A DNA stretch of 64,000 nucleotides. It comes from a virus. Lineage: Duplodnaviria > Caudoviricetes. Shown piece after piece: positions 1-64,000 of this stretch; position 1 is the stretch's first letter, and each line of letters starts with the position of its first letter. The position numbers and the translations under genes are program-made. The notes under the pieces are model-generated. The model made no database searches and was not told where the DNA came from. It was given only the letters and a program-made list of their open reading frames with translations. The stretch is from IMG/VR virus record IMGVR_UViG_3300014000_000001, positions 1 through 64,000 of that record; one strand, 5' to 3'.

Positions 1-725
1 GTTTAACTGATGACTCTAGTGTTGAATCGCGAGTGCTCCGCATATCTAAAAATATCTTCACAGGAACTAGAGTTTATACACTACACTTAAAGGAAGGTGA
101 GAGGTTCTTAATTAATAGAACTGTATTCGGTTTAGGTGCTTTATCATTCAATGGAATAAAAACCGTTGAAGCCAGAACTTATTTGGTTACAGAAAAAACA
201 TTAATCCAAATCCCTGATCTTGATTTGCAAGACTATACAACACCAGCTACTGATTATAACGAGTTATCAGAAGCTGTATCACAATTAATTGGGGATATTA
301 TTGGATTAGAAAATCTAGTAGTCACAATACCATCTAAAGAAATTCAACGCGTTCGATTTGAAACGAGTTTAAAACTAAACACCTCATCCATTGCACGAGC
401 TATAGTTTATGAAGTAACAGCCCCTAAAGTTTCAAAAACATTGACAAATAAAGAACTCGCAGATGCACGAGGGGGTGACTATAAAAACGATACTATCATC
501 CCTGAGGGGACTATATATGTCAAAGTTCCTGTTGATGGTAGTGAAATCGTGATATGTGGTTCACCCAATACTCTAGGCAAGTATATCAATGCAATGAACG
601 GAAGCAGTAAATATTTATTACACTTAGACCCTAACAATTCTGCTGAGGTTTTATCCTCACTACTCACCAACAGTGAAATTGTAACAGGGACGAGTTATTT
701 CATTTTACCTAACATAGATATTTAA
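1..725 (+). CDS. hypothetical protein, 5'-truncated by window edge
   Basis: Frame of ORF 33..725 is open back to position 3; followed by a hairpin plus T-run near 735-770. Confidence 0.7.
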   Translation, partial: LTDDSSVESRVLRISKNIFTGTRVYTLHLKEGERFLINRTVFGLGALSFNGIKTVEARTYLVTEKTLIQIPDLDLQDYTTPATDYNELSEAVSQLIGDIIGLENLVVTIPSKEIQRVRFETSLKLNTSSIARAIVYEVTAPKVSKTLTNKELADARGGDYKNDTIIPEGTIYVKVPVDGSEIVICGSPNTLGKYINAMNGSSKYLLHLDPNNSAEVLSSLLTNSEIVTGTSYFILPNIDI

Positions 726-834
726 CCAGTTTGGCAGATAGAGATAACCCCATTTCTATCTGTCCTTTTTATTCAAACAAGGGTAAAGGAGCATCCCTTT
801 AAATGCTCCAACTTAATATAGAGGTTTTATTAAC

Positions 835-1044
835 ATGTCAACAATGGGTTACCAACCACGTAATATCCAATTTCATTCTTACAATGCACGTAAAGAGGCG
901 TTGATGAAAAGTTTTAACGTTAACACATGGGAAGAGTGTGTACGTCAATTAATGGGAACTCATGTGTCTCATCGCACCATTATGGTGAATGGTCGCGAAA
1001 TTGTGGTTAAGGTAAAGCGTAAATTCGGGGTAGTTGCAAAATGA
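835..1044 (+). CDS. hypothetical protein (69 aa, basic)
   Basis: AGAGGT SD upstream; ATGA overlap with next gene. Confidence 0.7.
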   Translation: MSTMGYQPRNIQFHSYNARKEALMKSFNVNTWEECVRQLMGTHVSHRTIMVNGREIVVKVKRKFGVVAK

Positions 1045-1571
1045 TTGAACCATTGGTTATAACAATTGAACCTGATGATTTTCTAAGTTTTGTTCCCGAA
1101 GATCTTTATAAACGGTTAAACAAAGATTATAATGCTCGAAACATTATTAAAGCTTTTTGTAAAACTGTGAATGATTTTCGTTCTGGAATTAAAGTGGTGC
1201 AGGAAATACCTGTTTATCATTTTAAACGTTTAACTTTTCGTAACTGTACTACGGTTGATGAAACAGGCAAAGAGTTTGTTTTAAAATCACACAACTCTAA
1301 TGTAGGTTTAGTAGGTCAGGTATTCACCATTTACATGACTGATTCAAGACTAAGTAAAGTTGTGAGTGATGGGAATAAAATCATCTGGCATTGTGTTAAA
1401 GATCCAAATCGTGCTTTTCCTAAATGTGGGAAAGAGTTACTTAAACTCAAGTTTGCAGGACATGGTTCTGAAAATATTGATCAACTCTTAAAAATTCACG
1501 ATGATTATGTTCATGCATATATTGCCGAATATAATCGAGTGTTAGAAGAAAGTCGATGTAACGCTGCTTAA
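1041..1571 (+). CDS. hypothetical protein
   Basis: 176-aa ORF coupled to the previous gene, followed by a terminator. Confidence 0.75.
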   Translation: MIEPLVITIEPDDFLSFVPEDLYKRLNKDYNARNIIKAFCKTVNDFRSGIKVVQEIPVYHFKRLTFRNCTTVDETGKEFVLKSHNSNVGLVGQVFTIYMTDSRLSKVVSDGNKIIWHCVKDPNRAFPKCGKELLKLKFAGHGSENIDQLLKIHDDYVHAYIAEYNRVLEESRCNAA

Positions 1572-1575
1572 ATCT

Positions 1576-1610
1576 AAGAAGGGTTCCCAATTGGGAACCC
1601 TTCTTCTTTA
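1576..1610 (+). terminator. intrinsic terminator (30-bp perfect palindrome)
   Basis: AAGAAGGGTTCCCAA|TTGGGAACCCTTCTT then CTTTATGC. Confidence 0.75.
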
Positions 1611-1631
1611 TGCTGTCTTTAGGAGAAAGTA

Positions 1632-2033
1632 ATGGATCAAATCCAAGAGTTAAAAGAGTTTATTCGTAGTGGGAAGATTATTAATTCCAACGAGATTAAA
1701 CATATTATTGACAATCTATCTACGGTATCTACAGACGGAATACGTTGGTCTACACGAAAAGTAAAAACCAGACGTTCTTTGTTTGATTTACGTTCACATT
1801 CCATCTGTTCTGAATTCTTTGTTAAATTTAAAATGAATTTAGAAATGATGACTGTTTTACTTAGACGTTATAAACGGGGACGTTATGTGACCTATCATCT
1901 TGTGGTGTTTAGAAATAGTGAAACATTGAAGTTTCAATCAACTAAGGAGCACAAAGAGGCTCAAGCCCAGATTAATAAAATCTTAAGAGAACGTTTCTTT
2001 CCACAAATTGAAGAAGATCCACGTGAACAGTAA
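1632..2033 (+). CDS. hypothetical protein, paralog of 2361..2735
   Basis: AGGAG SD; C-terminal KILRERFFP vs KILREKFIP. Confidence 0.75.
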   Translation: MDQIQELKEFIRSGKIINSNEIKHIIDNLSTVSTDGIRWSTRKVKTRRSLFDLRSHSICSEFFVKFKMNLEMMTVLLRRYKRGRYVTYHLVVFRNSETLKFQSTKEHKEAQAQINKILRERFFPQIEEDPREQ

Positions 2034-2103
2034 TCCTTGTTTTAAAAAACAATTTCTTCATTACTTATGGAGCAATTGTTTTTTTATTTAAAAGGATGGG
2101 AAA

Positions 2104-2361
2104 ATGGCTTTTAATGAACCTAAATATGATGGAAAAGCTATAATTGAAAACATGGCTTACGAGTCCGTACATGTGTTAAGACGTAATTTAGATAAGATTG
2201 AATCTTTGGTAAAATTACATTCAGGGGAATTTATACTTGTTGTGAAGTATTTACAGGGTAATAAATACGAAGTTCATACAGGAACACAAGTAGATAATTT
2301 AGCAAAGAAAATAATACAAGAAACAAATACAGCACATCAGTTATTAACGGAGATGTTATAA
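2104..2361 (+). CDS. hypothetical protein
   Basis: AAGGA SD; TAATG coupling to next gene. Confidence 0.7.
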   Translation: MAFNEPKYDGKAIIENMAYESVHVLRRNLDKIESLVKLHSGEFILVVKYLQGNKYEVHTGTQVDNLAKKIIQETNTAHQLLTEML

Positions 2362-2735
2362 TGCAACAACACATTACTGGGGAGTTATTAGAAAAACTAA
2401 ATCAACAGTTAAATAAGGTAGATCCCACGGATACCCTATGGCTTGAAAAGCTAAATGAAAAGAAGAAACTAAAAAGCAAAATTTACTACTTCGACATTCC
2501 TTTGGTTTTAAATCGTCAAAAATACAATATTCGTTTAACCCAATATAGTTGTAACATTCGCCAAACTCAACTGATCCAAATTACTGAGAATGGGGAACCG
2601 TTACGAATCACCTCAGCTTTTAGAACCCACCGCACCCAAAAGGCGATGATGTTAAAAATCTTGAGAGAGAAATTTATTCCAATTGCCGATCAGAAACAAG
2701 TAGGTAATTATTGGTTAAATCAAATTCAACAATAA
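2361..2735 (+). CDS. hypothetical protein, paralog of 1632..2033
   Basis: Shared C-terminal segment; GGAG SD. Confidence 0.75.
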   Translation: MQQHITGELLEKLNQQLNKVDPTDTLWLEKLNEKKKLKSKIYYFDIPLVLNRQKYNIRLTQYSCNIRQTQLIQITENGEPLRITSAFRTHRTQKAMMLKILREKFIPIADQKQVGNYWLNQIQQ

Positions 2736-2740
2736 TAGCT

Positions 2741-2776
2741 TATTGAATCTTGTTCCAAATGGAACAAGATTCAATA
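2741..2776. terminator. hairpin/terminator directly before promoter motif
   Basis: TATTGAATCTTGTTCCA-aa-TGGAACAAGATTCAATA. Confidence 0.6.
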
Positions 2777-2804
2777 TATTTCAAATATACATCATCTATG
2801 TGAA
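2777..2804 (+). promoter_or_regulatory. putative phage early (virion RNAP) promoter
   Basis: TATTTCAAATATACATCATCTATGTGAA; near-identical copies at 20327, 21781, 54760; weaker at 56448, 30926; all upstream of + strand gene starts. Confidence 0.65.
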
Positions 2805-2842
2805 GAATAATCTTTTCATCTATATTACAGAGGTAATGAGTT

Positions 2843-3424
2843 ATGAACAAAACAGCAAAAATCATCATTGGTGTACTATCATTTATTTTATTGGTAGTAC
2901 TGTTCTTAATGTGGGACCAACACCGTGTTAATCAAATCAATGCGGAGAAGATGAAGGTCACCCCCGTAACTGAAACACCAACAGTTCCAACACCTGAGGC
3001 AACTGCGGCTTCAGAAGTAGTGGTATTAGCTGAGGACAAAGAGCCTATTGAAACAGCTCAGGTAAGTAATGTTAATGGCGATGATTTATCTCCACCAAAT
3101 CCACCTTATACCGAAAACCCTAAACCTAAAAATCAAGAAATGAATTATGTAGATTTAGGTAAATCGGCAATCGAGGTTGATGGTCCTAATATGTTACAGG
3201 AGTTACTCGACCATAATTACCCCGACACATTTATGGTTACCCAAGTGAGTAGCCCTTCTTATGTTGAACAAGATTCAAAAACAGTTTATTACGTTTGGAA
3301 TATTCGGTTTAAAGACAAAAAGGATGGGCGTATTTATGGTTGCGATGTCAATTATATTCAATTTGACAAGAAAACATTGAATCCTAAATTTGGTCTGACT
3401 AATGAATGTTTCCGTGAAATCTAA
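2843..3424 (+). CDS. membrane-anchored protein (N-terminal TM, Pro/Thr-rich linker)
   Basis: IIIGVLSFILLVVLFLMW anchor, VTPVTETPTVPTPE linker, two C-terminal Cys. Confidence 0.75.
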   Translation: MNKTAKIIIGVLSFILLVVLFLMWDQHRVNQINAEKMKVTPVTETPTVPTPEATAASEVVVLAEDKEPIETAQVSNVNGDDLSPPNPPYTENPKPKNQEMNYVDLGKSAIEVDGPNMLQELLDHNYPDTFMVTQVSSPSYVEQDSKTVYYVWNIRFKDKKDGRIYGCDVNYIQFDKKTLNPKFGLTNECFREI

Positions 3425-3438
3425 TTAAGAGTAAGGTT

Positions 3439-3933
3439 ATGTATTTGAATGACGAGGATAGTGCCCATTTGATCCAATCCTTTATTGATAAAGTTCCCGC
3501 AATAATTCTTACAATCAGGTATAATCTAAACTGGCTGGAAGTAAAACAAGTGGAAGATGATGAGTTTGAATTATTGTTAGATGAACTACTGGAAAAAGAT
3601 TGCGTTTATACGGAAATTCCGGAAGTATCCACTTATCGAATTATCCCAATAGATGATCCCAAGCAGAGTGTCGAAATCACTGCGCGATTACAGCTAGCGG
3701 ATGCTTTATTTAAGATACTTACGACATACGGTGGTTTTATTGGAAAGATTTTACCCATTCATCTGACCGAAGCTTTTATGCGAATCGCCAGAGATAAGGT
3801 ATCTCTTAATATCTTCGAAGACCCCGGTTATAGTATTGCGTTTTACCTAGAACATAAACCTTCATTAATCCAAGGAGAGTTAATAAACTCTTACTTCGAT
3901 ACATTGTATGGTTGTCAAAATAACAGAGGTTAA
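3439..3933 (+). CDS. hypothetical acidic protein
   Basis: 164-aa ORF in operon. Confidence 0.7.
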   Translation: MYLNDEDSAHLIQSFIDKVPAIILTIRYNLNWLEVKQVEDDEFELLLDELLEKDCVYTEIPEVSTYRIIPIDDPKQSVEITARLQLADALFKILTTYGGFIGKILPIHLTEAFMRIARDKVSLNIFEDPGYSIAFYLEHKPSLIQGELINSYFDTLYGCQNNRG

Positions 3934-3937
3934 GATT

Positions 3938-4783
3938 ATGTATCCATTACCAGGAAAAACTGTGTCAGTAGAAGACGACGAATGGGGTAAATTCTGTTAT
4001 ATGGAAGGACACCATGAGCGTCCTGCTGTGCGTCGTTTGTGCGTTGAAGCGGATAGCTTTGGCGCAGAGTTTCATAACATGTGTCAGGAATGTTGGGATG
4101 AACATCTTCAAAATAAAGAAGATATAAAGAATGATCCAGAACAATGGGAAACTTGTAAATGTGGTAATCGCGAACCCTCATTGATCTCTTATCGGGATAT
4201 GGATGAGGGTATGCATGGTCCTGTTTATGAGCATTGTTCTAAGTGTCATGAGAAGATGAATGCACGAATCGCAGAGGAGGAAGCTTATTATGATGATCAT
4301 GATGATTATGATGACTATACTCCTGATGACGCCTATGATTCTATTTGCGATGAACCCATCCCTCAAGACTTATCATTAGCCGGTTTGGAGAAATTCAATC
4401 AAATATTGATCAGTTACGGGATAAAAGGTTTTAAGGCGGTGGACGATGAATCTAGTCGCTTATCTATTGGTGATCTAGAACCGCGTAAATTCAAGCGATT
4501 AAAACGTAAACTTCTCCATTGGTTTGCGCGGTACACTGATGCATATACCAGACCTCAAGAAGGTTTTGTGGGATGTACAATCTCAGATAAGCTTGAGATT
4601 GAATCTAATAAACTGTACGTACAGTTTACCACAGAAAAGGTGAGCCGTTATAGTTTAGCAAAGAAACCACCAATGGCTTTCTTAAAACTAATCGATCGTA
4701 AGAAAGCTAAAAGTCAAATTACCTATGGTCCGTTTATCAAACCTAAACATAGTATCTTCATCTATTTATCCATTTACGAATAG
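3938..4783 (+). CDS. hypothetical protein with Cys-rich (Zn-binding-like) N-terminus and acidic tract
   Basis: CQEC, CKC, CSKC; EEEAYYDDHDDYDDY; start moved to ATG 3938 after ACAGAGGT SD. Confidence 0.7.
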   Translation: MYPLPGKTVSVEDDEWGKFCYMEGHHERPAVRRLCVEADSFGAEFHNMCQECWDEHLQNKEDIKNDPEQWETCKCGNREPSLISYRDMDEGMHGPVYEHCSKCHEKMNARIAEEEAYYDDHDDYDDYTPDDAYDSICDEPIPQDLSLAGLEKFNQILISYGIKGFKAVDDESSRLSIGDLEPRKFKRLKRKLLHWFARYTDAYTRPQEGFVGCTISDKLEIESNKLYVQFTTEKVSRYSLAKKPPMAFLKLIDRKKAKSQITYGPFIKPKHSIFIYLSIYE

Positions 4784-4869
4784 AAAGATGTTAGCAAAAT
4801 AAAACAGATTCCTACTCTCTTATGAGGGTGGGAATTATTTTTGACTTTATATTACAGAGGTAAGAAGAT

Positions 4870-5214
4870 ATGAGTAATGCATTGATAAGTGTAGTGATAC
4901 ACAAAGGCGATTTACTCTATGGGAAAATAGCTCAAATCCATAGTTATTCATTGGACCAGCTAACGGTAAACTTGGCTAAAGAAACAACCGAAGCTCTATC
5001 TCTTATAGAATGTCATAAGTACACATTAGGTGTTATCAATTATGATAAAGCTATAGAGATGTTCACCCATATTTGGGAAACACACAAAAGCAAGAATCTT
5101 AGTGTTTGGTTTCCCAATGCTTTAAATCAGGAACAAGCTGATATTCGTAAACGTTTCTTAGCTTACATACACACCTTTTTAGAAACAGTTGATTCAGAGG
5201 TAAGACCATCATGA
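4870..5214 (+). CDS. hypothetical protein
   Basis: TATATTACAGAGGT leader upstream. Confidence 0.7.
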   Translation: MSNALISVVIHKGDLLYGKIAQIHSYSLDQLTVNLAKETTEALSLIECHKYTLGVINYDKAIEMFTHIWETHKSKNLSVWFPNALNQEQADIRKRFLAYIHTFLETVDSEVRPS

Positions 5215-5642
5215 CAGTTTATTACATTAGTAACACCAAAGAACTTCCAAAACATCACGCTGATCAAATGGTTAGAATCCATGTATTAGCAAAGACAGTT
5301 GTCGCATTTATTAATGAAATCAAATATGCCATTCGACAACACCACATTCAAAATGGAGAGCTTCCAGAAGCTATTATTTGGAAATTCACCTCAAACGATA
5401 AAATTGAGAATTATAATTCTCAATTACTCGTAGAGCAATCTTTGCTTAAATCTTATCCTGATCTTAAAGTTTATTCTACAGGATTAACTATTACAGCTCA
5501 ATCAATGGGTAAAGTTCACGGGATTGAATTTACTCTAAAGGATAATTTGGAATTTAGTGAATCGCTTAAAACCCAGAATTCCACCCAAGCAATGGTGATA
5601 GTTAAAAGAAATGGCAAGCTTACCATTAAGGATGCAGTATGA
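5211..5642 (+). CDS. hypothetical protein
   Basis: ATGA-coupled on both sides. Confidence 0.7.
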   Translation: MTVYYISNTKELPKHHADQMVRIHVLAKTVVAFINEIKYAIRQHHIQNGELPEAIIWKFTSNDKIENYNSQLLVEQSLLKSYPDLKVYSTGLTITAQSMGKVHGIEFTLKDNLEFSESLKTQNSTQAMVIVKRNGKLTIKDAV

Positions 5643-7255
5643 GCAATAGTGAAGAATCTGAAATTAAAGTTACTAATGAGGGTTGGGTTATCATCTTTAA
5701 AGATGATAATGAAAATATCCCTCAAACATTAATAGACGACATCATTAGGAAGCATAAACATATACATGCTATTTTTACCCTGCAGAAGGAATTGCTTCAA
5801 CAAACCAGAGTTAAAAAGTTCTTAGATAACTTTACTGGTAAAATTTACGTGTATAACTATTGTAATGATTTAGAACATGCATACCTAGTAGCTGACGCAT
5901 GTGAAATGATTGCAACTAAACCCGATGTTGAATTACTTTACCATATTCCCGTTACTTTCCCAGAGAGCAAACAACCCATGAAAGATGATGAATTGAAATA
6001 CGAACCAACTACATCTGAAGTTAAAACCACCCAGATCGTTTATGCCTTCGCAGAACAATATAATGAAGCCCAGAAAGCTTATTTGAAAGAACTAGGTGAA
6101 CAAGAAGGTGTTCACTTGATGGTGTTTGAACAAGCGGGTTACTCGGATTCAATGCTAAGTAAACTCATTCGTGGAATGAGTGCACCTCAATTGGTTTTGT
6201 TCTTTAATGTTCGTCATGAACAAAAAGAGAAAATTATTAATATCTTACGCAAAAATGATGTAAAGGGTTTAGTAACATTTGCTAACGCGGTTAAAAATCC
6301 AATTTTTGACCCTGAAGATAAAAAGCTTAACTATGTGGTTATTCCCTCCATTAACTCAAATGATCTAGCAAATAGTTACGATCCAAATAAAGCTACAGAA
6401 ACTGCATCATTAACAATGTCTTTTGAAGAAGCGATTCAAGTAGCTAAACGAGGCGTTCCAGTTCGCGCACTGGATTGGCCTGTTCAATCTTTCATTGGTG
6501 TGACTGACGGGCAGGTTGTTTTGGCTGAAAATATTTGGAGTAAACATAATCGAGCGTTCGCGGAACAAAATGGTGGTTTAGCAGTGGTGTATAACTCTTT
6601 TACCAAAAATGTAAACGGAGTTATTACCATGGGGTGGATACCAACCAATGCAGATTTATGGGATACTTGGGTAGTGTATGGCACTGCGCTTTATCCACAG
6701 AAAATCATGTTGAGTGAAGACCTCAATGAAGTTGCAATTGATTTCTCATTAGCTCAAGGTAAAGGACTTTATTCTGATAGCCATGCTTTCGCTGGACCGT
6801 TCCATTTGTTTTACGACACGATCTTTGAAGATGTGAAGCAAATGGGTAAGACTTTGTATATTACTCAGGATTCTGAATCTAAGAACAATGAAGTTTTGCA
6901 AATGATCTTAGATCTCATGGTAATATACCATTCGGAATCAGGTGAGGAGCAATTATCAGTTCCTGATGTTGTCGATGAGTATGAAGCCCAATATGTCGAT
7001 CTTTCTTTAGAATTTAATATTGGAACCAGTTACTTAGGTGAAGATCCAGGAGAGAAAGAAATTGTTGAGTATTTACCGCAGTTCATTGAAGACTGTGGAT
7101 ATACTTCGGCTTTAATTGATTTAGATTCGTTTAAAGGAAGAGAGTCGACCGTAGAAGCATTAGTTAAAGCTTTGGGTTTAACTACAGAATCCAATCCGAA
7201 ATTCTCGTGGGTGGGTTTATCTTTAAAAGAGAACACTGTACCTTATGTAGTATAA
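5639..7255 (+). CDS. multidomain protein with internal DUF2829/Tad2-like domain
   Basis: MSFEEAIQVAKRGVPVRALDW...MGWIPTNADLWDTW matches the family pattern MxFxEAxxxxKxGxxVxRxxW...GWxPxxxDxxxxDW. Confidence 0.65.
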   Translation: MSNSEESEIKVTNEGWVIIFKDDNENIPQTLIDDIIRKHKHIHAIFTLQKELLQQTRVKKFLDNFTGKIYVYNYCNDLEHAYLVADACEMIATKPDVELLYHIPVTFPESKQPMKDDELKYEPTTSEVKTTQIVYAFAEQYNEAQKAYLKELGEQEGVHLMVFEQAGYSDSMLSKLIRGMSAPQLVLFFNVRHEQKEKIINILRKNDVKGLVTFANAVKNPIFDPEDKKLNYVVIPSINSNDLANSYDPNKATETASLTMSFEEAIQVAKRGVPVRALDWPVQSFIGVTDGQVVLAENIWSKHNRAFAEQNGGLAVVYNSFTKNVNGVITMGWIPTNADLWDTWVVYGTALYPQKIMLSEDLNEVAIDFSLAQGKGLYSDSHAFAGPFHLFYDTIFEDVKQMGKTLYITQDSESKNNEVLQMILDLMVIYHSESGEEQLSVPDVVDEYEAQYVDLSLEFNIGTSYLGEDPGEKEIVEYLPQFIEDCGYTSALIDLDSFKGRESTVEALVKALGLTTESNPKFSWVGLSLKENTVPYVV

Positions 7256-7312
7256 CTATTGAAATTGTAGAGAGGACATCCTCTCTACATTATGAAATCA
7301 CAGAGGTGTAAA

Positions 7313-7936
7313 ATGAATACAAATGAAATTCGATATCAAAACTTACCTAACTTCCCAGCTTTAGCTCATATTGTTGCGACTACTGAAGATGGATTAATGG
7401 GAATTGGTAACCACCTTCCTTGGAAAACTTTTAAACCAGATCTGCGGTTCTTTAAAGCTAAAACCACGGATCATGTTGTTATCATGGGTAACAATACGGT
7501 CTTATCTCTTCCATTTAAGTTAGAAGAACGGTATGTGGTTCGGTTATCAGATTGTAGACCAACGCCGATAGATCAGCTTAACGAAATCGAAAACAAAAGC
7601 GATGAATGTCTTTTATATAACGACTCATCTGCAGATGCATTAGATTCCATCCTTGTCCCAGTTGGTTTTAATGAAGATATGGTCTTTATTGCTGGAGGTA
7701 AAAAGGTCTATAATGAAACACTACCTTATGTTCACTTAGTTTATCGTAATGTATTACATGATGTTAAACTGATGCATCCTACAGATGGTTCTCAACCACT
7801 CCATTATTACCCTATTGAGCAACTGAAGGAGCACTTCATTTTAATTTCTTCCTCAATTGTTACAGAGGATGGCTCAAATTTAATTTGTGAAAATGAACCT
7901 TACATGACTAAAGAAATCTGGATGAGGAAGCCATAA
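7313..7936 (+). CDS. folA: dihydrofolate reductase
   Basis: IVAT...MGIGNHLPWK...DLRFFKAKT...VVIMG, FIAGGKKVY; start at ATG after ACAGAGGT. Confidence 0.9.
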   Translation: MNTNEIRYQNLPNFPALAHIVATTEDGLMGIGNHLPWKTFKPDLRFFKAKTTDHVVIMGNNTVLSLPFKLEERYVVRLSDCRPTPIDQLNEIENKSDECLLYNDSSADALDSILVPVGFNEDMVFIAGGKKVYNETLPYVHLVYRNVLHDVKLMHPTDGSQPLHYYPIEQLKEHFILISSSIVTEDGSNLICENEPYMTKEIWMRKP

Positions 7937-8415
7937 TGTGGTTTGCAGTTTTATATGTTTTCTGCTTGGCTGTATTTACTTGGATGATTATGTTTGAATG
8001 TATTCAGGTAATTCAAATCAACGCAAATAGTTATAAACTCAAAGATACTCGCTTTATCAGAGAGTTACCTTTCTTTAGATTGAAAACATCTGTCACGTAC
8101 TTGATATGTTTTGTTCTTTATAATTACATCCTAACTACTCGTACTCCATTGTTAGATGATCCTATTTATTCAAGATGGATGCCTATATTTAGTAAGGTAG
8201 GTGTTGTGGTTTGGGTTATTTCACTCTCAGGTATGTTCTTGATGTTAGGGAAAACCAGTAATTTATTTTCTAATTTTAAATCAGATAAGCAATTTAGACG
8301 GCATCAGTTTTATCATGTTGGATTAATGCTTGGATTTGGGTTTTTATTCCTAGCTGATATTCTTTTAGCTTTAATGAGGATTGTTTATAAAATTGGAATG
8401 AATGCAATTGCATAG
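7936..8415 (+). CDS. integral membrane protein (~4 TM)
   Basis: Four hydrophobic stretches; TAATG coupling to DHFR. Confidence 0.7.
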   Translation: MWFAVLYVFCLAVFTWMIMFECIQVIQINANSYKLKDTRFIRELPFFRLKTSVTYLICFVLYNYILTTRTPLLDDPIYSRWMPIFSKVGVVVWVISLSGMFLMLGKTSNLFSNFKSDKQFRRHQFYHVGLMLGFGFLFLADILLALMRIVYKIGMNAIA

Positions 8416-8418
8416 ATT

Positions 8419-8456
8419 GAATCATCCATCCCTAGGGATGGATGATTCTTTTTTTA
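8419..8456. terminator. bidirectional terminator (CCTAGG-centred palindrome)
   Basis: GAATCATCCATCCCT|AGGGATGGATGATTC + T-run, between convergent genes. Confidence 0.8.
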
Positions 8457-8465
8457 TGCTGTTAA

Positions 8466-11400
8466 TCAATATTTAGGGTGGCGCACTGGCGGCCAGCTGT
8501 ATTGTGTTTCATCTGCAATAGTTTTTTCATAAATGCCATTATAAGATGCAGACCAATTAGCGTTACTTGTATAATTAGCCATACTACCTACGGGTACATT
8601 TAATTCAACTGCTTGACCAGGAATAACACCGTCGAGAACAGGTGGTGCATTAGATGTGATGAATAGAGCAAATGATCCACTACCATACACATAGTTATTT
8701 ACAAAAGCATCTTTCTTAAGAGTAGTTACGTTCTTACCTAACTTGATACGCGAAGCACTAATCGATTGTGAGCCTATTGTAACTAGACTGTCAGGTAGGT
8801 TAAATAAATAAGAGCCATTTTTATTGGTACTATAGAAAGCACGATCATCTATGGTCTCAACACCTCCTTCTTCAAACACTACATCACCATAAAGCATGTT
8901 TTCAAAAGCACTTACTCCGATTGACTTAATTGTCTTAGGAATTCCATCTATGCTCAATGTTTTGTTTTCATCAGTGCGCCCATCTTTAAATGCGCGGTCA
9001 CCAATCTTAGTAACACTACCTCCTTTAAACATCACTCCATTAATCCACTTCTCTGGAGTTTGTACTGTGGTGATAAAGTCATCAGGTACTTCATCGTACG
9101 GATAAGTCACAATGGTGCCGTCACTGAACTGTACTTTGAATCCTTGATAGTAAGTTGGGCAGGTACCCCATACTGGGAGCATCGCTTCAGTTAATTGAGT
9201 GTTTAAAGCAAACTGATCAGGCTTATTGTTAAGTCTAGCTACACACCAGTTACTTAAATCCTGATTAAAGTTAACCGCACCGCGTAAGAATGAATTTGCT
9301 TCCCAGATGTTTGCTGCATTCCATAAGCTAACGTTTGGATCATTGATTACCAAGTTATTTTCAAAGATTGAATTTAAGCTTAATAAATTAGTTGGTAGAT
9401 TCGGTGGCACATTAGCTATAGTAGGCGGTAATTGTACATGGTTGGTATTTAAATTGATCCATTCGAGGACATTAACAGTGTAAGCTGGGTATCTAAACCC
9501 ATCCATAGTTGATTTACTAGCGTTAGCGAATAGCACCACAACTTCAACATCACCAGTGTAATCAATCACCCCATCATCTGTTAACTTAACGGAAACCTCC
9601 CCAGTCCAACCACTTTTTAATAAAGTCATAGCTGCACGAACTTTACCATCGATTTGAACTATTACGTTACCACCATCAACTGATGGAGTTACAGATACAT
9701 TATAATTGCCACCCATATCGTGACCTTCATTGATTCTATCTCCAGGCATGATAAAGCGTGTAGCTACAGTCATCTTTTGCGTATTACCCCAACTTGGGTT
9801 GTTTGAAGTAGTCAAACCAGGCGGAGTGGATAGGATGAGTGGAACATAGAAATGTTCCATAACCAGAACCTTATAATTAGGGTCAAGATTACAGAAGTAT
9901 TCCATGTCGGTACAGCTTGACCAATCCCAACTATAAATCCAGATTCTTTGCGTGTTATCTGCAAAGAAGTAACCTGCATCTTGAACTTTAGATACATCCC
10001 AATCAATACTGCGCTTAAAGCCTGTAGCTTGTAGCATCTCACGAATGTTAATCGCTGAAGACATATTCCATTGGCCAATATCTTGGTTAAATTTGCTACA
10101 GAACCTTAAGAAACCGCGGAACTGTTCAATTCCTACTGTATTCCAATAGTTAATCACTGCATTAAAATAAGTGTTCGTTGCAAACATGTAAGTATAGTCA
10201 GTGGTTCCAATAGGTTCAGTAGATGGTACTAATAAAACTGTTGGTAATGCATATTGTTCGACTCCTACTTTTAACCATCGCGCAATCGAGTGAATACCAT
10301 TTAATTTCAGGTACTTAATTGGATTACTCGATACGATTTGTAATTTCAAACCTGTGGCGTCGGCGTAAGTATGTTGATAGTCTTGGGTGGTGTTAGCATC
10401 TGCAATAAAATCGGTTGTTGTGCCATCACCCCAAATAATTGTACCGCTACCCCCAACAACACTTACAACAACATCACCAGATCGTGTAGTTTCATTGGTC
10501 AATAAAGCAACCAGATTATCACTAAAATCCGTAGATTCTATTTCCCAAGTAAGCGGCGTTAGCGCTAATCCAGTGGTGTTCACTGCTGTAATGTTGACAG
10601 TTGATTTTCCATAACCTTTAAAATCAACACGAAGCATCCCTTCATACTGTGCAACTGCATTTCCAGTTACCTCATCCAAGATATTCCCAATGAATTTGTT
10701 CTGAACTACCGTCACTTCCACATTATCATGGTTACTATTAGTGATGACTAAATTGGGTTCAATTGGAAGTGAACCATCATCCCATTTTGTGAAAATATGT
10801 TTAAAGGTCAGATACTGATAAGTGCCTACTTCACCTGACATAATACCATCAGTAATGCCGTTTTCATTAGGTTCGACTTGTTCAATCCTAACTTCACGAG
10901 ATTTGTTGATATCTGCTTTACGTTCGATATGAACACTAACTTCAGCACCACTTGATGCTGTCACCACGAAATCCGCACTACCAACTGAATCCACAGCGAT
11001 ATTATAAGTAGCATAGTCGTATCCATTAATGATTTGCTGTGTTACTCGTGCGTTAGCTGTATTGTTTTTGAATGAATAGGATAACATACCACTATACATC
11101 AAAATACCATATGGATTACTCACCTTGATCGAGATATTATTATTATCAGTATATTCAAGAACGAAAGTATCTGGAGTTGCAATCAATGTATCGAGGACAG
11201 TAGCTTTTAAACATAAGTTTATTGGTCCAGTTTGATCAATAAAAGCTGTTGTTGATGGAGCTGTGAACGTAGCAATATCTTCAGGTAGAACTTCATTTTG
11301 TATAATGACTTTAAAACTCTGCGCTTGAGATACTTGATAAAATTTTATGTTTTGTCCAATGAACCCACTTGTTGAATTGATACGAACTCTTCCGTCGTAG

Positions 11401-13511
11401 GTATCCTTACTAATGATTAATAAACCATTTTCACTAGCAACGTAGGCGTCTTTTGCACCAGAATAAGTTTGTCCCCAACTGTTACTACGCTTGCTGTGGA
11501 TATTATCGACCAAATCAATAAGTGAGTTAAATTTCCCATCACCTATGATTTGTCCATTCTCATCAGTAAGCCAGAATTCTTCACCGGTATATGTGTTAAC
11601 TGGGTTGGGGAATTTAATATATACACCAACCGTAGAACCATCACAGCTAATCGGTTGAGGTTTAATGACTGGTGTACCTGGTCCAACACACACTCCTGAC
11701 CCACCGTTTGGGTAATATTCGGCACCCCAAGTTGAGTAAATTAGATATTTTAACGCGTCTTGGTCATCTGGTTGAATGGCGACTTTAACTGTATGACTCA
11801 CATCGGTGACATTCTGCACAGTCTGCACTATTGCTAACTGCCATGTATCATCTACCACACCCTCATCTTTGAAGTGTTGAACAATTGTCTCATTGGTCAG
11901 ATCTAATGGAAGTGAATTAACTAATTCAAACATGCCTTCAGGGAATTGCTGGTAATCAACACCATCTACATTAATTCCAGCTGCAGATGGTTGGATGGTT
12001 GCATTTGGGTTAACAAACACACATAGGATTAAATAGGGTTCAGCCCCAACACAGTTTATTCCGGAAGTTGGCTGGTCTTCAGCTTTAGCTAAACACATCT
12101 CAAACCCGCCATCTGTTCGAGCCTTAGCATTGCTGGTTAAAGGTAGGCATTTCATTGAATCCTGATTAGTTGGTAGTACTTCTAACCGTACCTTCACTTG
12201 TTCTGTTGCCCTGTTACGGATTGTCAGTTTCATTCCTATATTGTAGTCACTTTTATTTAATCCCAATGACGTCCAATCAGCATCATTAAGAGCAACTTGA
12301 CTTATATTTACCGTGGATGGTGGGCCATTTGGAGCCAAGACATCATTAACATAGAAGTTCTGCTGTGTAGGATTAATATCTCCACCTCTCATCACCATTG
12401 CAATTGTGGCGGCGTCTGTAGCTCCGTCACAAATATCAGCCTCTTTAGGTGCTGAAGCCAAGCAGAACCCATAACCATCCAATGGACCTAGGTCAATGAT
12501 AGATTCATCTAACTCACCTGATTTTGGAATTATTTCAGCATCTTGAGATTTAGGCACTAAGCGCACACGATGGGGAGATTCTTTATCTGAGTTTTGAAAT
12601 TTATTAAACCCAGTTTCTTCTGGTTCTTCCACTTCTATACCATGATAAAACACCATCAATGCTTGGGTGTTTTGATAGTTATTTAAATAACTTAGTGTTT
12701 GAATCCCTTCTTCATTGATCCCAATATTTTTACCAAAGATAATATCATCACCAAATAACACAACCCGTAATGCGTTAATCTGATCAAGATTTGTGTTGGT
12801 TAATTTGAATCTTAAATTGTTGCCGTTATTCGGTTTTGGATCTAAAGCTTCACAGCGAACACCATAAGCTTTTAAATCTTGATCCATTTCTACGGCTAAC
12901 GAGTCCATAGGGGTTGAAAATAGATAAGTCCCTATTAACGTTGAATCAAAAGTATAAAAACTTATCCCTGTAGTTTCATTCCAATCAGGAGAGTTAACTG
13001 GTTTTGAAACAGATACAGTGATTGGGTTAATAGCATTATCTGAACTTATATCGCCATATTCGCTTTCTAACGTAAATGGACTTGGATTTGGATCTCGATT
13101 ACCGTCTAGGTAATAGGCTAAATTATAACCCTTAACTACCCATTCTAATTGCGGGTAGTTGTTTAGAACTATGGTTAAATCAGTTTGAGTATCTACAAGA
13201 GATAACAACCCAGCTTCATTAATTTCAAATACAGGCTTTTCTATATCGGGGATCGGGTTACCGTCAAACTCCGCCCAACCTTCTAAACTTTCAGCTAACT
13301 GTGTGTTGATATCTTGGATGATTTCCTCAACTGGCAATGTATGGATATCACCATATTTTGCCTCCCATGAGCAAATAGCAGAAGTTGACGCAGTGATTAA
13401 TTGAAGACAGATAAACAATGTCGCATCAAGCGGTATCGGGTCGATTCCAGCAATACTATTATTCAATAGATCACTAAAAGGGACATTTAAAGGTAAAGTA
13501 TTAACAGTCAT
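8466..13511 (-). CDS. large modular surface/fibre-like protein with DUF285-type and BspA-type LRR repeats
   Basis: FNQDIGQWNMSS, FNQDLSNWCV (DUF285-like); VTKIGDRAF, IKSIGVSAF, LPDSLVTIG (LRR_5-like); PKD-like IIWGDG; Cys-bracketed beta modules. Confidence 0.7.
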   Translation of the reverse strand: MTVNTLPLNVPFSDLLNNSIAGIDPIPLDATLFICLQLITASTSAICSWEAKYGDIHTLPVEEIIQDINTQLAESLEGWAEFDGNPIPDIEKPVFEINEAGLLSLVDTQTDLTIVLNNYPQLEWVVKGYNLAYYLDGNRDPNPSPFTLESEYGDISSDNAINPITVSVSKPVNSPDWNETTGISFYTFDSTLIGTYLFSTPMDSLAVEMDQDLKAYGVRCEALDPKPNNGNNLRFKLTNTNLDQINALRVVLFGDDIIFGKNIGINEEGIQTLSYLNNYQNTQALMVFYHGIEVEEPEETGFNKFQNSDKESPHRVRLVPKSQDAEIIPKSGELDESIIDLGPLDGYGFCLASAPKEADICDGATDAATIAMVMRGGDINPTQQNFYVNDVLAPNGPPSTVNISQVALNDADWTSLGLNKSDYNIGMKLTIRNRATEQVKVRLEVLPTNQDSMKCLPLTSNAKARTDGGFEMCLAKAEDQPTSGINCVGAEPYLILCVFVNPNATIQPSAAGINVDGVDYQQFPEGMFELVNSLPLDLTNETIVQHFKDEGVVDDTWQLAIVQTVQNVTDVSHTVKVAIQPDDQDALKYLIYSTWGAEYYPNGGSGVCVGPGTPVIKPQPISCDGSTVGVYIKFPNPVNTYTGEEFWLTDENGQIIGDGKFNSLIDLVDNIHSKRSNSWGQTYSGAKDAYVASENGLLIISKDTYDGRVRINSTSGFIGQNIKFYQVSQAQSFKVIIQNEVLPEDIATFTAPSTTAFIDQTGPINLCLKATVLDTLIATPDTFVLEYTDNNNISIKVSNPYGILMYSGMLSYSFKNNTANARVTQQIINGYDYATYNIAVDSVGSADFVVTASSGAEVSVHIERKADINKSREVRIEQVEPNENGITDGIMSGEVGTYQYLTFKHIFTKWDDGSLPIEPNLVITNSNHDNVEVTVVQNKFIGNILDEVTGNAVAQYEGMLRVDFKGYGKSTVNITAVNTTGLALTPLTWEIESTDFSDNLVALLTNETTRSGDVVVSVVGGSGTIIWGDGTTTDFIADANTTQDYQHTYADATGLKLQIVSSNPIKYLKLNGIHSIARWLKVGVEQYALPTVLLVPSTEPIGTTDYTYMFATNTYFNAVINYWNTVGIEQFRGFLRFCSKFNQDIGQWNMSSAINIREMLQATGFKRSIDWDVSKVQDAGYFFADNTQRIWIYSWDWSSCTDMEYFCNLDPNYKVLVMEHFYVPLILSTPPGLTTSNNPSWGNTQKMTVATRFIMPGDRINEGHDMGGNYNVSVTPSVDGGNVIVQIDGKVRAAMTLLKSGWTGEVSVKLTDDGVIDYTGDVEVVVLFANASKSTMDGFRYPAYTVNVLEWINLNTNHVQLPPTIANVPPNLPTNLLSLNSIFENNLVINDPNVSLWNAANIWEANSFLRGAVNFNQDLSNWCVARLNNKPDQFALNTQLTEAMLPVWGTCPTYYQGFKVQFSDGTIVTYPYDEVPDDFITTVQTPEKWINGVMFKGGSVTKIGDRAFKDGRTDENKTLSIDGIPKTIKSIGVSAFENMLYGDVVFEEGGVETIDDRAFYSTNKNGSYLFNLPDSLVTIGSQSISASRIKLGKNVTTLKKDAFVNNYVYGSGSFALFITSNAPPVLDGVIPGQAVELNVPVGSMANYTSNANWSASYNGIYEKTIADETQYSWPPVRHPKY

Positions 13512-13548
13512 ATTCGTTCCTTAAAAAACTAAATAAACATTATAAATT

Positions 13549-13578
13549 GGAAGATAGAACCCTAGGGTTCTATCTTCC
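13549..13578 (-). terminator. CCTAGG-centred palindrome / terminator
   Basis: GGAAGATAGAACCCT|AGGGTTCTATCTTCC. Confidence 0.7.
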
Positions 13579-13590
13579 TAAGTACATATA

Positions 13591-13887
13591 TTATTCAACA
13601 ATTACTTCGCCAGCTACATTAGTTGGTGCCACCACAAGATCATCCGTGCCAGTAACCATCAATTCAATTGGATCGGAATATTTAGTCTGCCCTGCATACT
13701 TTGAGCCAATGCGGTAATACATCTTTCTGGTGGTGGGTGCAGTTTGGTCAAAAGTATAAGTTAAATCACTTATGTCCAGACCAGTTACTTCATCATTCCA
13801 ATCAACCCCGTTAGTTGATTTTTGAATACTCTGTGAATCACATTTAATAGATTCGTTGGCCCAATCTAATTTTACGCTAATACCCAT
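13591..13887 (-). CDS. small fibronectin-III-like beta protein
   Basis: VKLDW...IQKS.NG..W...YTF.....YYRI......YSDP pattern. Confidence 0.55.
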   Translation of the reverse strand: MGISVKLDWANESIKCDSQSIQKSTNGVDWNDEVTGLDISDLTYTFDQTAPTTRKMYYRIGSKYAGQTKYSDPIELMVTGTDDLVVAPTNVAGEVIVE

Positions 13888-13907
13888 AAACTCACCCTTT
13901 CCTAAGT

Positions 13908-14111
13908 TTACATATAAATGACTTCAGCAGACAAGATAACAGGAGCAACCGTTAACTCAGCTACCGCTAAACAAAATCCAATCTCCGATCCTGTACGAAC
14001 CATCCAATTGGGAAACTGTCCATCCAATCCCTTCACTGTGTCTGGATTGATTGAACTAATGCGGATACGTTTATTCGTATCGCTTTGGTTGATGAAGCGA
14101 ATCGCTTTCAC
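13908..14111 (-). CDS. small protein resembling one module of the 1681-aa protein
   Basis: RFINQSDTNKRIRI...IGFCLA vs KFQNSDKESPHRVRL...YGFCLA; GAGGTG SD. Confidence 0.55.
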   Translation of the reverse strand: MKAIRFINQSDTNKRIRISSINPDTVKGLDGQFPNWMVRTGSEIGFCLAVAELTVAPVILSAEVIYM

Positions 14112-14127
14112 AACACACCTCTCTTGC

Positions 14128-14667
14128 CTAAGGATTTATCTTTAATGGGAATGAATCATTAAAGACACGTAGTACCTTTATTGTTGGATCTGGAGAGGCT
14201 TTAACCAGAGGATAATTCTCCTCATTATAAGGATGAATCTTCGCAATAGTCTTACCCTCAACCAGAGGATTAATTACTCGAATCTTCGCAATTCGAGTAA
14301 TCCTTACTTTAGTTAAAAAACAATGTTCCTGTGTATAAAACGCATCCCAGAGTTTATGATCTTTGGTCATCTGCTCTGGCGTAAACATGGTCTTTTCATT
14401 GCCTTTCACCAACCCATAGACATACATATCCATATGCGGGTATTTATACTTAGTAAAGTATTTATGTATGTTCGGCCATACTGCTCGAAAGCATTCTCCT
14501 ACCGAAGGAGAAAACGAAATTCTTGGAGGTAGGTTTTCAGCGAATAAAGAATCACCTTTTGTTGGTTTTTCAATATCATCGGGATTAGATAATCCTGAAG
14601 GTTGTCTTGGATATAAAAAGGTTGGTAAGGCTTTATTGAATGAAATATGGAAGAGTGGAGGAATCAT
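14128..14667 (-). CDS. hypothetical protein
   Basis: 179-aa ORF, ATGA-coupled to upstream gene. Confidence 0.7.
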   Translation of the reverse strand: MIPPLFHISFNKALPTFLYPRQPSGLSNPDDIEKPTKGDSLFAENLPPRISFSPSVGECFRAVWPNIHKYFTKYKYPHMDMYVYGLVKGNEKTMFTPEQMTKDHKLWDAFYTQEHCFLTKVRITRIAKIRVINPLVEGKTIAKIHPYNEENYPLVKASPDPTIKVLRVFNDSFPLKINP

Positions 14668-15287
14668 AAGTCATCCTTTTCAGTCGAGCGTGCTGAACTA
14701 TGTTCTAACTTCAACCATTCATTCTCCCATAGATTATCAATAAATTCCTCAACACTCTGAGGCATCACTCGCTCTTCTACGACTAAAGAGCCATTTTTAA
14801 TATCGAATGGGAAATCAGGAATTGGGTCATTCTTACTGTTGTATTCAAGATCAATTTTAATCCAAGAAGACCGTCCACCTGATTTAGATTTAAATACATC
14901 CACCTCCCAAACTAACCCATTATCTCCAGCAGGGAAAGTAAAACGTTCTTTTAAGTATCCAGAACTACAACCTAACTTCTTCATTTCAAACATATCTGGA
15001 GAGATATCACTAACACATTCATAATAACCTTCTTCCCCAGTTAAAGGTTGTTTCACTGCTTCAGTATAACGTCGGTTATTAATTAAACGCAAACGTCCGC
15101 GTAAAGGACAGCCTTCTTTATAGTCAATTTGCCACTGTTCGTGTAATTCACGAGTACGTGCTAAATCAATCCAGTCGAAGTTTTCTACCTCAGCATAAGC
15201 TGTGTATTCCCGTTCGACATGGCGCTCCCCATCAATGGTATCTTCCATTTTGAGGTTCTCAAAATTAATGCCATGCATCCTAATCAC
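14664..15287 (-). CDS. CYTH-like (triphosphate tunnel) domain protein
   Basis: EREY, GRLR, KERFTF, WEVDVF, IKIDLE spaced as in the CYTH fold. Confidence 0.55.
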   Translation of the reverse strand: MIRMHGINFENLKMEDTIDGERHVEREYTAYAEVENFDWIDLARTRELHEQWQIDYKEGCPLRGRLRLINNRRYTEAVKQPLTGEEGYYECVSDISPDMFEMKKLGCSSGYLKERFTFPAGDNGLVWEVDVFKSKSGGRSSWIKIDLEYNSKNDPIPDFPFDIKNGSLVVEERVMPQSVEEFIDNLWENEWLKLEHSSARSTEKDDL

Positions 15288-15340
15288 CTTAATCTTTTGA
15301 AGCTACGTTCAGTCATAAAATATCGAGTGCAGGGTAACTA

Positions 15341-15961
15341 ATGTCATACTTTTCTTTTTTGTCTACTCCTGATGCTTTAGGAGTAACAAGTTGCATCTCA
15401 GGGGAACATAACAATATCGAAAATCTCTCCTCAGATCAAATCTTATCTTACGCCAACGCATTAGCGAAATGTAACACCTCAATGATTAACCAACAAGCTG
15501 CAAAAGGTAAAATTATTCTTGTTGGAAAAACCTCCACACAGGATGGTTATTTAAAACAATATCCAATTAATGATGATTGGATGTTTCAAGCTTTTCGTGC
15601 CACTCACGATTGCTGGTATTATCTTTTACAACCACGTAACATTTGTGCGACCTACCACTATAAGACAGGGATGCGTAAGATCGCACGCAAACGCTTAACC
15701 AACGCGATTGACGTAGATGTCTGGGTTCGCTATGATCGTTTATCTAAGCTATTTTATTTAGATGAATTTGCTAAGATTGTAGATAGTCCAGATTTAACTA
15801 AAGCTATTTTAAAATACACCGAGTTATTCGATGCAACCGATTATGCCTCATGGATCGAACACTATGGTTGGATTTATCCTGAAATGAGTTACATCCACCG
15901 ACTGTATTTAAAGAAACATGTATCGCAGTACTGTAGACAAATCAAACGTTATCAAAAATAG
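15341..15961 (+). CDS. hypothetical protein
   Basis: 206-aa ORF ending at a palindromic terminator. Confidence 0.7.
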   Translation: MSYFSFLSTPDALGVTSCISGEHNNIENLSSDQILSYANALAKCNTSMINQQAAKGKIILVGKTSTQDGYLKQYPINDDWMFQAFRATHDCWYYLLQPRNICATYHYKTGMRKIARKRLTNAIDVDVWVRYDRLSKLFYLDEFAKIVDSPDLTKAILKYTELFDATDYASWIEHYGWIYPEMSYIHRLYLKKHVSQYCRQIKRYQK

Positions 15962-15997
15962 GATAAGGGAGAGCCTAGGCTCTCCCTTATCCTTTTA
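15960..15997. terminator. bidirectional terminator (34-bp CCTAGG palindrome)
   Basis: AGGATAAGGGAGAGCCT|AGGCTCTCCCTTATCCT between convergent genes. Confidence 0.8.
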
Positions 15998-16615
15998 TGG
16001 GTTTTGCTGACTAATCAATTCTTGAATGATTTTATCTTGTTCAGTAATGCGCTCTTGTAACCGTGCAATGATCATCTCAGAAGTTTCAATATTTGCAATG
16101 CCTGCAACCCGAGCATCTTCAGCATTGATATACTCTTCTTGAGTGAGTACTGTGGTCGATAAAGCGGTATGTGTCGCAGTTTCAATTAAATTAGAATCAA
16201 TCCCAGTGAATTTAGCCGCAATCTGTTTGATTTCGTCTTGTAGGTTTAAAAGATCTACTGTAGAAGGCTGTGGTCCTAAATCAATAGAGATTACCGTGTA
16301 GTCTAAAGTAACTGCAGATTGATCAGGGTACTTTAAAATATAGGTATCAGGAACAAAGATACGTTCACCGTTCGTCCCCAAGAGCCCAACAATAATAACT
16401 CCAAGTGCAATATCTGCATTAGCTACATCTTGACTTAACTTAACAGGGTCATAAACCGCACTAAAGATATCTTTACCTGATTTAACAAATTCCTCAACTC
16501 GACGTAATGATACGCAGCGATAGCTAATATTGCTCGCAGTCGACCAAGGAGCCTTGAGTTCAAATTTCCCATAAGCTCCTATTGGTGGTGTTAAACGTTT
16601 AGTGGTATCTGTCAT
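15995..16615 (-). CDS. conserved phiKZ-like protein, probably virion structural
   Basis: 206 aa, C-terminal coiled coil; position next to the RNase H block. Confidence 0.55.
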   Translation of the reverse strand: MTDTTKRLTPPIGAYGKFELKAPWSTASNISYRCVSLRRVEEFVKSGKDIFSAVYDPVKLSQDVANADIALGVIIVGLLGTNGERIFVPDTYILKYPDQSAVTLDYTVISIDLGPQPSTVDLLNLQDEIKQIAAKFTGIDSNLIETATHTALSTTVLTQEEYINAEDARVAGIANIETSEMIIARLQERITEQDKIIQELISQQNP

Positions 16616-17967
16616 TAAGCTACTCCATTACTCTGTTGAGTTTTTGCTATGTACGACTCACGTGTTAATACCATATGTTGGAAATCCAAATGTAAGAAAG
16701 CCAAATAGGTTAGATTGTTACGACGTACACGATAGTAACCCGAAGGCACAGTATCTGATTCTTTTAAAGTACGTGCTTTTTCTAAAGCAATGTTTAACTT
16801 CTCAGCAAAGTCACGCGTACCTTCTTGCATACGTTCAAAATCAGAATTACCTACAGCAGTATTAGCATAATCTGGATAGAGCATACTCATCCGTTTAATG
16901 TTATTAATATTGCTTGGATTGGCAATTACTGCTAACATCATCCCACGATAGAAGGTTGAGAATAATTCAAGATTTTCATCAATATGTTTTTCCACCATAG
17001 TTTTAGTACCGTAACTTGTTGGTACTAATTCGTAAGCTAAATCAGTTAAACCAGAAATAGATACATAGGACGCATATAAGTTTTGATCGATCTGAGTAGC
17101 TGGAACAGAGATACTATCCCATAAAGGTAAAATAGTAAAATCTGTTTCTTCAAACAAAGAAGGGAATATTTTATCCCAATGTTCATACGTGGAGTTATTT
17201 GCAAGATAATCACGAATGGCGGTTTTGATATTGTCAATGTTTGTACCAGCGATACCATATGCAACATATGACCAACTGGTATCTAAACGAGATTCAGAAT
17301 CTTCAGGATCATGCCATGTGAGTGAGAAACTGTCAAACCGAGTTTCTGGATTCTCTCCACGAATTGTATTATATTTAGACAATACTTTATCAGGAGTATT
17401 ACCCGCTAAAATACCAACAACAGTGACTGTATTATTTATGAATTGTGCAAGTGTATCTACAGGTGGAATGATGTAGATACGATATGGCTCGTACTCATCT
17501 TGAAAGTTTCGAGCCGCAAGCCAGACCTTTACGTAGTACTCATAACCGCTGTCTTCTACGGTGAATTCTACGTGAGTAGGCATGAAGTAAGAGTTTTCAG
17601 CTGAACGAGCAAGGTCACCAATAGATAACCATTGAAGATCACCAAATTCTACTTTGAGTGCAGCATAAAATTGATCTTTAGCACTGTTAGCTGGAATTGT
17701 TCCTGCTTTATGTTGAGTGGTAATCCATTCCCCCACAGAGACGATCTTGCGCATCAAGGTTTCAGTCGTTTGAACATTCTGGGAAAGCTCATCAACAACT
17801 TGAAAAGAAACCAATTCTGCATTAGGATAAGTTTGGGGATAACTAAAGTTTCTTTCTTCGGTGGTATATGTCATCTTCTGACGATCAATTTCACCGAAAC
17901 TCGCAACTGCCCCAATGTTATTATTTGCTAGCGACGGGATACGGTAAAAACCTAATATGCTGCGCAT
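16615..17967 (-). CDS. phiKZ-like virion structural protein
   Basis: Long ORF; ATG 17967 follows GAGGA SD; synteny. Confidence 0.55.
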   Translation of the reverse strand: MRSILGFYRIPSLANNNIGAVASFGEIDRQKMTYTTEERNFSYPQTYPNAELVSFQVVDELSQNVQTTETLMRKIVSVGEWITTQHKAGTIPANSAKDQFYAALKVEFGDLQWLSIGDLARSAENSYFMPTHVEFTVEDSGYEYYVKVWLAARNFQDEYEPYRIYIIPPVDTLAQFINNTVTVVGILAGNTPDKVLSKYNTIRGENPETRFDSFSLTWHDPEDSESRLDTSWSYVAYGIAGTNIDNIKTAIRDYLANNSTYEHWDKIFPSLFEETDFTILPLWDSISVPATQIDQNLYASYVSISGLTDLAYELVPTSYGTKTMVEKHIDENLELFSTFYRGMMLAVIANPSNINNIKRMSMLYPDYANTAVGNSDFERMQEGTRDFAEKLNIALEKARTLKESDTVPSGYYRVRRNNLTYLAFLHLDFQHMVLTRESYIAKTQQSNGVA

Positions 17968-18011
17968 GTTAATGTCCTCATTTAAATTCATAAAATCAGG
18001 AGGTGAGAGCT

Positions 18012-18290
18012 ATGAATTTCATTACGATCCTCTTTAAACTCTGGCCCGCCATTAAAGATACCTTTTTTGGCGGGTTAGATTTCACATCTTATATTCGTAG
18101 GAATAAAGTTGTGATGATGTTAATCTTGGCACTTACTGTTACTTTTTGTTCTTTCTTTTACCTGTATGAAGAAGCATTTATCCACGGTGCTTTATCTAAA
18201 GCAAAGAGTGAACAAATCTTAATTCTAAAGAAACAAGTGAAAACATTACAAGATCAAGTTAATAAATATCAGGCTAAGGATTCCTTATGA
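18012..18290 (+). CDS. small membrane protein with coiled-coil tail
   Basis: AGGAGGTG SD; VVMMLILALTVTFCSFFYLY TM. Confidence 0.65.
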   Translation: MNFITILFKLWPAIKDTFFGGLDFTSYIRRNKVVMMLILALTVTFCSFFYLYEEAFIHGALSKAKSEQILILKKQVKTLQDQVNKYQAKDSL

Positions 18291-18309
18291 GTACTGGAGT
18301 ATCTTAGCA

Positions 18310-19845
18310 ATGATTAATAATGAAAATATTCAGGCGCGTTTTGACCTAGAGCCTTGGGCAGAACGCATTGCTGAACTCAAAGAGTTACAAGTGACTGGGG
18401 TTTGCTTTTATACTGATGGCGGACAACGTGTAGTCAACTATGTATCTCGTGGTGGATTTGGTATCCACGCTTATTTCTTCAACGATAATAAACCAGAAGG
18501 GTTGGGAGGTTTTAAACTCGATTACCCCACGCGTTTAGGTTATGTTGAGAAAAAAGCTTGCAATAAAGAAGATACAGTAAATGTCTGTAAATTCTATAAT
18601 GCTTTTGGTAACATCAACGGAGCAACCAGCCCAGTTGCTGAGCTAGAAGCATTCATCCAAGCAGGGTTACTTTTCTTAAATACCAAGATGTATGAATTCT
18701 GTAAACTATTTGTTTTACGATCAGACTGTGAATTGGTTGTAAAAGGAATTAATGAATACTTACAAGGTTGGAAAGTAGCTGGGTGGAAGAAATCTGATGG
18801 AAGACAAGTGAAGAACCTACACCATTGGAAAAAGATTGACAGTATTATCACCGAACTTAATAGCCGTGGTGTTAAGCTTGATATCAACCACGTGTATGGG
18901 CATAAGTTTGATACAGGGAATAACATCTCTGATCAGATGGCAACACTTGGGCTTTATCAGAATAAACTATATGGCGATGAATGGGTAGGACGCGCTGACT
19001 TCCATCAAGCATCGGTTGACTTTAATCCACTTCTTATCGATTCAAAACTTTTGTATTATCCTGCGCGTAATATTAAATGTAAAGGCGATGGGAAATATTA
19101 TCACTTCATCTATAGTAACAATAATAACCAAGATGACATTAACGAAGTTGGTCGCAACCTAGTCGATGCATGTATTGGTTTTGTTATTACGGATGACGAT
19201 CAACCCCAAATTAATGCGCTTTACGATAGTTGTCAAACTTTAGATGTAGCAATGAGTATGACACCGAAAGTGGTTGATTTAAATATAGCAACCAAACCAA
19301 GCATTCAGTTAGAAATTAGAGAAGACCATATCCAAGACTTACCGCGTAAAGTGGATAAGAAAGATATTCGTATTCTCACTACTTCTGAAAAGGTTGCATT
19401 CGTAGTACTCGATCCCCCACGTAATAGCTATTACACCCAAAAGAACGTTGAAAAGTTATTAGAAACTTATCGCTTATTGAAAGGTGGGTTAGAAGATGAT
19501 TTCAAAGAGTTAGACATTACAGATCTACTCTTTGACACGGAAGTGAATGGGAAGGGTGTTACGAAGTATAAGTTCAAAGTCATGGAGTCGCCTAGCATTG
19601 CGGTTGATCTTCCGTGCTGGAAAGAAGATGGGGTGAAACACTTCAAGACTCCACTGACCTTTGGATTAGATTTACCTCGACGAAGAGTGTTTTCTAATAT
19701 CAAGCATTTGAATCCCAAGGTATCTGTATTTACTTGGTATGAAAATGATAAAATTAGTTATTTCGCTACTATTGTTCAAGTAGATGGGGCGGTAGGTGTT
19801 TGGTGCGCCGAACACACTAATTCGATCATTACGGAGGAACTTTAA
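18310..19845 (+). CDS. rnhA: ribonuclease HI with C-terminal extension (phiKZ gp155-like)
   Basis: FYTDGG, AELEA, SDCELVVKGINEYLQGWKVAGWK, VKN..HW, HVYGH...GN..SD.MA. Confidence 0.88.
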   Translation: MINNENIQARFDLEPWAERIAELKELQVTGVCFYTDGGQRVVNYVSRGGFGIHAYFFNDNKPEGLGGFKLDYPTRLGYVEKKACNKEDTVNVCKFYNAFGNINGATSPVAELEAFIQAGLLFLNTKMYEFCKLFVLRSDCELVVKGINEYLQGWKVAGWKKSDGRQVKNLHHWKKIDSIITELNSRGVKLDINHVYGHKFDTGNNISDQMATLGLYQNKLYGDEWVGRADFHQASVDFNPLLIDSKLLYYPARNIKCKGDGKYYHFIYSNNNNQDDINEVGRNLVDACIGFVITDDDQPQINALYDSCQTLDVAMSMTPKVVDLNIATKPSIQLEIREDHIQDLPRKVDKKDIRILTTSEKVAFVVLDPPRNSYYTQKNVEKLLETYRLLKGGLEDDFKELDITDLLFDTEVNGKGVTKYKFKVMESPSIAVDLPCWKEDGVKHFKTPLTFGLDLPRRRVFSNIKHLNPKVSVFTWYENDKISYFATIVQVDGAVGVWCAEHTNSIITEEL

Positions 19846-19846
19846 T

Positions 19847-20275
19847 ATGAGTTCTAAATCTCGACACATTTTGATCTGGATCTTCAGTACGTTAAGTTTT
19901 ATGATTCCTAAAGCTTTTAAACGTCTGGTTGTCATTAGTACACTTTATGCAAAGGGAGCAGAGGAGAAGCTTTTTATCCATGCCGATTATGCAAAACTTA
20001 ATAAGAACATGAATATTGCTTCATCGTTTGATGCGATTCAATCTGCCTTGTGTTTGCAAGGTTTGATTTGGAGAGATGTTGATCTTAACCAAATTATGGT
20101 TGAAGCATCTAAGAATGAATTCAACGGAGAGATGATTCCAGGAAGATTGGCTTTAACCCCAATCACGGAAAAGATTGTAGATTCTCTACCTGATTGGATT
20201 CGTTACAACAGGGCTGAGATGCTCGAAGATATTAGACATCTTTTATCAGCTGAACCCATTGCAATGCACCCATAA
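19847..20275 (+). CDS. conserved hypothetical protein
   Basis: GGAGG SD before ATG 19847. Confidence 0.7.
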   Translation: MSSKSRHILIWIFSTLSFMIPKAFKRLVVISTLYAKGAEEKLFIHADYAKLNKNMNIASSFDAIQSALCLQGLIWRDVDLNQIMVEASKNEFNGEMIPGRLALTPITEKIVDSLPDWIRYNRAEMLEDIRHLLSAEPIAMHP

Positions 20276-20278
20276 CAC

Positions 20279-20306
20279 AGGATGGATGCCCTAGGGCATC
20301 CATCCT
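20279..20306 (+). terminator. CCTAGG-centred palindrome / terminator
   Basis: AGGATGGATGCCCT|AGGGCATCCATCCT. Confidence 0.7.
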
Positions 20307-20326
20307 TACCTATGTTCAATTCACTT

Positions 20327-20354
20327 TATTTTAGATATACATTATCTATGTGAA
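20327..20354 (+). promoter_or_regulatory. putative phage early promoter
   Basis: TATTTTAGATATACATTATCTATGTGAA. Confidence 0.65.
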
Positions 20355-20383
20355 TTACCATTCACTATATTACAGAGGTTATT

Positions 20384-20755
20384 ATGTTTAAGACACTTAA
20401 AGAAGCGAAGGCGTTTTTAAATAAAATCATTACGTTTGAACAATCAGATGAGAATGAGGTTTACTACGAATATTTGGACGCTAGTAAACTCTCTGAGGAG
20501 GAGGATGAAAATAAATTCCAGATTGAAAACATGAAGGAACTTATTGAGTTATTGAAGAAGGGAGATGGTAAAAAAATCATCATCTATTTCGAAAGCGATG
20601 TGGATGAAGGTTGCGTGAGTGTCATTCTACATCGTGGAGGGTTCATTAATTTCGAATGCCAGGCACCTGTAGGGCAAGCTTCATTATTGATGCAGGCGCT
20701 TTACCTAGTACGTAATGATTTAGAACCATCCAGTGTCGGCTATAGTCAAGACTAA
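20384..20755 (+). CDS. hypothetical acidic protein, single-gene unit
   Basis: Own promoter motif, TATATTACAGAGGT leader and terminator. Confidence 0.75.
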   Translation: MFKTLKEAKAFLNKIITFEQSDENEVYYEYLDASKLSEEEDENKFQIENMKELIELLKKGDGKKIIIYFESDVDEGCVSVILHRGGFINFECQAPVGQASLLMQALYLVRNDLEPSSVGYSQD

Positions 20756-20774
20756 TAATGATTTGATCAAAATT

Positions 20775-20804
20775 AAGAAAGGAGCCTAGGCTCCTTTCTT
20801 TTTT
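20775..20804. terminator. bidirectional terminator (CCTAGG palindrome)
   Basis: AAGAAAGGAGCCT|AGGCTCCTTTCTT + T-run. Confidence 0.8.
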
Positions 20805-21726
20805 ATGCTTTTTTATTATGTTTCTTATAATCATCAATCTCAATACGGATGATGTCATTGTGTTGATTTAGTACAGTAAGTAGCGTTTCACATAAACTCA
20901 CTGTAGCTCCAGCAAAGGCAATGTTGTTGGATGAGCGTTCAATCACCTCTGAATAAGTTTTGATATTGTCAGTTGGAATAGTTTCATTACGAGTGCGCAT
21001 AATCAAACGATCCATCAACGCAGTTAAGTTCTTAATGTCCTTACTGTATTTATTCAGTTGTAGTTTTTTCAAACGTTGAGAAATACTCAATGCTACCTTA
21101 CCACATTCTTTCCATTCAGCGTTTGAATAATAAATAGAACCAAACTTCACAAACTCTTGAGTATGATTACTGGTAATCATCTTTGCGAGTTCATCTTTGG
21201 TTTTATCTACATCCTGAGAATACATCTTGATTTCAGTCAGTGATGAGATTGGACTCATTGAAGTTAACGCTTCTTTATCTGCAACTAACTGAGCTACTAC
21301 TTTAAGGAGCGCAGCTAATTCGAATTCAAGAATGTTCGCAGCAAGCGTTAGGGATTCATCTAATTTCTTAGTGTATGTGAAGATATCAGCTTTTAGTCCA
21401 AGTACGTTAGGTAAATCTACCTTAGCTAACGTAGTGTAAGGAATACTACTGATGTCGTAAACCACAGATGAATCTAAACGGAAATAAGTCTTAAAGCTGT
21501 TTAGGGTATCGTTCATGACAATCCCTAAAGTATTGATACGATCTCTTAGAAGATCATCCCAGTAATCCATAGCACCAGCCATACCTTCTAATTTAAGCAT
21601 GGTGATATTTTGACTGTTATTGGGTTGACCCAACATCAATTTCATTGGAAGCTCATGTTGGGATGTTACCCCAGGAACAGGCTGTAATGATTTAACAAAG
21701 GTGCGTTTTTGGGCAAAGATACTCAT
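20803..21726 (-). CDS. helical phiKZ-like virion/internal head protein
   Basis: Between RNase H and UvsX blocks; N-terminal segment ending LKLE-G resembles a propeptide; ATG 21726 preferred. Confidence 0.5.
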   Translation of the reverse strand: MSIFAQKRTFVKSLQPVPGVTSQHELPMKLMLGQPNNSQNITMLKLEGMAGAMDYWDDLLRDRINTLGIVMNDTLNSFKTYFRLDSSVVYDISSIPYTTLAKVDLPNVLGLKADIFTYTKKLDESLTLAANILEFELAALLKVVAQLVADKEALTSMSPISSLTEIKMYSQDVDKTKDELAKMITSNHTQEFVKFGSIYYSNAEWKECGKVALSISQRLKKLQLNKYSKDIKNLTALMDRLIMRTRNETIPTDNIKTYSEVIERSSNNIAFAGATVSLCETLLTVLNQHNDIIRIEIDDYKKHNKKA

Positions 21727-21780
21727 AATGGTTAACCTTATCTTTTGGGAAATAAACAACTCATACAAATCAAGTTGAAA

Positions 21781-21809
21781 TATTTACAGATATACATAAT
21801 CTATGTGAA
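21781..21809 (+). promoter_or_regulatory. putative phage early promoter
   Basis: TATTTACAGATATACATAATCTATGTGAA. Confidence 0.65.
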
Positions 21810-21843
21810 TTATTGTTTTGATATATTACAGAGGTAAAGAGTT

Positions 21844-22344
21844 ATGTACACAATTAAATTTGATAAAGTGGATATAGATTTAAATAAAGCAAGAATCATT
21901 GATACGTTGAAATTTCTATGCTCAGAGTTTAATGTTCCTCATAATCATCTCCACATCACTCATGGCGCTGCTGCCGTGATTAATGGTATTCGTGAAACTA
22001 CTCGGGATATTGACGTATGTGTACTGTCGCCAATTACATGGGAGGAGTTTAAAGGTATTGGGTTAGTTGAATGTAAACGTTATGAGTTGCTAGGTTTAAA
22101 TGTTGGGGCTGATGTGTTGGACTTTGGTATGGTTGAACTCCATTGGCCTGACGAATTTGACATTAGTCAGGATGTAAATGTTGTTGATGGTTTTCTGGTA
22201 TCTACAAACTATCAGATTCTCATTGAGCGTATTAAACTTGGTCGTGATAAAGATCTGGAAGAAGCTATTAAGTTAATTCCAGAACATTTTGCTAGCTTAC
22301 CAAAATACTTACAAGAACGCGCTGCTATGTTGGGGTGGGTGTGA
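21844..22344 (+). CDS. nucleotidyltransferase-fold protein
   Basis: ITHGAAAVINGIRETTRDIDV (GxA...DxD), C-terminal LGRDKD. Confidence 0.65.
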   Translation: MYTIKFDKVDIDLNKARIIDTLKFLCSEFNVPHNHLHITHGAAAVINGIRETTRDIDVCVLSPITWEEFKGIGLVECKRYELLGLNVGADVLDFGMVELHWPDEFDISQDVNVVDGFLVSTNYQILIERIKLGRDKDLEEAIKLIPEHFASLPKYLQERAAMLGWV

Positions 22345-23096
22345 TGAAAAGTTTAAAAGATCGTATTTTATCCCATACGTTTGCTATCGCTAAAGATAAA
22401 CGCCCTGAGCTTACCCCATATGTGGATATGCGTCAATCTGTTTTCGTTACAGGGATAGATAAAGCAACCTATCCTGAAATCAATGTCAATGAGGTAGATT
22501 TCTCGAAGTTGATGTTTAATGATTTTGTAGCAGTGTTGGAGTGTAGACATGACCCAAAGTCTACCGTTACTCATGATGCTGGAATTCTCATTCGGGTGTT
22601 TAGGAAGAATGAGGTGTATGTTTCTGGTACGTTTATGATGCTAGTAACCGAAGGTGGGATCAAGAATAGTTATGCTGTCCTTTGTGGGATTGAGCTCAAT
22701 TGTGCTAAACAAGAGGTTCAGTTGGTTCACATCCCTGAGATTAATACCAAGTTCGTAACTGAGAACGATAAGAATATTGTGGAGGAGTTCTTGAAGGTTA
22801 TTTATGTTACTCAGAATTATGAGCGTATGGTTAAGAAGAGGGTACCACGCAAATACGCTTATCAGAAGCTCCCATGGAGTGTTCGTGATACTCATATCGA
22901 ATATACAATTGATTTAAGTAAACCTAAGTATGTTCAAAATGAAGTATCTCAAGATAAACGAAAACATGCAGGGATGCCTGAACATGAACGACGTGGACAT
23001 TGGAGGACGTATAAAAGTGGAAAGAAGGTCTTTATTAAATCTTGCGAGATCAATAAAGGCAAAGGTAACAAAGTAGAGAAAAGTTATAAACTTTAG
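22344..23096 (+). CDS. hypothetical protein with basic HxRRGHWR C-terminal motif
   Basis: PEHERRGHWRTYKSGKKVFIK; TGATG coupling. Confidence 0.7.
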   Translation: MKSLKDRILSHTFAIAKDKRPELTPYVDMRQSVFVTGIDKATYPEINVNEVDFSKLMFNDFVAVLECRHDPKSTVTHDAGILIRVFRKNEVYVSGTFMMLVTEGGIKNSYAVLCGIELNCAKQEVQLVHIPEINTKFVTENDKNIVEEFLKVIYVTQNYERMVKKRVPRKYAYQKLPWSVRDTHIEYTIDLSKPKYVQNEVSQDKRKHAGMPEHERRGHWRTYKSGKKVFIKSCEINKGKGNKVEKSYKL

Positions 23097-23106
23097 GGGA
23101 AAGTAA

Positions 23107-23235
23107 ATGGATAAAACTGATTGGGTGATCGTTAGTGTTAATGTTTTAATTGGATCTGTCTTATTGTATATCTTTTGGGACATAATTCACCTTTATGCAT
23201 CTTCTTATATTTCATCTTACTTAAAGGGAAAGTAA
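23107..23235 (+). CDS. 42-aa membrane peptide (below ORF-track cutoff)
   Basis: MDKTDWVIVSVNVLIGSVLLYIFWDIIHLYASSYISSYLKGK; fills the gap exactly; same GGGAAAGTAAATG start context as next gene. Confidence 0.6.
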   Translation: MDKTDWVIVSVNVLIGSVLLYIFWDIIHLYASSYISSYLKGK

Positions 23236-23778
23236 ATGAACAATAACGTTCGTATTGTCGTTGATTTTGAAATCACCCCTGAGTTAGTGGGAGTTTATTC
23301 TCGCTCTACCTCTTGTCAATTTGTTGGGGAGAAAGATGGACCTTATTGTTTATCTAGATCGGTTCAAGAGTTACAACGTATATCGGTAACAAAGATGTAC
23401 GGTGGTAAAGAACGTTTAGGGATTATGAAGATTTATTATCAGGATCAATTGGTGGGGTTTGCACTACCTCGGATTCTACATGTCGATGAACATAAGATAT
23501 TTAAGATTGATGAAGGTCAAACCTATCACCGTGTAGGTACTGTGTATGTCGATCACCTTTATCGAGGAAAAGGAATTATTGCCCAAGCGATTAAGTTGTT
23601 TAAAGCCATTTACCCTAATCTAATTTGGACCTGTGATGAGAAGAATACCTCATCACAAAAAGCAGCTGTAAAGGGAGATCTTAAGTTTAGTCATTTGATC
23701 TATTTCAAATCAAAAACTGAATGGAGTTTTGAACCTATGCTTGATCATGTTAGAGTTAGTCACGTTTATGTAAGTTAA
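23236..23778 (+). CDS. GNAT-family acetyltransferase
   Basis: VGTVYVDHLYRGKGI (motif A) and NTSSQK (motif B). Confidence 0.7.
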   Translation: MNNNVRIVVDFEITPELVGVYSRSTSCQFVGEKDGPYCLSRSVQELQRISVTKMYGGKERLGIMKIYYQDQLVGFALPRILHVDEHKIFKIDEGQTYHRVGTVYVDHLYRGKGIIAQAIKLFKAIYPNLIWTCDEKNTSSQKAAVKGDLKFSHLIYFKSKTEWSFEPMLDHVRVSHVYVS

Positions 23779-23794
23779 AACCACAGAGGTCAAT

Positions 23795-24079
23795 ATGAAA
23801 TATTTACTCATCCTGATACCATTTTTGTTAGTAGGATGTCAACGCACATTGGAATGTAGACCCTATCAAGATTATGAAGTGGTTGCAGCTAATGGGTACA
23901 AATATCGAAATGAAATTAAATTCTTGTATGAACAATGTTTAAGTGAAGGTACCTACGAACCTAAAGATTGTTTAAAGGGTGCACAACGCATTTATTCAGC
24001 AGAACCAGCATTGTTGACATCAAACGAGGATCTTGCACGTGCTGAAGATCGACTATTGAAGTGCGGTTATTTAAAATAG
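23795..24079 (+). CDS. lipoprotein
   Basis: MKYLLILIPFLLVG|C lipobox; four more Cys. Confidence 0.75.
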   Translation: MKYLLILIPFLLVGCQRTLECRPYQDYEVVAANGYKYRNEIKFLYEQCLSEGTYEPKDCLKGAQRIYSAEPALLTSNEDLARAEDRLLKCGYLK

Positions 24080-24107
24080 AATTCATGCGTTAAATGAGGA
24101 AGCGCAT

Positions 24108-24144
24108 AAATAAAGCAGGGAAGGGTGTGCGCCCTTCCCTGCTT
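24108..24144. terminator. GC-rich hairpin with best U-tract on the minus strand
   Basis: AAGCAGGGAAGGG-tgtgcg-CCCTTCCCTGCTT; minus strand continues TTTATTTATG. Confidence 0.7.
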
Positions 24145-24151
24145 GTTGTAC

Positions 24152-24387
24152 GAGTCACTCTCCTCAAAGAGGAGTAATTCATGAGAAAATCTACTGTGTT
24201 AGAAGTACTTAAAGTACTTCACCTCACTCTGGTAATCATCCACTTATTACTTAAGATCTGTTTAGCTCTTATGTCGTAATCGGACTGCTCATGAGTTATG
24301 CCTGATTAGCCCAATCGATTTGTCAGGTATTGTTAAATGCTGTTATGCTCTAAATAACGCAACAACCCACTATCATCAGGGTGACTC
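24152..24387. ncRNA. candidate structured RNA (mRNA fold or antisense sRNA)
   Basis: Closing helix GAGTCAC/GTGACTC plus at least four internal helices. Confidence 0.4.
24181..24279 (+). CDS. 32-aa hydrophobic peptide (type I toxin-like)
   Basis: MRKSTVLEVLKVLHLTLVIIHLLLKICLALMS; GAGGAG SD 6 nt upstream, inside hairpin CTCCTC-aaa-GAGGAG. Confidence 0.5.
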   Translation: MRKSTVLEVLKVLHLTLVIIHLLLKICLALMS

Positions 24388-24435
24388 TATATAATATATC
24401 AATCTTGTAAATTAATCGCAGAGGTAAATTAAATC

Positions 24436-24777
24436 ATGTCTAAATTTATTGAATTTCATGATGAGCAAGGTGTTAAGATTCTAACTCACACTGAAGGGTT
24501 AGTATTACGGTTAACCACTGAGCTTGAGATTAGTAACTCTACCAATACCTGGAAGATTACTAATAATCCTCAGACAGCCTATGTTAATATTCGGGCTCAA
24601 TTAGGAATGGGCATTAGTGGTAACAACCCAGGACGTAAAAAACAGAAAGTATCAGTTAATGGAGTTGTTTACGATTCTGTATCCATTGCTGCGGCGGCTA
24701 TGAACATTACTCAACCTGCTTTATCTCAATTATTAGCGAAAGGCGGAGATGAAAACATATTTCGTGTAGAAGATTAG
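24436..24777 (+). CDS. small protein with NUMOD1-like DNA-binding C-terminus
   Basis: NPGRKKQKVSVNGVVYDSVSIAAAAMNITQPALSQLL. Confidence 0.55.
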   Translation: MSKFIEFHDEQGVKILTHTEGLVLRLTTELEISNSTNTWKITNNPQTAYVNIRAQLGMGISGNNPGRKKQKVSVNGVVYDSVSIAAAAMNITQPALSQLLAKGGDENIFRVED

Positions 24778-24893
24778 ATAAAGCCCTAAAGGGCTTTTCT
24801 TTTTTGTCCAACCACGTCCAATATTGTTTATTTTTTTATCTTTAGGTCGATTCATTTGGAACAATATTTTTCAGCAAATGTAAGGTTTAAGCA

Positions 24894-26393
24894 ATGGGAT
24901 TATTCAAGAAAGAAGAACGACCAGAATCACACTTTACCACTCCTCGATTTCCAATTCATCCATTGGTTGACATCATTACTGGGGAATGGGTTGTGGGACA
25001 TAAAGGGGATATGATTTGTAATGGTGGTCTTTGTCCACACATGGCAATTACAGGGAAAGGTAACTCGAATAAAACATTGATCATGTTATCTATCATCATG
25101 ACCTTCTTAATTCGTAATCGTCATGTGACTTTTGATATTGATTCACAAGTCTATGAAACCGAAAATACATTAGAATACATGCGTTGTATTCAAATTGCTC
25201 GTGGGATGGCAGCTTATGCAGGTTATACCGATGAAGAGATTGAAGAGATCATTAGTTGGATTTCTGATCACTTTGTTCTTCGTAACTCATCTAAACTTGC
25301 AGGGAATGCATTCTACGATGAGATGAATGAATTGTGTGACGAACGTTTAAAGCGTACCAAAGATAAAATCCTTTTACCGTTCAATGACTTCAAAGGAAAA
25401 CCTATTGAAATCCATACCCCACATCCATGTGGTATTGATTCATTCTCAGCCTTAGAACCCGGAGTGGTTACCGAGAAATTCTTAGATAACAACACTGCAG
25501 GTTCTTCTGATAACAATACCATGTATTTAAAAGAAGCTGGCGCTAAAACCCAAATGCTGCAAAAGTGGTTGAATCAAAATCCTCGATCTAGCATTTACAT
25601 GATCTCATCTGCCCATATGGGTGACAACATCAACATGGACCCGCGAGCCCCTGCTGAGAAAAAGATGATGTTCATGAAGCAAAATCATAAGCTTAAGAAC
25701 GTTCCGGAGAAGTATTACTTCTATGTGTCGTGTATGTTCTTTGTCAACGGTTCTGTTCCTTTAGTGAACAATGATAAAGTTCCACTTTATCCAATGGATT
25801 CTGATGATAAAGAGAAACGTGACTCTAAAGACATTCGTCTTGAATTAATTGTACTGCGTAATAAGCATGGTCAGTCTGGCGCTTATCTTCCTTTGATTGC
25901 TAACCAGAATACTGGAATTGATTGGCACCTATCTGCTTTTGATTATTGTAAAGACAATGGTCGTTGGGGGTTTGATGGTAATGATCGTACTTACGTTTTA
26001 GATTTGCTCCCTGATGTTAAGCTTGATCGTAATGTGATCAAACGTAAACTGCGCACAGATGCTCGCCTACGTCGCGCTGTGGACATTAACTGTGAAATGC
26101 AACTAATGTACCGCTATCACTTTGATAAGCTACCACGGCATTTACGTTGCACTCCTAAGGAACTTTACGATGGGCTTAAAGAGTTAGGTTATGATTGGGA
26201 TATGATTCTAGGGGAAACCCGTAGTTATTATACGCTTGATCATTATGAAAATCCTGTTCCGCCTATTTCAACTTATGATTTACTTCGTATGCGTGTAGGT
26301 GAATATATCCCTTATTGGATGAGTGAAGAGCAGATTCCTGACCTTGTGAAACAAATGCGTGATAAACCGAAAGAGGTTGTTCAAGCGGCATGA
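24894..26393 (+). CDS. uvsX: UvsX/RecA-like ATPase (phiKZ gp152-like)
   Basis: Walker A-like ITGKGNSNKT, YETENT, Walker B-like GIDSFS, RNKHGQSG; synteny. Confidence 0.75.
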   Translation: MGLFKKEERPESHFTTPRFPIHPLVDIITGEWVVGHKGDMICNGGLCPHMAITGKGNSNKTLIMLSIIMTFLIRNRHVTFDIDSQVYETENTLEYMRCIQIARGMAAYAGYTDEEIEEIISWISDHFVLRNSSKLAGNAFYDEMNELCDERLKRTKDKILLPFNDFKGKPIEIHTPHPCGIDSFSALEPGVVTEKFLDNNTAGSSDNNTMYLKEAGAKTQMLQKWLNQNPRSSIYMISSAHMGDNINMDPRAPAEKKMMFMKQNHKLKNVPEKYYFYVSCMFFVNGSVPLVNNDKVPLYPMDSDDKEKRDSKDIRLELIVLRNKHGQSGAYLPLIANQNTGIDWHLSAFDYCKDNGRWGFDGNDRTYVLDLLPDVKLDRNVIKRKLRTDARLRRAVDINCEMQLMYRYHFDKLPRHLRCTPKELYDGLKELGYDWDMILGETRSYYTLDHYENPVPPISTYDLLRMRVGEYIPYWMSEEQIPDLVKQMRDKPKEVVQAA

Positions 26394-26596
26394 TCAAGAA
26401 AGGTAGTTTAGTCATCCCTGTGGGTGATTTAATTGATCCTAAGTTGGTGAGAGTGCGTAGAGTTGTGAATGTAACTCGGGATGGGAAACGTGTCCTCACC
26501 ACATTAACTTTAGGTGGGCATAAGTGGGTAGATGTTAATCAATTCCGTTTAGCTACTAAAGAAGAAATTGCTAATTCAGTCTTCGCACCTTCTTAG
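26390..26596 (+). CDS. hypothetical protein
   Basis: ATGA-coupled 68-aa ORF. Confidence 0.65.
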   Translation: MIKKGSLVIPVGDLIDPKLVRVRRVVNVTRDGKRVLTTLTLGGHKWVDVNQFRLATKEEIANSVFAPS

Positions 26597-26668
26597 GAGG
26601 GTGCGTTGTTTATGCTGTTAATTAAAACCCTATTAGCGATTATTTGAATTTCCATAGAGATTATAATC

Positions 26669-27289
26669 ATGTTAGATCATCAGGTGTCCATTCTATCTTT
26701 GATGTGGTTTCAAGAATGTCATAACCGACACTACCATCAAGATATTCATCATTTACAAACCATGAAAGCCATCTCACACTTTCAACACCATCTTGTAAAA
26801 TATAATGGACAGATTGATCGTCAGTTGGATATTGGTAAGTTTGCTAAAGTTGAAATTATCGATGCTATGATCTGTTGTATTGGTGCGTTGAGTCGTTTAA
26901 ACTTTGATATGTCTGAACTCTATCGAAAGGTAATGGGTGAGACTAAGACATCAAAACTTTATGTGACATTCCCCGACCTTTATCAGATATATTCAATTCT
27001 TCGTTGGAATGAAATATCAGTTGTTTTACAGAACATCTCTAAGCTGGTTGAAGGTTGGGATCATGTCGAAGCTCTCCCCTATCGGGAAGGATTAACCAAG
27101 AACTTCTCTGAAGCTTTCATGGTGTATTATGGGTTATATATTGACAGTGGTGAAACAGGGTTCGTTGATGCTTATGTTGATCGTCTGACTAAGATCAAGG
27201 AAAAGAACATGTTCCACGAAGACTATTTAAAAGATCAATTACCAAGAGGTGCATTAAGACCTCTTAAGTTTAAAGAAGAGGAATTGTAA
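26669..27289 (+). CDS. hypothetical helical protein (possibly MazG-like)
   Basis: HHLVKYNG...EIIDAMIC; fold guess is weak. Confidence 0.5.
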   Translation: MLDHQVSILSLMWFQECHNRHYHQDIHHLQTMKAISHFQHHLVKYNGQIDRQLDIGKFAKVEIIDAMICCIGALSRLNFDMSELYRKVMGETKTSKLYVTFPDLYQIYSILRWNEISVVLQNISKLVEGWDHVEALPYREGLTKNFSEAFMVYYGLYIDSGETGFVDAYVDRLTKIKEKNMFHEDYLKDQLPRGALRPLKFKEEEL

Positions 27290-27615
27290 TGGATATTTTT
27301 AATTGTTTTAAACCTAAAGTATCTGCAAAATCAGCAATACGTAACGCACCACTTGCAAATATTGAATGCTCTGAAAGTCCTAAAGGTCCAAGAACCAATG
27401 ATTGTTACGAACCTGAAAACTATGCTAACGATATCATCACTCTATTAAATACTAGACGTGATCTTAAATCAGCTGTGGGTAATAGTGCGATTATTGAAGC
27501 TATCTACGAAATCCATTTGTCATCTTCGGTAAAAGATGAAGTTGCAGCGATGGTGTTATCTAAACTGAACGATAAGGACGATATTCTATTCTTCCAACGA
27601 GCAATCAAAAAGTAG
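27289..27615 (+). CDS. hypothetical protein
   Basis: GAGGA SD, TAATG coupling. Confidence 0.65.
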   Translation: MDIFNCFKPKVSAKSAIRNAPLANIECSESPKGPRTNDCYEPENYANDIITLLNTRRDLKSAVGNSAIIEAIYEIHLSSSVKDEVAAMVLSKLNDKDDILFFQRAIKK

Positions 27616-27683
27616 AAAGAAAACTGGTGGCCCTATATTGTTTTTAGAATTCTTTTGACTAGATAAGTTTTAAGAGAATAATT

Positions 27684-28364
27684 ATGGCTCGTAATCGTAA
27701 AGCAATGGAAGAGTTCATTTTAAAAGCAGTGCGTAAGATGGATGTCACTGGACGTACTTTTGAACTGTTAAAAGAACAGTTTGCTAAAATGGACGATAAA
27801 CGCTTCCACGCTTGGTATCTCGATATCAAAGAAGGAAAGGACTTTGTTCCCATCTATATGGAAAACCATATGGATGGGAAACGCATCACCACTAGCCACG
27901 CTTTAGATGTATGTGAGGAATACGGTATCCCAATCTTTCAGCGTTATTGGTATCGTAACCCAGCAACAGGGGTTAAAGCTTTATCTAACAAACCCGTCCC
28001 ATTTATTCATGTTATGACTCGCAGACAGATCGAAACCTTGTTTAACAAGATCAGTGTAGCTGAAGACAATAGTCGTGTGGACACATTAACAGGACAACCT
28101 ATCGGTGGAGCTTCTGCAATCACTCAGCCTGAAACATTGGTTTATGAAGAGAAAGGACTTGAAGGTTCTTTAGTTGAAAAACTAAAATATAGAGGTGGTG
28201 ATATTGAAGGAGGTCGTTTATTCGATCAGGCTTTAATTGAAACAGGTAAAGTATCCACAACCCAATTAATGGAACAACACAACACCACAACACGCGTTGT
28301 ACAGACTGCGGACATTTATTTAACGAGTGCACATTATGAAACCAACCTTGATCCCAACAAATGA
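27684..28364 (+). CDS. rpoB: virion RNA polymerase beta C-terminal subunit (phiKZ gp149-like)
   Basis: RRQIETLFNKISV...DTLTGQP...ITQPE...EKLKYRGGD corresponds to the beta C-terminal conserved region. Confidence 0.8.
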   Translation: MARNRKAMEEFILKAVRKMDVTGRTFELLKEQFAKMDDKRFHAWYLDIKEGKDFVPIYMENHMDGKRITTSHALDVCEEYGIPIFQRYWYRNPATGVKALSNKPVPFIHVMTRRQIETLFNKISVAEDNSRVDTLTGQPIGGASAITQPETLVYEEKGLEGSLVEKLKYRGGDIEGGRLFDQALIETGKVSTTQLMEQHNTTTRVVQTADIYLTSAHYETNLDPNK

Positions 28365-28875
28365 TGAAGTAAATAGTTCGTTAAAAGACGATCTATTTGG
28401 ATTGTTTAGTCGGGAATTAGATCAGCGCGGAACAAGTTATATTGATATCATTACAAATTTCACTACGGTGAGTCAGGGAAAGATTAGTTCAACAATCATT
28501 GAGGTATTCATCAGACGCTTAGCATTGAATCCATCCTTGGTTTCCATCTTTGCTCAAGAGAAACCTTTGCTTGTAATTGAGGCTTTAATTCGTGGAGAAT
28601 TTAACGATCTAGAGGTTTCCTTCATCAATGACTTTCTAGATGACACCTGCTTAAGCGTACGAATGAAGAACGATGATTTATATCAGCAACGTCTGGAAGT
28701 ATTGAAAGATCAGATCATTGCAAGCTTAGTAAATCAAAACGATATGGATTCAACTAAAATAGACGCGGTACGCGATTATTTAAAAGCAAGTGAACATAAT
28801 CTTTTGGCACTTTACTATTACCGCAAAATAGGGTACATTCATGGATTCCCAAAAACAAATACAAGTAAAGAATAA
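28336..28875 (+). CDS. hypothetical protein
   Basis: ORF overlapping both neighbours in an operon. Confidence 0.6.
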   Translation: MKPTLIPTNDEVNSSLKDDLFGLFSRELDQRGTSYIDIITNFTTVSQGKISSTIIEVFIRRLALNPSLVSIFAQEKPLLVIEALIRGEFNDLEVSFINDFLDDTCLSVRMKNDDLYQQRLEVLKDQIIASLVNQNDMDSTKIDAVRDYLKASEHNLLALYYYRKIGYIHGFPKTNTSKE

Positions 28876-30175
28876 TCTTCTCATTGAGTTAGATGCTATT
28901 CTTGATACCCGTAAAGGCACCGTGGCTAAACTGTACCCAGAGGTTGCTGAGGATCTATTATACAACGTAGGTTATCGTAAACGCTTATCTGATCAATTAC
29001 ATTTGATCGATCCAAGAATAGATGAAAAAGAGTATGTGTTCGCTTATCTGAAAAGAGATATCGAAACGCTTGATCATTCTAAAGCCTCAATGATCACCTC
29101 TTATGTGAATCAGTTAATCCGTAAGATCCAAATGATCATCGATGGAAATAACCCCTATATCAAAGAAGTGAATGTGGTGGTTAATTACTATCCGTATAAA
29201 CTATCAGAAGAAGAACAGCATTTGATTTGTTCTGGGGTAAGTTCAGTGATGAATTTGGATCGACCTGTCGATATGGTTTATCTTGAGCCAAAAGAAATCA
29301 CATTGGACTTTCTAAGAGAGTCCAATATTTTCACCTATGTGCTCTATGATTTTGATTTATGGTCAACTGTAGCATTACCTGATGTAAATGGTGAGAATTT
29401 AAAAGAGGTTGGTTTATCTAAGATTGAAAACCTGACTATCATTGCAGCACGCATAGCTAAAGATGCAATTAAAGCTCGGGAAGTTGAGGAGATGCTTCGG
29501 AATATGCAACTTCCTGTGATGATGCAGGATATATCCACAATCCCTTGGAGTTTGCTTTTTGATCTTGAATTGATTGATCCTATCTTCTTCACTGAATACA
29601 ATCACGACATTGCTGAGAAAATCATGAATGCTTTAGCCCAATCGAATAACCCAATCGATATAGAGGTGGAGTTAGTTTCAAACTACTATCATTTACTAAC
29701 TATGTCACGTTCTACAAGAGAGCATGTTGATGCGATTTTGGATAGAATGAATGTAGTGTCATTTAAATTAACTCAGCATTTTAATAATGCCGACGTTGAT
29801 GTAGTGCGTAAATTACTAGCTGAACAGCGTTTCTTAACAGACGCCTTAACTCACTTTTCTGCAACCAAACCAAGTGAGGATTTTGAACGTTACTTTGATT
29901 CGAAAATGAGTGCATTTGATACTTCACTTGAATTCTCTGAGGTTTCAGAGAAACACTGGAATGATCAAGATGTAAAATGTAAGCGTTACGTTCGTAATGT
30001 GGTCGGAACGAGTACTGAGGTATTCATTCTAACTGCAGCGGAAGATTGCCATGATAAGAATGGTAAACGTTGGTTTGCTGGAGAAGTACTACCTTCAGTT
30101 AATTACTTTGAACCCATATTAGAACCTCTTCCTGAAAATGTAATCGCTGAATATCATGATCGATTTAAGGATTAA
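28841..30175 (+). CDS. conserved phiKZ-like protein with HAD-like N-terminus
   Basis: LLIELDAILDTR, VNYYPYKLS. Confidence 0.55.
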   Translation: MDSQKQIQVKNNLLIELDAILDTRKGTVAKLYPEVAEDLLYNVGYRKRLSDQLHLIDPRIDEKEYVFAYLKRDIETLDHSKASMITSYVNQLIRKIQMIIDGNNPYIKEVNVVVNYYPYKLSEEEQHLICSGVSSVMNLDRPVDMVYLEPKEITLDFLRESNIFTYVLYDFDLWSTVALPDVNGENLKEVGLSKIENLTIIAARIAKDAIKAREVEEMLRNMQLPVMMQDISTIPWSLLFDLELIDPIFFTEYNHDIAEKIMNALAQSNNPIDIEVELVSNYYHLLTMSRSTREHVDAILDRMNVVSFKLTQHFNNADVDVVRKLLAEQRFLTDALTHFSATKPSEDFERYFDSKMSAFDTSLEFSEVSEKHWNDQDVKCKRYVRNVVGTSTEVFILTAAEDCHDKNGKRWFAGEVLPSVNYFEPILEPLPENVIAEYHDRFKD

Positions 30176-30206
30176 TGTGAAATAAAAAAAACATGGGGAG
30201 AATGCG

Positions 30207-30371
30207 ATGTCTATTACGTTACCACTGCTTGCAATATTGATCATGTTATTAGTGTTGCTCATCATCTTAGGTCTTGGTGTTTATTATCTGTTTAATAAAG
30301 ACAAGATCGAAAAATGGGTATTAGGCGATGACTTATCTGCCTACAAAACAATCTTGCAAATCAAACGATGA
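30207..30371 (+). CDS. 54-aa single-TM protein (below ORF-track cutoff)
   Basis: MSITLPLLAILIMLLVLLIILGLGVYYLFNKDKIEKW...; GGGGAG SD. Confidence 0.65.
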   Translation: MSITLPLLAILIMLLVLLIILGLGVYYLFNKDKIEKWVLGDDLSAYKTILQIKR

Positions 30372-30373
30372 TC

Positions 30374-30415
30374 ATAAGCTTAATGGAGATCCTTTTGGAT
30401 CTCCATTAAGCTTAT
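30374..30415. terminator. bidirectional terminator
   Basis: ATAAGCTTAATGGAGATCC-tttt-GGATCTCCATTAAGCTTAT. Confidence 0.75.
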
Positions 30416-30421
30416 ATGTTG

Positions 30422-30907
30422 TTAATTACCTGTATGAATGTTATGCACTTCTGCGAACTCATCAAAGGTCTGAGTAACGATCCCACGTTCTAACATCTTT
30501 TCTTCAAATGCTAAATCTTCAGCATCTTCGATCTGAACATTCATTGGGATTTCACGTTGACGTCCAGTTTCCTTAACTGTTTTAATTCCCGTCATTTTCT
30601 CTTCTTTCATGCGACGAATGACTTCATCAGCAACACCACCCACATCAAGTGCAGAACCTACGATATTATTACGTGTTACTTGCACCGCAGTATTGTTCAC
30701 ACCATTTAAGAATGAAGACACACTCTCTAATGCAGATGGGGTTTTAACCAAAGTTTCAATGTCCATCTTCCCAATGGCTTTTACAATCGTATTTTGAACT
30801 TTACCTGTTTCTTGTAGCATGCGTTGAGGATCGTAAGTGAACTCTTCTTCAGCAGGGTCGTCCAATTCACCTTGTGGTTCCTCATAGATGTTAACTTCAC
30901 CTTTCAT
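30422..30907 (-). CDS. hypothetical protein
   Basis: GAGGTG SD; 161 aa. Confidence 0.75.
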   Translation of the reverse strand: MKGEVNIYEEPQGELDDPAEEEFTYDPQRMLQETGKVQNTIVKAIGKMDIETLVKTPSALESVSSFLNGVNNTAVQVTRNNIVGSALDVGGVADEVIRRMKEEKMTGIKTVKETGRQREIPMNVQIEDAEDLAFEEKMLERGIVTQTFDEFAEVHNIHTGN

Positions 30908-30987
30908 ATTACACCTCTAATTAAAAATTTAACAAACATACATTATCAATATGATTATACTTGAATCAAATAATTAAGGGGTCAGAT

Positions 30988-31530
30988 ATGTTGAAGGAAT
31001 ATAAACGAGGTTTGTTTAAAAAACTCTGTGGGGGTGTTGAGAACTATGCTAAGAATCAAAAAGTATGGGGTAGCAATATTCATACAGCTTATTGTCTTTC
31101 AACATTGATACAACGACATCGTGATCTTTTTGATACTCAAGTTTATTTAAAAGCCAATGATGCTCGTGTGATTACTTCTGCTTTTGGTAATGTAGAAATA
31201 CTTTATCAATGGTTGGAAGCGGTGAAATCATTTTACAACTACGTCGTTAGACATGGTACCCTAAATGTTCCTACTGAACTAAATTGGGTAGTGTTAACGG
31301 AAAGTAGGGAAATTAAACTTAAACGCTTTATGACAAAGGAGGACGGACATGCTGAAGACATAACAATTTTCATCAATAATGTCCAGACATTATTATCCGA
31401 TATATTTATGCTTCATGATCAACTGTCATCTGCTATCCGATCTGGACTTATGGTTAAACATAGTAACGGATATAACACGGTGTTGTTGATGCTTGAACTT
31501 ATCATAGAGGTTATGATTAATGGCCAATAA
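30988..31530 (+). CDS. hypothetical protein
   Basis: AAGGGG SD before ATG 30988; degenerate promoter motif at 30926-30954. Confidence 0.7.
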   Translation: MLKEYKRGLFKKLCGGVENYAKNQKVWGSNIHTAYCLSTLIQRHRDLFDTQVYLKANDARVITSAFGNVEILYQWLEAVKSFYNYVVRHGTLNVPTELNWVVLTESREIKLKRFMTKEDGHAEDITIFINNVQTLLSDIFMLHDQLSSAIRSGLMVKHSNGYNTVLLMLELIIEVMINGQ

Positions 31531-32068
31531 ATTATCCGACTTGATGAAGAGATCTGATAAAGGGGCTCAATTATCAAGAAATGTATTGACCAGAGCATTT
31601 CGAGATTTTCTTACTCAGTTAAAAATGGAAGAAAAAACCATCACTGCTCTAATGGAGATCTATTTAAGAACTCCTGAACGGCAATTAAGCTGTGGTGATG
31701 ATCCAACTGAATATACGAAAAATCTAGCGAATGATCGAGGAAACTTGAAAAAGGAAATAGAACGAGATGAATATACCTTAAAAGTATTTTTAAAGTTAAT
31801 GCAATTAATTCGCCCTGCGGAACTTGAAATATCATTCAAGGCAACATGGCATGACGGGTTTATGGCAAATAACACCTATCAGATTGATCTTAGTGATGTG
31901 GGTGATTTTACAGTAACTGAACTATTAACCGAAAGCTTTAATGGGGACATTACTCGCTATAAACCAATTGTTGGTACTGTTGAACCAACTAACCTAACTA
32001 AGATCGAAAATGCGAGCGATAAGATCGCTGCAAACGATGAACCATCACAGTGGAAAGAAGCGGGGTAA
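31520..32068 (+). CDS. conserved hypothetical protein
   Basis: GAGGT SD; terminator 32054-32083 at its end. Confidence 0.7.
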   Translation: MANKLSDLMKRSDKGAQLSRNVLTRAFRDFLTQLKMEEKTITALMEIYLRTPERQLSCGDDPTEYTKNLANDRGNLKKEIERDEYTLKVFLKLMQLIRPAELEISFKATWHDGFMANNTYQIDLSDVGDFTVTELLTESFNGDITRYKPIVGTVEPTNLTKIENASDKIAANDEPSQWKEAG

Positions 32069-32113
32069 CCCGCTTCTTTTTTTATGACTGATAGATAATT
32101 TGGAGAAAAAAGC

Positions 32114-33520
32114 ATGGCTGATAAAAATTTTATCTCCACACAAAGTGCTTGGAATGGTTCAATCACTTCAACGGAAACAACGAATAAAGCAAAACAGAGC
32201 ACCTTAGATAAGGTAGCAAAGGCTCAAGTAAATGTAGTGGAAAACTCTAGCGCTGCTCAAGATCTTGAAAATCTAGCTCGTGGTAATTTCAGTCTATTTA
32301 ATGGATTGGTTGGGGGTAAGAGTTCCTCTGGAGCTGTGGTTGATTCAAGTAAACTTTCCGAAGTGGGTTCGAATCTAACGGGCACAACTACTGGAACATT
32401 AGGTGCGAATAATGGATTAGGTAGTTATGCAGATGCAGCAGGTAAAGTGAAACTCGCTCGACCTGTATTCACTGCGGGAACATCTGATGTTGGCGCTACT
32501 GTTGATATTTATGGAGATACATTAAACTCCCCACAAAACAAAATCAAATCAGTGATTGGGGATGTGCTCGGGATTGTTAATACTGGTATTAGTGGTATCT
32601 TGCAAGGCGAGTTAGCCAAAGCTAGAAACAAGATGAATCTAATCAGTGCTGTCACCGATAGCAATGTGGCTAAAGGTATTTTAGATCAGTACAAATCCAA
32701 CCTACTCAACGGTGTTCCCTTAACCAATGACAGCATGAAGAGCATTCTGTATAAAGCGGTGGGCTATTCAGGCAATGATACCAGTTTTGCTAGTGCTCTT
32801 GAAAATGCTAAGAAGACCATGCTCGGTGATATTGTTAAGAATGTAGATGGGTCAACAGGTTTAATTACATTATACAAGAATGCTGAGTTAGTCATCAAAG
32901 GGGATTACAGTACCGCTGACGGTATCCTAAAGATGGTAGGTAACATTACCAGTAACACTTCGCTGGGTTCTTTTTTGGATTTAACTAACCAAATGAAACT
33001 CATTAGTGGAGTTACTAAAACCTTATATAACCTAGGCATTCCTGATATCTTTGAAGACATCTACAATAAACTCACCCATAATGATAAAGAACGTTATGTA
33101 CGGGAAAATATTGCGAGTGCTGCAAGTGAAGGTGATATAGACTTTGTTGAGTTTGCTTTGAAGTATTACAATGGCAGTTGGTTACTATCAAACTATCCAA
33201 ATATCATACGTTCAATCGTATCCTCGTATAAGCCCAAAACTGATTTAGATGGCAGTGTGTCTAAAGTTGAGTATGAAAGATTAGTTTCGATTTTAGCTCG
33301 AATTGATCCTGATTGGTGGGTAGCTAAAACAGTGAACGGAGTTAAGGTCGGGAACCTAAATGTATTTGCTAGTTTTAATAACCACGCGCGTCTTGCATTC
33401 TTAGCTACAGAGGATAGAAACATGATTCGTAACATGCTAATAGGTGAGAAGTACGGAACAGTATATAACACCATAGATGAATTACAAAAAAGACATCCTT
33501 ACTTTCCAATTAAACAATAG
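32114..33520 (+). CDS. probable virion structural protein
   Basis: 468 aa, Gly/Ser-rich N-terminal half, adjacent to tail genes. Confidence 0.55.
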   Translation: MADKNFISTQSAWNGSITSTETTNKAKQSTLDKVAKAQVNVVENSSAAQDLENLARGNFSLFNGLVGGKSSSGAVVDSSKLSEVGSNLTGTTTGTLGANNGLGSYADAAGKVKLARPVFTAGTSDVGATVDIYGDTLNSPQNKIKSVIGDVLGIVNTGISGILQGELAKARNKMNLISAVTDSNVAKGILDQYKSNLLNGVPLTNDSMKSILYKAVGYSGNDTSFASALENAKKTMLGDIVKNVDGSTGLITLYKNAELVIKGDYSTADGILKMVGNITSNTSLGSFLDLTNQMKLISGVTKTLYNLGIPDIFEDIYNKLTHNDKERYVRENIASAASEGDIDFVEFALKYYNGSWLLSNYPNIIRSIVSSYKPKTDLDGSVSKVEYERLVSILARIDPDWWVAKTVNGVKVGNLNVFASFNNHARLAFLATEDRNMIRNMLIGEKYGTVYNTIDELQKRHPYFPIKQ

Positions 33521-33523
33521 CAT

Positions 33524-33560
33524 AATTAGAGTGCTCCATTTGGAGCACTCTAATTCGTTT
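33524..33560. terminator. bidirectional terminator
   Basis: AATTAGAGTGCTCCA-tt-TGGAGCACTCTAATT. Confidence 0.75.
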
Positions 33561-33563
33561 ATG

Positions 33564-35768
33564 CTAATTTGCAAGTGAACGGTTCAACTGTGGAACAGAT
33601 AATCCTGGAATACCTGCTAAAGCTCCGATGGTTACCATATTCTTCACACCACGACCTAAACTCGTATCATAAGCCCCCATCGTCCAGTTGCCAATTGACC
33701 AAAAACTATCCCAGTTACTTAATTTAAGTGCAATATTTCGTGAAAAACGTCTGGTTGGAATAATTTGATCTGCCATAGATAGGGCAGAGATAGTGTTAAG
33801 ATAATCATTGAAAGCATTATCATCATCAAAGATAGAACGTAATGGATTAAGTAAAGATGCGCCTGTATCAATTGGTGCGTGTAAAGTCTTATTCATGTCT
33901 TTTACACTAAAGGATACGTCAATGGCTAAAGGTTGATTACGTTGGTTAAACCCAACATTCCCCACACCCAACTCAACACTAAGTTGCTCAATGATACCGA
34001 GCTTACAATTCATTCGTCCCGGAGAAATAACTTGACAAAGGAATGGTGAAGTGTATTGTTGACGTCCTGTAGAGATTGGTAATGCTCCAGCTAAGATCAT
34101 GGCTAAAGGAACATAAAGTCCAATGAAACGAGATAACTTATTGGCATATGGAGTACGTAACTCCATTTTAAAAGATTCAGATGGGAAGGTTGCTGATGAA
34201 GATTCCCAATGTTCAGGAATATCTACATAAGCTGAACCAGCTAAATTAATTACCCCAGCTACATCTAAACCACTTAAAAAACCCATTGCACTATTTTTAA
34301 TCATCTTAATTGGTTCATCAATAAACCCAATCCCCGTATTACCGTTAGAGAATGTGAATCTATTGCTTGCTAAAGAAGATGAGAAACCATTGATTGTAGA
34401 TGAGATATCCGCTTCTTTGGTTGAGTTTGAAAAAGAACTAGAAATTGATCCAGTTGGCTCAACCCTAAAAGACACCCATTCATAAGCCCCATTGAAGTTA
34501 GCAATAATACTCTCTGCCATTTTAACACCCCAACCAATCCGCGCTTTAATACTGGTTGAATCATTTGGGTCACGTTTATAACTACTAAAGAAGTCAGCGT
34601 TACTATCTGATTCTGAAACAGCCTCAACTTGCTCTGCTGTCATTGGAGTGACAGTACCATCGCTGTTGGTTGTTGATTGAGTTGGATTGGTTTCTTGAAC
34701 CACATTACTTGCTTGAGCAGTTTCAATTGGTGTGCCTTCATCAGTAGAACTGGAGCGGTAAGCATTGGTCGTTGCAGTACCCCAAGTATCTTCTGGGAAT
34801 GTGGTATTACCATAATCTGTTTCATGGATTTTAAGTAAATCTCTTAATGAAGATTTACTTTCTCCACTATCCACGAGTTTAGATTTATACTCGTATTGAA
34901 GCATCATGTTATATAGATCAGTTTCATTTTGAATTTTACCATCTGTATAACTTTCTAATACCTTTCTGCGCGCATTAGCTAAGCGCTGAGTGCGTGTTGC
35001 GAGCTGGTAGATATCTATCCCGCCATTTTTCTTAAACAGCTCTGGAGCAGCTTTAAATGCAATATCGACGAGATTACGATAAGTTGCCGCATCAGTTGCA
35101 TTATCATCACTCATCTGCCCTTCGAATTCACGTTTACCCCAATCGATATTGTCTGGTTTTTGGTAGAGTCCTATATTGACTGCGATTGAGTTACAAATAA
35201 AATCTACCCGTTTCCAATACGCGTGCATAGTTGGGCGCATGGAATAATATTTAGATGAACCTCGATTAAGTAAAAACTTAGCAGCGGTACCAACAAGCAA
35301 TAAAGGTAGGAAACGTAAAGAGGTATAAATTCCTGCGACTTCACCAATTAAGAAAGTTAAAGGCACACGACCTAACCGCGCATAAAGCGCAGCTTCAATT
35401 GATCCCATCCCAACTAAGAACGAAACCATACCTCGGAAGGTTTGAACTCCAAAACACATATGGATTAAATGGGCATTGTCGTCGATTTGTTCTGAGTAAA
35501 ATTGTCCCATCCCGCGAGGTTGATCACCTTTTACCGAATCAGCTGCTAGACTAGATTGCCTTGGATCAGCAAAGCGAGTGTAGGCTGGCGGCATGTTAAT
35601 CGCCCAGTTACCACCGATACGAGTATCTGTAAATTTATTGTGTGCTGTAGTTGAATGTGCTGCGAATTGATATTGTTTTTTGATTTGTTCAACTGAAACC
35701 ATAAACATCTTTGCAGCCCAATCACTGTCACGTACGGGTCTTCCCCCGTTTTGTAAATATGCAGCCAT
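33564..35768 (-). CDS. tail tip / baseplate-hub protein (phiKZ gp182-like)
   Basis: KFTDTRIGGN.AIN.PP.YTRFAD, YTSPFLC; immediately downstream of the gp181-like gene. Confidence 0.65.
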   Translation of the reverse strand: MAAYLQNGGRPVRDSDWAAKMFMVSVEQIKKQYQFAAHSTTAHNKFTDTRIGGNWAINMPPAYTRFADPRQSSLAADSVKGDQPRGMGQFYSEQIDDNAHLIHMCFGVQTFRGMVSFLVGMGSIEAALYARLGRVPLTFLIGEVAGIYTSLRFLPLLLVGTAAKFLLNRGSSKYYSMRPTMHAYWKRVDFICNSIAVNIGLYQKPDNIDWGKREFEGQMSDDNATDAATYRNLVDIAFKAAPELFKKNGGIDIYQLATRTQRLANARRKVLESYTDGKIQNETDLYNMMLQYEYKSKLVDSGESKSSLRDLLKIHETDYGNTTFPEDTWGTATTNAYRSSSTDEGTPIETAQASNVVQETNPTQSTTNSDGTVTPMTAEQVEAVSESDSNADFFSSYKRDPNDSTSIKARIGWGVKMAESIIANFNGAYEWVSFRVEPTGSISSSFSNSTKEADISSTINGFSSSLASNRFTFSNGNTGIGFIDEPIKMIKNSAMGFLSGLDVAGVINLAGSAYVDIPEHWESSSATFPSESFKMELRTPYANKLSRFIGLYVPLAMILAGALPISTGRQQYTSPFLCQVISPGRMNCKLGIIEQLSVELGVGNVGFNQRNQPLAIDVSFSVKDMNKTLHAPIDTGASLLNPLRSIFDDDNAFNDYLNTISALSMADQIIPTRRFSRNIALKLSNWDSFWSIGNWTMGAYDTSLGRGVKNMVTIGALAGIPGLSVPQLNRSLAN

Positions 35769-35796
35769 GATGGTATCCTAATTCATTATCATAAAA

Positions 35797-35828
35797 AATC
35801 AATGGGGAGCCTAGGCTCCCCATTGATT
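35797..35828 (-). terminator. CCTAGG-centred palindrome / terminator
   Basis: AATCAATGGGGAGCCT|AGGCTCCCCATTGATT with T-run on minus strand. Confidence 0.75.
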
Positions 35829-38800
35829 AAGCTGGTTTTTTCACAGAGATTGGATTAGTAACATCGGCAAACGGAGAAACTGGTGCAGGTTTACTCAGCA
35901 CATCTTTCTTTACTTCAAGTTGCGGGATAGTTAATCCTTGTTTGGTAATTGCAGAGTTTTCCTGAGAATTACTATTGGGATTAATCGATCTATTCGTACT
36001 TGAAGTGTTGCCGACCAATTGTTCAAGTAACGATAGTATCTTCTCCTGAACAACCAACTGTTTACCCAAAATCACATTAGTCTCACCCGACGGTGCTACA
36101 GTTTGTGGAGGTGGAGTATAAGTTTGACTGCTTGTTGTGGAAGCACTGCCATTACTGATTGAGTTCATTGTTTGGCTTACTTTAGCTGAACTATTCGATT
36201 TTGCAATTGGGGTATTGGCAATCGCTTGTGTACCCGCAGAAGCCTTAGCTGTTTCAGGAGCAACCATGTTCGTCGGCACTGCCCCAGTTTTACATAACTG
36301 AGATTGAGCACGAAGAATATAATGTTTAGCGCCTGAGGCTTTAGAGCTTGGGTACATTTGGTTCTGAGTAAAATCAGAGATCCAAGCCGTGCCATTGAAA
36401 ATACAGATATGTCCATATGGGGTTGGTTTACCTGTTTTATCAGTATATGAGCCTCTATCGAAACAAGCGATATCCCCTTTTTGAGGTTTAACCGTATTGA
36501 TCGTTCCAACATTGACCCATCCTAAGGATTGTAAAGCTTGCATGAGCTGATATGCGTGACCGAAACCACCTTTAATCTGACCCTTTAAATCTCCAGACTG
36601 TAAAGCAGCTCGAACATATTCAGCACACTTCCCTACATTCAAACCTTGACGCCACGGACCTTTACTTCTAGCTGTTACTGTTTGTGCGATTTTATCAATA
36701 TCCCAATCTGGAGCATTGGTAACTTTAGCAGTAGTAACCGCTTGAGCCTTTTGCGCAGTTGGACTAGATAAAGGAGTTGGTGTGGACTTATTCCCATACT
36801 TCGCATCCAGTGAAGCCATGGCGTTACCTATAATTCCACCCGCTTGCTTATTGGTTGCAGTCGGGGCAGCAATGGTTGGAGGTAAAGTAGTCGTAGCTTT
36901 TTGCGATTGTGGTTGAACTGGAGCGTTACGTTGAGTAAATGCATTACTGGTTTGAGATGAACCTTCTTTAGAAGCAGATGCATTTCTTGCAGTGAAAGCA
37001 TTATTAGTTGTCGTAGAAGATTCAAATCCTTTAGGATCTTTAGCCATTTGGGAATATTTCGCCCAATACTTCTTACGGTCTTCTAATCCGTTTAATCCCC
37101 CGTTCACTGCTTTTGTTGCACCGATAATATCGCCGCGTTGAGCAGCAGCTCTTCCACGTTTAGTCATGTTCGGATGCTGTGTCCAAAACCACACAGTGGC
37201 TAAACTTGCCCACGGTTCTTTTTCAACTAACTCAGGTTTACTTACAAAGTCCTGCCCTGCCCATTTAGAGAAAGCTGCATAGTTTGCTTTTCCTGTTAAC
37301 TGTATATAACCGCGACCTTTATATTTAGCTCCATCATTTGGACCATTGCCTAAATCTCTACGATTATTGTATTTGGCAAAATCAGCATCTTTACCGTATT
37401 CCCTCGTGGTTTTAAACCCGTTAGATTCATGAGCAGCTTGAGATAAAAGCATCGCTAGTTCAGTTGGATTGGTTATTCCAGCTTTCTTGGCGGTAGTTAT
37501 CAAGTTTTGTTCAGCTGCCTTGGCGTTACCGCCTCCGATTGAACTTACCTGATCACCCAACCATTGTCCAGCACTGTAAACACCACCTAACCCAACAGCG
37601 TTAGCGGCTAACCCAGCTGCATCACCAATGCCATCCATTGTTTCGCCAAAGTTACCACTTGTTATTTTATTCCAAGCAGTTGCTGCAGCGCTCTGGAAGT
37701 TTTTGATTTTGCTAGTGAGTCCGTCGATCATTTTATCGAATAAACTATCGGTCTGCTTATTGGCTTCTTGAGTCGTTTTTACGATTGCTTCTCGGTTTTG
37801 TTTCACTACAGCTTGAGCAGCTAATGACTGATATTTGACTGCCTTATTCGCCTCATCTACCGCTGTCTTGGTGGAAGGTGTTTTGGGCTTGTCTTTACCA
37901 TCTTTATTCATTTGCTTTTCAACTGCTTTGTCAGCTTCCGATTTACCTTTCTTATTCGCATCTAAAGGTGCATCTTCTGTTGCTGTTAAAGCTTTAGCTT
38001 TCTCAGGAGGTTTTGGAAGTTGAGAAATCTTATCTCTTAATTTACGAGAGATCTTCTCAACATCATTCATTCCCATTTCACATCGATCTGGATCTTCAAA
38101 CGGTGATTGTTTAATCATGTAAGGATTATGTTCAGTCGCTGTGAAATGGACTCCTTTTAAAAGTTGGGTTTGTTGACCGCGATCAAGCTTTTGTAAATCC
38201 ACAATATCAGGTTTACCAAGGATTTGTTTTAAGGTTTGGGCGTAAGAAGCAAACACTCTTAGGAAACGTTCTTTAAACCAAATCGAGAATGCAGGTAAGC
38301 GTTCTTGTTGTTCGGCAATATCTTGACCGTTTTCATCTTTAAACCCACAGATCTTCAAGATTTCATCAACGGCTTTTTGATCTTCCTTAAACGAAACACT
38401 TTTCACACCTACTTGGATTAGGCTTTGCGCGATGGTTTCCATCTTGGCAATCTTATCAGTAATTCCTGAGTCATTATGGTCGAAACCATATTGAGCCATT
38501 CTGAATCGATTCCAAGGGTTCTTACCATCTTTCCACATATTGTAAAGTGCTTTACCACCATACCATGCGATGGTTGCAGCAATACCCCACGGAGTAAGTA
38601 AACGGGCTCCTTTGAGTAACCAACTCGCAGTAGTAATACCACCACGAATCATAGCTCCAGTACCTGCCCAAGTTCCGGCACCTACTCGTGCAGCACCTGA
38701 AGCAACCTTACCAAGTGTTCCTGCCATTCCTGGAAGTTTAGTCGCAAGTTTAGTCGCGCCCCAAGCCGCGGCTTGACCAGCGCCTTTAACCCCAGCAACT

Positions 38801-41800
38801 GCACCTTTACCTAGAAGTTTACCACCTCCACCAACAATACCTTTAGCAAGCTTCCATGTTGCTCCTGGGAACATCATTGCGGCGTAAGGACCGTATGTCT
38901 TGACAAGATCCCAAGCTTTACTACCCATTCCTTTTTCAGGTTCTTGCTTATAAGGATCTTCTTTGGTATTTGGATCACCAGCTTCTGCATCGCCAGTCCA
39001 ATGTTGATAACCTTTGTAACCAGCATATGCAAGTCCAGCAGTGGCTAAACGTCCAGTCGTACTCCCTAACATCCATTTAGCTGCACCAAGTAAACCCTTA
39101 CCCTTACCGCCTTTACCTTCACCTACACCTGGAAGCAAGGCACCTAACAAACTACCGATAGGACCACCGCCGAGTTTAAGCGATAAAGCGCTACCTAACC
39201 AACCAATAGAACCTTTAAGTAAAGTACCAAATCCACCCAGTAAAGATGAACCCAGCCCACCTAATATCATACCGAAAGGAGACATCAACCCTTTAATTAA
39301 TTTCGAGATCCAAGATTCTTTCTTCTCTTTCTTCTCTTTCGGGTCTTTATCTTTACCTTTCTTGTTCTTGGCATTATCACGCTGGTCAGCCCAAGAACCT
39401 TTACGGAAGAAGTTCGTGAGTCCACGCATACCACCTTTAAACTTAGCAAGGGTTTGAATGTTTTTACCTGAAACCGTTTCAAGTCCAGTTTTAAGATCAG
39501 CTTCTGAGACAATAGTATTGCCTTTTTCGTCTTTGACTCCAGCCAATAAATCAGCATAGTCTTTGACAGGTTTACCATTGTCTGCACGGAAGTATTTACC
39601 TGACTTAATATCCATTGCCTTAATGAGAATGTCTTTTTGACCTTTGATACGAACATCTTCGATCTTAGTGATCATCTCATCGGCTTTATTCGCTCCAATG
39701 CGTTTCATGATTTGAGCATGGCGATGTAAACCACCAAACAGTCCTTCAAACTCACCTGCATTGATGTGGATAGCTTTACCATCAACGGTCATTAACCCTT
39801 TCTTTAAATCCTCTTCAGTGATGAGAAGTTGTTTACCTGTATCCATGACTGGGCCATCAATAAACTCAGGAATGGTAATCACCTTACCTGTCTTTTGACT
39901 TAAGTAGTGATTACTTTCAAATCCTTTCTTAGTTAAGACTGGAGTACTTGGGTTACCTTTGATATACACGTCGTAAGCAATTTTACGTTTCTTAATTTCA
40001 TCTTCAAAGAGTTCTTGGCGTTTATCCCCAGACATCTTTAAGAAGTTCATGAAGGCTTTACCTTTCGCTCCAGGAAGAGCAGCTTCTTTAAGGTAAGAAC
40101 CGAAACGTTCGGTCGCCGACATCATCAGTGGAAGTTTAAGTTTTTCACCCATTGCATCAACGAGTTGCGGGAGTTCTTCAACCGTGATCTTAATGTAGAA
40201 CCCATGCTCATTTTGCATCATGACCGCACCACTGATCCCGCTGTGGCTTTTGATCGGCTTGTCTTTACAGAATACTTTCTCTGCTTTAAACTGAGCAGCA
40301 GTAATACGTGGTTCGGTCTCACCTGCAATATAGATATCAATTGGGTTATTGTCGTAGTTTAGCCCGACTCGTTTTTCACCCATTGCAGACATCCAATTCA
40401 ATGCCTTACCACCATACTTGTTCACATACTTAGATGCATACTTTTGATATACTTCATTGGTACGTTTAAATGCCATGTTACGATATTGTTTAAGCTTAGA
40501 GATTTTCACATGTTCTTTTTCATTGTTAAAAAGTCCATCTGTTAATTGCTCTTCGGTTAAAACAACATTACCTTTATTTTGGACATCAATAACAGGACCC
40601 GTAATATCATGGTGGCTCCACAGAATGTTTCCTGTGTTCTTATCCATATAGCGACGTTCTTTAAAGCCCTCGGCAGTAAGGAGGAGCTTACCATTACGAT
40701 CGTAGATATCGATTGGTTTATCAAGAATAAACTTATCACGAGCATTCTTGGCTTTTTCCAAAGTGTCTCTAAAGCGTTCGGACTGTGCAAGGATAGCATA
40801 ACGTTTGCCTGCATATTCAGTTGCTGACATATAACGACGATTGGCTTCTTGCAAACCTAGCATTCGATATGGCTTACCTGCACGGGTTACAATCTCATTG
40901 TTGGCCAAATCGACAAATGAAACAATCACCGCACCTTCTTTATCAACAACAGTACCCGTCACCTCAGATGGGTTCTTAATCACACTGCCTGATTTTTGAT
41001 CAATGTATTCATGATTTCTAAACCCTTGTTTGGTTAAGAACGGAGTTCCTTTTCCTTTAAAGTAAAGATCAATTGGAAGATTAAACATCTTCGGATTTTC
41101 AGCTTCTTTTAAAGTTTGCGAAACCGCAGTCATGGTACGATCACGATCAAGTAAATGACTCTTAGTACTCATCCCTAGATTCTTAGCTGATTTCCAACCG
41201 GCTTGACCTAAAGACTTGCCTGTACTCCATGCGTCAGAACCAATCTTTTTACCAATGCCTGCTAGAGAGTTGACAATCTCAACATTAGTTCCCTCACCTT
41301 TAGGATCAATAAAACGATTAAACTTATCGTGAAGTTTATTGATTCCCATCTTACCTAAGCGAGAAGCATAAGCTTTAGGATCAGCCTTGGCTTTAGCTTG
41401 TTGTTGCTTCGTCCAGAGTTTCATCCCGTTCGCAAGACGACGTTTAGCAGGAAGCTTCTTATTAAGAACTGAAGCCATTTCTTCTTTGGTGAAGTTACCT
41501 ACACTAATATCTAAAGCTTGCCAGATTTTCTCAACTGCCATTTCTTCTTGCTCGTTAGCAAACTCTTTAGCTTTTGAGGTTAATCCTTTTAGACGCGCAC
41601 CTTCTTTAAATTCTTTCTCTGACTTAAACCCAAACAAGCGGTAATAAACACTGTTGATGGTATTGTCAGAGTTGATTAAAGGAGCCCCTAGCTTGTTGAT
41701 GGATTCGAGTAATGTTTTGTTGAAATCAGTAGCATCTTTAGAAACTACATATTCACCACCATGGGTTTTCACCAAATGCTCTTGATCGGGTTGCCCCTTA

Positions 41801-44586
41801 GTTGAACCTGTTTTCAAACGGGCTGTGTTTTCCAGATGAGATAAATTACCACCAGATGCAAAAGAAGGAATCCAACCACCAGAAGCATAACCTCGTTTAG
41901 CGTAAAGATCTTGGCGTTTCTTCCATTCTTTCTTAGATAGTAAACTTTGGAGTACGGCTTTGTATCGTTCACTGTCAGGTAAATTACGTGCAATAATACG
42001 ATCTAATATTCTGATCCTCGCGGCTTTGGCTAGGCGTTTCTTACCTGAATTTAGATCTTCGATATCTTTACGTTGTTGTTCCTGAAGCTCTTGCTGTTTG
42101 CGATCTAGAGTTGATTGAAGAGTTGCATTCTTTGCAGTGTAACCCATGCTCCAAGGACTGCCTAAGCGATTTGCAATCAGTTGGTTTTGATCAAATCCAA
42201 ACGCTGCGAAGCTATTAAACTTCTTGGTACCTTCTTGCTTGCGTTTAATCGCATCGAAACGAGAATCACTGCTATGGATGTATTCACCTGTGGTAGGGTG
42301 AATGAGGTAATCATCCCCTAAAGTCATTCCAGAGAATGCTAACCCGCCTTGATGTAAATCAGCAATATTTCTTAACCGAGTATTAGCTCTTTGAGCATCG
42401 CTTTGATGGGATGTACCTACGTTAGGCTGATAACGAAGCTTTTGCTTTTGACCCATATAGTCATAATCTTCATCGATTGCATGAATTTCATAACCATCTT
42501 CATCTCGCGATAAACGTCCATTTTGTTTATAATCCCTTGTGTATTGCCCGTAAAGGATTTCTTCAAAGTTTGGATTGATGGAATATACCCCATCGCTGGT
42601 TTCTATTATCGCTCCGCGTTTGATTAAGAATCTTAATCCCTCGGATGAGGTCTTCGCCATACGTTCAATTCCTTTCTCATCCATTACTGGCATTTTTCGA
42701 ATATTGACGTTTAGGTTAGAGAGCTCACGTTGCTTGCTATTATACTCTTTAAAACCCATCATGGAGATTTTTGCAATATCCATCACGGATTCACTATTCA
42801 TGAGCTGTTCCTGTAATTTTTCAGGAAGATTCATGAGTTTAGGGACTTTGAATAATAATTCACCTTTTACATCTGGCGGGGCTTTAAAGTTAGGCGTTAG
42901 TAATTCAAGAGGGTTCATGGTCCCTGAAGAAGCACGTTCTTTAATTAACCACTTTTTAATATAACCTACAGCTTTAGCACTGAGTAAGTGATTCTTATCA
43001 AATGCATTTAACCACTCATCTAGTGCATTGCTGGCTTGTTGGACTTGATCTTTTTTAACAACCTCATCCATCATGTTATCTTCAAGTTTCTTCGTATCTA
43101 CAAAGTCACCTGATTTAAAATCCCAAGACACGTCTTTAGCATCTTTCCCATGAGCTGCCCGGTAGGTGTTCATGTGGATCTTTTTAAGCCATCCTGGAAT
43201 AATATCAATTACCGTTAAACGGAAACGATTATCCATAAAGGCTGCTTTCTCTAAGTCTAAATCCTTAGCATTGTAAGCAGTTCGATCTCCAGAAATTGCT
43301 GCGTCTCTTAGATCGAAGAAGTCAACTAAACCATCAATGAGGTTATTACCAAAGCCGTTCTTTAATCCTTTATTAATGAGTGCTGGAGCTTGAGCAGTCA
43401 ATGCAGAAAGATTAGAACCATATACATCCCAACCACGCTTTTCCATCTGGGCACGGATTTTAGGAGATAGCCAGTCAGCGCCTTTACCGACTAATTTATC
43501 AATCCCCATCCCTAGACCCATTTGGCGTGCTAAGGCACCATAGTGTCCTGCAGCGGTACTACCATCTTCAACAGAGTCACGGGTGTTATCGTTGAACATG
43601 GAAAGGTTGGAACCAATCTCTTGCCAGAAGTTACTCATCTTACCGCGGATTTTACCAACCACTCGTTTGGTAAGTTGTGATCCTACTCCATCGAATGGAG
43701 CCATGATCCCGCCCATAACTTTCTGGGCAAGTGCTTGTTGGGCGATTTCCGAAGCATTGATCTTAAGATAATCTGGTAAGCCTGTATTTTTGTGGATAGC
43801 TTGCAGCTCTTCCATGCTCTCTTTACGATAAGCACTTAAGAGTTGTAATTGTCGTTGTTGGGTAACAAAGGTACGTGCTTGTAACTCAATACTCTTACGT
43901 TGGAAAGTATAAGTGATTTGCTCATTAAAACTTCTTTGAGCAATGATTCCTTTGTTAATACCCTCTAATAATTTATTGCCTTGGTTTTGACGTTCAGCGG
44001 ATTGTTCTTTATCCACCATATCGGCTTCAAAGCGTTCATCATCAACTTTCTGACGTTGCTCATTGGAAGCATTTTGCGCCTGCATATGCGCGCCGAAGGT
44101 TTCATCTAAAATAGATTGAATCTTCAGTTCATCGAGTTGATCTTCAGAAGGAGCGCCAGAAGAAGAACGTTCTTCTTCATTTGCCCAAGCACTAAGTCTT
44201 TTTAGTCCTAATTTATCTGTAACCGAACTAAACGATCTTACAACACCCTTAACATCCTTACGGACTTTTTCCCATTCTTTTTGTTGGTCTCGCCAAAGTG
44301 ATGCCACTTCATTTGAGACAGTATCATAACTTTCAAGGACAGGAGTATAATCTGACGGCAAAGCTTTTTTCATGAGCTCACGTCTAAGCTTGGCATCATT
44401 TTTTAAAAAGCTTAGATGGTCAGCCACATCCTCTTTTAATTTCGATGTGAGGGTTGCTTTACGACCAGAGTCTTCAGCATCTGCTCCATCAAAGTTAAAA
44501 TCCATATCATCGAATTCTGAGAAATCGATATCATCACTAGAGCTGGTATTCCTAGCTCCTAGTTTACTTTTTCCAAATCCGAACAT
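35827..44586 (-). CDS. giant tail-associated (tape-measure-like) lysin, phiKZ gp181-like, with GH19 and CHAP-like domains
   Basis: 2919 aa; HESNGF...YKGRGYIQLTGKANY...VNGGLNGLEDR (GH19); GKCAEYVR...GDIACF...YGHICIF...WISDF (CHAP-like); divergent from the beta'-like gene. Confidence 0.8.
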   Translation of the reverse strand: MFGFGKSKLGARNTSSSDDIDFSEFDDMDFNFDGADAEDSGRKATLTSKLKEDVADHLSFLKNDAKLRRELMKKALPSDYTPVLESYDTVSNEVASLWRDQQKEWEKVRKDVKGVVRSFSSVTDKLGLKRLSAWANEEERSSSGAPSEDQLDELKIQSILDETFGAHMQAQNASNEQRQKVDDERFEADMVDKEQSAERQNQGNKLLEGINKGIIAQRSFNEQITYTFQRKSIELQARTFVTQQRQLQLLSAYRKESMEELQAIHKNTGLPDYLKINASEIAQQALAQKVMGGIMAPFDGVGSQLTKRVVGKIRGKMSNFWQEIGSNLSMFNDNTRDSVEDGSTAAGHYGALARQMGLGMGIDKLVGKGADWLSPKIRAQMEKRGWDVYGSNLSALTAQAPALINKGLKNGFGNNLIDGLVDFFDLRDAAISGDRTAYNAKDLDLEKAAFMDNRFRLTVIDIIPGWLKKIHMNTYRAAHGKDAKDVSWDFKSGDFVDTKKLEDNMMDEVVKKDQVQQASNALDEWLNAFDKNHLLSAKAVGYIKKWLIKERASSGTMNPLELLTPNFKAPPDVKGELLFKVPKLMNLPEKLQEQLMNSESVMDIAKISMMGFKEYNSKQRELSNLNVNIRKMPVMDEKGIERMAKTSSEGLRFLIKRGAIIETSDGVYSINPNFEEILYGQYTRDYKQNGRLSRDEDGYEIHAIDEDYDYMGQKQKLRYQPNVGTSHQSDAQRANTRLRNIADLHQGGLAFSGMTLGDDYLIHPTTGEYIHSSDSRFDAIKRKQEGTKKFNSFAAFGFDQNQLIANRLGSPWSMGYTAKNATLQSTLDRKQQELQEQQRKDIEDLNSGKKRLAKAARIRILDRIIARNLPDSERYKAVLQSLLSKKEWKKRQDLYAKRGYASGGWIPSFASGGNLSHLENTARLKTGSTKGQPDQEHLVKTHGGEYVVSKDATDFNKTLLESINKLGAPLINSDNTINSVYYRLFGFKSEKEFKEGARLKGLTSKAKEFANEQEEMAVEKIWQALDISVGNFTKEEMASVLNKKLPAKRRLANGMKLWTKQQQAKAKADPKAYASRLGKMGINKLHDKFNRFIDPKGEGTNVEIVNSLAGIGKKIGSDAWSTGKSLGQAGWKSAKNLGMSTKSHLLDRDRTMTAVSQTLKEAENPKMFNLPIDLYFKGKGTPFLTKQGFRNHEYIDQKSGSVIKNPSEVTGTVVDKEGAVIVSFVDLANNEIVTRAGKPYRMLGLQEANRRYMSATEYAGKRYAILAQSERFRDTLEKAKNARDKFILDKPIDIYDRNGKLLLTAEGFKERRYMDKNTGNILWSHHDITGPVIDVQNKGNVVLTEEQLTDGLFNNEKEHVKISKLKQYRNMAFKRTNEVYQKYASKYVNKYGGKALNWMSAMGEKRVGLNYDNNPIDIYIAGETEPRITAAQFKAEKVFCKDKPIKSHSGISGAVMMQNEHGFYIKITVEELPQLVDAMGEKLKLPLMMSATERFGSYLKEAALPGAKGKAFMNFLKMSGDKRQELFEDEIKKRKIAYDVYIKGNPSTPVLTKKGFESNHYLSQKTGKVITIPEFIDGPVMDTGKQLLITEEDLKKGLMTVDGKAIHINAGEFEGLFGGLHRHAQIMKRIGANKADEMITKIEDVRIKGQKDILIKAMDIKSGKYFRADNGKPVKDYADLLAGVKDEKGNTIVSEADLKTGLETVSGKNIQTLAKFKGGMRGLTNFFRKGSWADQRDNAKNKKGKDKDPKEKKEKKESWISKLIKGLMSPFGMILGGLGSSLLGGFGTLLKGSIGWLGSALSLKLGGGPIGSLLGALLPGVGEGKGGKGKGLLGAAKWMLGSTTGRLATAGLAYAGYKGYQHWTGDAEAGDPNTKEDPYKQEPEKGMGSKAWDLVKTYGPYAAMMFPGATWKLAKGIVGGGGKLLGKGAVAGVKGAGQAAAWGATKLATKLPGMAGTLGKVASGAARVGAGTWAGTGAMIRGGITTASWLLKGARLLTPWGIAATIAWYGGKALYNMWKDGKNPWNRFRMAQYGFDHNDSGITDKIAKMETIAQSLIQVGVKSVSFKEDQKAVDEILKICGFKDENGQDIAEQQERLPAFSIWFKERFLRVFASYAQTLKQILGKPDIVDLQKLDRGQQTQLLKGVHFTATEHNPYMIKQSPFEDPDRCEMGMNDVEKISRKLRDKISQLPKPPEKAKALTATEDAPLDANKKGKSEADKAVEKQMNKDGKDKPKTPSTKTAVDEANKAVKYQSLAAQAVVKQNREAIVKTTQEANKQTDSLFDKMIDGLTSKIKNFQSAAATAWNKITSGNFGETMDGIGDAAGLAANAVGLGGVYSAGQWLGDQVSSIGGGNAKAAEQNLITTAKKAGITNPTELAMLLSQAAHESNGFKTTREYGKDADFAKYNNRRDLGNGPNDGAKYKGRGYIQLTGKANYAAFSKWAGQDFVSKPELVEKEPWASLATVWFWTQHPNMTKRGRAAAQRGDIIGATKAVNGGLNGLEDRKKYWAKYSQMAKDPKGFESSTTTNNAFTARNASASKEGSSQTSNAFTQRNAPVQPQSQKATTTLPPTIAAPTATNKQAGGIIGNAMASLDAKYGNKSTPTPLSSPTAQKAQAVTTAKVTNAPDWDIDKIAQTVTARSKGPWRQGLNVGKCAEYVRAALQSGDLKGQIKGGFGHAYQLMQALQSLGWVNVGTINTVKPQKGDIACFDRGSYTDKTGKPTPYGHICIFNGTAWISDFTQNQMYPSSKASGAKHYILRAQSQLCKTGAVPTNMVAPETAKASAGTQAIANTPIAKSNSSAKVSQTMNSISNGSASTTSSQTYTPPPQTVAPSGETNVILGKQLVVQEKILSLLEQLVGNTSSTNRSINPNSNSQENSAITKQGLTIPQLEVKKDVLSKPAPVSPFADVTNPISVKKPA

Positions 44587-44660
44587 AGTAGTCTACTCTG
44601 TAAGGTAAATTCTAATTTAATCAAATGATTTCCGCTATTTTTATTTAGAGGTTTAATAAA

Positions 44661-46109
44661 ATGCTTAAACCCATGAATCCAGCCAGTATTGCGATCTTTA
44701 AAGCTGAAGCTTCAAAGTTTCGACATGTGGGTCGTGTGAAGGTATTAGATGTCTTCCAAAACAATACTCGTGACTTCCATAGTGAAGGTTTATTCTCCAC
44801 TGAAATCTTTGGACGGGTTGGTTCTAATGAACGTTTGACTCGTTTCGGTTATATTGATATTCATGTTCCGATTCTCCATCCACGTGTCTTTACCAAGCTT
44901 TGTAATTTGAAACAGCTCTACAAAGAAATCATGGCAGGTAAAGAGTATGCCATTTGGGATGCTAAAGAGGGAGATTTCGTTAAATCCGATCAGATGGACG
45001 GTGAGACAGGTTATCAGTTCTTTATCTCTCACCTACCTGAACTTAAACTTAAACGCACCCAATCTAATCTACGTGATAATAAAATCAAAGTAGTGAAGAA
45101 CAATTTAGATCGAGCATTAACTGAATACATTTTGGTAATGCCTGCGGGTTACCGCGATCTAGAAGTAGATGAACATGGTGGTACTGACCAAGCTGAAATT
45201 AATGATTTCTATCGAACGCTGATTAAAATCTCCAATACTTTATCTACGATTAATGATCTAAACTCTCCAATCATTGATAAAGCCCGCTTTTCATTACAAA
45301 TGGCTTTTAATGAGTTACATGACTATTTAATGAGTAACTCAACCAAAGGTAAGGGTTCATTCTTTAACTCTAAATTTGGTCGACGTAAAATTAAATATGG
45401 TACGCGTAATGTCTGGGCGGTTGCATCGGTATCAGTTAAACACTTAGATGACCCAACCAATTTTATGCCTGATCATACTCAGGTAGGTTTATTTCAAGCA
45501 GTGAAAGCAACTGAACCTTTATTCATTCATCATTTGCGTACAGGTTATGTTGATCAGGTATTCAATGGCGAAAACTCAGCTTGGCTCATCGATCCTAAAA
45601 CGTTGAACCGAGTTGAGGTTCCCTTAAAACCTAGAACCATAGATCGTTGGAAAACTGTTGCAGGTTTAACTAAGATCATTAACCAGTTTGAAAATGTACA
45701 AAAACGTAATGATTACATTATGGTGGATGGACATTATCTAGGTTTAATCTATCGTCGTGAAGGACGAGTTCGTCTGGTTTATAGTTTAGATGATGTTCCT
45801 GTAGATCGTGCGGAGGATAAAGATTATATTTATCCAATTACCTATGGCGAGTTATTCTTCTTGATTTGTAACCGTTATCAAGGTGAATGTCCTGCTGATA
45901 TTACTCGTTACCCGATTGCTGGAGCTGAATCAATCTACCCATCTTATAACTATCTAATGTCAACTGCCGAACCTTATCGCGTGATTGAATTAGATGAAGA
46001 ATGGAAAGACACTACAAACGTAACTTCACAATTTCCAAACACGGAGGTATCGATTTGGTTTGATACCATGGGACCACACCCGATTAAAGTACCTGAAGCC
46101 GGTGGCGAT
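44661..46109 (+). CDS. rpoC: virion RNA polymerase beta' N-terminal subunit (phiKZ gp180-like), exon 1
   Basis: EGLFSTEIFG, RFGYIDI, VMPAGYRD, TRYP; ends ...EAGGD at the 5' splice site. Confidence 0.9.
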
Positions 46110-46594
46110 AAAATGTATGTAAATTAACTACATGTTAATTGAAATGTCCTCTTGTAGGGAAACCTGCTTGAGTTTTCTCTCGAAATTGTCTGGAACTCCA
46201 TTGAAATATGGACACCATAAGAGCCAACACTACCTGGTAGTAACTATAGGTGCGAAAGCAGAAACAAGTGTGTTGGATGACCTAAGGTTAAATCCTAAGG
46301 GTTAGTAGAATTGGGAACCAGCAGCGAAGGTATTGTTGAGATAACAAAACCGCGTTCAACGACTATCCCTTTGCCAGGGAGTAGGGGGTAGCACCTCCGA
46401 AGTGAGAGACCGATAACAGTAGAGTTATCCGGAATGCAGTTAACCGAGCATTCTGCCAAACGTGATACTCGTGGGATAAGAGATAGTCTACTCTGTTCTG
46501 GAATTGACCAGAATATACAAAGGGTGAAAGCCCCAGCGGGTACTTAAATGCGTACCGCCTTTGGAAGTTAAAGCGATCCGAAGGGGATAATAGG
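46110..46594 (+). mobile_element. group I intron (IA2-like), no embedded ORF
   Basis: P AATTGTCTGGAA 46184, Q AACCAGCAGC 46316, R GTTCAACGACTA 46354, S AAGAGATAGTCT 46478; P3 TCTCTC/GAGAGA; P7 GACTA/TAGTC; P7.1 and P7.2 hairpins; exon ends in U, intron ends in G. Confidence 0.92.
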
Positions 46595-46765
46595 TATGAT
46601 GGAGACACGGGCAACGATAATGTAAATATGTCAGAAGAAGCAAAAGAAGATACTAGAAAATATCTGAATTCATTAAATGCACATATTGATGTGGATGGTA
46701 ACATGATTGGTTCTCCTTTGATTGATCCAATCAAACGTATCATCTTTAACATGACTGGAGCTTAA
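46595..46765 (+). CDS. rpoC: beta'-like subunit exon 2 (56 aa)
   Basis: YDGDTGNDNVNMSEEAKEDTRKYLNSLNAHIDVDGNMIGSPLIDPIKRIIFNMTGA*; completes the DYDGD motif; stop lies 2 nt before next ATG. Confidence 0.88.
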   Translation, partial: YDGDTGNDNVNMSEEAKEDTRKYLNSLNAHIDVDGNMIGSPLIDPIKRIIFNMTGA

Positions 46766-46767
46766 TC

Positions 46768-49700
46768 ATGCAAATCATGATTGATAAGTTTGTACGTAGC
46801 TATTGTGTCCGTAAAAAAGATCAAGTTCAAAATCCCCCAATTCACAAATTAAAAGAGTTGGTATTTCCTCGTAATTCTCAAATTCATTTTCTCTCTAAAG
46901 ACGGCAATGAAATTGGGATTACTTCAACAAATCCAATCTTAAACAACATGGATAAAGGTAAAGTCATTTCAGAATTTGTGACCTCTTATTCTGTTGAGAA
47001 AGCAGGTGGGTTTAAACGTGTCACCATGGATATGAAAGAACCTATCCGTGATTACATGCGTCGCAATAAAGGGATTGCAGATGCACGCTTTTCTAAATCT
47101 GATATGCTCCTAGATAAGAACATCATTGTGAGTAACTACGGGTTAATGGAAGAGAATGTTAAATACTTTAACAATCCTCGTCAATGGTGGATACGTTTTC
47201 AAAACTACTGGGGTTCGGTATTTAAAGATGTAGAAGATAAGGTACGAAGTAATCGTCGAAACCACTTCATCATTATGAATATCCCAGATGTGATGCCGTC
47301 TGTTTCTCAATTTCGTAAATTTGCAGAAGTTGAAAACAATCAAAGTATTGATAAAATTGCCAACTCAGAACGGATGCTCATTGCTCAATTCTGGTTATGG
47401 TTTATGGATAGCCCACGCTGTATCCTACCTAAAGATCCAAATGTCACCAATCGCATGTATGTGATCTTTACATGGCATGATCAATGGTTATGTTTTAATC
47501 TTGCCAGTATCCGTACTTACATGAAAACATCAAGTAATCCTAAAGGTAGTTGGGATACTTTTCGAATGCAGCGTAATTTTGTCATTATGCTTCTCACTAT
47601 GCAATTTGGTTTGATTGACCATATGGCGTTTGCTGATGAAGAGGGTGAGGAAGCACATGATGCGCCACTCACTGAAGAAGAGAAGTATGAGCTTCAACAA
47701 GACCTTAAAGATGACACCTTAGGGGTGCTGTCTCAAGACCCTGTTGATTCGGTTAAGGAAAAGATTACCCAAGCGTTCGATACATTGGAAGTAGATATTG
47801 CTGAAAAAGAATCTATCGAAAATGTAGAAGCTAAACGTAATAAGAAAGCTGATAGTTTACTTGATGAATTAGAAGTGGTGAATGCCAATACTGTTGATAA
47901 TATTCAAGAAGCTTCCCCAAATACCGAACAGCAGATCTTAAAAGATGATGATGGGGAAGCGGTAAAAACTATTTCTCGAGAGCAGGTGTTAATCGATTAC
48001 CAAGTTTATCAACCCAAAGAGCTTAACATCGAAGAGAAGTTCGATGAACATCTTAAAGATCAAGTAGTGAAAGGTTCAGTTACCCCACAGCAGATGAAGC
48101 GTTTAGAGAAGCTTGCTCGTCGTTATAAAGAGATCCCTGATCCTAAAACTGGAGTGAGTTCTTTAGAAGTTGCTGCTAAGATCGAAGCTAAAGATTTGGT
48201 AATCTCTAAAGATGAGAAGATCACTGATAAAATCAATATGGTGAATGATGAATCCATGTTGAAATCTACTTTAGTGTCTTACAATAAAAAGTACATCAGT
48301 ACTGTAATGCATAAGGATGTGTATAACTCCGTTTTAGCTTTACAACGTCGTGGGATTGCTGTACAGAACTATTCGATTAAACGAGTAACTCAGCTTGGCG
48401 ATGATTACGAAGTCCATTCGGTGAAATTAGTTCCGATTGATGGTGAGCCTTCTACTGTGAACTTTAAAGTTCCAGTGATTGACGATCACGGAGTATTCCA
48501 ATCTCGTGGAATTCGCCTTCGTATGGCAGCCCAACGAGTTGATATTCCAATTCGTAAGATCGGTCCCGATGAAGTTTCTTTGACTTCTAGCATGTCTAAG
48601 ATGTTTGTGGAACGCTGTCAGTTTGTTGCTTATTCTCGCGATCAATGGTTAAAGTCTAAACTCTTAGAGTTGGTCGGTGATCAATCTGGAGTAAAGGTGA
48701 GCTTTGGCAAAGTCTTTAAAAATGATGAGGATGTGCCGTTGGCTTATTCTCGGTTTGCCCGTTCAGTTAAACGCATTCGTTTTCAAGATTATGATTTAAA
48801 CTTTGATGTGAGTAAATTAGATTCATTCTTTGGAGATGAAGTTGTAAAAGCCTTTGATCCCACTCGTGGTACTCAAATTCTACTTGGTAAAGGTAAGGAC
48901 ACATTACTGATCTTAACCAAAGCAGGAATCGTACATGAGTGCGGTATTGACAACAAAGATCACAAAGAGCTTGGCCCCTTAGAAGAGTTCATTGGATTAG
49001 ATACCTCATCTGCACCTAAAGATTGTGCTGATTTAATTGTGGTCTCTAAGAATATTCCGTTAGGTTTTGTCTTAGGTTATTATGTTGGTTTAGGGAACCT
49101 ACTTAAAACCTTAGATGTTAAATATCAATTCATTCCGAAGAATACTCGAACCGCTCGTTTAGGTAAAGATTCCATAGAGATTAAGTTCTCAGATGGAACG
49201 CTTGAAATCTACGATTATGATTACAAAGCACAATTAGTTTTACAAGGATTCAACCGCTATCATCGTTTTGTTAAACGTTATCCAATGGTAGAGTTTGATA
49301 AAAAGAGTGTCTATGGGTTAATTCTTAATGAGGTGGGATTACCTGCACGATACGAGCGTGAGCTTCGCATCTTAAGAGATATGTGGGTTGATCCAATCAC
49401 TGAAGAAGAATTAAAACGTATGGGTGAACCTACGGATTTTGTTCTTCTACTTTTACGTGCTGCTGAATTACTTGAAAAGGATATGCATCCTGAAGCAATG
49501 GATCGTGCATATCAACGCGATCGCGGTTATGAACGTATTAGTTCCATGATCTATGATGAATTGGTGAAATCTATCCGTGCTTATGAATCAACGCCTGTAC
49601 GAGCTAAAGCAAAAGTTACCATGAACCCTGAAGCGGTTTGGATGAAGTTAATTGGAGATGAAACCACAGCCCCAATTGAAGAATCTAACCCAATCCACGC

Positions 49701-51099
49701 ATTAAAAGATATTGAGCGTGTGGTGTATCGTGGTTCAGGCGGTCGTAGTTCACGTACCATGAATGCTGAAAACCGTAAGTTTAGTAAAAATGCGATTGGT
49801 GTTGATTCAATGGTAACTGTGGATAATGGTGATGCGGGTACTGTGCGTTATTTATCTGCTAATCCAAACTATAATTCCATTCGTGGAACAATCAATGTTT
49901 TAGATAAATTCGACCAATCTGTGAATAGTAGTTGTCTGGGGACTTCTCAATTATTAGCCCCTGCTTTGGATCTAGATGATCCAAAACGAATCAGCTTCAA
50001 TTCTATTCAAAATAGTCGTACAACGAACTCAGAAGGTTCACATTTATCCCCAACGCGTACAGGTTATGAGTATGTTCTTCCTTGGCGTTCATCTGACCTT
50101 TATGCAACAATGGCGACAGAAGAAGGCACTGTTACACGTGTAACTGATGTAGCTATTGTAGTGAAATATAAATCAGGGAAAGAAGTAACTGTGGAATTAG
50201 GTAAACGCGATGGTAAGTGGGCAGGTAAGATTATTCCGCACAATGTCATTACTGAACTTAAAGAAGGTCAGAAGGTTAAAGTAGGTGACACCATAGCTTA
50301 TAATCCAATGTTCTTTACCGTGGATAAGTTAGGTGGTGCTTTAGCTTATAAAACTGGGGTACTGGCACGCGTTGGATTAATTGAAGATGAATTCACTAAT
50401 GAAGACTCGTCTGAAATTTATCAGGGTTATGCAGATAAGCTCGGTACGAAAAACTCTGAGGTTCGAACCATTGAAGTGAGTTTCGATAAAGATGTATTTG
50501 AGTTACTTAAAGTAGGCACTCAAGTAGATTACGATTCAGTACTTTGTGTATTGCGTAATAACATCTCAGGGGTAGAGGATAAGTACATGCAAAGTTCTTT
50601 GGACTCTTTACGTGATATTTCTTCAACTTCTCCTCGTGCGAAACATAGTGGTGTGATCACTAACATCTCAGCAGTTTATGTTGGTGACGTAGAAAACATG
50701 AGTCCAACATTACAAGCTATCGTAGCAGCATCAGATCGTAACCTTTACAAGAAGGCACGTGATTTGAACAAAGAACGTGTAACTGGTCAGATGAAGGCAG
50801 GTACTCGACGTGAAGGTAAAATCTTAGAACCAAATACTGTATTGATCGAAGTAACGATTGATATCACTCAAGATATGGGTGTGGGTTCAAAAGTTGTATT
50901 TGGCCATCAGATGAAATCTGTGGTTTCTCGTGTATTCAGGGAAGAGTTTACGACTCAAGATGGTGTGGGGTATGATGCTAAATTTAGTTATACTTCTAAC
51001 ATTAAACGTATTGTGGAATCGATGATTTTAACTGGAATCTGTAACACATTCTCAGTGAATATCGGTCAGGCAGCGTGTGAATTATACGAGAAAGATTAG
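46768..51099 (+). CDS. rpoB: virion RNA polymerase beta subunit, large part (phiKZ gp178-like)
   Basis: QRVDIPIRKI, GSGGRS, TVDNGDAG, DDPKR, NEDS, GSKVVFGHQMKSV. Confidence 0.88.
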   Translation: MQIMIDKFVRSYCVRKKDQVQNPPIHKLKELVFPRNSQIHFLSKDGNEIGITSTNPILNNMDKGKVISEFVTSYSVEKAGGFKRVTMDMKEPIRDYMRRNKGIADARFSKSDMLLDKNIIVSNYGLMEENVKYFNNPRQWWIRFQNYWGSVFKDVEDKVRSNRRNHFIIMNIPDVMPSVSQFRKFAEVENNQSIDKIANSERMLIAQFWLWFMDSPRCILPKDPNVTNRMYVIFTWHDQWLCFNLASIRTYMKTSSNPKGSWDTFRMQRNFVIMLLTMQFGLIDHMAFADEEGEEAHDAPLTEEEKYELQQDLKDDTLGVLSQDPVDSVKEKITQAFDTLEVDIAEKESIENVEAKRNKKADSLLDELEVVNANTVDNIQEASPNTEQQILKDDDGEAVKTISREQVLIDYQVYQPKELNIEEKFDEHLKDQVVKGSVTPQQMKRLEKLARRYKEIPDPKTGVSSLEVAAKIEAKDLVISKDEKITDKINMVNDESMLKSTLVSYNKKYISTVMHKDVYNSVLALQRRGIAVQNYSIKRVTQLGDDYEVHSVKLVPIDGEPSTVNFKVPVIDDHGVFQSRGIRLRMAAQRVDIPIRKIGPDEVSLTSSMSKMFVERCQFVAYSRDQWLKSKLLELVGDQSGVKVSFGKVFKNDEDVPLAYSRFARSVKRIRFQDYDLNFDVSKLDSFFGDEVVKAFDPTRGTQILLGKGKDTLLILTKAGIVHECGIDNKDHKELGPLEEFIGLDTSSAPKDCADLIVVSKNIPLGFVLGYYVGLGNLLKTLDVKYQFIPKNTRTARLGKDSIEIKFSDGTLEIYDYDYKAQLVLQGFNRYHRFVKRYPMVEFDKKSVYGLILNEVGLPARYERELRILRDMWVDPITEEELKRMGEPTDFVLLLLRAAELLEKDMHPEAMDRAYQRDRGYERISSMIYDELVKSIRAYESTPVRAKAKVTMNPEAVWMKLIGDETTAPIEESNPIHALKDIERVVYRGSGGRSSRTMNAENRKFSKNAIGVDSMVTVDNGDAGTVRYLSANPNYNSIRGTINVLDKFDQSVNSSCLGTSQLLAPALDLDDPKRISFNSIQNSRTTNSEGSHLSPTRTGYEYVLPWRSSDLYATMATEEGTVTRVTDVAIVVKYKSGKEVTVELGKRDGKWAGKIIPHNVITELKEGQKVKVGDTIAYNPMFFTVDKLGGALAYKTGVLARVGLIEDEFTNEDSSEIYQGYADKLGTKNSEVRTIEVSFDKDVFELLKVGTQVDYDSVLCVLRNNISGVEDKYMQSSLDSLRDISSTSPRAKHSGVITNISAVYVGDVENMSPTLQAIVAASDRNLYKKARDLNKERVTGQMKAGTRREGKILEPNTVLIEVTIDITQDMGVGSKVVFGHQMKSVVSRVFREEFTTQDGVGYDAKFSYTSNIKRIVESMILTGICNTFSVNIGQAACELYEKD

Positions 51100-51128
51100 C
51101 GCTAATCTTATTTATTGGAGAGACAAAT

Positions 51129-51323
51129 ATGTCTAATAAAGCAGGCGATTTTGCCGAGAACTTAGCTACGGTATCAAACATCGTAGCGCTTACTGTAAAA
51201 ACCTTAGGGAAGATCTCCGATCAACAATCCACTGAGGTCAGTGTTACAGCACGTGAAATCTTAGTCACGCGTACTCTGCAACGCATTGGCTCTCAATTAC
51301 GTGAAAAACCAATCGAAGGTTAA
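51129..51323 (+). CDS. hypothetical protein
   Basis: GGAG SD; fills operon gap. Confidence 0.7.
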   Translation: MSNKAGDFAENLATVSNIVALTVKTLGKISDQQSTEVSVTAREILVTRTLQRIGSQLREKPIEG

Positions 51324-51334
51324 GGGGATAAATC

Positions 51335-52870
51335 ATGTTGTTATTGTCTGATATCGAAGCATCGGTTGGGTTAGTACAAGAACTATGCGAACAAGGTAAA
51401 AAGTTAGAAGCCAAGCCAGGTCCACTTGCTTTATTGGTGGCTGAGCTTTCTGTTCCGGTTGCGATTAGTAATTCTGTTAATGCTGATTCTGAAGATGCGT
51501 TAAAAGGTTATATCCCTGATTTAGCTTCAATGATCCATAACGCATCTGCATCTGTAACTCGTGTGGAAGATACTTCATTACTTGATACGTCTAACCACGA
51601 TGTTAAACTTGAAGAAATGTGTGATCTTATCGCTCAAGGTGTGATGGCATCGATGCATCAAGCTCGTGCGGTGATTATTCCGTCTATCGTTCGTTTGGAA
51701 GATGCGATTAGTGCTGCATTCACCACTTATGAAGATCGTAACTTAGCAAATGTCAGTATTGATGAAGTTGGAATCAATCAGGTTCTGGATAATGATCAGG
51801 TGTATGATTATTTTGCTGAGTACAAATCTCGCAATAAGATCACGCTTCGTAATACTAACTTCTTCCCAAATTTAGAACTAAAAGACATTGCTAAATTGGT
51901 GGAAGCGGGTGATCCTGAAATCAATACCTATCTTCAAAATACTTTACTAACCAGTAATTCATCAGGTGAACTTGGTCAAATGGTGTATAACTATTTGTAC
52001 CGTGGTGATCGCGTAGATGAAAGCACTGTTGAACCATTTGAATTACGTAATCTTGTTCGTGACATCTATGGGGAAGATTTAGGTATCGAAGGTTTGATGA
52101 TTGGCTATTATCTTGGTAAAGGGTTAATCGAAAATATCCCTGAAGGTACAGTCGCGGGTCTTCGCGATGTCGAACATCGTTTGAAATTACTAACTTCAAC
52201 GCTTGGACTTATGATTTTCTCTGAGCTTGAGAAATATCGTAAGAGTGTTAAAGCACGCGAATTGCTTCCAGTTGGCTTACCTTATGTGGATCGTAGTACT
52301 GGTGCAGTAAACGCTAAATATAATATCCGTGTGAACAAAGAAGTTTATGCGCAATTCTTAGCAGATGGTGGTTCACCAGAAGCAATCTACGGATCAATGG
52401 TTTCCATCCATGTAACTGATCCTGCAGTTTTGATTGAACGTAAAGGGTATCTTGAAGATGAATATGCGAAGTTTGTTAGTCTTAATCGTTCTTACACGAC
52501 CAGTAGTAAGCTTGAACTTTACACCTCGGCAATCCGAGATGAGTTTTATCGAATGGTTGCAGACACCGAAGAGTTAAAAGGTTTCGATGCCTCCAACGGT
52601 ATGTTCTTACGTTTACGCGATGGATTGCGTCGTATGGGTGGAGCACATATTGCAACTCCTGATGCGACTTACGACTTCTTACGTTCGTTAGTTTGTCACG
52701 TATTCTATCCAGATCGTCCTGAGCTTGAAAAACTGATTTCTGATATTGATAACTTTAAAGCTCAATATGGGGAAGAAGGTTTAACCACTGCAGAAATCGC
52801 TAACGTAGTATTGGTTGATTTAATTGTAGATTGGTTATGCGAACAGGTGAGTGTGCGTAAAGCATGCTAA
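51335..52870 (+). CDS. conserved phiKZ-like protein (gp177 position)
   Basis: Synteny between beta subunit and protease. Confidence 0.6.
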   Translation: MLLLSDIEASVGLVQELCEQGKKLEAKPGPLALLVAELSVPVAISNSVNADSEDALKGYIPDLASMIHNASASVTRVEDTSLLDTSNHDVKLEEMCDLIAQGVMASMHQARAVIIPSIVRLEDAISAAFTTYEDRNLANVSIDEVGINQVLDNDQVYDYFAEYKSRNKITLRNTNFFPNLELKDIAKLVEAGDPEINTYLQNTLLTSNSSGELGQMVYNYLYRGDRVDESTVEPFELRNLVRDIYGEDLGIEGLMIGYYLGKGLIENIPEGTVAGLRDVEHRLKLLTSTLGLMIFSELEKYRKSVKARELLPVGLPYVDRSTGAVNAKYNIRVNKEVYAQFLADGGSPEAIYGSMVSIHVTDPAVLIERKGYLEDEYAKFVSLNRSYTTSSKLELYTSAIRDEFYRMVADTEELKGFDASNGMFLRLRDGLRRMGGAHIATPDATYDFLRSLVCHVFYPDRPELEKLISDIDNFKAQYGEEGLTTAEIANVVLVDLIVDWLCEQVSVRKAC

Positions 52871-53616
52871 TCTTTAATCTCTTTCTTCAAGAGAGATTCG
52901 GTCAAGCGGTTAAGCGTAATGCTGCATCAGTAACAGCAGCATTACGCACAGTTGATGATGGAGATCGCAAACAACTCCTCACAACAAAAGATCTTTACAT
53001 TTACGTCCCTAGACGTTTTGAAGAGATTGGAATGGCGCACATCGAAGACAATTTCTCTACTATGGCGTATTACGCTATGGTCGTTGGAGATAGTTATGGT
53101 GTGGTTGCTACTCCTACTTTTAACAACTTGACCCCTTCATCTATCCAAACAATTAAGATTGGAGAGGATGAATACTTCGAACTTCTCTTTGAAGCGAATT
53201 CTCTCGTTATGGAATCAACACGATGCTTTAAAGATTCAGCATCAGCTTATTTGATCTATAACGAATTTATCGCCAAACCAAACATGTGTGCTTTTTTTGA
53301 TTATGATGATGCGTTACTTTGCATGTCAACATTAGGCGCATATGCAGGTGTATCCTTAGAAAAAACTAACGTTGCAACAGAGATTATTATTGCGACCATT
53401 ACACGCAATAACAAGAATCTCGACGAAAGCTATCGCCATGCAATTGCTAAAGATAAGACAGCTGAACCTGAATATATTGGACTTAGAAATATCCAATATG
53501 GGGTAACCAACTTACCTACAGCAATTATGGGTTCGTATAGTGACATCGGTATTGATTCTCTATTGGTCAAACCGGCTACCAAAGTTGAAAAATATGAAAG
53601 ACTGTTAAGGATATAA
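52864..53616 (+). CDS. conserved phiKZ-like protein (gp176 position)
   Basis: Synteny; directly upstream of the protease. Confidence 0.6.
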   Translation: MLIFNLFLQERFGQAVKRNAASVTAALRTVDDGDRKQLLTTKDLYIYVPRRFEEIGMAHIEDNFSTMAYYAMVVGDSYGVVATPTFNNLTPSSIQTIKIGEDEYFELLFEANSLVMESTRCFKDSASAYLIYNEFIAKPNMCAFFDYDDALLCMSTLGAYAGVSLEKTNVATEIIIATITRNNKNLDESYRHAIAKDKTAEPEYIGLRNIQYGVTNLPTAIMGSYSDIGIDSLLVKPATKVEKYERLLRI

Positions 53617-53618
53617 TT

Positions 53619-54395
53619 ATGGGTGGGGTAAGTTTTGTATCTACCGCATTACTAGGAACCAATAAAGTAGGTGACTTAAAACCAGACAGTGAAGGTTATT
53701 ACGAAGTTGTTTTAGGTGGCTTCGAGACTGAGAATGCACATGGTCATTTCTACTCATTTGAAGATCAAACCAAACGCTTGTTTGAATCGTCTTCCCAGTT
53801 TATGCGTCAAATCAAAGAAGGTAACTTATGGGGGGAATTCGGACACCCTAAACGTGCTCCAGGTGAATCTCTAGGTAACTTCTTACGCCGCTGTATTGTT
53901 GTTACTGAAAAGAACTATGCGATGCATATTCGTAAGGTTTCAATCAATGAACGTGATGTGAAAGATAAGTCTGGAAAAGCGATTGTTGCGGTTCTAGGTG
54001 AAATCAAACCAATGGGTCCTTATGGTGCTAACCTTAAAGAGATTCTAAACACTCGTTCAGCCAATGCTTGTTTCTCAGTTCGTGCTCAAACGGACGATGA
54101 AGACATGCCAAATGGTAAAGAGAAACGTTCAGTTAAACAAATCATTACTTGGGATTATGTTGGCGATCCAGGTGTTCAAACATCAACGAAATACCATTCT
54201 CCAAAGCTTGAATCGTTTTATGATCAGTTTGTAGATTTTTCCGTTCTTGAGAAACTTCAAAAGGAGGTGAACTCTAATATTAACCTCAAGATGGAATCTG
54301 CGTCAGTCAATCGTGCACTTGATGTACTTCTACAAGATTATAAATCTGATATCTTCGGTGGTTCTCGTCAAGCACCTCGATCTCGTAGCTGGTAA
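53619..54395 (+). CDS. head maturation protease (phiKZ gp175 / T4 gp21-like)
   Basis: GYYEVVLGG, LWGEFGHP (His), KPMGPYG, CFSVRA (Ser), ITWDYV.DPG. Confidence 0.88.
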   Translation: MGGVSFVSTALLGTNKVGDLKPDSEGYYEVVLGGFETENAHGHFYSFEDQTKRLFESSSQFMRQIKEGNLWGEFGHPKRAPGESLGNFLRRCIVVTEKNYAMHIRKVSINERDVKDKSGKAIVAVLGEIKPMGPYGANLKEILNTRSANACFSVRAQTDDEDMPNGKEKRSVKQIITWDYVGDPGVQTSTKYHSPKLESFYDQFVDFSVLEKLQKEVNSNINLKMESASVNRALDVLLQDYKSDIFGGSRQAPRSRSW

Positions 54396-54409
54396 GCTGC
54401 ATAGAAAAG

Positions 54410-54433
54410 CTGGATAGGGATTACCCTATCCAG
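54410..54433. terminator. hairpin after protease operon
   Basis: CTGGATAGGG-atta-CCCTATCCAG. Confidence 0.6.
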
Positions 54434-54595
54434 TGGATCTTATGCTCAATTTTAATAATAGAATACCCTTTCATCAGTCATAGTTCCTTATCCTGTTTTA
54501 ATATCCTTGAAAGGGGTATTCAAATAATAGTTAGAAATATGTGATAAAATACATGATGAGTAAATTACATGAATTGAATTATAGAGTAAAAGATC

Positions 54596-54751
54596 ATGTT
54601 TATTATTTATAAACCCTTTGCTGCTCATGATCACTATGGGTATGATTGGGACTTTATTGACTTACTACTTGATATGCGTAGAGCGTATGAGGAACGTGAA
54701 AGAAGATTACAGGATTTCCAAGCTGTATTAAAGCGTTTAAAATCTGAATAA
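54596..54751 (+). CDS. 51-aa hypothetical protein (below ORF-track cutoff)
   Basis: MFIIYKPFAAHDHYGYDWDFIDLLLDMRRAYEERERRLQDFQAVLKRLKSE; weak SD. Confidence 0.45.
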   Translation: MFIIYKPFAAHDHYGYDWDFIDLLLDMRRAYEERERRLQDFQAVLKRLKSE

Positions 54752-54759
54752 GTGAAGAA

Positions 54760-54787
54760 TATTTCAGATACACATTATCTAAGTGAA
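54760..54787 (+). promoter_or_regulatory. putative phage early promoter
   Basis: TATTTCAGATACACATTATCTAAGTGAA. Confidence 0.6.
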
Positions 54788-54809
54788 TTATTCGATTAGA
54801 GGTTTGAAC

Positions 54810-55607
54810 ATGAAAACTGCACTTAATAACCAACCCCAGTTATTTAAGAACCATAGCCGTTATAAACGTCAGGTACGGGTTAATGAAGATTTCACTATTT
54901 GTGATGTCTTTAGTATTCGTCGTGCAAGTAAAGACGATGATCCACATTACCAAACAACTTACCAAGATCCAAACGTAGGACGTTACATTGTCATTAAACA
55001 TAACAATAATGATCCTATTCAGATCTTTGATTTAACTCGTTCATTTCATCAAATTGGCGGGCGTTCTCTACCAAGTCGTGAAATCGAAGAGATTATTGCG
55101 AAGCTTCCACCCATCATCATAGAGTGGTTGTACGATGTTGATACACAGATGCATTCTAATTTCATTCCACCTGGTTTCGGTTGGGATGGTAAGTTCACGC
55201 AGAGTGAATATAACAAACGCCAAACCGCAGCCTTGTTATTTACACCTCGTCATGCTAAACCTTGCAACATTGAACGTAAGTGGTTGGACGAAGTATTAGA
55301 TGAGATTTGTCGTACCCCAAAATCTTATCTGAATCTGAAATGGACTTACGCATCTGCTTTTCCTGAAAACCGTTTGTTGAAATACACCAATTCAATTCAA
55401 GCTAAAGACTATGTTTTCATTCATGATGATGGTTCGGTGGTCATTCAGCCTCGCAAACGTATTATTGGAGATGTGGGATCTTATCCTGGAATGTTAATAC
55501 CTAAAGATGTCGATCGGGTAATCGTATTGACTCACGGTGTAATCTGTAAGGATGATGGTCGTCCTGCAGGAATTCAGGTTGAACTTTTTCAAGACTTCGG
55601 GGTGTGA
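54810..55607 (+). CDS. hypothetical protein (paralog family)
   Basis: AGAGGT SD before ATG 54810; C-terminal FIHDDGSV...IPKDVDR. Confidence 0.7.
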   Translation: MKTALNNQPQLFKNHSRYKRQVRVNEDFTICDVFSIRRASKDDDPHYQTTYQDPNVGRYIVIKHNNNDPIQIFDLTRSFHQIGGRSLPSREIEEIIAKLPPIIIEWLYDVDTQMHSNFIPPGFGWDGKFTQSEYNKRQTAALLFTPRHAKPCNIERKWLDEVLDEICRTPKSYLNLKWTYASAFPENRLLKYTNSIQAKDYVFIHDDGSVVIQPRKRIIGDVGSYPGMLIPKDVDRVIVLTHGVICKDDGRPAGIQVELFQDFGV

Positions 55608-55608
55608 T

Positions 55609-56445
55609 ATGGTTTCTAAGTTATTGTCTGATGTAATGGAAGACCTAGGTAAAAAACAAGTCGTGTTGGTTGACCCTAACTGGGTAACTGGAATTGTAAC
55701 TAAGCGGTTAGTTATAAACGTCCACGGAGATAAAATCAAACCAATTAGTTATTTCTCTGCCGAGAAGATGACTCATGTACAAATGTTGGAGAGTGAAGAT
55801 ATTCTTTACACTTACAAATTTAACATGTTCACTGGTAAGGTGGTAGAAAATCTTGAACGTTACCTAATTCATTCTAAGTCTTATAACATGAACAATAGTT
55901 CAATTAGAAAAGCTATCGCGCAATACACCGATCATCTTAAAGACCCTAAACATCTATTGTTTTCCAATTATCCTAACTTCCTGGATTTAGAGCACATACA
56001 TATGCAAGATATTAAAAATCTTAACCCATATGTGAAACTGATCGCCAAGTTAGAAGAAGTTGATCCAGAAATGTTTCATTTTATTGTTGATCAGTTACAG
56101 TACTCTAAACGCAATGATTTGCCTTTGATTTGGAAAGCTGCTGGTCGCCTACCCCTATGGTTAAATAACCGAAGTCGTTTGGTTACTAATCAGAAAAATG
56201 AAACTGTTGGTCATACTTCTGAACATTGGTTATTGTTTCACAAAGATGGAAGCGTTACTTTCCCTGAATTAGAACCGACTAAAGGTGCTCATATTTCAGC
56301 GGAGACTGGACGTATAATCGAAGTCTACAACAACCCACCGCTACCAATGCCAGATACTGCTAAACGTGCAATTAAGATCGTTTTAGGCGACCATGCGTTT
56401 GAAGGTCGGATGGTGGGTGTTTCTTGGACACTATATACTCGCTAG
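55609..56445 (+). CDS. hypothetical protein (paralog family)
   Basis: GGGGTG SD before ATG 55609; C-terminal LFHKDGSV...MPDTAKR. Confidence 0.7.
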   Translation: MVSKLLSDVMEDLGKKQVVLVDPNWVTGIVTKRLVINVHGDKIKPISYFSAEKMTHVQMLESEDILYTYKFNMFTGKVVENLERYLIHSKSYNMNNSSIRKAIAQYTDHLKDPKHLLFSNYPNFLDLEHIHMQDIKNLNPYVKLIAKLEEVDPEMFHFIVDQLQYSKRNDLPLIWKAAGRLPLWLNNRSRLVTNQKNETVGHTSEHWLLFHKDGSVTFPELEPTKGAHISAETGRIIEVYNNPPLPMPDTAKRAIKIVLGDHAFEGRMVGVSWTLYTR

Positions 56446-56447
56446 AT

Positions 56448-56474
56448 TATTTAAGATATATATTATCTTGATGA
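56448..56474 (+). promoter_or_regulatory. putative phage early promoter (variant)
   Basis: TATTTAAGATATATATTATCTTGATGA. Confidence 0.5.
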
Positions 56475-56553
56475 TCACTCTCATGTAATTTTAAACCGTT
56501 TAAACAATATGTTTGAACATACCCACGATAGTCATAACTACGGAGATTCGAAA

Positions 56554-57138
56554 ATGACTACTGAAGCAACTAAAGCTGCAATTGAAGCAATCGATGAAGC
56601 AACAAAAGATTTAAATGACGCACAGACTAAATTAGAAGTCGCTGAAGAAGCCATTGCTGGCCGCAGTTATTCTCCTAAATATGCCAAATTAAATCTTGAC
56701 GAAGCTCAACAAAATATTGCTGCAGGTCTACTTGAATCGGCAAAGACCACCGATAAAGGTGTAAAGTGGAATCGTAAAGACTATTACGATAGTGCTGAAT
56801 CTCAAGGCATTACGAAATCAACTCTACAAACCGTTGAACGCTTTAACGAAAACTTTGCAACTTCTGTACACGCTGTTACTGCTGAACTTGCACTGGCTCG
56901 CTTTAAAGAAGACCCTGAAGCAGGTGAATATTCATCTACTGCGGATATGGGTGAAAACACACGTTATGAAGATACGGTTAAGCGTTTCGATTCACGTAGT
57001 GTTTCTACTGGTATTGGTGGTGAACGTCGCTTACAGGAAACTTATGCTTATCACAATCCAAGTATCAAAACAAAATACAAAGGTTTTGAAGAGCAGCGTA
57101 AACTCGTGAATAATCTTGCGAAAGATTTGTTCTCTTAA
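56554..57138 (+). CDS. hypothetical protein, probably highly expressed
   Basis: GGAG SD before ATG 56554; own promoter motif and terminator (57162-57196). Confidence 0.75.
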   Translation: MTTEATKAAIEAIDEATKDLNDAQTKLEVAEEAIAGRSYSPKYAKLNLDEAQQNIAAGLLESAKTTDKGVKWNRKDYYDSAESQGITKSTLQTVERFNENFATSVHAVTAELALARFKEDPEAGEYSSTADMGENTRYEDTVKRFDSRSVSTGIGGERRLQETYAYHNPSIKTKYKGFEEQRKLVNNLAKDLFS

Positions 57139-57228
57139 TTTATAATTGCAGGTCAAAAGCTAAATAGATCGTCCCGTGAAGGACGATCTATTTTTATGAA
57201 CGACCATAATTTTATATAGTCCAACAAT

Positions 57229-57822
57229 ATGGGTGCTTTTGCCATGCATTATACAGATCCACATCGTGGTGTACAGCTCACTACGAATTTACAAACTGAA
57301 GTTGATTACCTTACCACTCAATTGGCACGTTTAATTGCACAAGTTGAGGGGCGTTTCAAAGGCCCTGATAGCATCACCATGAAAGTCGCAAAAGAATGGT
57401 ACGGTAAACAAATCTCACAAAACATCAATGGTTTTGATTATACTTACGGGTTTATTCATTTCACCGTTTCTCAGAAAACACTTTACGATAAGAAAATAGA
57501 TTCAACTGCGGTGGGTGTAGATGCAGAAGAGATTATGTATTCTTTCCATCTTAAGCAAAATGAATCACCTGTGCTTGCAAATAACTTTGTATCGGCATCT
57601 ATTTTCTTTAGTACCAAACGTGGTGAACTAGAACCGCGTAAAGTAGACTTTCAATTATATGGTGGTGCGGATGTTGAATCTGTGATTATCTTTAAAGGTT
57701 TCTTAAAAGGGATCAAATCTCAAATTGAAGCTTTTAATGCAGATGACACAACTCGCGTTGCACAAAACCAGATGGATTTAATTCCATTAATCACACATGG
57801 GATTAACCATGCCACACATTAA
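57229..57822 (+). CDS. hypothetical protein
   Basis: 197-aa ORF. Confidence 0.7.
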   Translation: MGAFAMHYTDPHRGVQLTTNLQTEVDYLTTQLARLIAQVEGRFKGPDSITMKVAKEWYGKQISQNINGFDYTYGFIHFTVSQKTLYDKKIDSTAVGVDAEEIMYSFHLKQNESPVLANNFVSASIFFSTKRGELEPRKVDFQLYGGADVESVIIFKGFLKGIKSQIEAFNADDTTRVAQNQMDLIPLITHGINHATH

Positions 57823-57840
57823 ACATAGAGGTTTTAAAAT

Positions 57841-58329
57841 ATGGAAACAGTTACAGAAAGTCCTGATTTAGAAAGTTCTCTTTTTGGTTTATTCGCTAAT
57901 GACCTTATCAATAAAACATTTAAGCAAATCGGCCCACTTAATCCAGTTGATGAATTTGACGGTAAGGTATTAGCTATCTTAAATGGGGATAATGGACGTC
58001 CTAATTTATTGGTGCGATCTAGCCCTCATTTTGCACGCTACATCCCTATCATTGAGGAGAATGTTAGTACCAAGAAACACGAGTACCGACTTAAAACTCA
58101 TGTGGTGTTCTGGTTGGCAGATAACAACGCTTATATTTTCACCCCGCCTCCAAGTGTGAAGTATGTGCGCGTTGGTCGTAGTTTGAAAGAACATAAGTTG
58201 GGTTCTGATCTAATGATCCCTCATAACTGTAATCGTTATTCAGTAATTGCTTTACGTCAAGGATGTAAGCATGTTGACGATAAGAAAGTACAGTTCACAG
58301 ATATTGTTGTCACCAATTATAAGGTATAA
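57841..58329 (+). CDS. hypothetical protein (distant member of the 54810/55609 family)
   Basis: VFWLADNNAYIF...LMIPHNCNR; AGAGGT SD. Confidence 0.65.
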   Translation: METVTESPDLESSLFGLFANDLINKTFKQIGPLNPVDEFDGKVLAILNGDNGRPNLLVRSSPHFARYIPIIEENVSTKKHEYRLKTHVVFWLADNNAYIFTPPPSVKYVRVGRSLKEHKLGSDLMIPHNCNRYSVIALRQGCKHVDDKKVQFTDIVVTNYKV

Positions 58330-58335
58330 CCTTTC

Positions 58336-58851
58336 ATGCAAAAATTAACAATCGAATATATCGAGTCTTTAATCGATCACGAATCATTCCAACATGAACC
58401 TAAAGTCATGATTTGCAAACTTCATGTAGGTGAATCTGTTTTTGTTGGGGAAGCTCATTGTTTTGATCAAGCTCAACAAAATATCTCACGTGCGAAAGGA
58501 TCAGCGCGTCGTAACGCCATTGATAAAATCTTTGCTGCTGAAGCTTATCACCTTAAACGTGAACGCGATGCACTTAATATCCAATATGGTATTAAACATC
58601 TCCAAATCTATAAGGGATTGATGCGTCAGGGTGTTGTACTGCGTCTTACATCTGTTAACCCTATGGAATTGAACCCAGGTAAACATATCTTTACATTTGA
58701 GATCATTTCACACCACGGAACTAAATCCTCACTTGACACCGTTGTAGATTGCAATTTTGATATCAGCGTAGCGGAGCAACTACAGGCGCTCATTCAAGAG
58801 CATTACAAAAATATAAGAGATAGTGAAGGTGGTGAACAGGCATCAGCATAA
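58336..58851 (+). CDS. N4 gp49 / Sf6 gp66-family domain fused to an unknown C-terminal domain
   Basis: LTIEYIESLI...MICKL....FVGEAHC...ARRNAIDKIFAAEAYHLK. Confidence 0.6.
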   Translation: MQKLTIEYIESLIDHESFQHEPKVMICKLHVGESVFVGEAHCFDQAQQNISRAKGSARRNAIDKIFAAEAYHLKRERDALNIQYGIKHLQIYKGLMRQGVVLRLTSVNPMELNPGKHIFTFEIISHHGTKSSLDTVVDCNFDISVAEQLQALIQEHYKNIRDSEGGEQASA

Positions 58852-58855
58852 ATGA

Positions 58856-58891
58856 AATGTTCTCTCCCTAGGGAGAGAACATTCTTTTTTT
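58856..58891. terminator. bidirectional terminator (CCTAGG palindrome)
   Basis: AATGTTCTCTCCCT|AGGGAGAGAACATT + T-run. Confidence 0.8.
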
Positions 58892-58894
58892 GAC

Positions 58895-59761
58895 TTAAAG
58901 TGTAATTGCTTGATTGCCTAAGCGATGTACTTGATCCACATAACCAGCTTCTTGAGCTTGGATGTTGGCATCGATGAAATCCACAGCAGCAGGTTGGTAC
59001 TGAGGGTTTGCACCTGTATGATCGATTGCATCAAGGAACTTTTGACCTAATGCAATCACACCATAACCACGCTGAGTTAATGCAGTGAATTCAATAGTGA
59101 TATCACGACCTTGTTTAGCTGAAACCAATTCACGAAGTGATTCACGATCTCCAGCGCTCATTGCAAACATGTTTGCACAAAGGTAAGCATCCACACATCG
59201 TGTACCAGTACGATCTGGTTCAACAAACAATGTCACGAAACGTGTCATGTCCGCAAGCAATGTGGTGATATCAAAACCTTCGGCAATAATGTTTGGATAC
59301 TTAGAGTTTGCATCCATACCAAGGTTTTCAATATTCCATTCCCAGAAACGACCAATCGGACATCCTTCAAGCTCATGCCATGTATAAGATGGCGCTGAAC
59401 GTTCACGAGTGACGTTAGTCAATTCTTGTTGAATCTCACCAGCACCACCAACTTCTACAGACAACCATTCTGTTGCGATAGTTGAACGTAAACCGTTAAT
59501 AGTTTTCGCGTTGACTTCAATCAAGGATTTCAACATACGCACCAATACATCACGTGTTTCGCGATCGTACAAGTCATATGCTTTTGGATATTGCATCAAG
59601 AATGGGATCAGGTCATGACCAACATAAGGGGTGTTGTTAATGTAATTCCCAATGTCAATCATGAAACCAAACTGACCACCTTTCGAACCATCCACTGCGT
59701 ATGCTTGGGTGCCCCGAAGATAAGCTTGGTTATGCAAGAGATTTTTTGCAAAGTTAGCCAT
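58895..59761 (-). CDS. tail tube protein (phiKZ gp30-like)
   Basis: GGQFG, INGL.S, VGGAGE, NVTRERSAP, LFVEPD, AYLCANMF; downstream of sheath. Confidence 0.8.
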   Translation of the reverse strand: MANFAKNLLHNQAYLRGTQAYAVDGSKGGQFGFMIDIGNYINNTPYVGHDLIPFLMQYPKAYDLYDRETRDVLVRMLKSLIEVNAKTINGLRSTIATEWLSVEVGGAGEIQQELTNVTRERSAPSYTWHELEGCPIGRFWEWNIENLGMDANSKYPNIIAEGFDITTLLADMTRFVTLFVEPDRTGTRCVDAYLCANMFAMSAGDRESLRELVSAKQGRDITIEFTALTQRGYGVIALGQKFLDAIDHTGANPQYQPAAVDFIDANIQAQEAGYVDQVHRLGNQAITL

Positions 59762-59791
59762 AATCATTTATCCTATGGAGTTTTAATCTTT

Positions 59792-59824
59792 AAAAAAAGA
59801 AGGAGGATTAATCCTCCTTCTTTT
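59792..59824 (-). terminator. palindromic hairpin between sheath and tube
   Basis: AAAAGAAGGAGGATT|AATCCTCCTTCTTTT. Confidence 0.65.
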
Positions 59825-59826
59825 CA

Positions 59827-62190
59827 TTATGCTGCTGGAGCTAAAAGACCTTGCATCGCAGTCAATTGATCAAGCGTGTAACCATGGACAGAATACGTAA
59901 GTTTAGTACGCATTGAACCAATTCCGATATGGAATTTAAGGTTACCAGAGTAATGACGTGCTTTGTCAGCTTCTGATAGATCAGCCACAGGAATGATACG
60001 AATGTCAGATGGGAACACACCAGTGATCAAACGCAATGCCTCAGTTTCTAGATCTTGTTTAAACTGAAGATCAGTTTTGTTTTCACCCGAAATAGAACGC
60101 CATACTTCCATACCGAAGTAGTGACACTTAGATGCCACCATCATGAAACGAGCACTCGCAAGTACTGAGTCTTTGTACGGATAAATGGTTTGCATTGCAG
60201 GCCAGAAATCATCAGAGGTGTCATGCGAACGAAGGAAGTTCATCCCAGCATCCCATGCCTGATCATAGCCTTCATCTTCACGCCAATGATAAACCATGTT
60301 CTTCAAGAACTGAGGTTTACGGTTATCGTTTTCAGTGAAGTCATTTGCTGGTTCCCAAGCCGTAACTTGAGTATAGCTGTTCATGGCAAGACCACGATCA
60401 TAAGAGCCAGGAAGCGGATGATTGTATTCTTCATCCACATCATCCCCACTACTACCACAAACAACCACACGCATTACTGGTGTGCCGAAGAAAGTAGATT
60501 CAGGGAACAAGCTGTAATGGGTTTTGATTTTGGTAGCAAGCGCAAGATCTTGATCGGCAGTAAGTTCATCTTGCCAATTCCAGTTATCAAGTAAGGTACT
60601 TGACATCTCTTTATTAGCATCAGTAACTTTACCACGATAAACAGGACCAATATCAACTGGCAACACACCCTTTTCAGCAACAGATTTCGTACCGATAACA
60701 AGCCATACATCTGGACGAGCTGTTAAAATAGCACTTGCTGCTAATTTGGTTTCCATTGACCAGCCAGAATCAATGAAGTTGGTGATTGGGTAACGTAAGA
60801 TGTCTTTTAAGGTATCTTCACCTTTACCGAAGTTAGTAAGGTTAGCACGCACCGCATCATCAAACACTTTAGCATTTAATAGTTCAGCAGGTGAACCATC
60901 AGCTAAATACCAAAGACCATCATCACCACCAGAAGCGTAATGTGTTGCAGTTTCATCAATGATGATACCACCGAACAACAATGAATCAGCAACACTTAAA
61001 GTGTAATATGGAACATTGTTAATGTCTTTAGCGGTTAAGAAGTTCAAGTAACCGTAGTTGTTTGAATTTCCGAAAGCAAAGTCAGCAGTACGACCATAAT
61101 CCATGGCATCTGCATCGTAGTCACGTTCACCTTTAATCGCGATATCGTTACCATCGCTATCAGTGTAAATATAACCTTCAGATAAAATTTGTTGAATTTC
61201 ATTCACATTCTTTTCATAAACGTGAACGTCCCCGAAAGGACCCCAAATCGGTGTAAGTTCTTTGGTTTCTTTACGAGAATAACTTTCAACAAAACGACGA
61301 GCTAAACTGATGTTCTTGCCCGTAATCACATCTGATGCACGTGACTTAAAGTATAAATCCTGAGTGTAGTCAGAATCTATTTTAGCCACAGGTGATGGAG
61401 TTGAATTTGCATCATCGCGTTCCATTACGGTAACACGTAATGGGAATGCGCGGTTCTTCACTACATTAGATGCATCCGCTGGATTGGCTTGCATCAGTGT
61501 AGGCACAGATAAACGTAACCCTAGGTTATCCCCATAGTTACCTTCTGAATCAACCAAGAAATCTGCAATCGGGAATAAACGTGATTTAGGATGTTCTTTA
61601 GATCCATCGGCGCGAGTGATTTCGCCAAGGAATTTATTACCAACGGTTACCGAACCATCACGGTAGTCATCAACAATATTACCCTGTTTGAATGTTTGAG
61701 CATCACCCAAATAACCACCAACACCAACATGCAATACTGCGCGTGTAGATTGGATTGTACCCAACACTACTGGAGTGCTAATCCCTGTACCCGAATCAGT
61801 CGTCATTTTAATTGTACCGTCTGAGTTTCGATCATACAACGGATTGTCCGATGCGATGAGCTCAACACTCAAACGTAGAAGTGCCTTTTTAGCATCTTCT
61901 GGAATAATACGCTTAACCAAAGACGGAACACCCAAAGAGGTATTCTTGGCGAGCAGTTTATTCGCGTGTGTGAAATAAGGAGAATCTTTTTGGAAACTTT
62001 CCGCACCATAAAGGACACTAGCACCAGTGGTACTAATGGTAGCTTTGCTACGCCCTTTTTTAGCGAGGATCGGAATGTACGATAACGTCATTGAAGAACG
62101 TTTCGGTTCCGCAGTTACAACGGTACGGCTGTTGTCCTGAGTTCCTTGAGAATATCCTCCTGGAGTAGAAGTTGTTGAAAAACTACTCAT
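59827..62190 (-). CDS. contractile tail sheath protein (phiKZ gp29-like)
   Basis: QGTQDNS, LYG.ESF, GGDDG, IDSGW, FPESTFFGTPVMR, PAMQTIY..DSVL; GGAGG SD. Confidence 0.85.
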   Translation of the reverse strand: MSSFSTTSTPGGYSQGTQDNSRTVVTAEPKRSSMTLSYIPILAKKGRSKATISTTGASVLYGAESFQKDSPYFTHANKLLAKNTSLGVPSLVKRIIPEDAKKALLRLSVELIASDNPLYDRNSDGTIKMTTDSGTGISTPVVLGTIQSTRAVLHVGVGGYLGDAQTFKQGNIVDDYRDGSVTVGNKFLGEITRADGSKEHPKSRLFPIADFLVDSEGNYGDNLGLRLSVPTLMQANPADASNVVKNRAFPLRVTVMERDDANSTPSPVAKIDSDYTQDLYFKSRASDVITGKNISLARRFVESYSRKETKELTPIWGPFGDVHVYEKNVNEIQQILSEGYIYTDSDGNDIAIKGERDYDADAMDYGRTADFAFGNSNNYGYLNFLTAKDINNVPYYTLSVADSLLFGGIIIDETATHYASGGDDGLWYLADGSPAELLNAKVFDDAVRANLTNFGKGEDTLKDILRYPITNFIDSGWSMETKLAASAILTARPDVWLVIGTKSVAEKGVLPVDIGPVYRGKVTDANKEMSSTLLDNWNWQDELTADQDLALATKIKTHYSLFPESTFFGTPVMRVVVCGSSGDDVDEEYNHPLPGSYDRGLAMNSYTQVTAWEPANDFTENDNRKPQFLKNMVYHWREDEGYDQAWDAGMNFLRSHDTSDDFWPAMQTIYPYKDSVLASARFMMVASKCHYFGMEVWRSISGENKTDLQFKQDLETEALRLITGVFPSDIRIIPVADLSEADKARHYSGNLKFHIGIGSMRTKLTYSVHGYTLDQLTAMQGLLAPAA

Positions 62191-62301
62191 GTTTTCCTCC
62201 CGAAGTATTTTTTTGCAAAAAAATGCTGAATCGTATGTAATCTGTAATATATTACATATGTTACATCATATTATTATTAAGCTTATACTGGAGTTTTTGA
62301 G

Positions 62302-63195
62302 ATGCTAAATCAACCTCAAGAAGCCACTTCTTGCCGTTTTAATAAGATCGAATCTATTATTCGAGAGTTGGAACAATATAAACTTAGCTCAGACTCTAGC
62401 CAACTCGTTGGTTATAATAATGCGTTAGGGCATCCTTTATATGTTCTTGTGGCTGGAACTGGTTGTCGTGCAAAACCTTTTGGGTATCCCATTAAGGTTA
62501 ATTTCGGTGGAACTGATGCCTATGTAGTTGATGCTCGTACGGTAACTTCAGTATCAGGGATGTTTGGATTTAAAATCACTAATCCGTCTGATTATGAGTT
62601 GTTAGTTTTAATCGGATTGATGAGTGCTATCTGGGATTCTAGTGATCGCCGCTTAGTGGCTAACCTAGCTACCCAACTTTCACCAATATATGCAACATGG
62701 TTATCGTCTACTATTTCAGCGGCATTCAATTTACAAATTGATCAACGTACTGAAGTTTCAATTTTATCTGCTTATTATTTCTGGACTCAGTTAGATATCG
62801 AAGATAATGTAGATCGAATCGCATCACGGATTGCGGTGGATCTAAAACTCGAATTTGATCGAGTGATTGAAGTGGTTGAAAACGCTGGGGAAATTAAAGA
62901 CCTTGAAGGTTTCGTGAATGCGTTAAAAGCCTCGGCTGCTGGATTAAGGCTTGATAAAGTTGATGTTGCAACTATTTATCAGGTTAGTACGGGTGTGTGG
63001 ACTGGTGCGTTGGGTCGTTCAACAATGGAGATTGCAATTGAATTTCCTCCGTATATTGTTGCGCTAACGACACTTTCTTTAGCTGATAAGAGCTATCGTC
63101 GCACACGTTTTCATGAATACGTAACGTTGTTTGATCGTCGTCCTGAAATTAAACAACTTCCTGAATCAATTGCTCATTTAAGCAAGAAGTGGTAA
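62302..63195 (+). CDS. virion structural protein (phiKZ gp28 position)
   Basis: Divergent from sheath; AIEFPP motif. Confidence 0.6.
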   Translation: MLNQPQEATSCRFNKIESIIRELEQYKLSSDSSQLVGYNNALGHPLYVLVAGTGCRAKPFGYPIKVNFGGTDAYVVDARTVTSVSGMFGFKITNPSDYELLVLIGLMSAIWDSSDRRLVANLATQLSPIYATWLSSTISAAFNLQIDQRTEVSILSAYYFWTQLDIEDNVDRIASRIAVDLKLEFDRVIEVVENAGEIKDLEGFVNALKASAAGLRLDKVDVATIYQVSTGVWTGALGRSTMEIAIEFPPYIVALTTLSLADKSYRRTRFHEYVTLFDRRPEIKQLPESIAHLSKKW

Positions 63196-63209
63196 TGAGG
63201 AGATAACTC

Positions 63210-64000
63210 ATGGACTTCGTTGTTCAACATGCATTAGATAATGTTTGGGCCGAAGATATCCAAGATAAAGATTACTACATCAGACCAACGCGAATCACCC
63301 CTAACGGTGGTTCGCTCAAATATGCAGAAGTTGGAATGGTGAGTGTGGGTTTACCAAACGTCAACGTTATTGGTTCCAAAGTCTTTTATCATGTTTATCA
63401 TATCGGTCAGTTACCTCCTCAACTTTTAGGCATTGATATTGTTGAGAATCGTTGGATTACAATTGATGAAATAGCGGATAAACTTGAATGTTACGTTAAT
63501 GTCTTTTTAGATAATGGTTATGTTGTGCCTAGAAGTAAGTGTCATTTACTTAGAATGTGGCCTGGAAAAAACGTAATCATGGCAATCGAATATGTACCTC
63601 AATTCGATTTTGGTTATCAGCTTACAGTCGATGCTGGCACTAATGCTTCTAGACGAATACCTAACACCTTAAACAATCAAGATATCAACATTAGGTTCTA
63701 TACCAATGCTCGTTTCTTTGCCTCAGATCGAAGAGATAATGCAATCAATGCTGACAATCAGATGTACTTCCAAACAGAACCCTATACCAATGCAGTTCTA
63801 ACTAGAATTAAAAACAACAAAAACAATAAACAAGTTCCGCAAGGTTGGTTTGTTGCTGCTGGAAAGGTTTATAATTATGCAGCGATTGTAGATCAGTTTT
63901 TCAATCTGCAAAATCAGGAAATCTCAGTATATCGAGATGAGACAATTTTGGATATTGAATATTTTAAACTACAAGATATGGTTACCTTTATTTCTGATCG
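63210..64000 (+). CDS. virion structural/baseplate protein (phiKZ gp27 position), 3'-truncated
   Basis: GAGGAG SD; MDFVVQHALDNVWAEDIQDKDYYIRPTRITP...FYHVYHIGQL; not in ORF track, consistent with running off the window end. Confidence 0.65.
   Translation, partial: MDFVVQHALDNVWAEDIQDKDYYIRPTRITPNGGSLKYAEVGMVSVGLPNVNVIGSKVFYHVYHIGQLPPQLLGIDIVENRWITIDEIADKLECYVNVFLDNGYVVPRSKCHLLRMWPGKNVIMAIEYVPQFDFGYQLTVDAGTNASRRIPNTLNNQDINIRFYTNARFFASDRRDNAINADNQMYFQTEPYTNAVLTRIKNNKNNKQVPQGWFVAAGKVYNYAAIVDQFFNLQNQEISVYRDETILDIEYFKLQDMVTFISD

Follow-up and report, generated by a model that had tools for sequence, protein, structure and literature searches.

A candidate gene of a giant phiKZ-like phage for a 32-residue membrane-type peptide, with predicted silencing through the fold of its mRNA

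The intergenic gap and its surroundings

The viral record analysed measures 232.8 kb, is 86% complete and has a G+C content of 38%; its first 64 kb make up the stretch of DNA studied here (the window). A UvsX-like recombinase encoded at 24894-26393 shares 33-36% identity with UvsX of phiKZ-like jumbo phages, and by sequence the phage is a giant, phiKZ-like one. The phiKZ-like giant phages are known as a virulent group. No tRNA or tmRNA genes were found. Neither tblastn nor a genome search detected a homologue of the phiKZ chimallin (gp54, the nuclear shell protein) in the 86%-complete record, and therefore no argument was drawn from uncoupled transcription and translation.

A gap without called genes extends from 24080 to 24435. 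At 356 nt it ranks sixth in size within the genome, where the median gap is 46 nt. The gene upstream of it (23795-24079, + strand) encodes a 94-aa lipoprotein-like product with a signal peptide and the lipobox LVGC, and closes a + strand gene run that starts at a promoter motif near 21780. This gene showed no variation over about 25 contigs. Its lone remote homologue (32% identity) lies on a bacterial contig beside flotillin, YqiJ and HsdM genes, a context without a comparable gap, and the lipoprotein was therefore rejected as an anchor for distant loci. Downstream of the gap, a 113-aa gene (24436-24777, + strand) has its own SD, AGAGGTAA, and encodes a weak I-TevI-type/HTH DNA-binding C-terminus; the hairpin at 24780-24797 serves as its + strand terminator. 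In the near-identical relatives L003, L007 and L008, the C-terminal HTH half of this gene (window 24586-24779) is replaced by an unrelated HTH. Variant forms of the gene encode a 129-aa version or are split into 75 + 62 aa, with the first 50 codons retained.

All features that a previous sequence-only reading had listed for this gap were found in their places. Directly 3′ of the lipoprotein-like gene stop, the MFE fold and inverted repeats define a small hairpin on the + strand (ATGCGTT...AGCGCAT, 24085-24107), which has an inverted partial repeat at 24343-24361. It is followed by a hairpin with a perfect 13-bp stem (24113-24144) and by a 32-codon open reading frame, ORF32 (MRKSTVLEVLKVLHLTLVIIHLLLKICLALMS; 24181-24279, + strand), that gene finders had not called. 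Near the right end lies a near-palindromic block, TATATAATATAT (24388-24399), which matched the main promoter motif of the phage on neither strand and is a possible candidate for a + strand promoter of the 113-aa gene. The sequence CTCTATATAATA was found again near 106198 on the minus strand, where it precedes another gene by about 50 nt. A mobile element (a MITE with GAGTCAC terminal repeats) was considered and rejected because the genome contains no further copy.

RNA fold and reading frame

The SD of ORF32 lies in the hairpin CUCCUC-AAA-GAGGAG (24161-24175, + strand; -7.6 kcal/mol), so that the locked SD described in the sequence-only reading is also the predicted state. The AUG is contained in the 5′ arm (24174-24185) of a second + strand helix, the 3′ arm of which (24288-24299) begins 9 nt past the ORF stop codon. 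Pairing of AATTCATGAG (24176-24185) with CTCATGAGTT (24288-24297), as previously proposed, was recovered and was extended to 12 bp in the MFE fold. A 9-bp + strand hairpin, GAAGTACTT / AAGTACTTC (GAAGUACUU / AAGUACUUC; 24202-24220), lies inside the ORF, and another, ATGCCTGA...TCAGGTAT (24298-24330, + strand), with loop positions 24309/24310 variable in relatives, lies beyond it. The domain is closed by pairing of GAGUCACUC (24152-24160) with GGGUGACUC (24379-24387) on the + strand; the GAGTCAC/GTGACTC pairing noticed earlier (24152-24158 / 24381-24387) thus grew to 9 bp in the MFE fold. As an alternative long-range pairing, the inverted partial duplication 24086-24109 / 24343-24361 (TGCGTTA...GCATAA / TTATGC...TAACGCA) could form a helix enclosing the 13-bp hairpin, a putative terminator, together with the whole peptide domain.

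On the + strand, the 245-nt core (24148-24392) folded at -67.6 kcal/mol, compared with -47.7 ± 4.3 kcal/mol for dinucleotide shuffles (z = -4.65; 0 of 200 as stable). The minus strand of the same core reached -63.7 kcal/mol (z = -2.59). As a second background, real 245-nt windows were drawn from the first 89 kb of the genome and corrected for composition by regression; against these the core ranked in the top 1.2% on the + strand and the top 11% on the minus strand, and several other windows reached equal fold scores. The structure is real, biased to the + strand and not unique in the genome. The bias arises because the main + strand helices contain 6-7 G-U pairs, which turn into A-C mismatches on the other strand. 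In addition, the native ORF32 sequence was more stable than 98.3% of the synonymous recodings of codons 2-32 (p = 0.017), suggesting that codon choice in ORF32 also serves the fold.

Substitutions in relatives point in the same direction. A24216G, present in all relatives, lies inside the 24202-24220 hairpin and yields U-G on the + strand and C-A on the minus strand, and 24380 G>A in one relative (L008) converts a U-G pair of the closing helix to U-A. The three substitutions at paired positions were all U-A/U-G exchanges, with pairing preserved on the + strand only. In the covariation check that the sequence-only reading had proposed, 0 of 75 pairs were compensatory, three showed one-sided G-U/A-U changes and two were broken in a weak helix, in a set of four distinct sequences that are 99% identical. 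Without a compensatory double change, the fold cannot be confirmed by covariation.

These data also bear on the earlier suggestion of a stand-alone minus-strand ncRNA with its own function, which would span about 250-280 nt from a promoter near 24400 to a terminator at 24113. The minus strand does carry a structured block that is flanked by an AT-rich block on one side and by a terminator in the right orientation on the other, and its fold beats the shuffles too. However, among windows over the first 89 kb that fold ranks no better than the 11th percentile, the helices depend on the 6-7 G-U pairs that become A-C on this strand, and the 9-bp hairpin has a C-A mismatch in all relatives, the window sequence excepted. 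A promoter match was not found either, and such an RNA is disfavoured as very improbable.

Accessibility of the start site was assessed from predicted unpaired probabilities of the SD and the AUG in several transcript contexts, and 208 gene starts were folded alike. In transcripts extending past 24288-24299, thermodynamic prediction gave unpaired probabilities of 0.03-0.12 for the SD and 0.001 for the AUG. In a transcript ending at 24290, the unpaired probability of the AUG rose to 0.59. The product of the SD and AUG accessibilities of ORF32 was the lowest of the 208 starts. Prediction thus bears out the proposed translational occlusion, with the SD and the AUG almost fully paired.

Several features of ORF32 are those of a gene. 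Its SD, AGGAG, lies 6 nt ahead of the ATG. With both strands of the 233-kb genome counted, the arrangement AGGAG + 4-8 nt + ATG occurs only 30 times. Called gene starts account for at least 10 of these, and ORF32 is among the few occurrences outside them; GAGGAG may nevertheless be present for the hairpin instead of for ribosomes. Over 11 related contigs (five haplotypes), all four variable sites of ORF32 (24216, 24231, 24234 and 24243) were third codon positions, for which the chance is (1/3)^4 = 0.012. Three of the four substitutions were synonymous and one was H>Q. The same spacing-by-three pattern of variation was present in a neighbouring real gene. Synonymous codon usage stood at the 30th percentile of the coding model, and 5% of composition-only recodings scored as high. 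Among ordinary gene segments the whole-codon score (-0.07 per codon) ranked at the 0.7th percentile and among the 14 hydrophobic ones at the 7th, with 28% of spurious ORFs scoring higher. This score was discarded as evidence because hydrophobic composition largely determines it and because it loses its power to discriminate when hydrophobic segments of real genes serve as the reference; it is uninformative or mildly negative for coding.

The ORF32 peptide has a mean Eisenberg hydrophobicity of 0.57-0.64 and a low hydrophobic moment (0.22-0.29), and is predicted to form one helix or transmembrane segment, along which K11, H14, H21 and K25 make up a polar stripe. ORF32 is single-copy in the genome. 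Its peptide had no match in a 15-billion-protein collection and hit no Pfam or NCBIfam family at E <= 1, the Hok/Gef, Ldr, TisB and Fst types included. PHROGs returned nothing for ORF32 or the RNA, and Rfam gave no match at E <= 10 over 22000-26500. Other uncalled small ORFs with an SD and clear transmembrane segments were seen at 23107-23235 (42 aa), 86924-87055 (43 aa) and 90514-90636 (40 aa), and such ORFs in the genome count as precedent for ORF32. The hydrophobic 32-aa ORF pointed out by the sequence-only reading is present, and its SD, substitution pattern and synonymous codon choice suggest that it is probably a real, never-called gene.

Alternatively, the ORF could be spurious and the gap could encode a non-coding structured + strand RNA. 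This could, for instance, stabilise or mark for processing the 3′ UTR of the lipoprotein operon, or belong to a long 5′ leader in front of the 113-aa gene. The strong, + strand-biased fold favours such an RNA, and the precise arrangement of that fold around the SD and the AUG argues against it. The peptide is without a homologue and its amino-acid and codon composition is like that of out-of-frame ORFs of AT-rich DNA, whereas the synonymous codon usage and the placing of all four substitutions at third codon positions fit coding, and the SD is strong and ideally spaced. We consider this reading unlikely.

The element was then followed in relatives. In ENA and Logan assemblies, every close relative (94-99% identity) retains the gap at 355-356 nt. 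A 100-nt profile showed that divergence among them is mosaic, with recombination patches of 10-30% versus long stretches of 0%. The gap has 4-10 differences and is more variable than the invariant lipoprotein gene and than the 500 nt before it. Conservation as a sign of selection (the gap evolving more slowly than third codon positions) was withdrawn, because mosaic divergence and the greater variability of the gap relative to the lipoprotein gene beside it make the test invalid. Conservation of the gap does not exceed that of its immediate neighbours, and no selection above the background level is evident. Sharp recombination patches (17-34 differences per 100 nt) were seen at 23300-23600 and 26900-27100 in otherwise identical relatives; they fall within a GNAT-like 180-aa gene and a 206-aa gene.

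At 62-83% UvsX identity, relatives have neither the lipoprotein gene nor the gap nor the 113-aa gene. The span between a conserved minus-strand gene of 307-321 aa and the UvsX-like gene (window 21844-24777) is a hypervariable accessory island, and in five of these relatives (L016, L017, L022, L023 and L024) it was seen to hold 0 to 6 different small genes. Searches of the phage collection by blastn and tblastn found no distant homologue of the element; viral contigs were scanned twice with exact or degenerate patterns, which returned nothing or chance matches within a coding region, and one pattern scan of metagenome contigs returned nothing. Relatives of 70-90% identity in this island were absent from the collections searched. 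As regards the conservation asked for by the sequence-only reading, the element was found in the 94-99% relatives only and is absent at 62-83% UvsX identity. The element, a prediction in all its parts, is confined to one narrow lineage.

This distribution favours a reading in which the gap has no dedicated function and is leftover DNA at a recombination junction of the hypervariable island, its terminator and promoter being accompanied by inverted repeats that arose by chance. Island cargo differs in each of the more distant relatives, and the mosaic divergence shows no excess conservation of the gap. Chance repeats, however, do not readily account for a fold that none of 200 shuffles equalled, for helices that lie one inside another about a start site whose SD is strong, or for the recoding (p = 0.017) and codon-position (p = 0.012) results. 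Lack of function is highly improbable.

Transcription signals on both strands

The phiKZ terminator motif has been described as a hairpin followed by TTAT (PMC10914365), and the phiKZ late-promoter core as TATG with +1 at the G (PMC4666361). In the present genome, about 40 GC-rich hairpins, many of them centred on CCTAGG, are directly followed by TTTATGC (for example, window 1576-1611, 8419-8459 and 20775-20807 in the genome motif scan), a tail that unites the phiKZ terminator motif and the late-promoter core TATG. The 13-bp hairpin at 24113-24144 belongs to this set in the minus orientation, where its tail TATTTATGCG matches the motif. The + strand tail, GTTGTACGAG, does not match. A GC-rich hairpin followed by TTAT(G), the phiKZ-type intrinsic terminator, is therefore found on the minus strand only (CCCTGCTT-TATTTATGCG), and the minus-strand U-tract assigned to this hairpin by the sequence-only reading was verified as a T-rich tail confined to that strand. 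The loop of the hairpin (24126-24131) reads TGTGCG or CGCACA, inverted among near-identical relatives; this is a flip polymorphism of the palindrome, which probably arises through template switching.

The main promoter motif of the phage, TTTCAGATATAYATTATCTAAGTGAA, spans 26 nt; each of its 31 copies lies on the + strand, 20-50 nt ahead of a start codon (for example, window 20325, 21780 and 54758, and 168904 of the whole record). It probably represents the early-promoter class. Part of the TTTCAGATATAYATTATCTAAGTGAA sites also carry TATATTAC-AGAGGTAA right before the ATG. The motif is absent from both strands of the gap, with best PWM scores of -8 bits (+) and -15 bits (minus) versus >20 bits at the 31 real sites.

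No + strand promoter was recognised between the 24113-24144 hairpin and the SD, and no + strand terminator was found between ORF32 and the next gene, so that the discrete toxin mRNA of type I systems, with its own promoter and 3′ terminator, was not seen here. Because ORF32 has no + strand promoter of its own, its mRNA would need read-through from the operon starting near 21780. TATG does occur on the + strand at 24297-24300 and 24344-24347, where it could start late transcripts of the downstream gene, a point in favour of the non-coding reading.

An antisense RNA that started to the right of the ORF, ran across the ORF and the SD and ended at the hairpin 24144-24113 would turn the locus into a full type I toxin-antitoxin-like cassette, in which the minus-strand RNA would control translation or stability of the peptide mRNA. 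Beyond the self-silenced peptide gene itself, what backs this cassette is the orientation of the terminator, the hairpin tail TATTTATGCG fitting the phage motif on the minus strand only. There is precedent for such an arrangement: antisense-oriented terminators account for 9% of those mapped across six phages, and four antisense RNAs were found in phiKZ (PMC10914365). In addition, SD sequestration and 5′-3′ closure are descriptors for finding type I toxin mRNAs (PMC8594479). The minus side of the hairpin 24780-24797 has, by eye, a TTATC tail; if leftward transcription is stopped by this hairpin, the start of a minus transcript that ends at 24113 would have to lie within about 650 nt.

The start of such a transcript is less well marked. 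For the minus strand of the gap, a terminator motif is present and no promoter was recognised. The AT-rich block near 24400, from which the sequence-only reading had the antisense RNA start, is present (GATATATTATAT, about 24402-24391), but the match to the main promoter motif there is -15 bits. The minus strand of the gap contains no TATG, the nearest being at 24756 inside the next gene, about 370 nt rightward. A sigma-70-like match at 24411-24384 on the minus strand (9/12) is at chance level, and phiKZ transcription is independent of host RNA polymerase (PMC4666361). Furthermore, other minus-only hairpins between + strand genes overlie stop codons of + strand genes, so that orientation judged from the tail is unreliable alone and may be coincidental. 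The element is also single-copy and matches no known family. On this evidence the cassette is possible, though doubtful. That a phiKZ-like giant phage uses its own RNA polymerases for a type I toxin-antitoxin-like cassette, in which a self-locked mRNA and a fully overlapping antisense RNA, ending at a phage terminator in antisense orientation, time or gate a membrane-active peptide, for instance for rival-phage exclusion or lysis timing, seems rather doubtful still.

Proposed silencing of the peptide gene and comparison with known systems

The reading that we favour, and regard as somewhat probable, is that the gap holds an unannotated gene for a 32-residue membrane-type peptide that is kept off by its own mRNA fold. 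It draws on what was observed in silico: helices biased to the + strand, a start site occluded to an extreme degree and variation of a coding-like kind. ORF32 would lie within a + strand RNA domain of roughly 236 nt (24152-24387). The local anti-SD hairpin would capture the SD as soon as it is transcribed, the 12-bp helix would tie the AUG to the sequence just past the stop codon and the 9-bp helix would shut the whole domain, leaving translation off by default. Peptide would be produced only when the fold is opened by RNA processing, by a ribosome arriving from upstream or by pairing with another RNA. We infer that the + strand RNA exists, most simply via read-through from the upstream operon, and that the peptide is made and inserted into a membrane. 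That the peptide acts on the envelope, for example in exclusion or in the timing of lysis, is a guess. Within the lineage-specific accessory island, ORF32 is one of several genes and stands beside the lipoprotein gene.

If the peptide is real, it adds to the uncalled small membrane proteins of giant phages and provides a clear case of a phage gene silenced by its own mRNA fold. The locus would also be an easy test bed for mRNA-structure control of translation in phiKZ-like phages. If an antisense partner exists too, RNA-controlled toxin-type modules would extend beyond plasmids, chromosomes and temperate phages to a phiKZ-like phage using its own RNA polymerases.

A type I toxin-antitoxin reading of the gap is possible. 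The element has two descriptors of type I toxin mRNAs, as far as modelling goes: a small hydrophobic ORF, its product being a membrane-type peptide of fewer than 60 aa, and SD sequestration with 5′-3′ closure, the SD and start of the ORF32 mRNA being sequestered by thermodynamic prediction. A discrete toxin mRNA and a match to a known type I toxin family were looked for and not found, the antisense RNA and any toxicity of the peptide are hypothetical, and the element is not to be filed in any known family.

In hok/sok of plasmid R1, a small membrane peptide is encoded by a full-length mRNA that is inactive through 5′-3′ fold-back and an occluded start. By analogy, a small membrane peptide, fold-back pairing and an occluded start are predicted here. 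The reading frame ORF27 (24094-24177), open in all variants, stops 3 nt before the ORF32 AUG and in this is loosely like mok; it was rejected as a mok-like leader and is not supported as a gene because it has no SD and its changes are non-conservative (R>H, VR>AH). Unlike hok/sok, the element shows no Hok/Gef match and no short antisense gene with a recognisable promoter, ORF32 is without its own + strand promoter or terminator, and the carrier is a lytic jumbo phage. The ibs/sib loci of E. coli are multi-copy and encode Ibs peptides of 18-19 aa. The putative antisense RNA would span the whole ORF, as in ibs/sib, whereas ORF32 is single-copy and encodes 32 aa. The resemblance to ibs/sib drawn by the sequence-only reading does not extend to homology, as the single-copy locus gave no match in Rfam (down to E = 10), Pfam or NCBIfam.

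Some type I toxin mRNAs are held by structure at or around the SD, and aapA1/IsoA1 of Helicobacter pylori is an example. T1TAdb describes such mRNAs as having a local anti-SD stem-loop or a 5′-3′ long-distance interaction (PMC8594479). The ORF32 mRNA differs from them in being without a 3′ terminator and sequence homology, and in having an antisense RNA that is only putative. It resembles them in the predicted anti-SD directly upstream of the SD, the 5′-3′ domain closure and a hydrophobic peptide of about 30 aa.

With ONT-cappable-seq, RNAs and terminators in antisense orientation have been mapped in phages, phiKZ having four of the RNAs (PMC10914365), and sRNAs were reported in 201phi2-1 (PMC11512511). 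The RNAs of these two studies, compared here by description across phages with 33-36% UvsX identity, differ from the present element in that none is tied to a small peptide gene. The likeness lies in a phiKZ-type terminator in antisense orientation between same-strand genes and in a structured intergenic RNA, such as occurs in giant phages; both are predicted for the gap described here.

Follow-up and report, generated by a model that had tools for sequence, protein, structure and literature searches.

The analysed window, a stretch of 64,000 nucleotides of a metagenomic virus record, contains a 488-aa open reading frame at 44661-46127 (+ strand) which is, by its sequence, a homologue of phiKZ gp180, the N-terminal part of the beta' subunit of the virion RNA polymerase (RNAP). 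Its C-terminus, EAGGDKMYVN (...HPIKVPEAGGDKMYVN*), lacks the catalytic DxDGD, as stated in an earlier note made from the letters alone. The locus raises the question whether the catalytic site is missing from this gene, or is encoded further downstream, behind an intron.

The interrupted polymerase gene

The reading frame runs five codons beyond GGC GAT (46104-46109), which codes for a Gly-Asp pair containing the first Asp of the catalytic motif, and enters a stretch with stops in every frame; it is closed by an in-frame TAA at 46125-46127 (+). The frame TAT GAT GGA GAC... opens at 46595 and continues for 56 codons, up to the stop at 46763-46765. When 46109 is joined to 46595, a protein of 539 aa plus stop is obtained, reading ...EAGGD|YDGDTGN... 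over the junction. Only one cut gives this 539-aa protein: exon 1 ends in GAT, the intron extends from AAAA to AGG and exon 2 begins with TATG. The last base of exon 1 is a T and that of the intron a G, and the first base of the intron is an A and that of exon 2 a T, so that the boundary cannot slide. The TAA, located five codons inside the intron, halts translation of unspliced RNA ahead of the ribozyme core. Exon 2 (46595-46765, +; 56 aa plus stop, YDGDTGN...NMTGA) lacks its own start ahead of the motif, the first in-frame ATG being at 46628.

Both parts were recognized in a search with the profile of PHROG 2986 ("RNA polymerase beta subunit", 539 positions). The match of exon 1 (44661-46109, +), which ends with GGC GAT, extends over positions 3-484 (E 5.8e-155), that of exon 2 over positions 485-538 (E 2e-8): the two abut at 484|485, and a full-length match, including the D[FY]DGD motif, is reached only after splicing. 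The joined protein is colinear with two homologues that have no interruption, from Vibrio phage BONAISHI (556 aa) and from Klebsiella phage Eowyn (541 aa); their C-termini correspond to exon 2, and the alignment is gapless over the join (..LGAD FDGD.. vs ..AGGD YDGD..). The variant GGDYDGD is also present in many metagenomic homologues. The profile and the uninterrupted homologues thus bear out the hidden second exon and the 539-aa GGDYDGD protein, which the earlier note had proposed on removal of 46110-46594.

Exon 1 is 32% identical to phiKZ gp180 (E 4.7e-77) and weakly matches Pfam Rpb1 domain 1; the homologue is annotated as a virion-associated RNAP beta' subunit in two deposited relatives. 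From such likenesses we infer that the product is packaged in the virions of this phage as well. A sequence search of PDB with exon 1, and a megablast search of 44000-47500 against phages, gave no match. The gene order also corresponds to that of phiKZ (gp181-gp180-gp178). A divergent gene upstream (35827-44586, - strand) codes for a 2919-aa tail lysin similar to phiKZ gp181, as assigned by synteny and by the Glyco_hydro_19 domain of its homologue in the intron-less relative L007, described below; the gene downstream (46768-51099, +), assigned by synteny and by PHROG 3148 (E 0) to the virion RNAP beta subunit (phiKZ gp178-like), is uninterrupted in the window.

Group I identity and fold of the 485-nt insertion

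The 485 nt between the exons (46110-46594, +) are, very probably, a genuine and functional group I intron with exactly these boundaries. Its assignment as an ORF-less intron is based on the match to Rfam family RF00028, the likeness to an intron located at the same codon in contig L008, and the absence of the sequence from L007. The gathering score of RF00028 is 50 bits, and at this default threshold the Rfam scan of the whole window gave no match. By using an E-value threshold instead, in the kind of Infernal check suggested by the earlier note, the full model (1-253) was matched by 46109-46510 with 44.2 bits, below that cut-off (E 7.6e-10, or 4.6e-11 with the whole 232.8-kb record as search space), and this match is the sole one in the 232,790-base virus record. 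The shortfall is attributed to large insertions, namely in P5 (about 105 nt), at P7.1/P7.2 and in the three-hairpin P8 domain. The predicted minimum folding energy of the 485-nt intron is -144.3 kcal/mol, compared with -121.8 +/- 6.1 for shuffled sequences (z = -3.67).

The conserved core from P3 to P8 is present with its P3/P7 pseudoknot, in agreement with the P3/P7 pairings of the earlier note: the core is matched in the Rfam alignment, all pairs of the helix model are formed in P3 (6/6), P4 (7/7) and P7 (5/5), and the consensus junctions J3/4 (AAA), J6/7-P7 (GUUCAACGACUA) and J8/7-P7' (AAGAGAUAGUC) are found. All elements lie on the + strand. A P2 hairpin (46149-46172; RNAfold -10.7 kcal/mol) precedes the 5' strand of P3 (46176-46181), whose partner is GAGAGA at 46404-46409. 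P4 (46186-93/46318-24, with U46189 bulged) and P5 (46197-99/46314-16), supported by both the Rfam alignment and the fold, lie within 46186-46324 and enclose the branched extension of P5, of about 105 nt (46203-46308). P6/P6a (46325-46352) is followed by J6/7 and the 5' strand of P7 (46354-46365), which pairs as 46361-65/46484-88. The extra helices P7.1 (46367-79) and P7.2 (46384-98) are located at 46367-46398, as had been claimed. The fold then gives a P8 domain (46410-46475) made of three hairpins (46412-29, 46430-55 and 46460-72) with a CC/GG closure, and J8/7 with the 3' strand of P7 occupies 46476-46488. The remaining part (46494-46594) contains P9 (46494-515), P9.1 (46522-33), P9.2 (46536-58), P9.3 (46559-83) and a tail ending with G46594. 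The GNRA-capped stems read by the earlier note correspond to three GAAA loops, in P2 (46159-62), at 46254-57 and in P9.1 (46526-29).

Helices such as P7.1 and P7.2 are typical of subgroup IA. By blastn the core region 46248-46385 is 72-85% identical to unannotated stretches of Staphylococcus, Enterococcus, Listeria and Enterocloster phages; those in Staphylococcus, Enterococcus and Listeria phages are presumably introns of these phages. Assignment to IA2 is plausible, the evidence being P7.1/P7.2 and this blastn likeness.

The comparison with L008 (Logan contig SRR22388205) is the strongest test of the group I identity. The L008 intron scores 53.7 bits with RF00028, above the 50-bit cut-off, and is 88% identical over 367 nt to that of the window. 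The helix model of the window was projected onto the pairwise alignment of the two introns, and pairs were counted with a Python script: 91 are unchanged, 7 carry one-sided changes and are still paired, 14 show double compensatory changes and 12 appear "broken". The 14 double changes, counted in ten helices, comprise one in P2, two in the P5 extension (within 46224-30/46270-76), one in P6a (46336/46344), one each in P7.1 and P7.2, and eight in the P9.1-P9.3 region (three in P9.1, two in P9.2, three in P9.3). Two U-U mismatches in P2 of the window are U-A pairs in L008, and the bulged U46189 of P4 is deleted there. As for the broken pairs, 10 of the 12 fall in P8b, the middle hairpin of the P8 domain, and in P9, two helices that are misaligned owing to indels; in L008 both fold independently with different sequences, and only two terminal pairs are truly lost.

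The splice sites were analyzed for their fit to a guide. Exon 1 ends with T46109 and the intron with G46594, so that the U before the 5' site and the terminal G, both read by the earlier note, are in place. The candidate internal guide is U-GUCCUC at 46145-46151 (+), which gives the P1 pairs G46107-C46148, A46108-U46147, U46109-G46146 (the wobble at the splice site) and A46110-U46145. The helix is short, with three exon pairs and one intron pair followed by a C-C mismatch at -4, as already suspected when the pairing was called imperfect; two further pairs would compete with P2 (46149-46172). Alternative guides, GUU at 46134 and G46154, pair more poorly than GUCC at 46146. By eye, the beginning of exon 2 (UAUGAU) and the nucleotides preceding the guide offered no convincing P10. 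The GUCC guide is conserved in at least seven introns found at the same site, those in Vibrio phage Yong MS32 and in contigs L008, L011, L014, L032, L040 and L084; in these relatives it lies 10-110 nt from the intron start, and it pairs one base further where the preceding codon ends in G. In the window, the 5' site and the guide are about 35 nt apart, with a small hairpin in between. Exact searches of viral contigs gave 0 matches for the pattern GAAGTGAGAGACCGATAAC, and 18 loci, all due to chance, for a 16-mer around the guide.

Intron-less alleles, mobility and fate of the transcript

Evidence from beyond the window for the intron and its boundaries is provided by the L008 intron with its compensatory changes, and by an allele in which the intron is absent. 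The latter is found in L007, a 238.6-kb ENA contig, whose protein P0003 shows 96% amino acid identity and in which the region is 95.2% identical in DNA; an Rfam scan of L007 gave no match. Its uninterrupted sequence, GGA GCA GAC|CAC GAC GGA GAT, is joined exactly at 46109|46595, and this agreement, to the base, supports the junction that restores DYDGD in the window. A second intron-less relative, about 89% identical and also joined at 46109, was found as a contig of run X10, which is probably DNA.

The blastn identity between the window and L007 stops at 46075 and restarts at 46598. The last 30 nt of the diverged 5' flank (46076-46109, +), which resembles a co-conversion tract, are identical at 15/30 positions and the 30 nt of the 3' flank (46595-46624, +) at 20/30, in contrast to the 95.2% overall. 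Alleles with and without the intron thus occur in close relatives, with diverged flanks, as for a mobile intron. The pattern fits homing with co-conversion from a diverged donor, or else selection of a cleavage-resistant site. In the comparison with L008, the intron is 82% identical from the guide to the 3' end, the exons only 66-67% (66% for the gp180 homologue) and the next gene 57%; the intron therefore appears to have moved between lineages, which points to lateral spread.

No protein-family match was obtained for the ORFs in the intron (57 aa on the + strand, 129 and 54 aa on the - strand), and no homing endonuclease is encoded within 46110-46594. Among the related introns, an HNH ORF is placed ahead of the guide in L008 and after it in Yong; this different placing fits an ORF that was gained or lost independently. 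The genome contains one free-standing HNH gene (110884-112017, outside the window), whose product is 26% identical to the L008 enzyme. The intron family would home to this exact site by means of its HNH endonucleases, such as those of L008, Vibrio phage Yong and phiKZ (gp179). Most likely, the window's intron entered the lineage by homing, during which about 30 nt of each flank were co-converted, and its endonuclease ORF was lost or had never been present.

The predicted pathway of expression is as follows. The intron splits the gene within the Mg-binding D[FY]DGD motif, directly behind its first Asp codon, and the pre-mRNA would fold into P1-P9.3. Free guanosine would attack after U46109, held as a U-G wobble by the GUCC guide at 46146, and exon 1 would then attack after the terminal G46594. 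The spliced mRNA should contain the junction ..GGCGAU|UAUGAU.. (..GGCGAU|UAUGAUGGAGAC..) and direct the synthesis of the 539-aa protein with GGD-YDGD, with ..EAGGDYDGDTGN.. (..VPEAGGDYDGDTGNDNVNMSEEAK) as the predicted junction peptide. The unspliced RNA would yield the 488-aa product, devoid of two of the three catalytic Asp residues, so that an active virion polymerase would depend on splicing.

In the RNA runs examined, no ligated-exon RNA of the window's phage was seen; these gave intron fragments and an intron-less relative. In a wastewater metatranscriptome (X18) a 161-nt contig, which may be DNA, is identical to 46394-46554; fragments of related introns were also found in RNA libraries, and the RNA contigs did not reach the exons. 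DNA contigs of run X1, which may be the source sample and hence not independent, extend over both intron-exon junctions, with 0 differences at the 5' one (45860-46173) and 2 at the 3' one (46553-46900).

Among the other explanations, the one that best survives is a decayed, inactive relic, leaving the gene broken or the phage managing with a truncated beta' fragment. The Rfam score under the cut-off (44.2 vs 50), the weak P1, the lack of an endonuclease ORF and the absence of ligated-exon RNA from the runs could all be taken in this sense. Decay is, however, hard to reconcile with junctions (J3/4, J6/7, J8/7) and helices (P3, P4, P7) that fit the consensus, with changes relative to L008 that are mostly compensatory, and with an exon 2 which retains its frame, length and conserved residues; having no start ahead of YDGD, this exon could contribute two of the three catalytic Asp only through splicing. 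The X1 contigs, possibly from the source sample, also match both junctions. We consider a relic improbable, and the intron probably active.

That intron DNA of another phage was joined into the contig during assembly is more improbable still. The record was assembled from a metagenome, and samples of the same kinds harbour related introns, but separate Logan contigs of X1 (maybe the source sample) span each junction, and the insertion is base-exact and in the phase needed for motif restoration. Removal or bypass of the 485 nt by protein-level splicing, ribosomal bypass or a group II intron, for which nothing specific speaks, can be practically dismissed, given the stops in all frames, which do not agree with an intein, the full group I core with no other Rfam family scoring, and a length far exceeding, to our knowledge, those of known ribosomal bypasses.

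With an active group I intron as the preferred reading, the lack of an endonuclease may be given a function. It is conceivable, if rather doubtful, that the ORF-less intron is kept as a protection, the occupied site and the diverged flanks removing the target of HNH endonucleases of co-infecting chimalliviruses; by analogy with PhiPA3 gp210, which acts on the neighbouring subunit gene, such enzymes can be used as weapons. If so, the virion polymerase would have a contested site in its catalytic motif, and an endonuclease-free intron would be not a dying parasite but a cheap shield. The trio formed by the ORF-less intron, the intron-less sister genome and the endonuclease-bearing sister intron provides a ready system for tests of homing and co-conversion, and of whether competing jumbo phages are immune to each other's intron endonucleases.

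A further consequence concerns annotation. In place of this one gene, gene callers predict a 484-488-aa "hypothetical" protein plus an ORF of 45 aa, and the same wrong split occurs in phiKZ RefSeq, in the records of Vibrio phage Yong and in about a fifth to a quarter of the metagenomic relatives; surveys of jumbo-phage polymerase catalytic sites will therefore wrongly score such enzymes as lacking DFDGD.

Prevalence and comparison with known systems

Among 80 IMG/VR relatives gathered by profile search, 19 are interrupted within the motif, and RF00028 scores above its cut-off in 12 of the 16 that were scanned. Similarly, about 24 of the best 120 proteins of a 5.8-billion-protein collection stop at or directly after G[GA]D. 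At least four insertion points are found inside seven codons, and some relatives carry two introns flanking a 6-nt micro-exon. To judge from these several insertion points and tandem introns, the motif is clearly a contested site.

The closest known counterpart is phiKZ itself, which shares with the window the orthologous gene, the neighbourhood gp181-gp180-gp178 and the insertion point after the Asp codon. Here gp180 ends with ..LAPLGAD*, the HNH gene gp179 is next, RF00028 matches with 92.2 bits, and an exon 2 frame, FDGDTVSFNAVYSEEA... (FDGDTVSF..), which is absent from the RefSeq annotation, lies ahead of gp178. The phiKZ intron differs in being about 1.44 kb long and in containing the HNH ORF gp179, compared with 485 nt and no ORF in the window, and no likeness between the two introns was found by blastn. 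The phiKZ record labels gp180 and gp178 as structural head proteins. When phiKZ chimallin (gp54) was compared with the window's genome, no match was obtained at E 0.001, a result uninformative for nucleus formation.

Vibrio phage Yong MS32 also has an intron at this site, which scores 69.9 bits with RF00028. Yong MS32/XC31 share with the window the site, the GUCC guide and the core GUUCAACGACUAUC. The differences lie in the ORFs, absent from the window's intron: in Yong a 315-aa HNH ORF is located after the guide, in the P2 region, and in L008 one of 507 aa separates the 5' splice site from the guide, apparently as part of the P1 loop. PhiKZ and Yong are cultured phages, dependent on the virion RNAP enzyme.

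Introns of this kind have been described before. In phiKZ, gp72 and gp179 have been described as intron-encoded homing endonucleases in RNAP operons (PMC12676376), and introns in gp55 and gp180 have been listed, citing Ceyssens 2014 and Mesyanzhinov 2002 (PMC11512511). A long-read transcriptome of phiKZ showed no splicing at these loci, gp179 among them, under its conditions (PMC10914365); in 201phi2-1, proteomics and two spliced reads support an intron in the gene for the N-part of vRNAP beta (PMC11512511). PhiPA3 gp210 resembles the present case, being associated with a group I intron with an HNH homing endonuclease in a chimallivirus virion RNAP gene, beside conserved Asp residues (PMC11620839). 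That intron differs in interrupting the beta gene (the gp178 homologue) instead of beta', and it was shown to act in phage-phage competition (Birkholz et al. 2024, Science; PMC11620839).

Outside the chimalliviruses, the window's intron may be compared with the IA2 introns of phages. It shares with them P7.1/P7.2 between P7 and P3', shortness, an early in-frame stop and a position in an essential gene, at a catalytic motif. We take this class to include the introns of T4 td and nrdB, of Staphylococcus phage Twort and K-like phages, and of SPO1-like phages. Their host genes are different, and the large branched P5 extension and the three-hairpin P8 domain set the window's intron apart. It introduces no new mechanism, and is an ORF-less addition to the known introns of chimallivirus RNAP genes.

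Insertion sites within the catalytic motif

The seven-codon stretch around the catalytic motif of the virion RNA polymerase beta' gene is a hot spot for insertion, with at least four sites. In the IMG/VR relatives, the coding sequence is interrupted inside the Phe codon, either between its bases 1 and 2 (loci L027 and L028) or between its bases 2 and 3 (L064), or else 3' of DFD (L083, as well as the proteins P0099 and P0111). All these further insertion points fall within the same seven codons. L087 and L088 are likewise interrupted. When window positions 46076-46109 are compared with the corresponding stretch of the intron-less sister genome L007 (4404-4437), the window reads ..HPIKVPEAGGD-YDGD.. 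and the sister ..NPSRLAGLGAD-HDGD..; a catalytic motif with His replacing Phe/Tyr is found in L007, and also in loci L017 and L029.

Multiple introns in single loci

In two IMG/VR relatives, L032 (4947-5700) and L063 (4929-5824), one DFDGD motif holds two tandem group I introns, each scoring 64-80 bits against the Rfam group I intron model RF00028, with TTCGAT, a micro-exon of 6 nt, lying between the two. In L032, GCT GAT are the last codons of exon 1, which ends at 4946 and is followed by intron 1 (4947-5355), the micro-exon (5356-5361) and intron 2 (5362-5700), after which the sequence continues as GGT GAT ACA. The guide GUCG of intron 2 is complementary to the micro-exon.

The related locus L024 contains a second RF00028 match (7885-8306, 55.3 bits), located about 1.6 kb 3' of exon 2, within the next gene, which encodes the beta subunit; it may represent a site of the PhiPA3 gp210 type.

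A free-standing HNH gene

Outside the window, the full virus record carries a free-standing HNH endonuclease gene (G000:C1:110884-112017, 377 aa, PHROG 59/959), whose product shows 26% identity to the HNH protein encoded by the intron of the relative L008. Intron-less alleles could be targets of this endonuclease in trans.

Annotation of the split gene in phage records

In the RefSeq phiKZ record (locus NC_004629.1 186158-187785, minus strand), gp180 is reported as a 490-aa protein with the C-terminal end ..LGAD, and the stretch separating gp179 from gp178, about 500 nt long, carries no annotation. This gap contains a group I intron core (92.2 bits), together with the exon-2 frame FDGDTVSF...MTGEPKQRD. 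Similarly, in the record of Vibrio phage Yong MS32, exon 1, the HNH ORF and exon 2 are listed as three separate hypothetical proteins.
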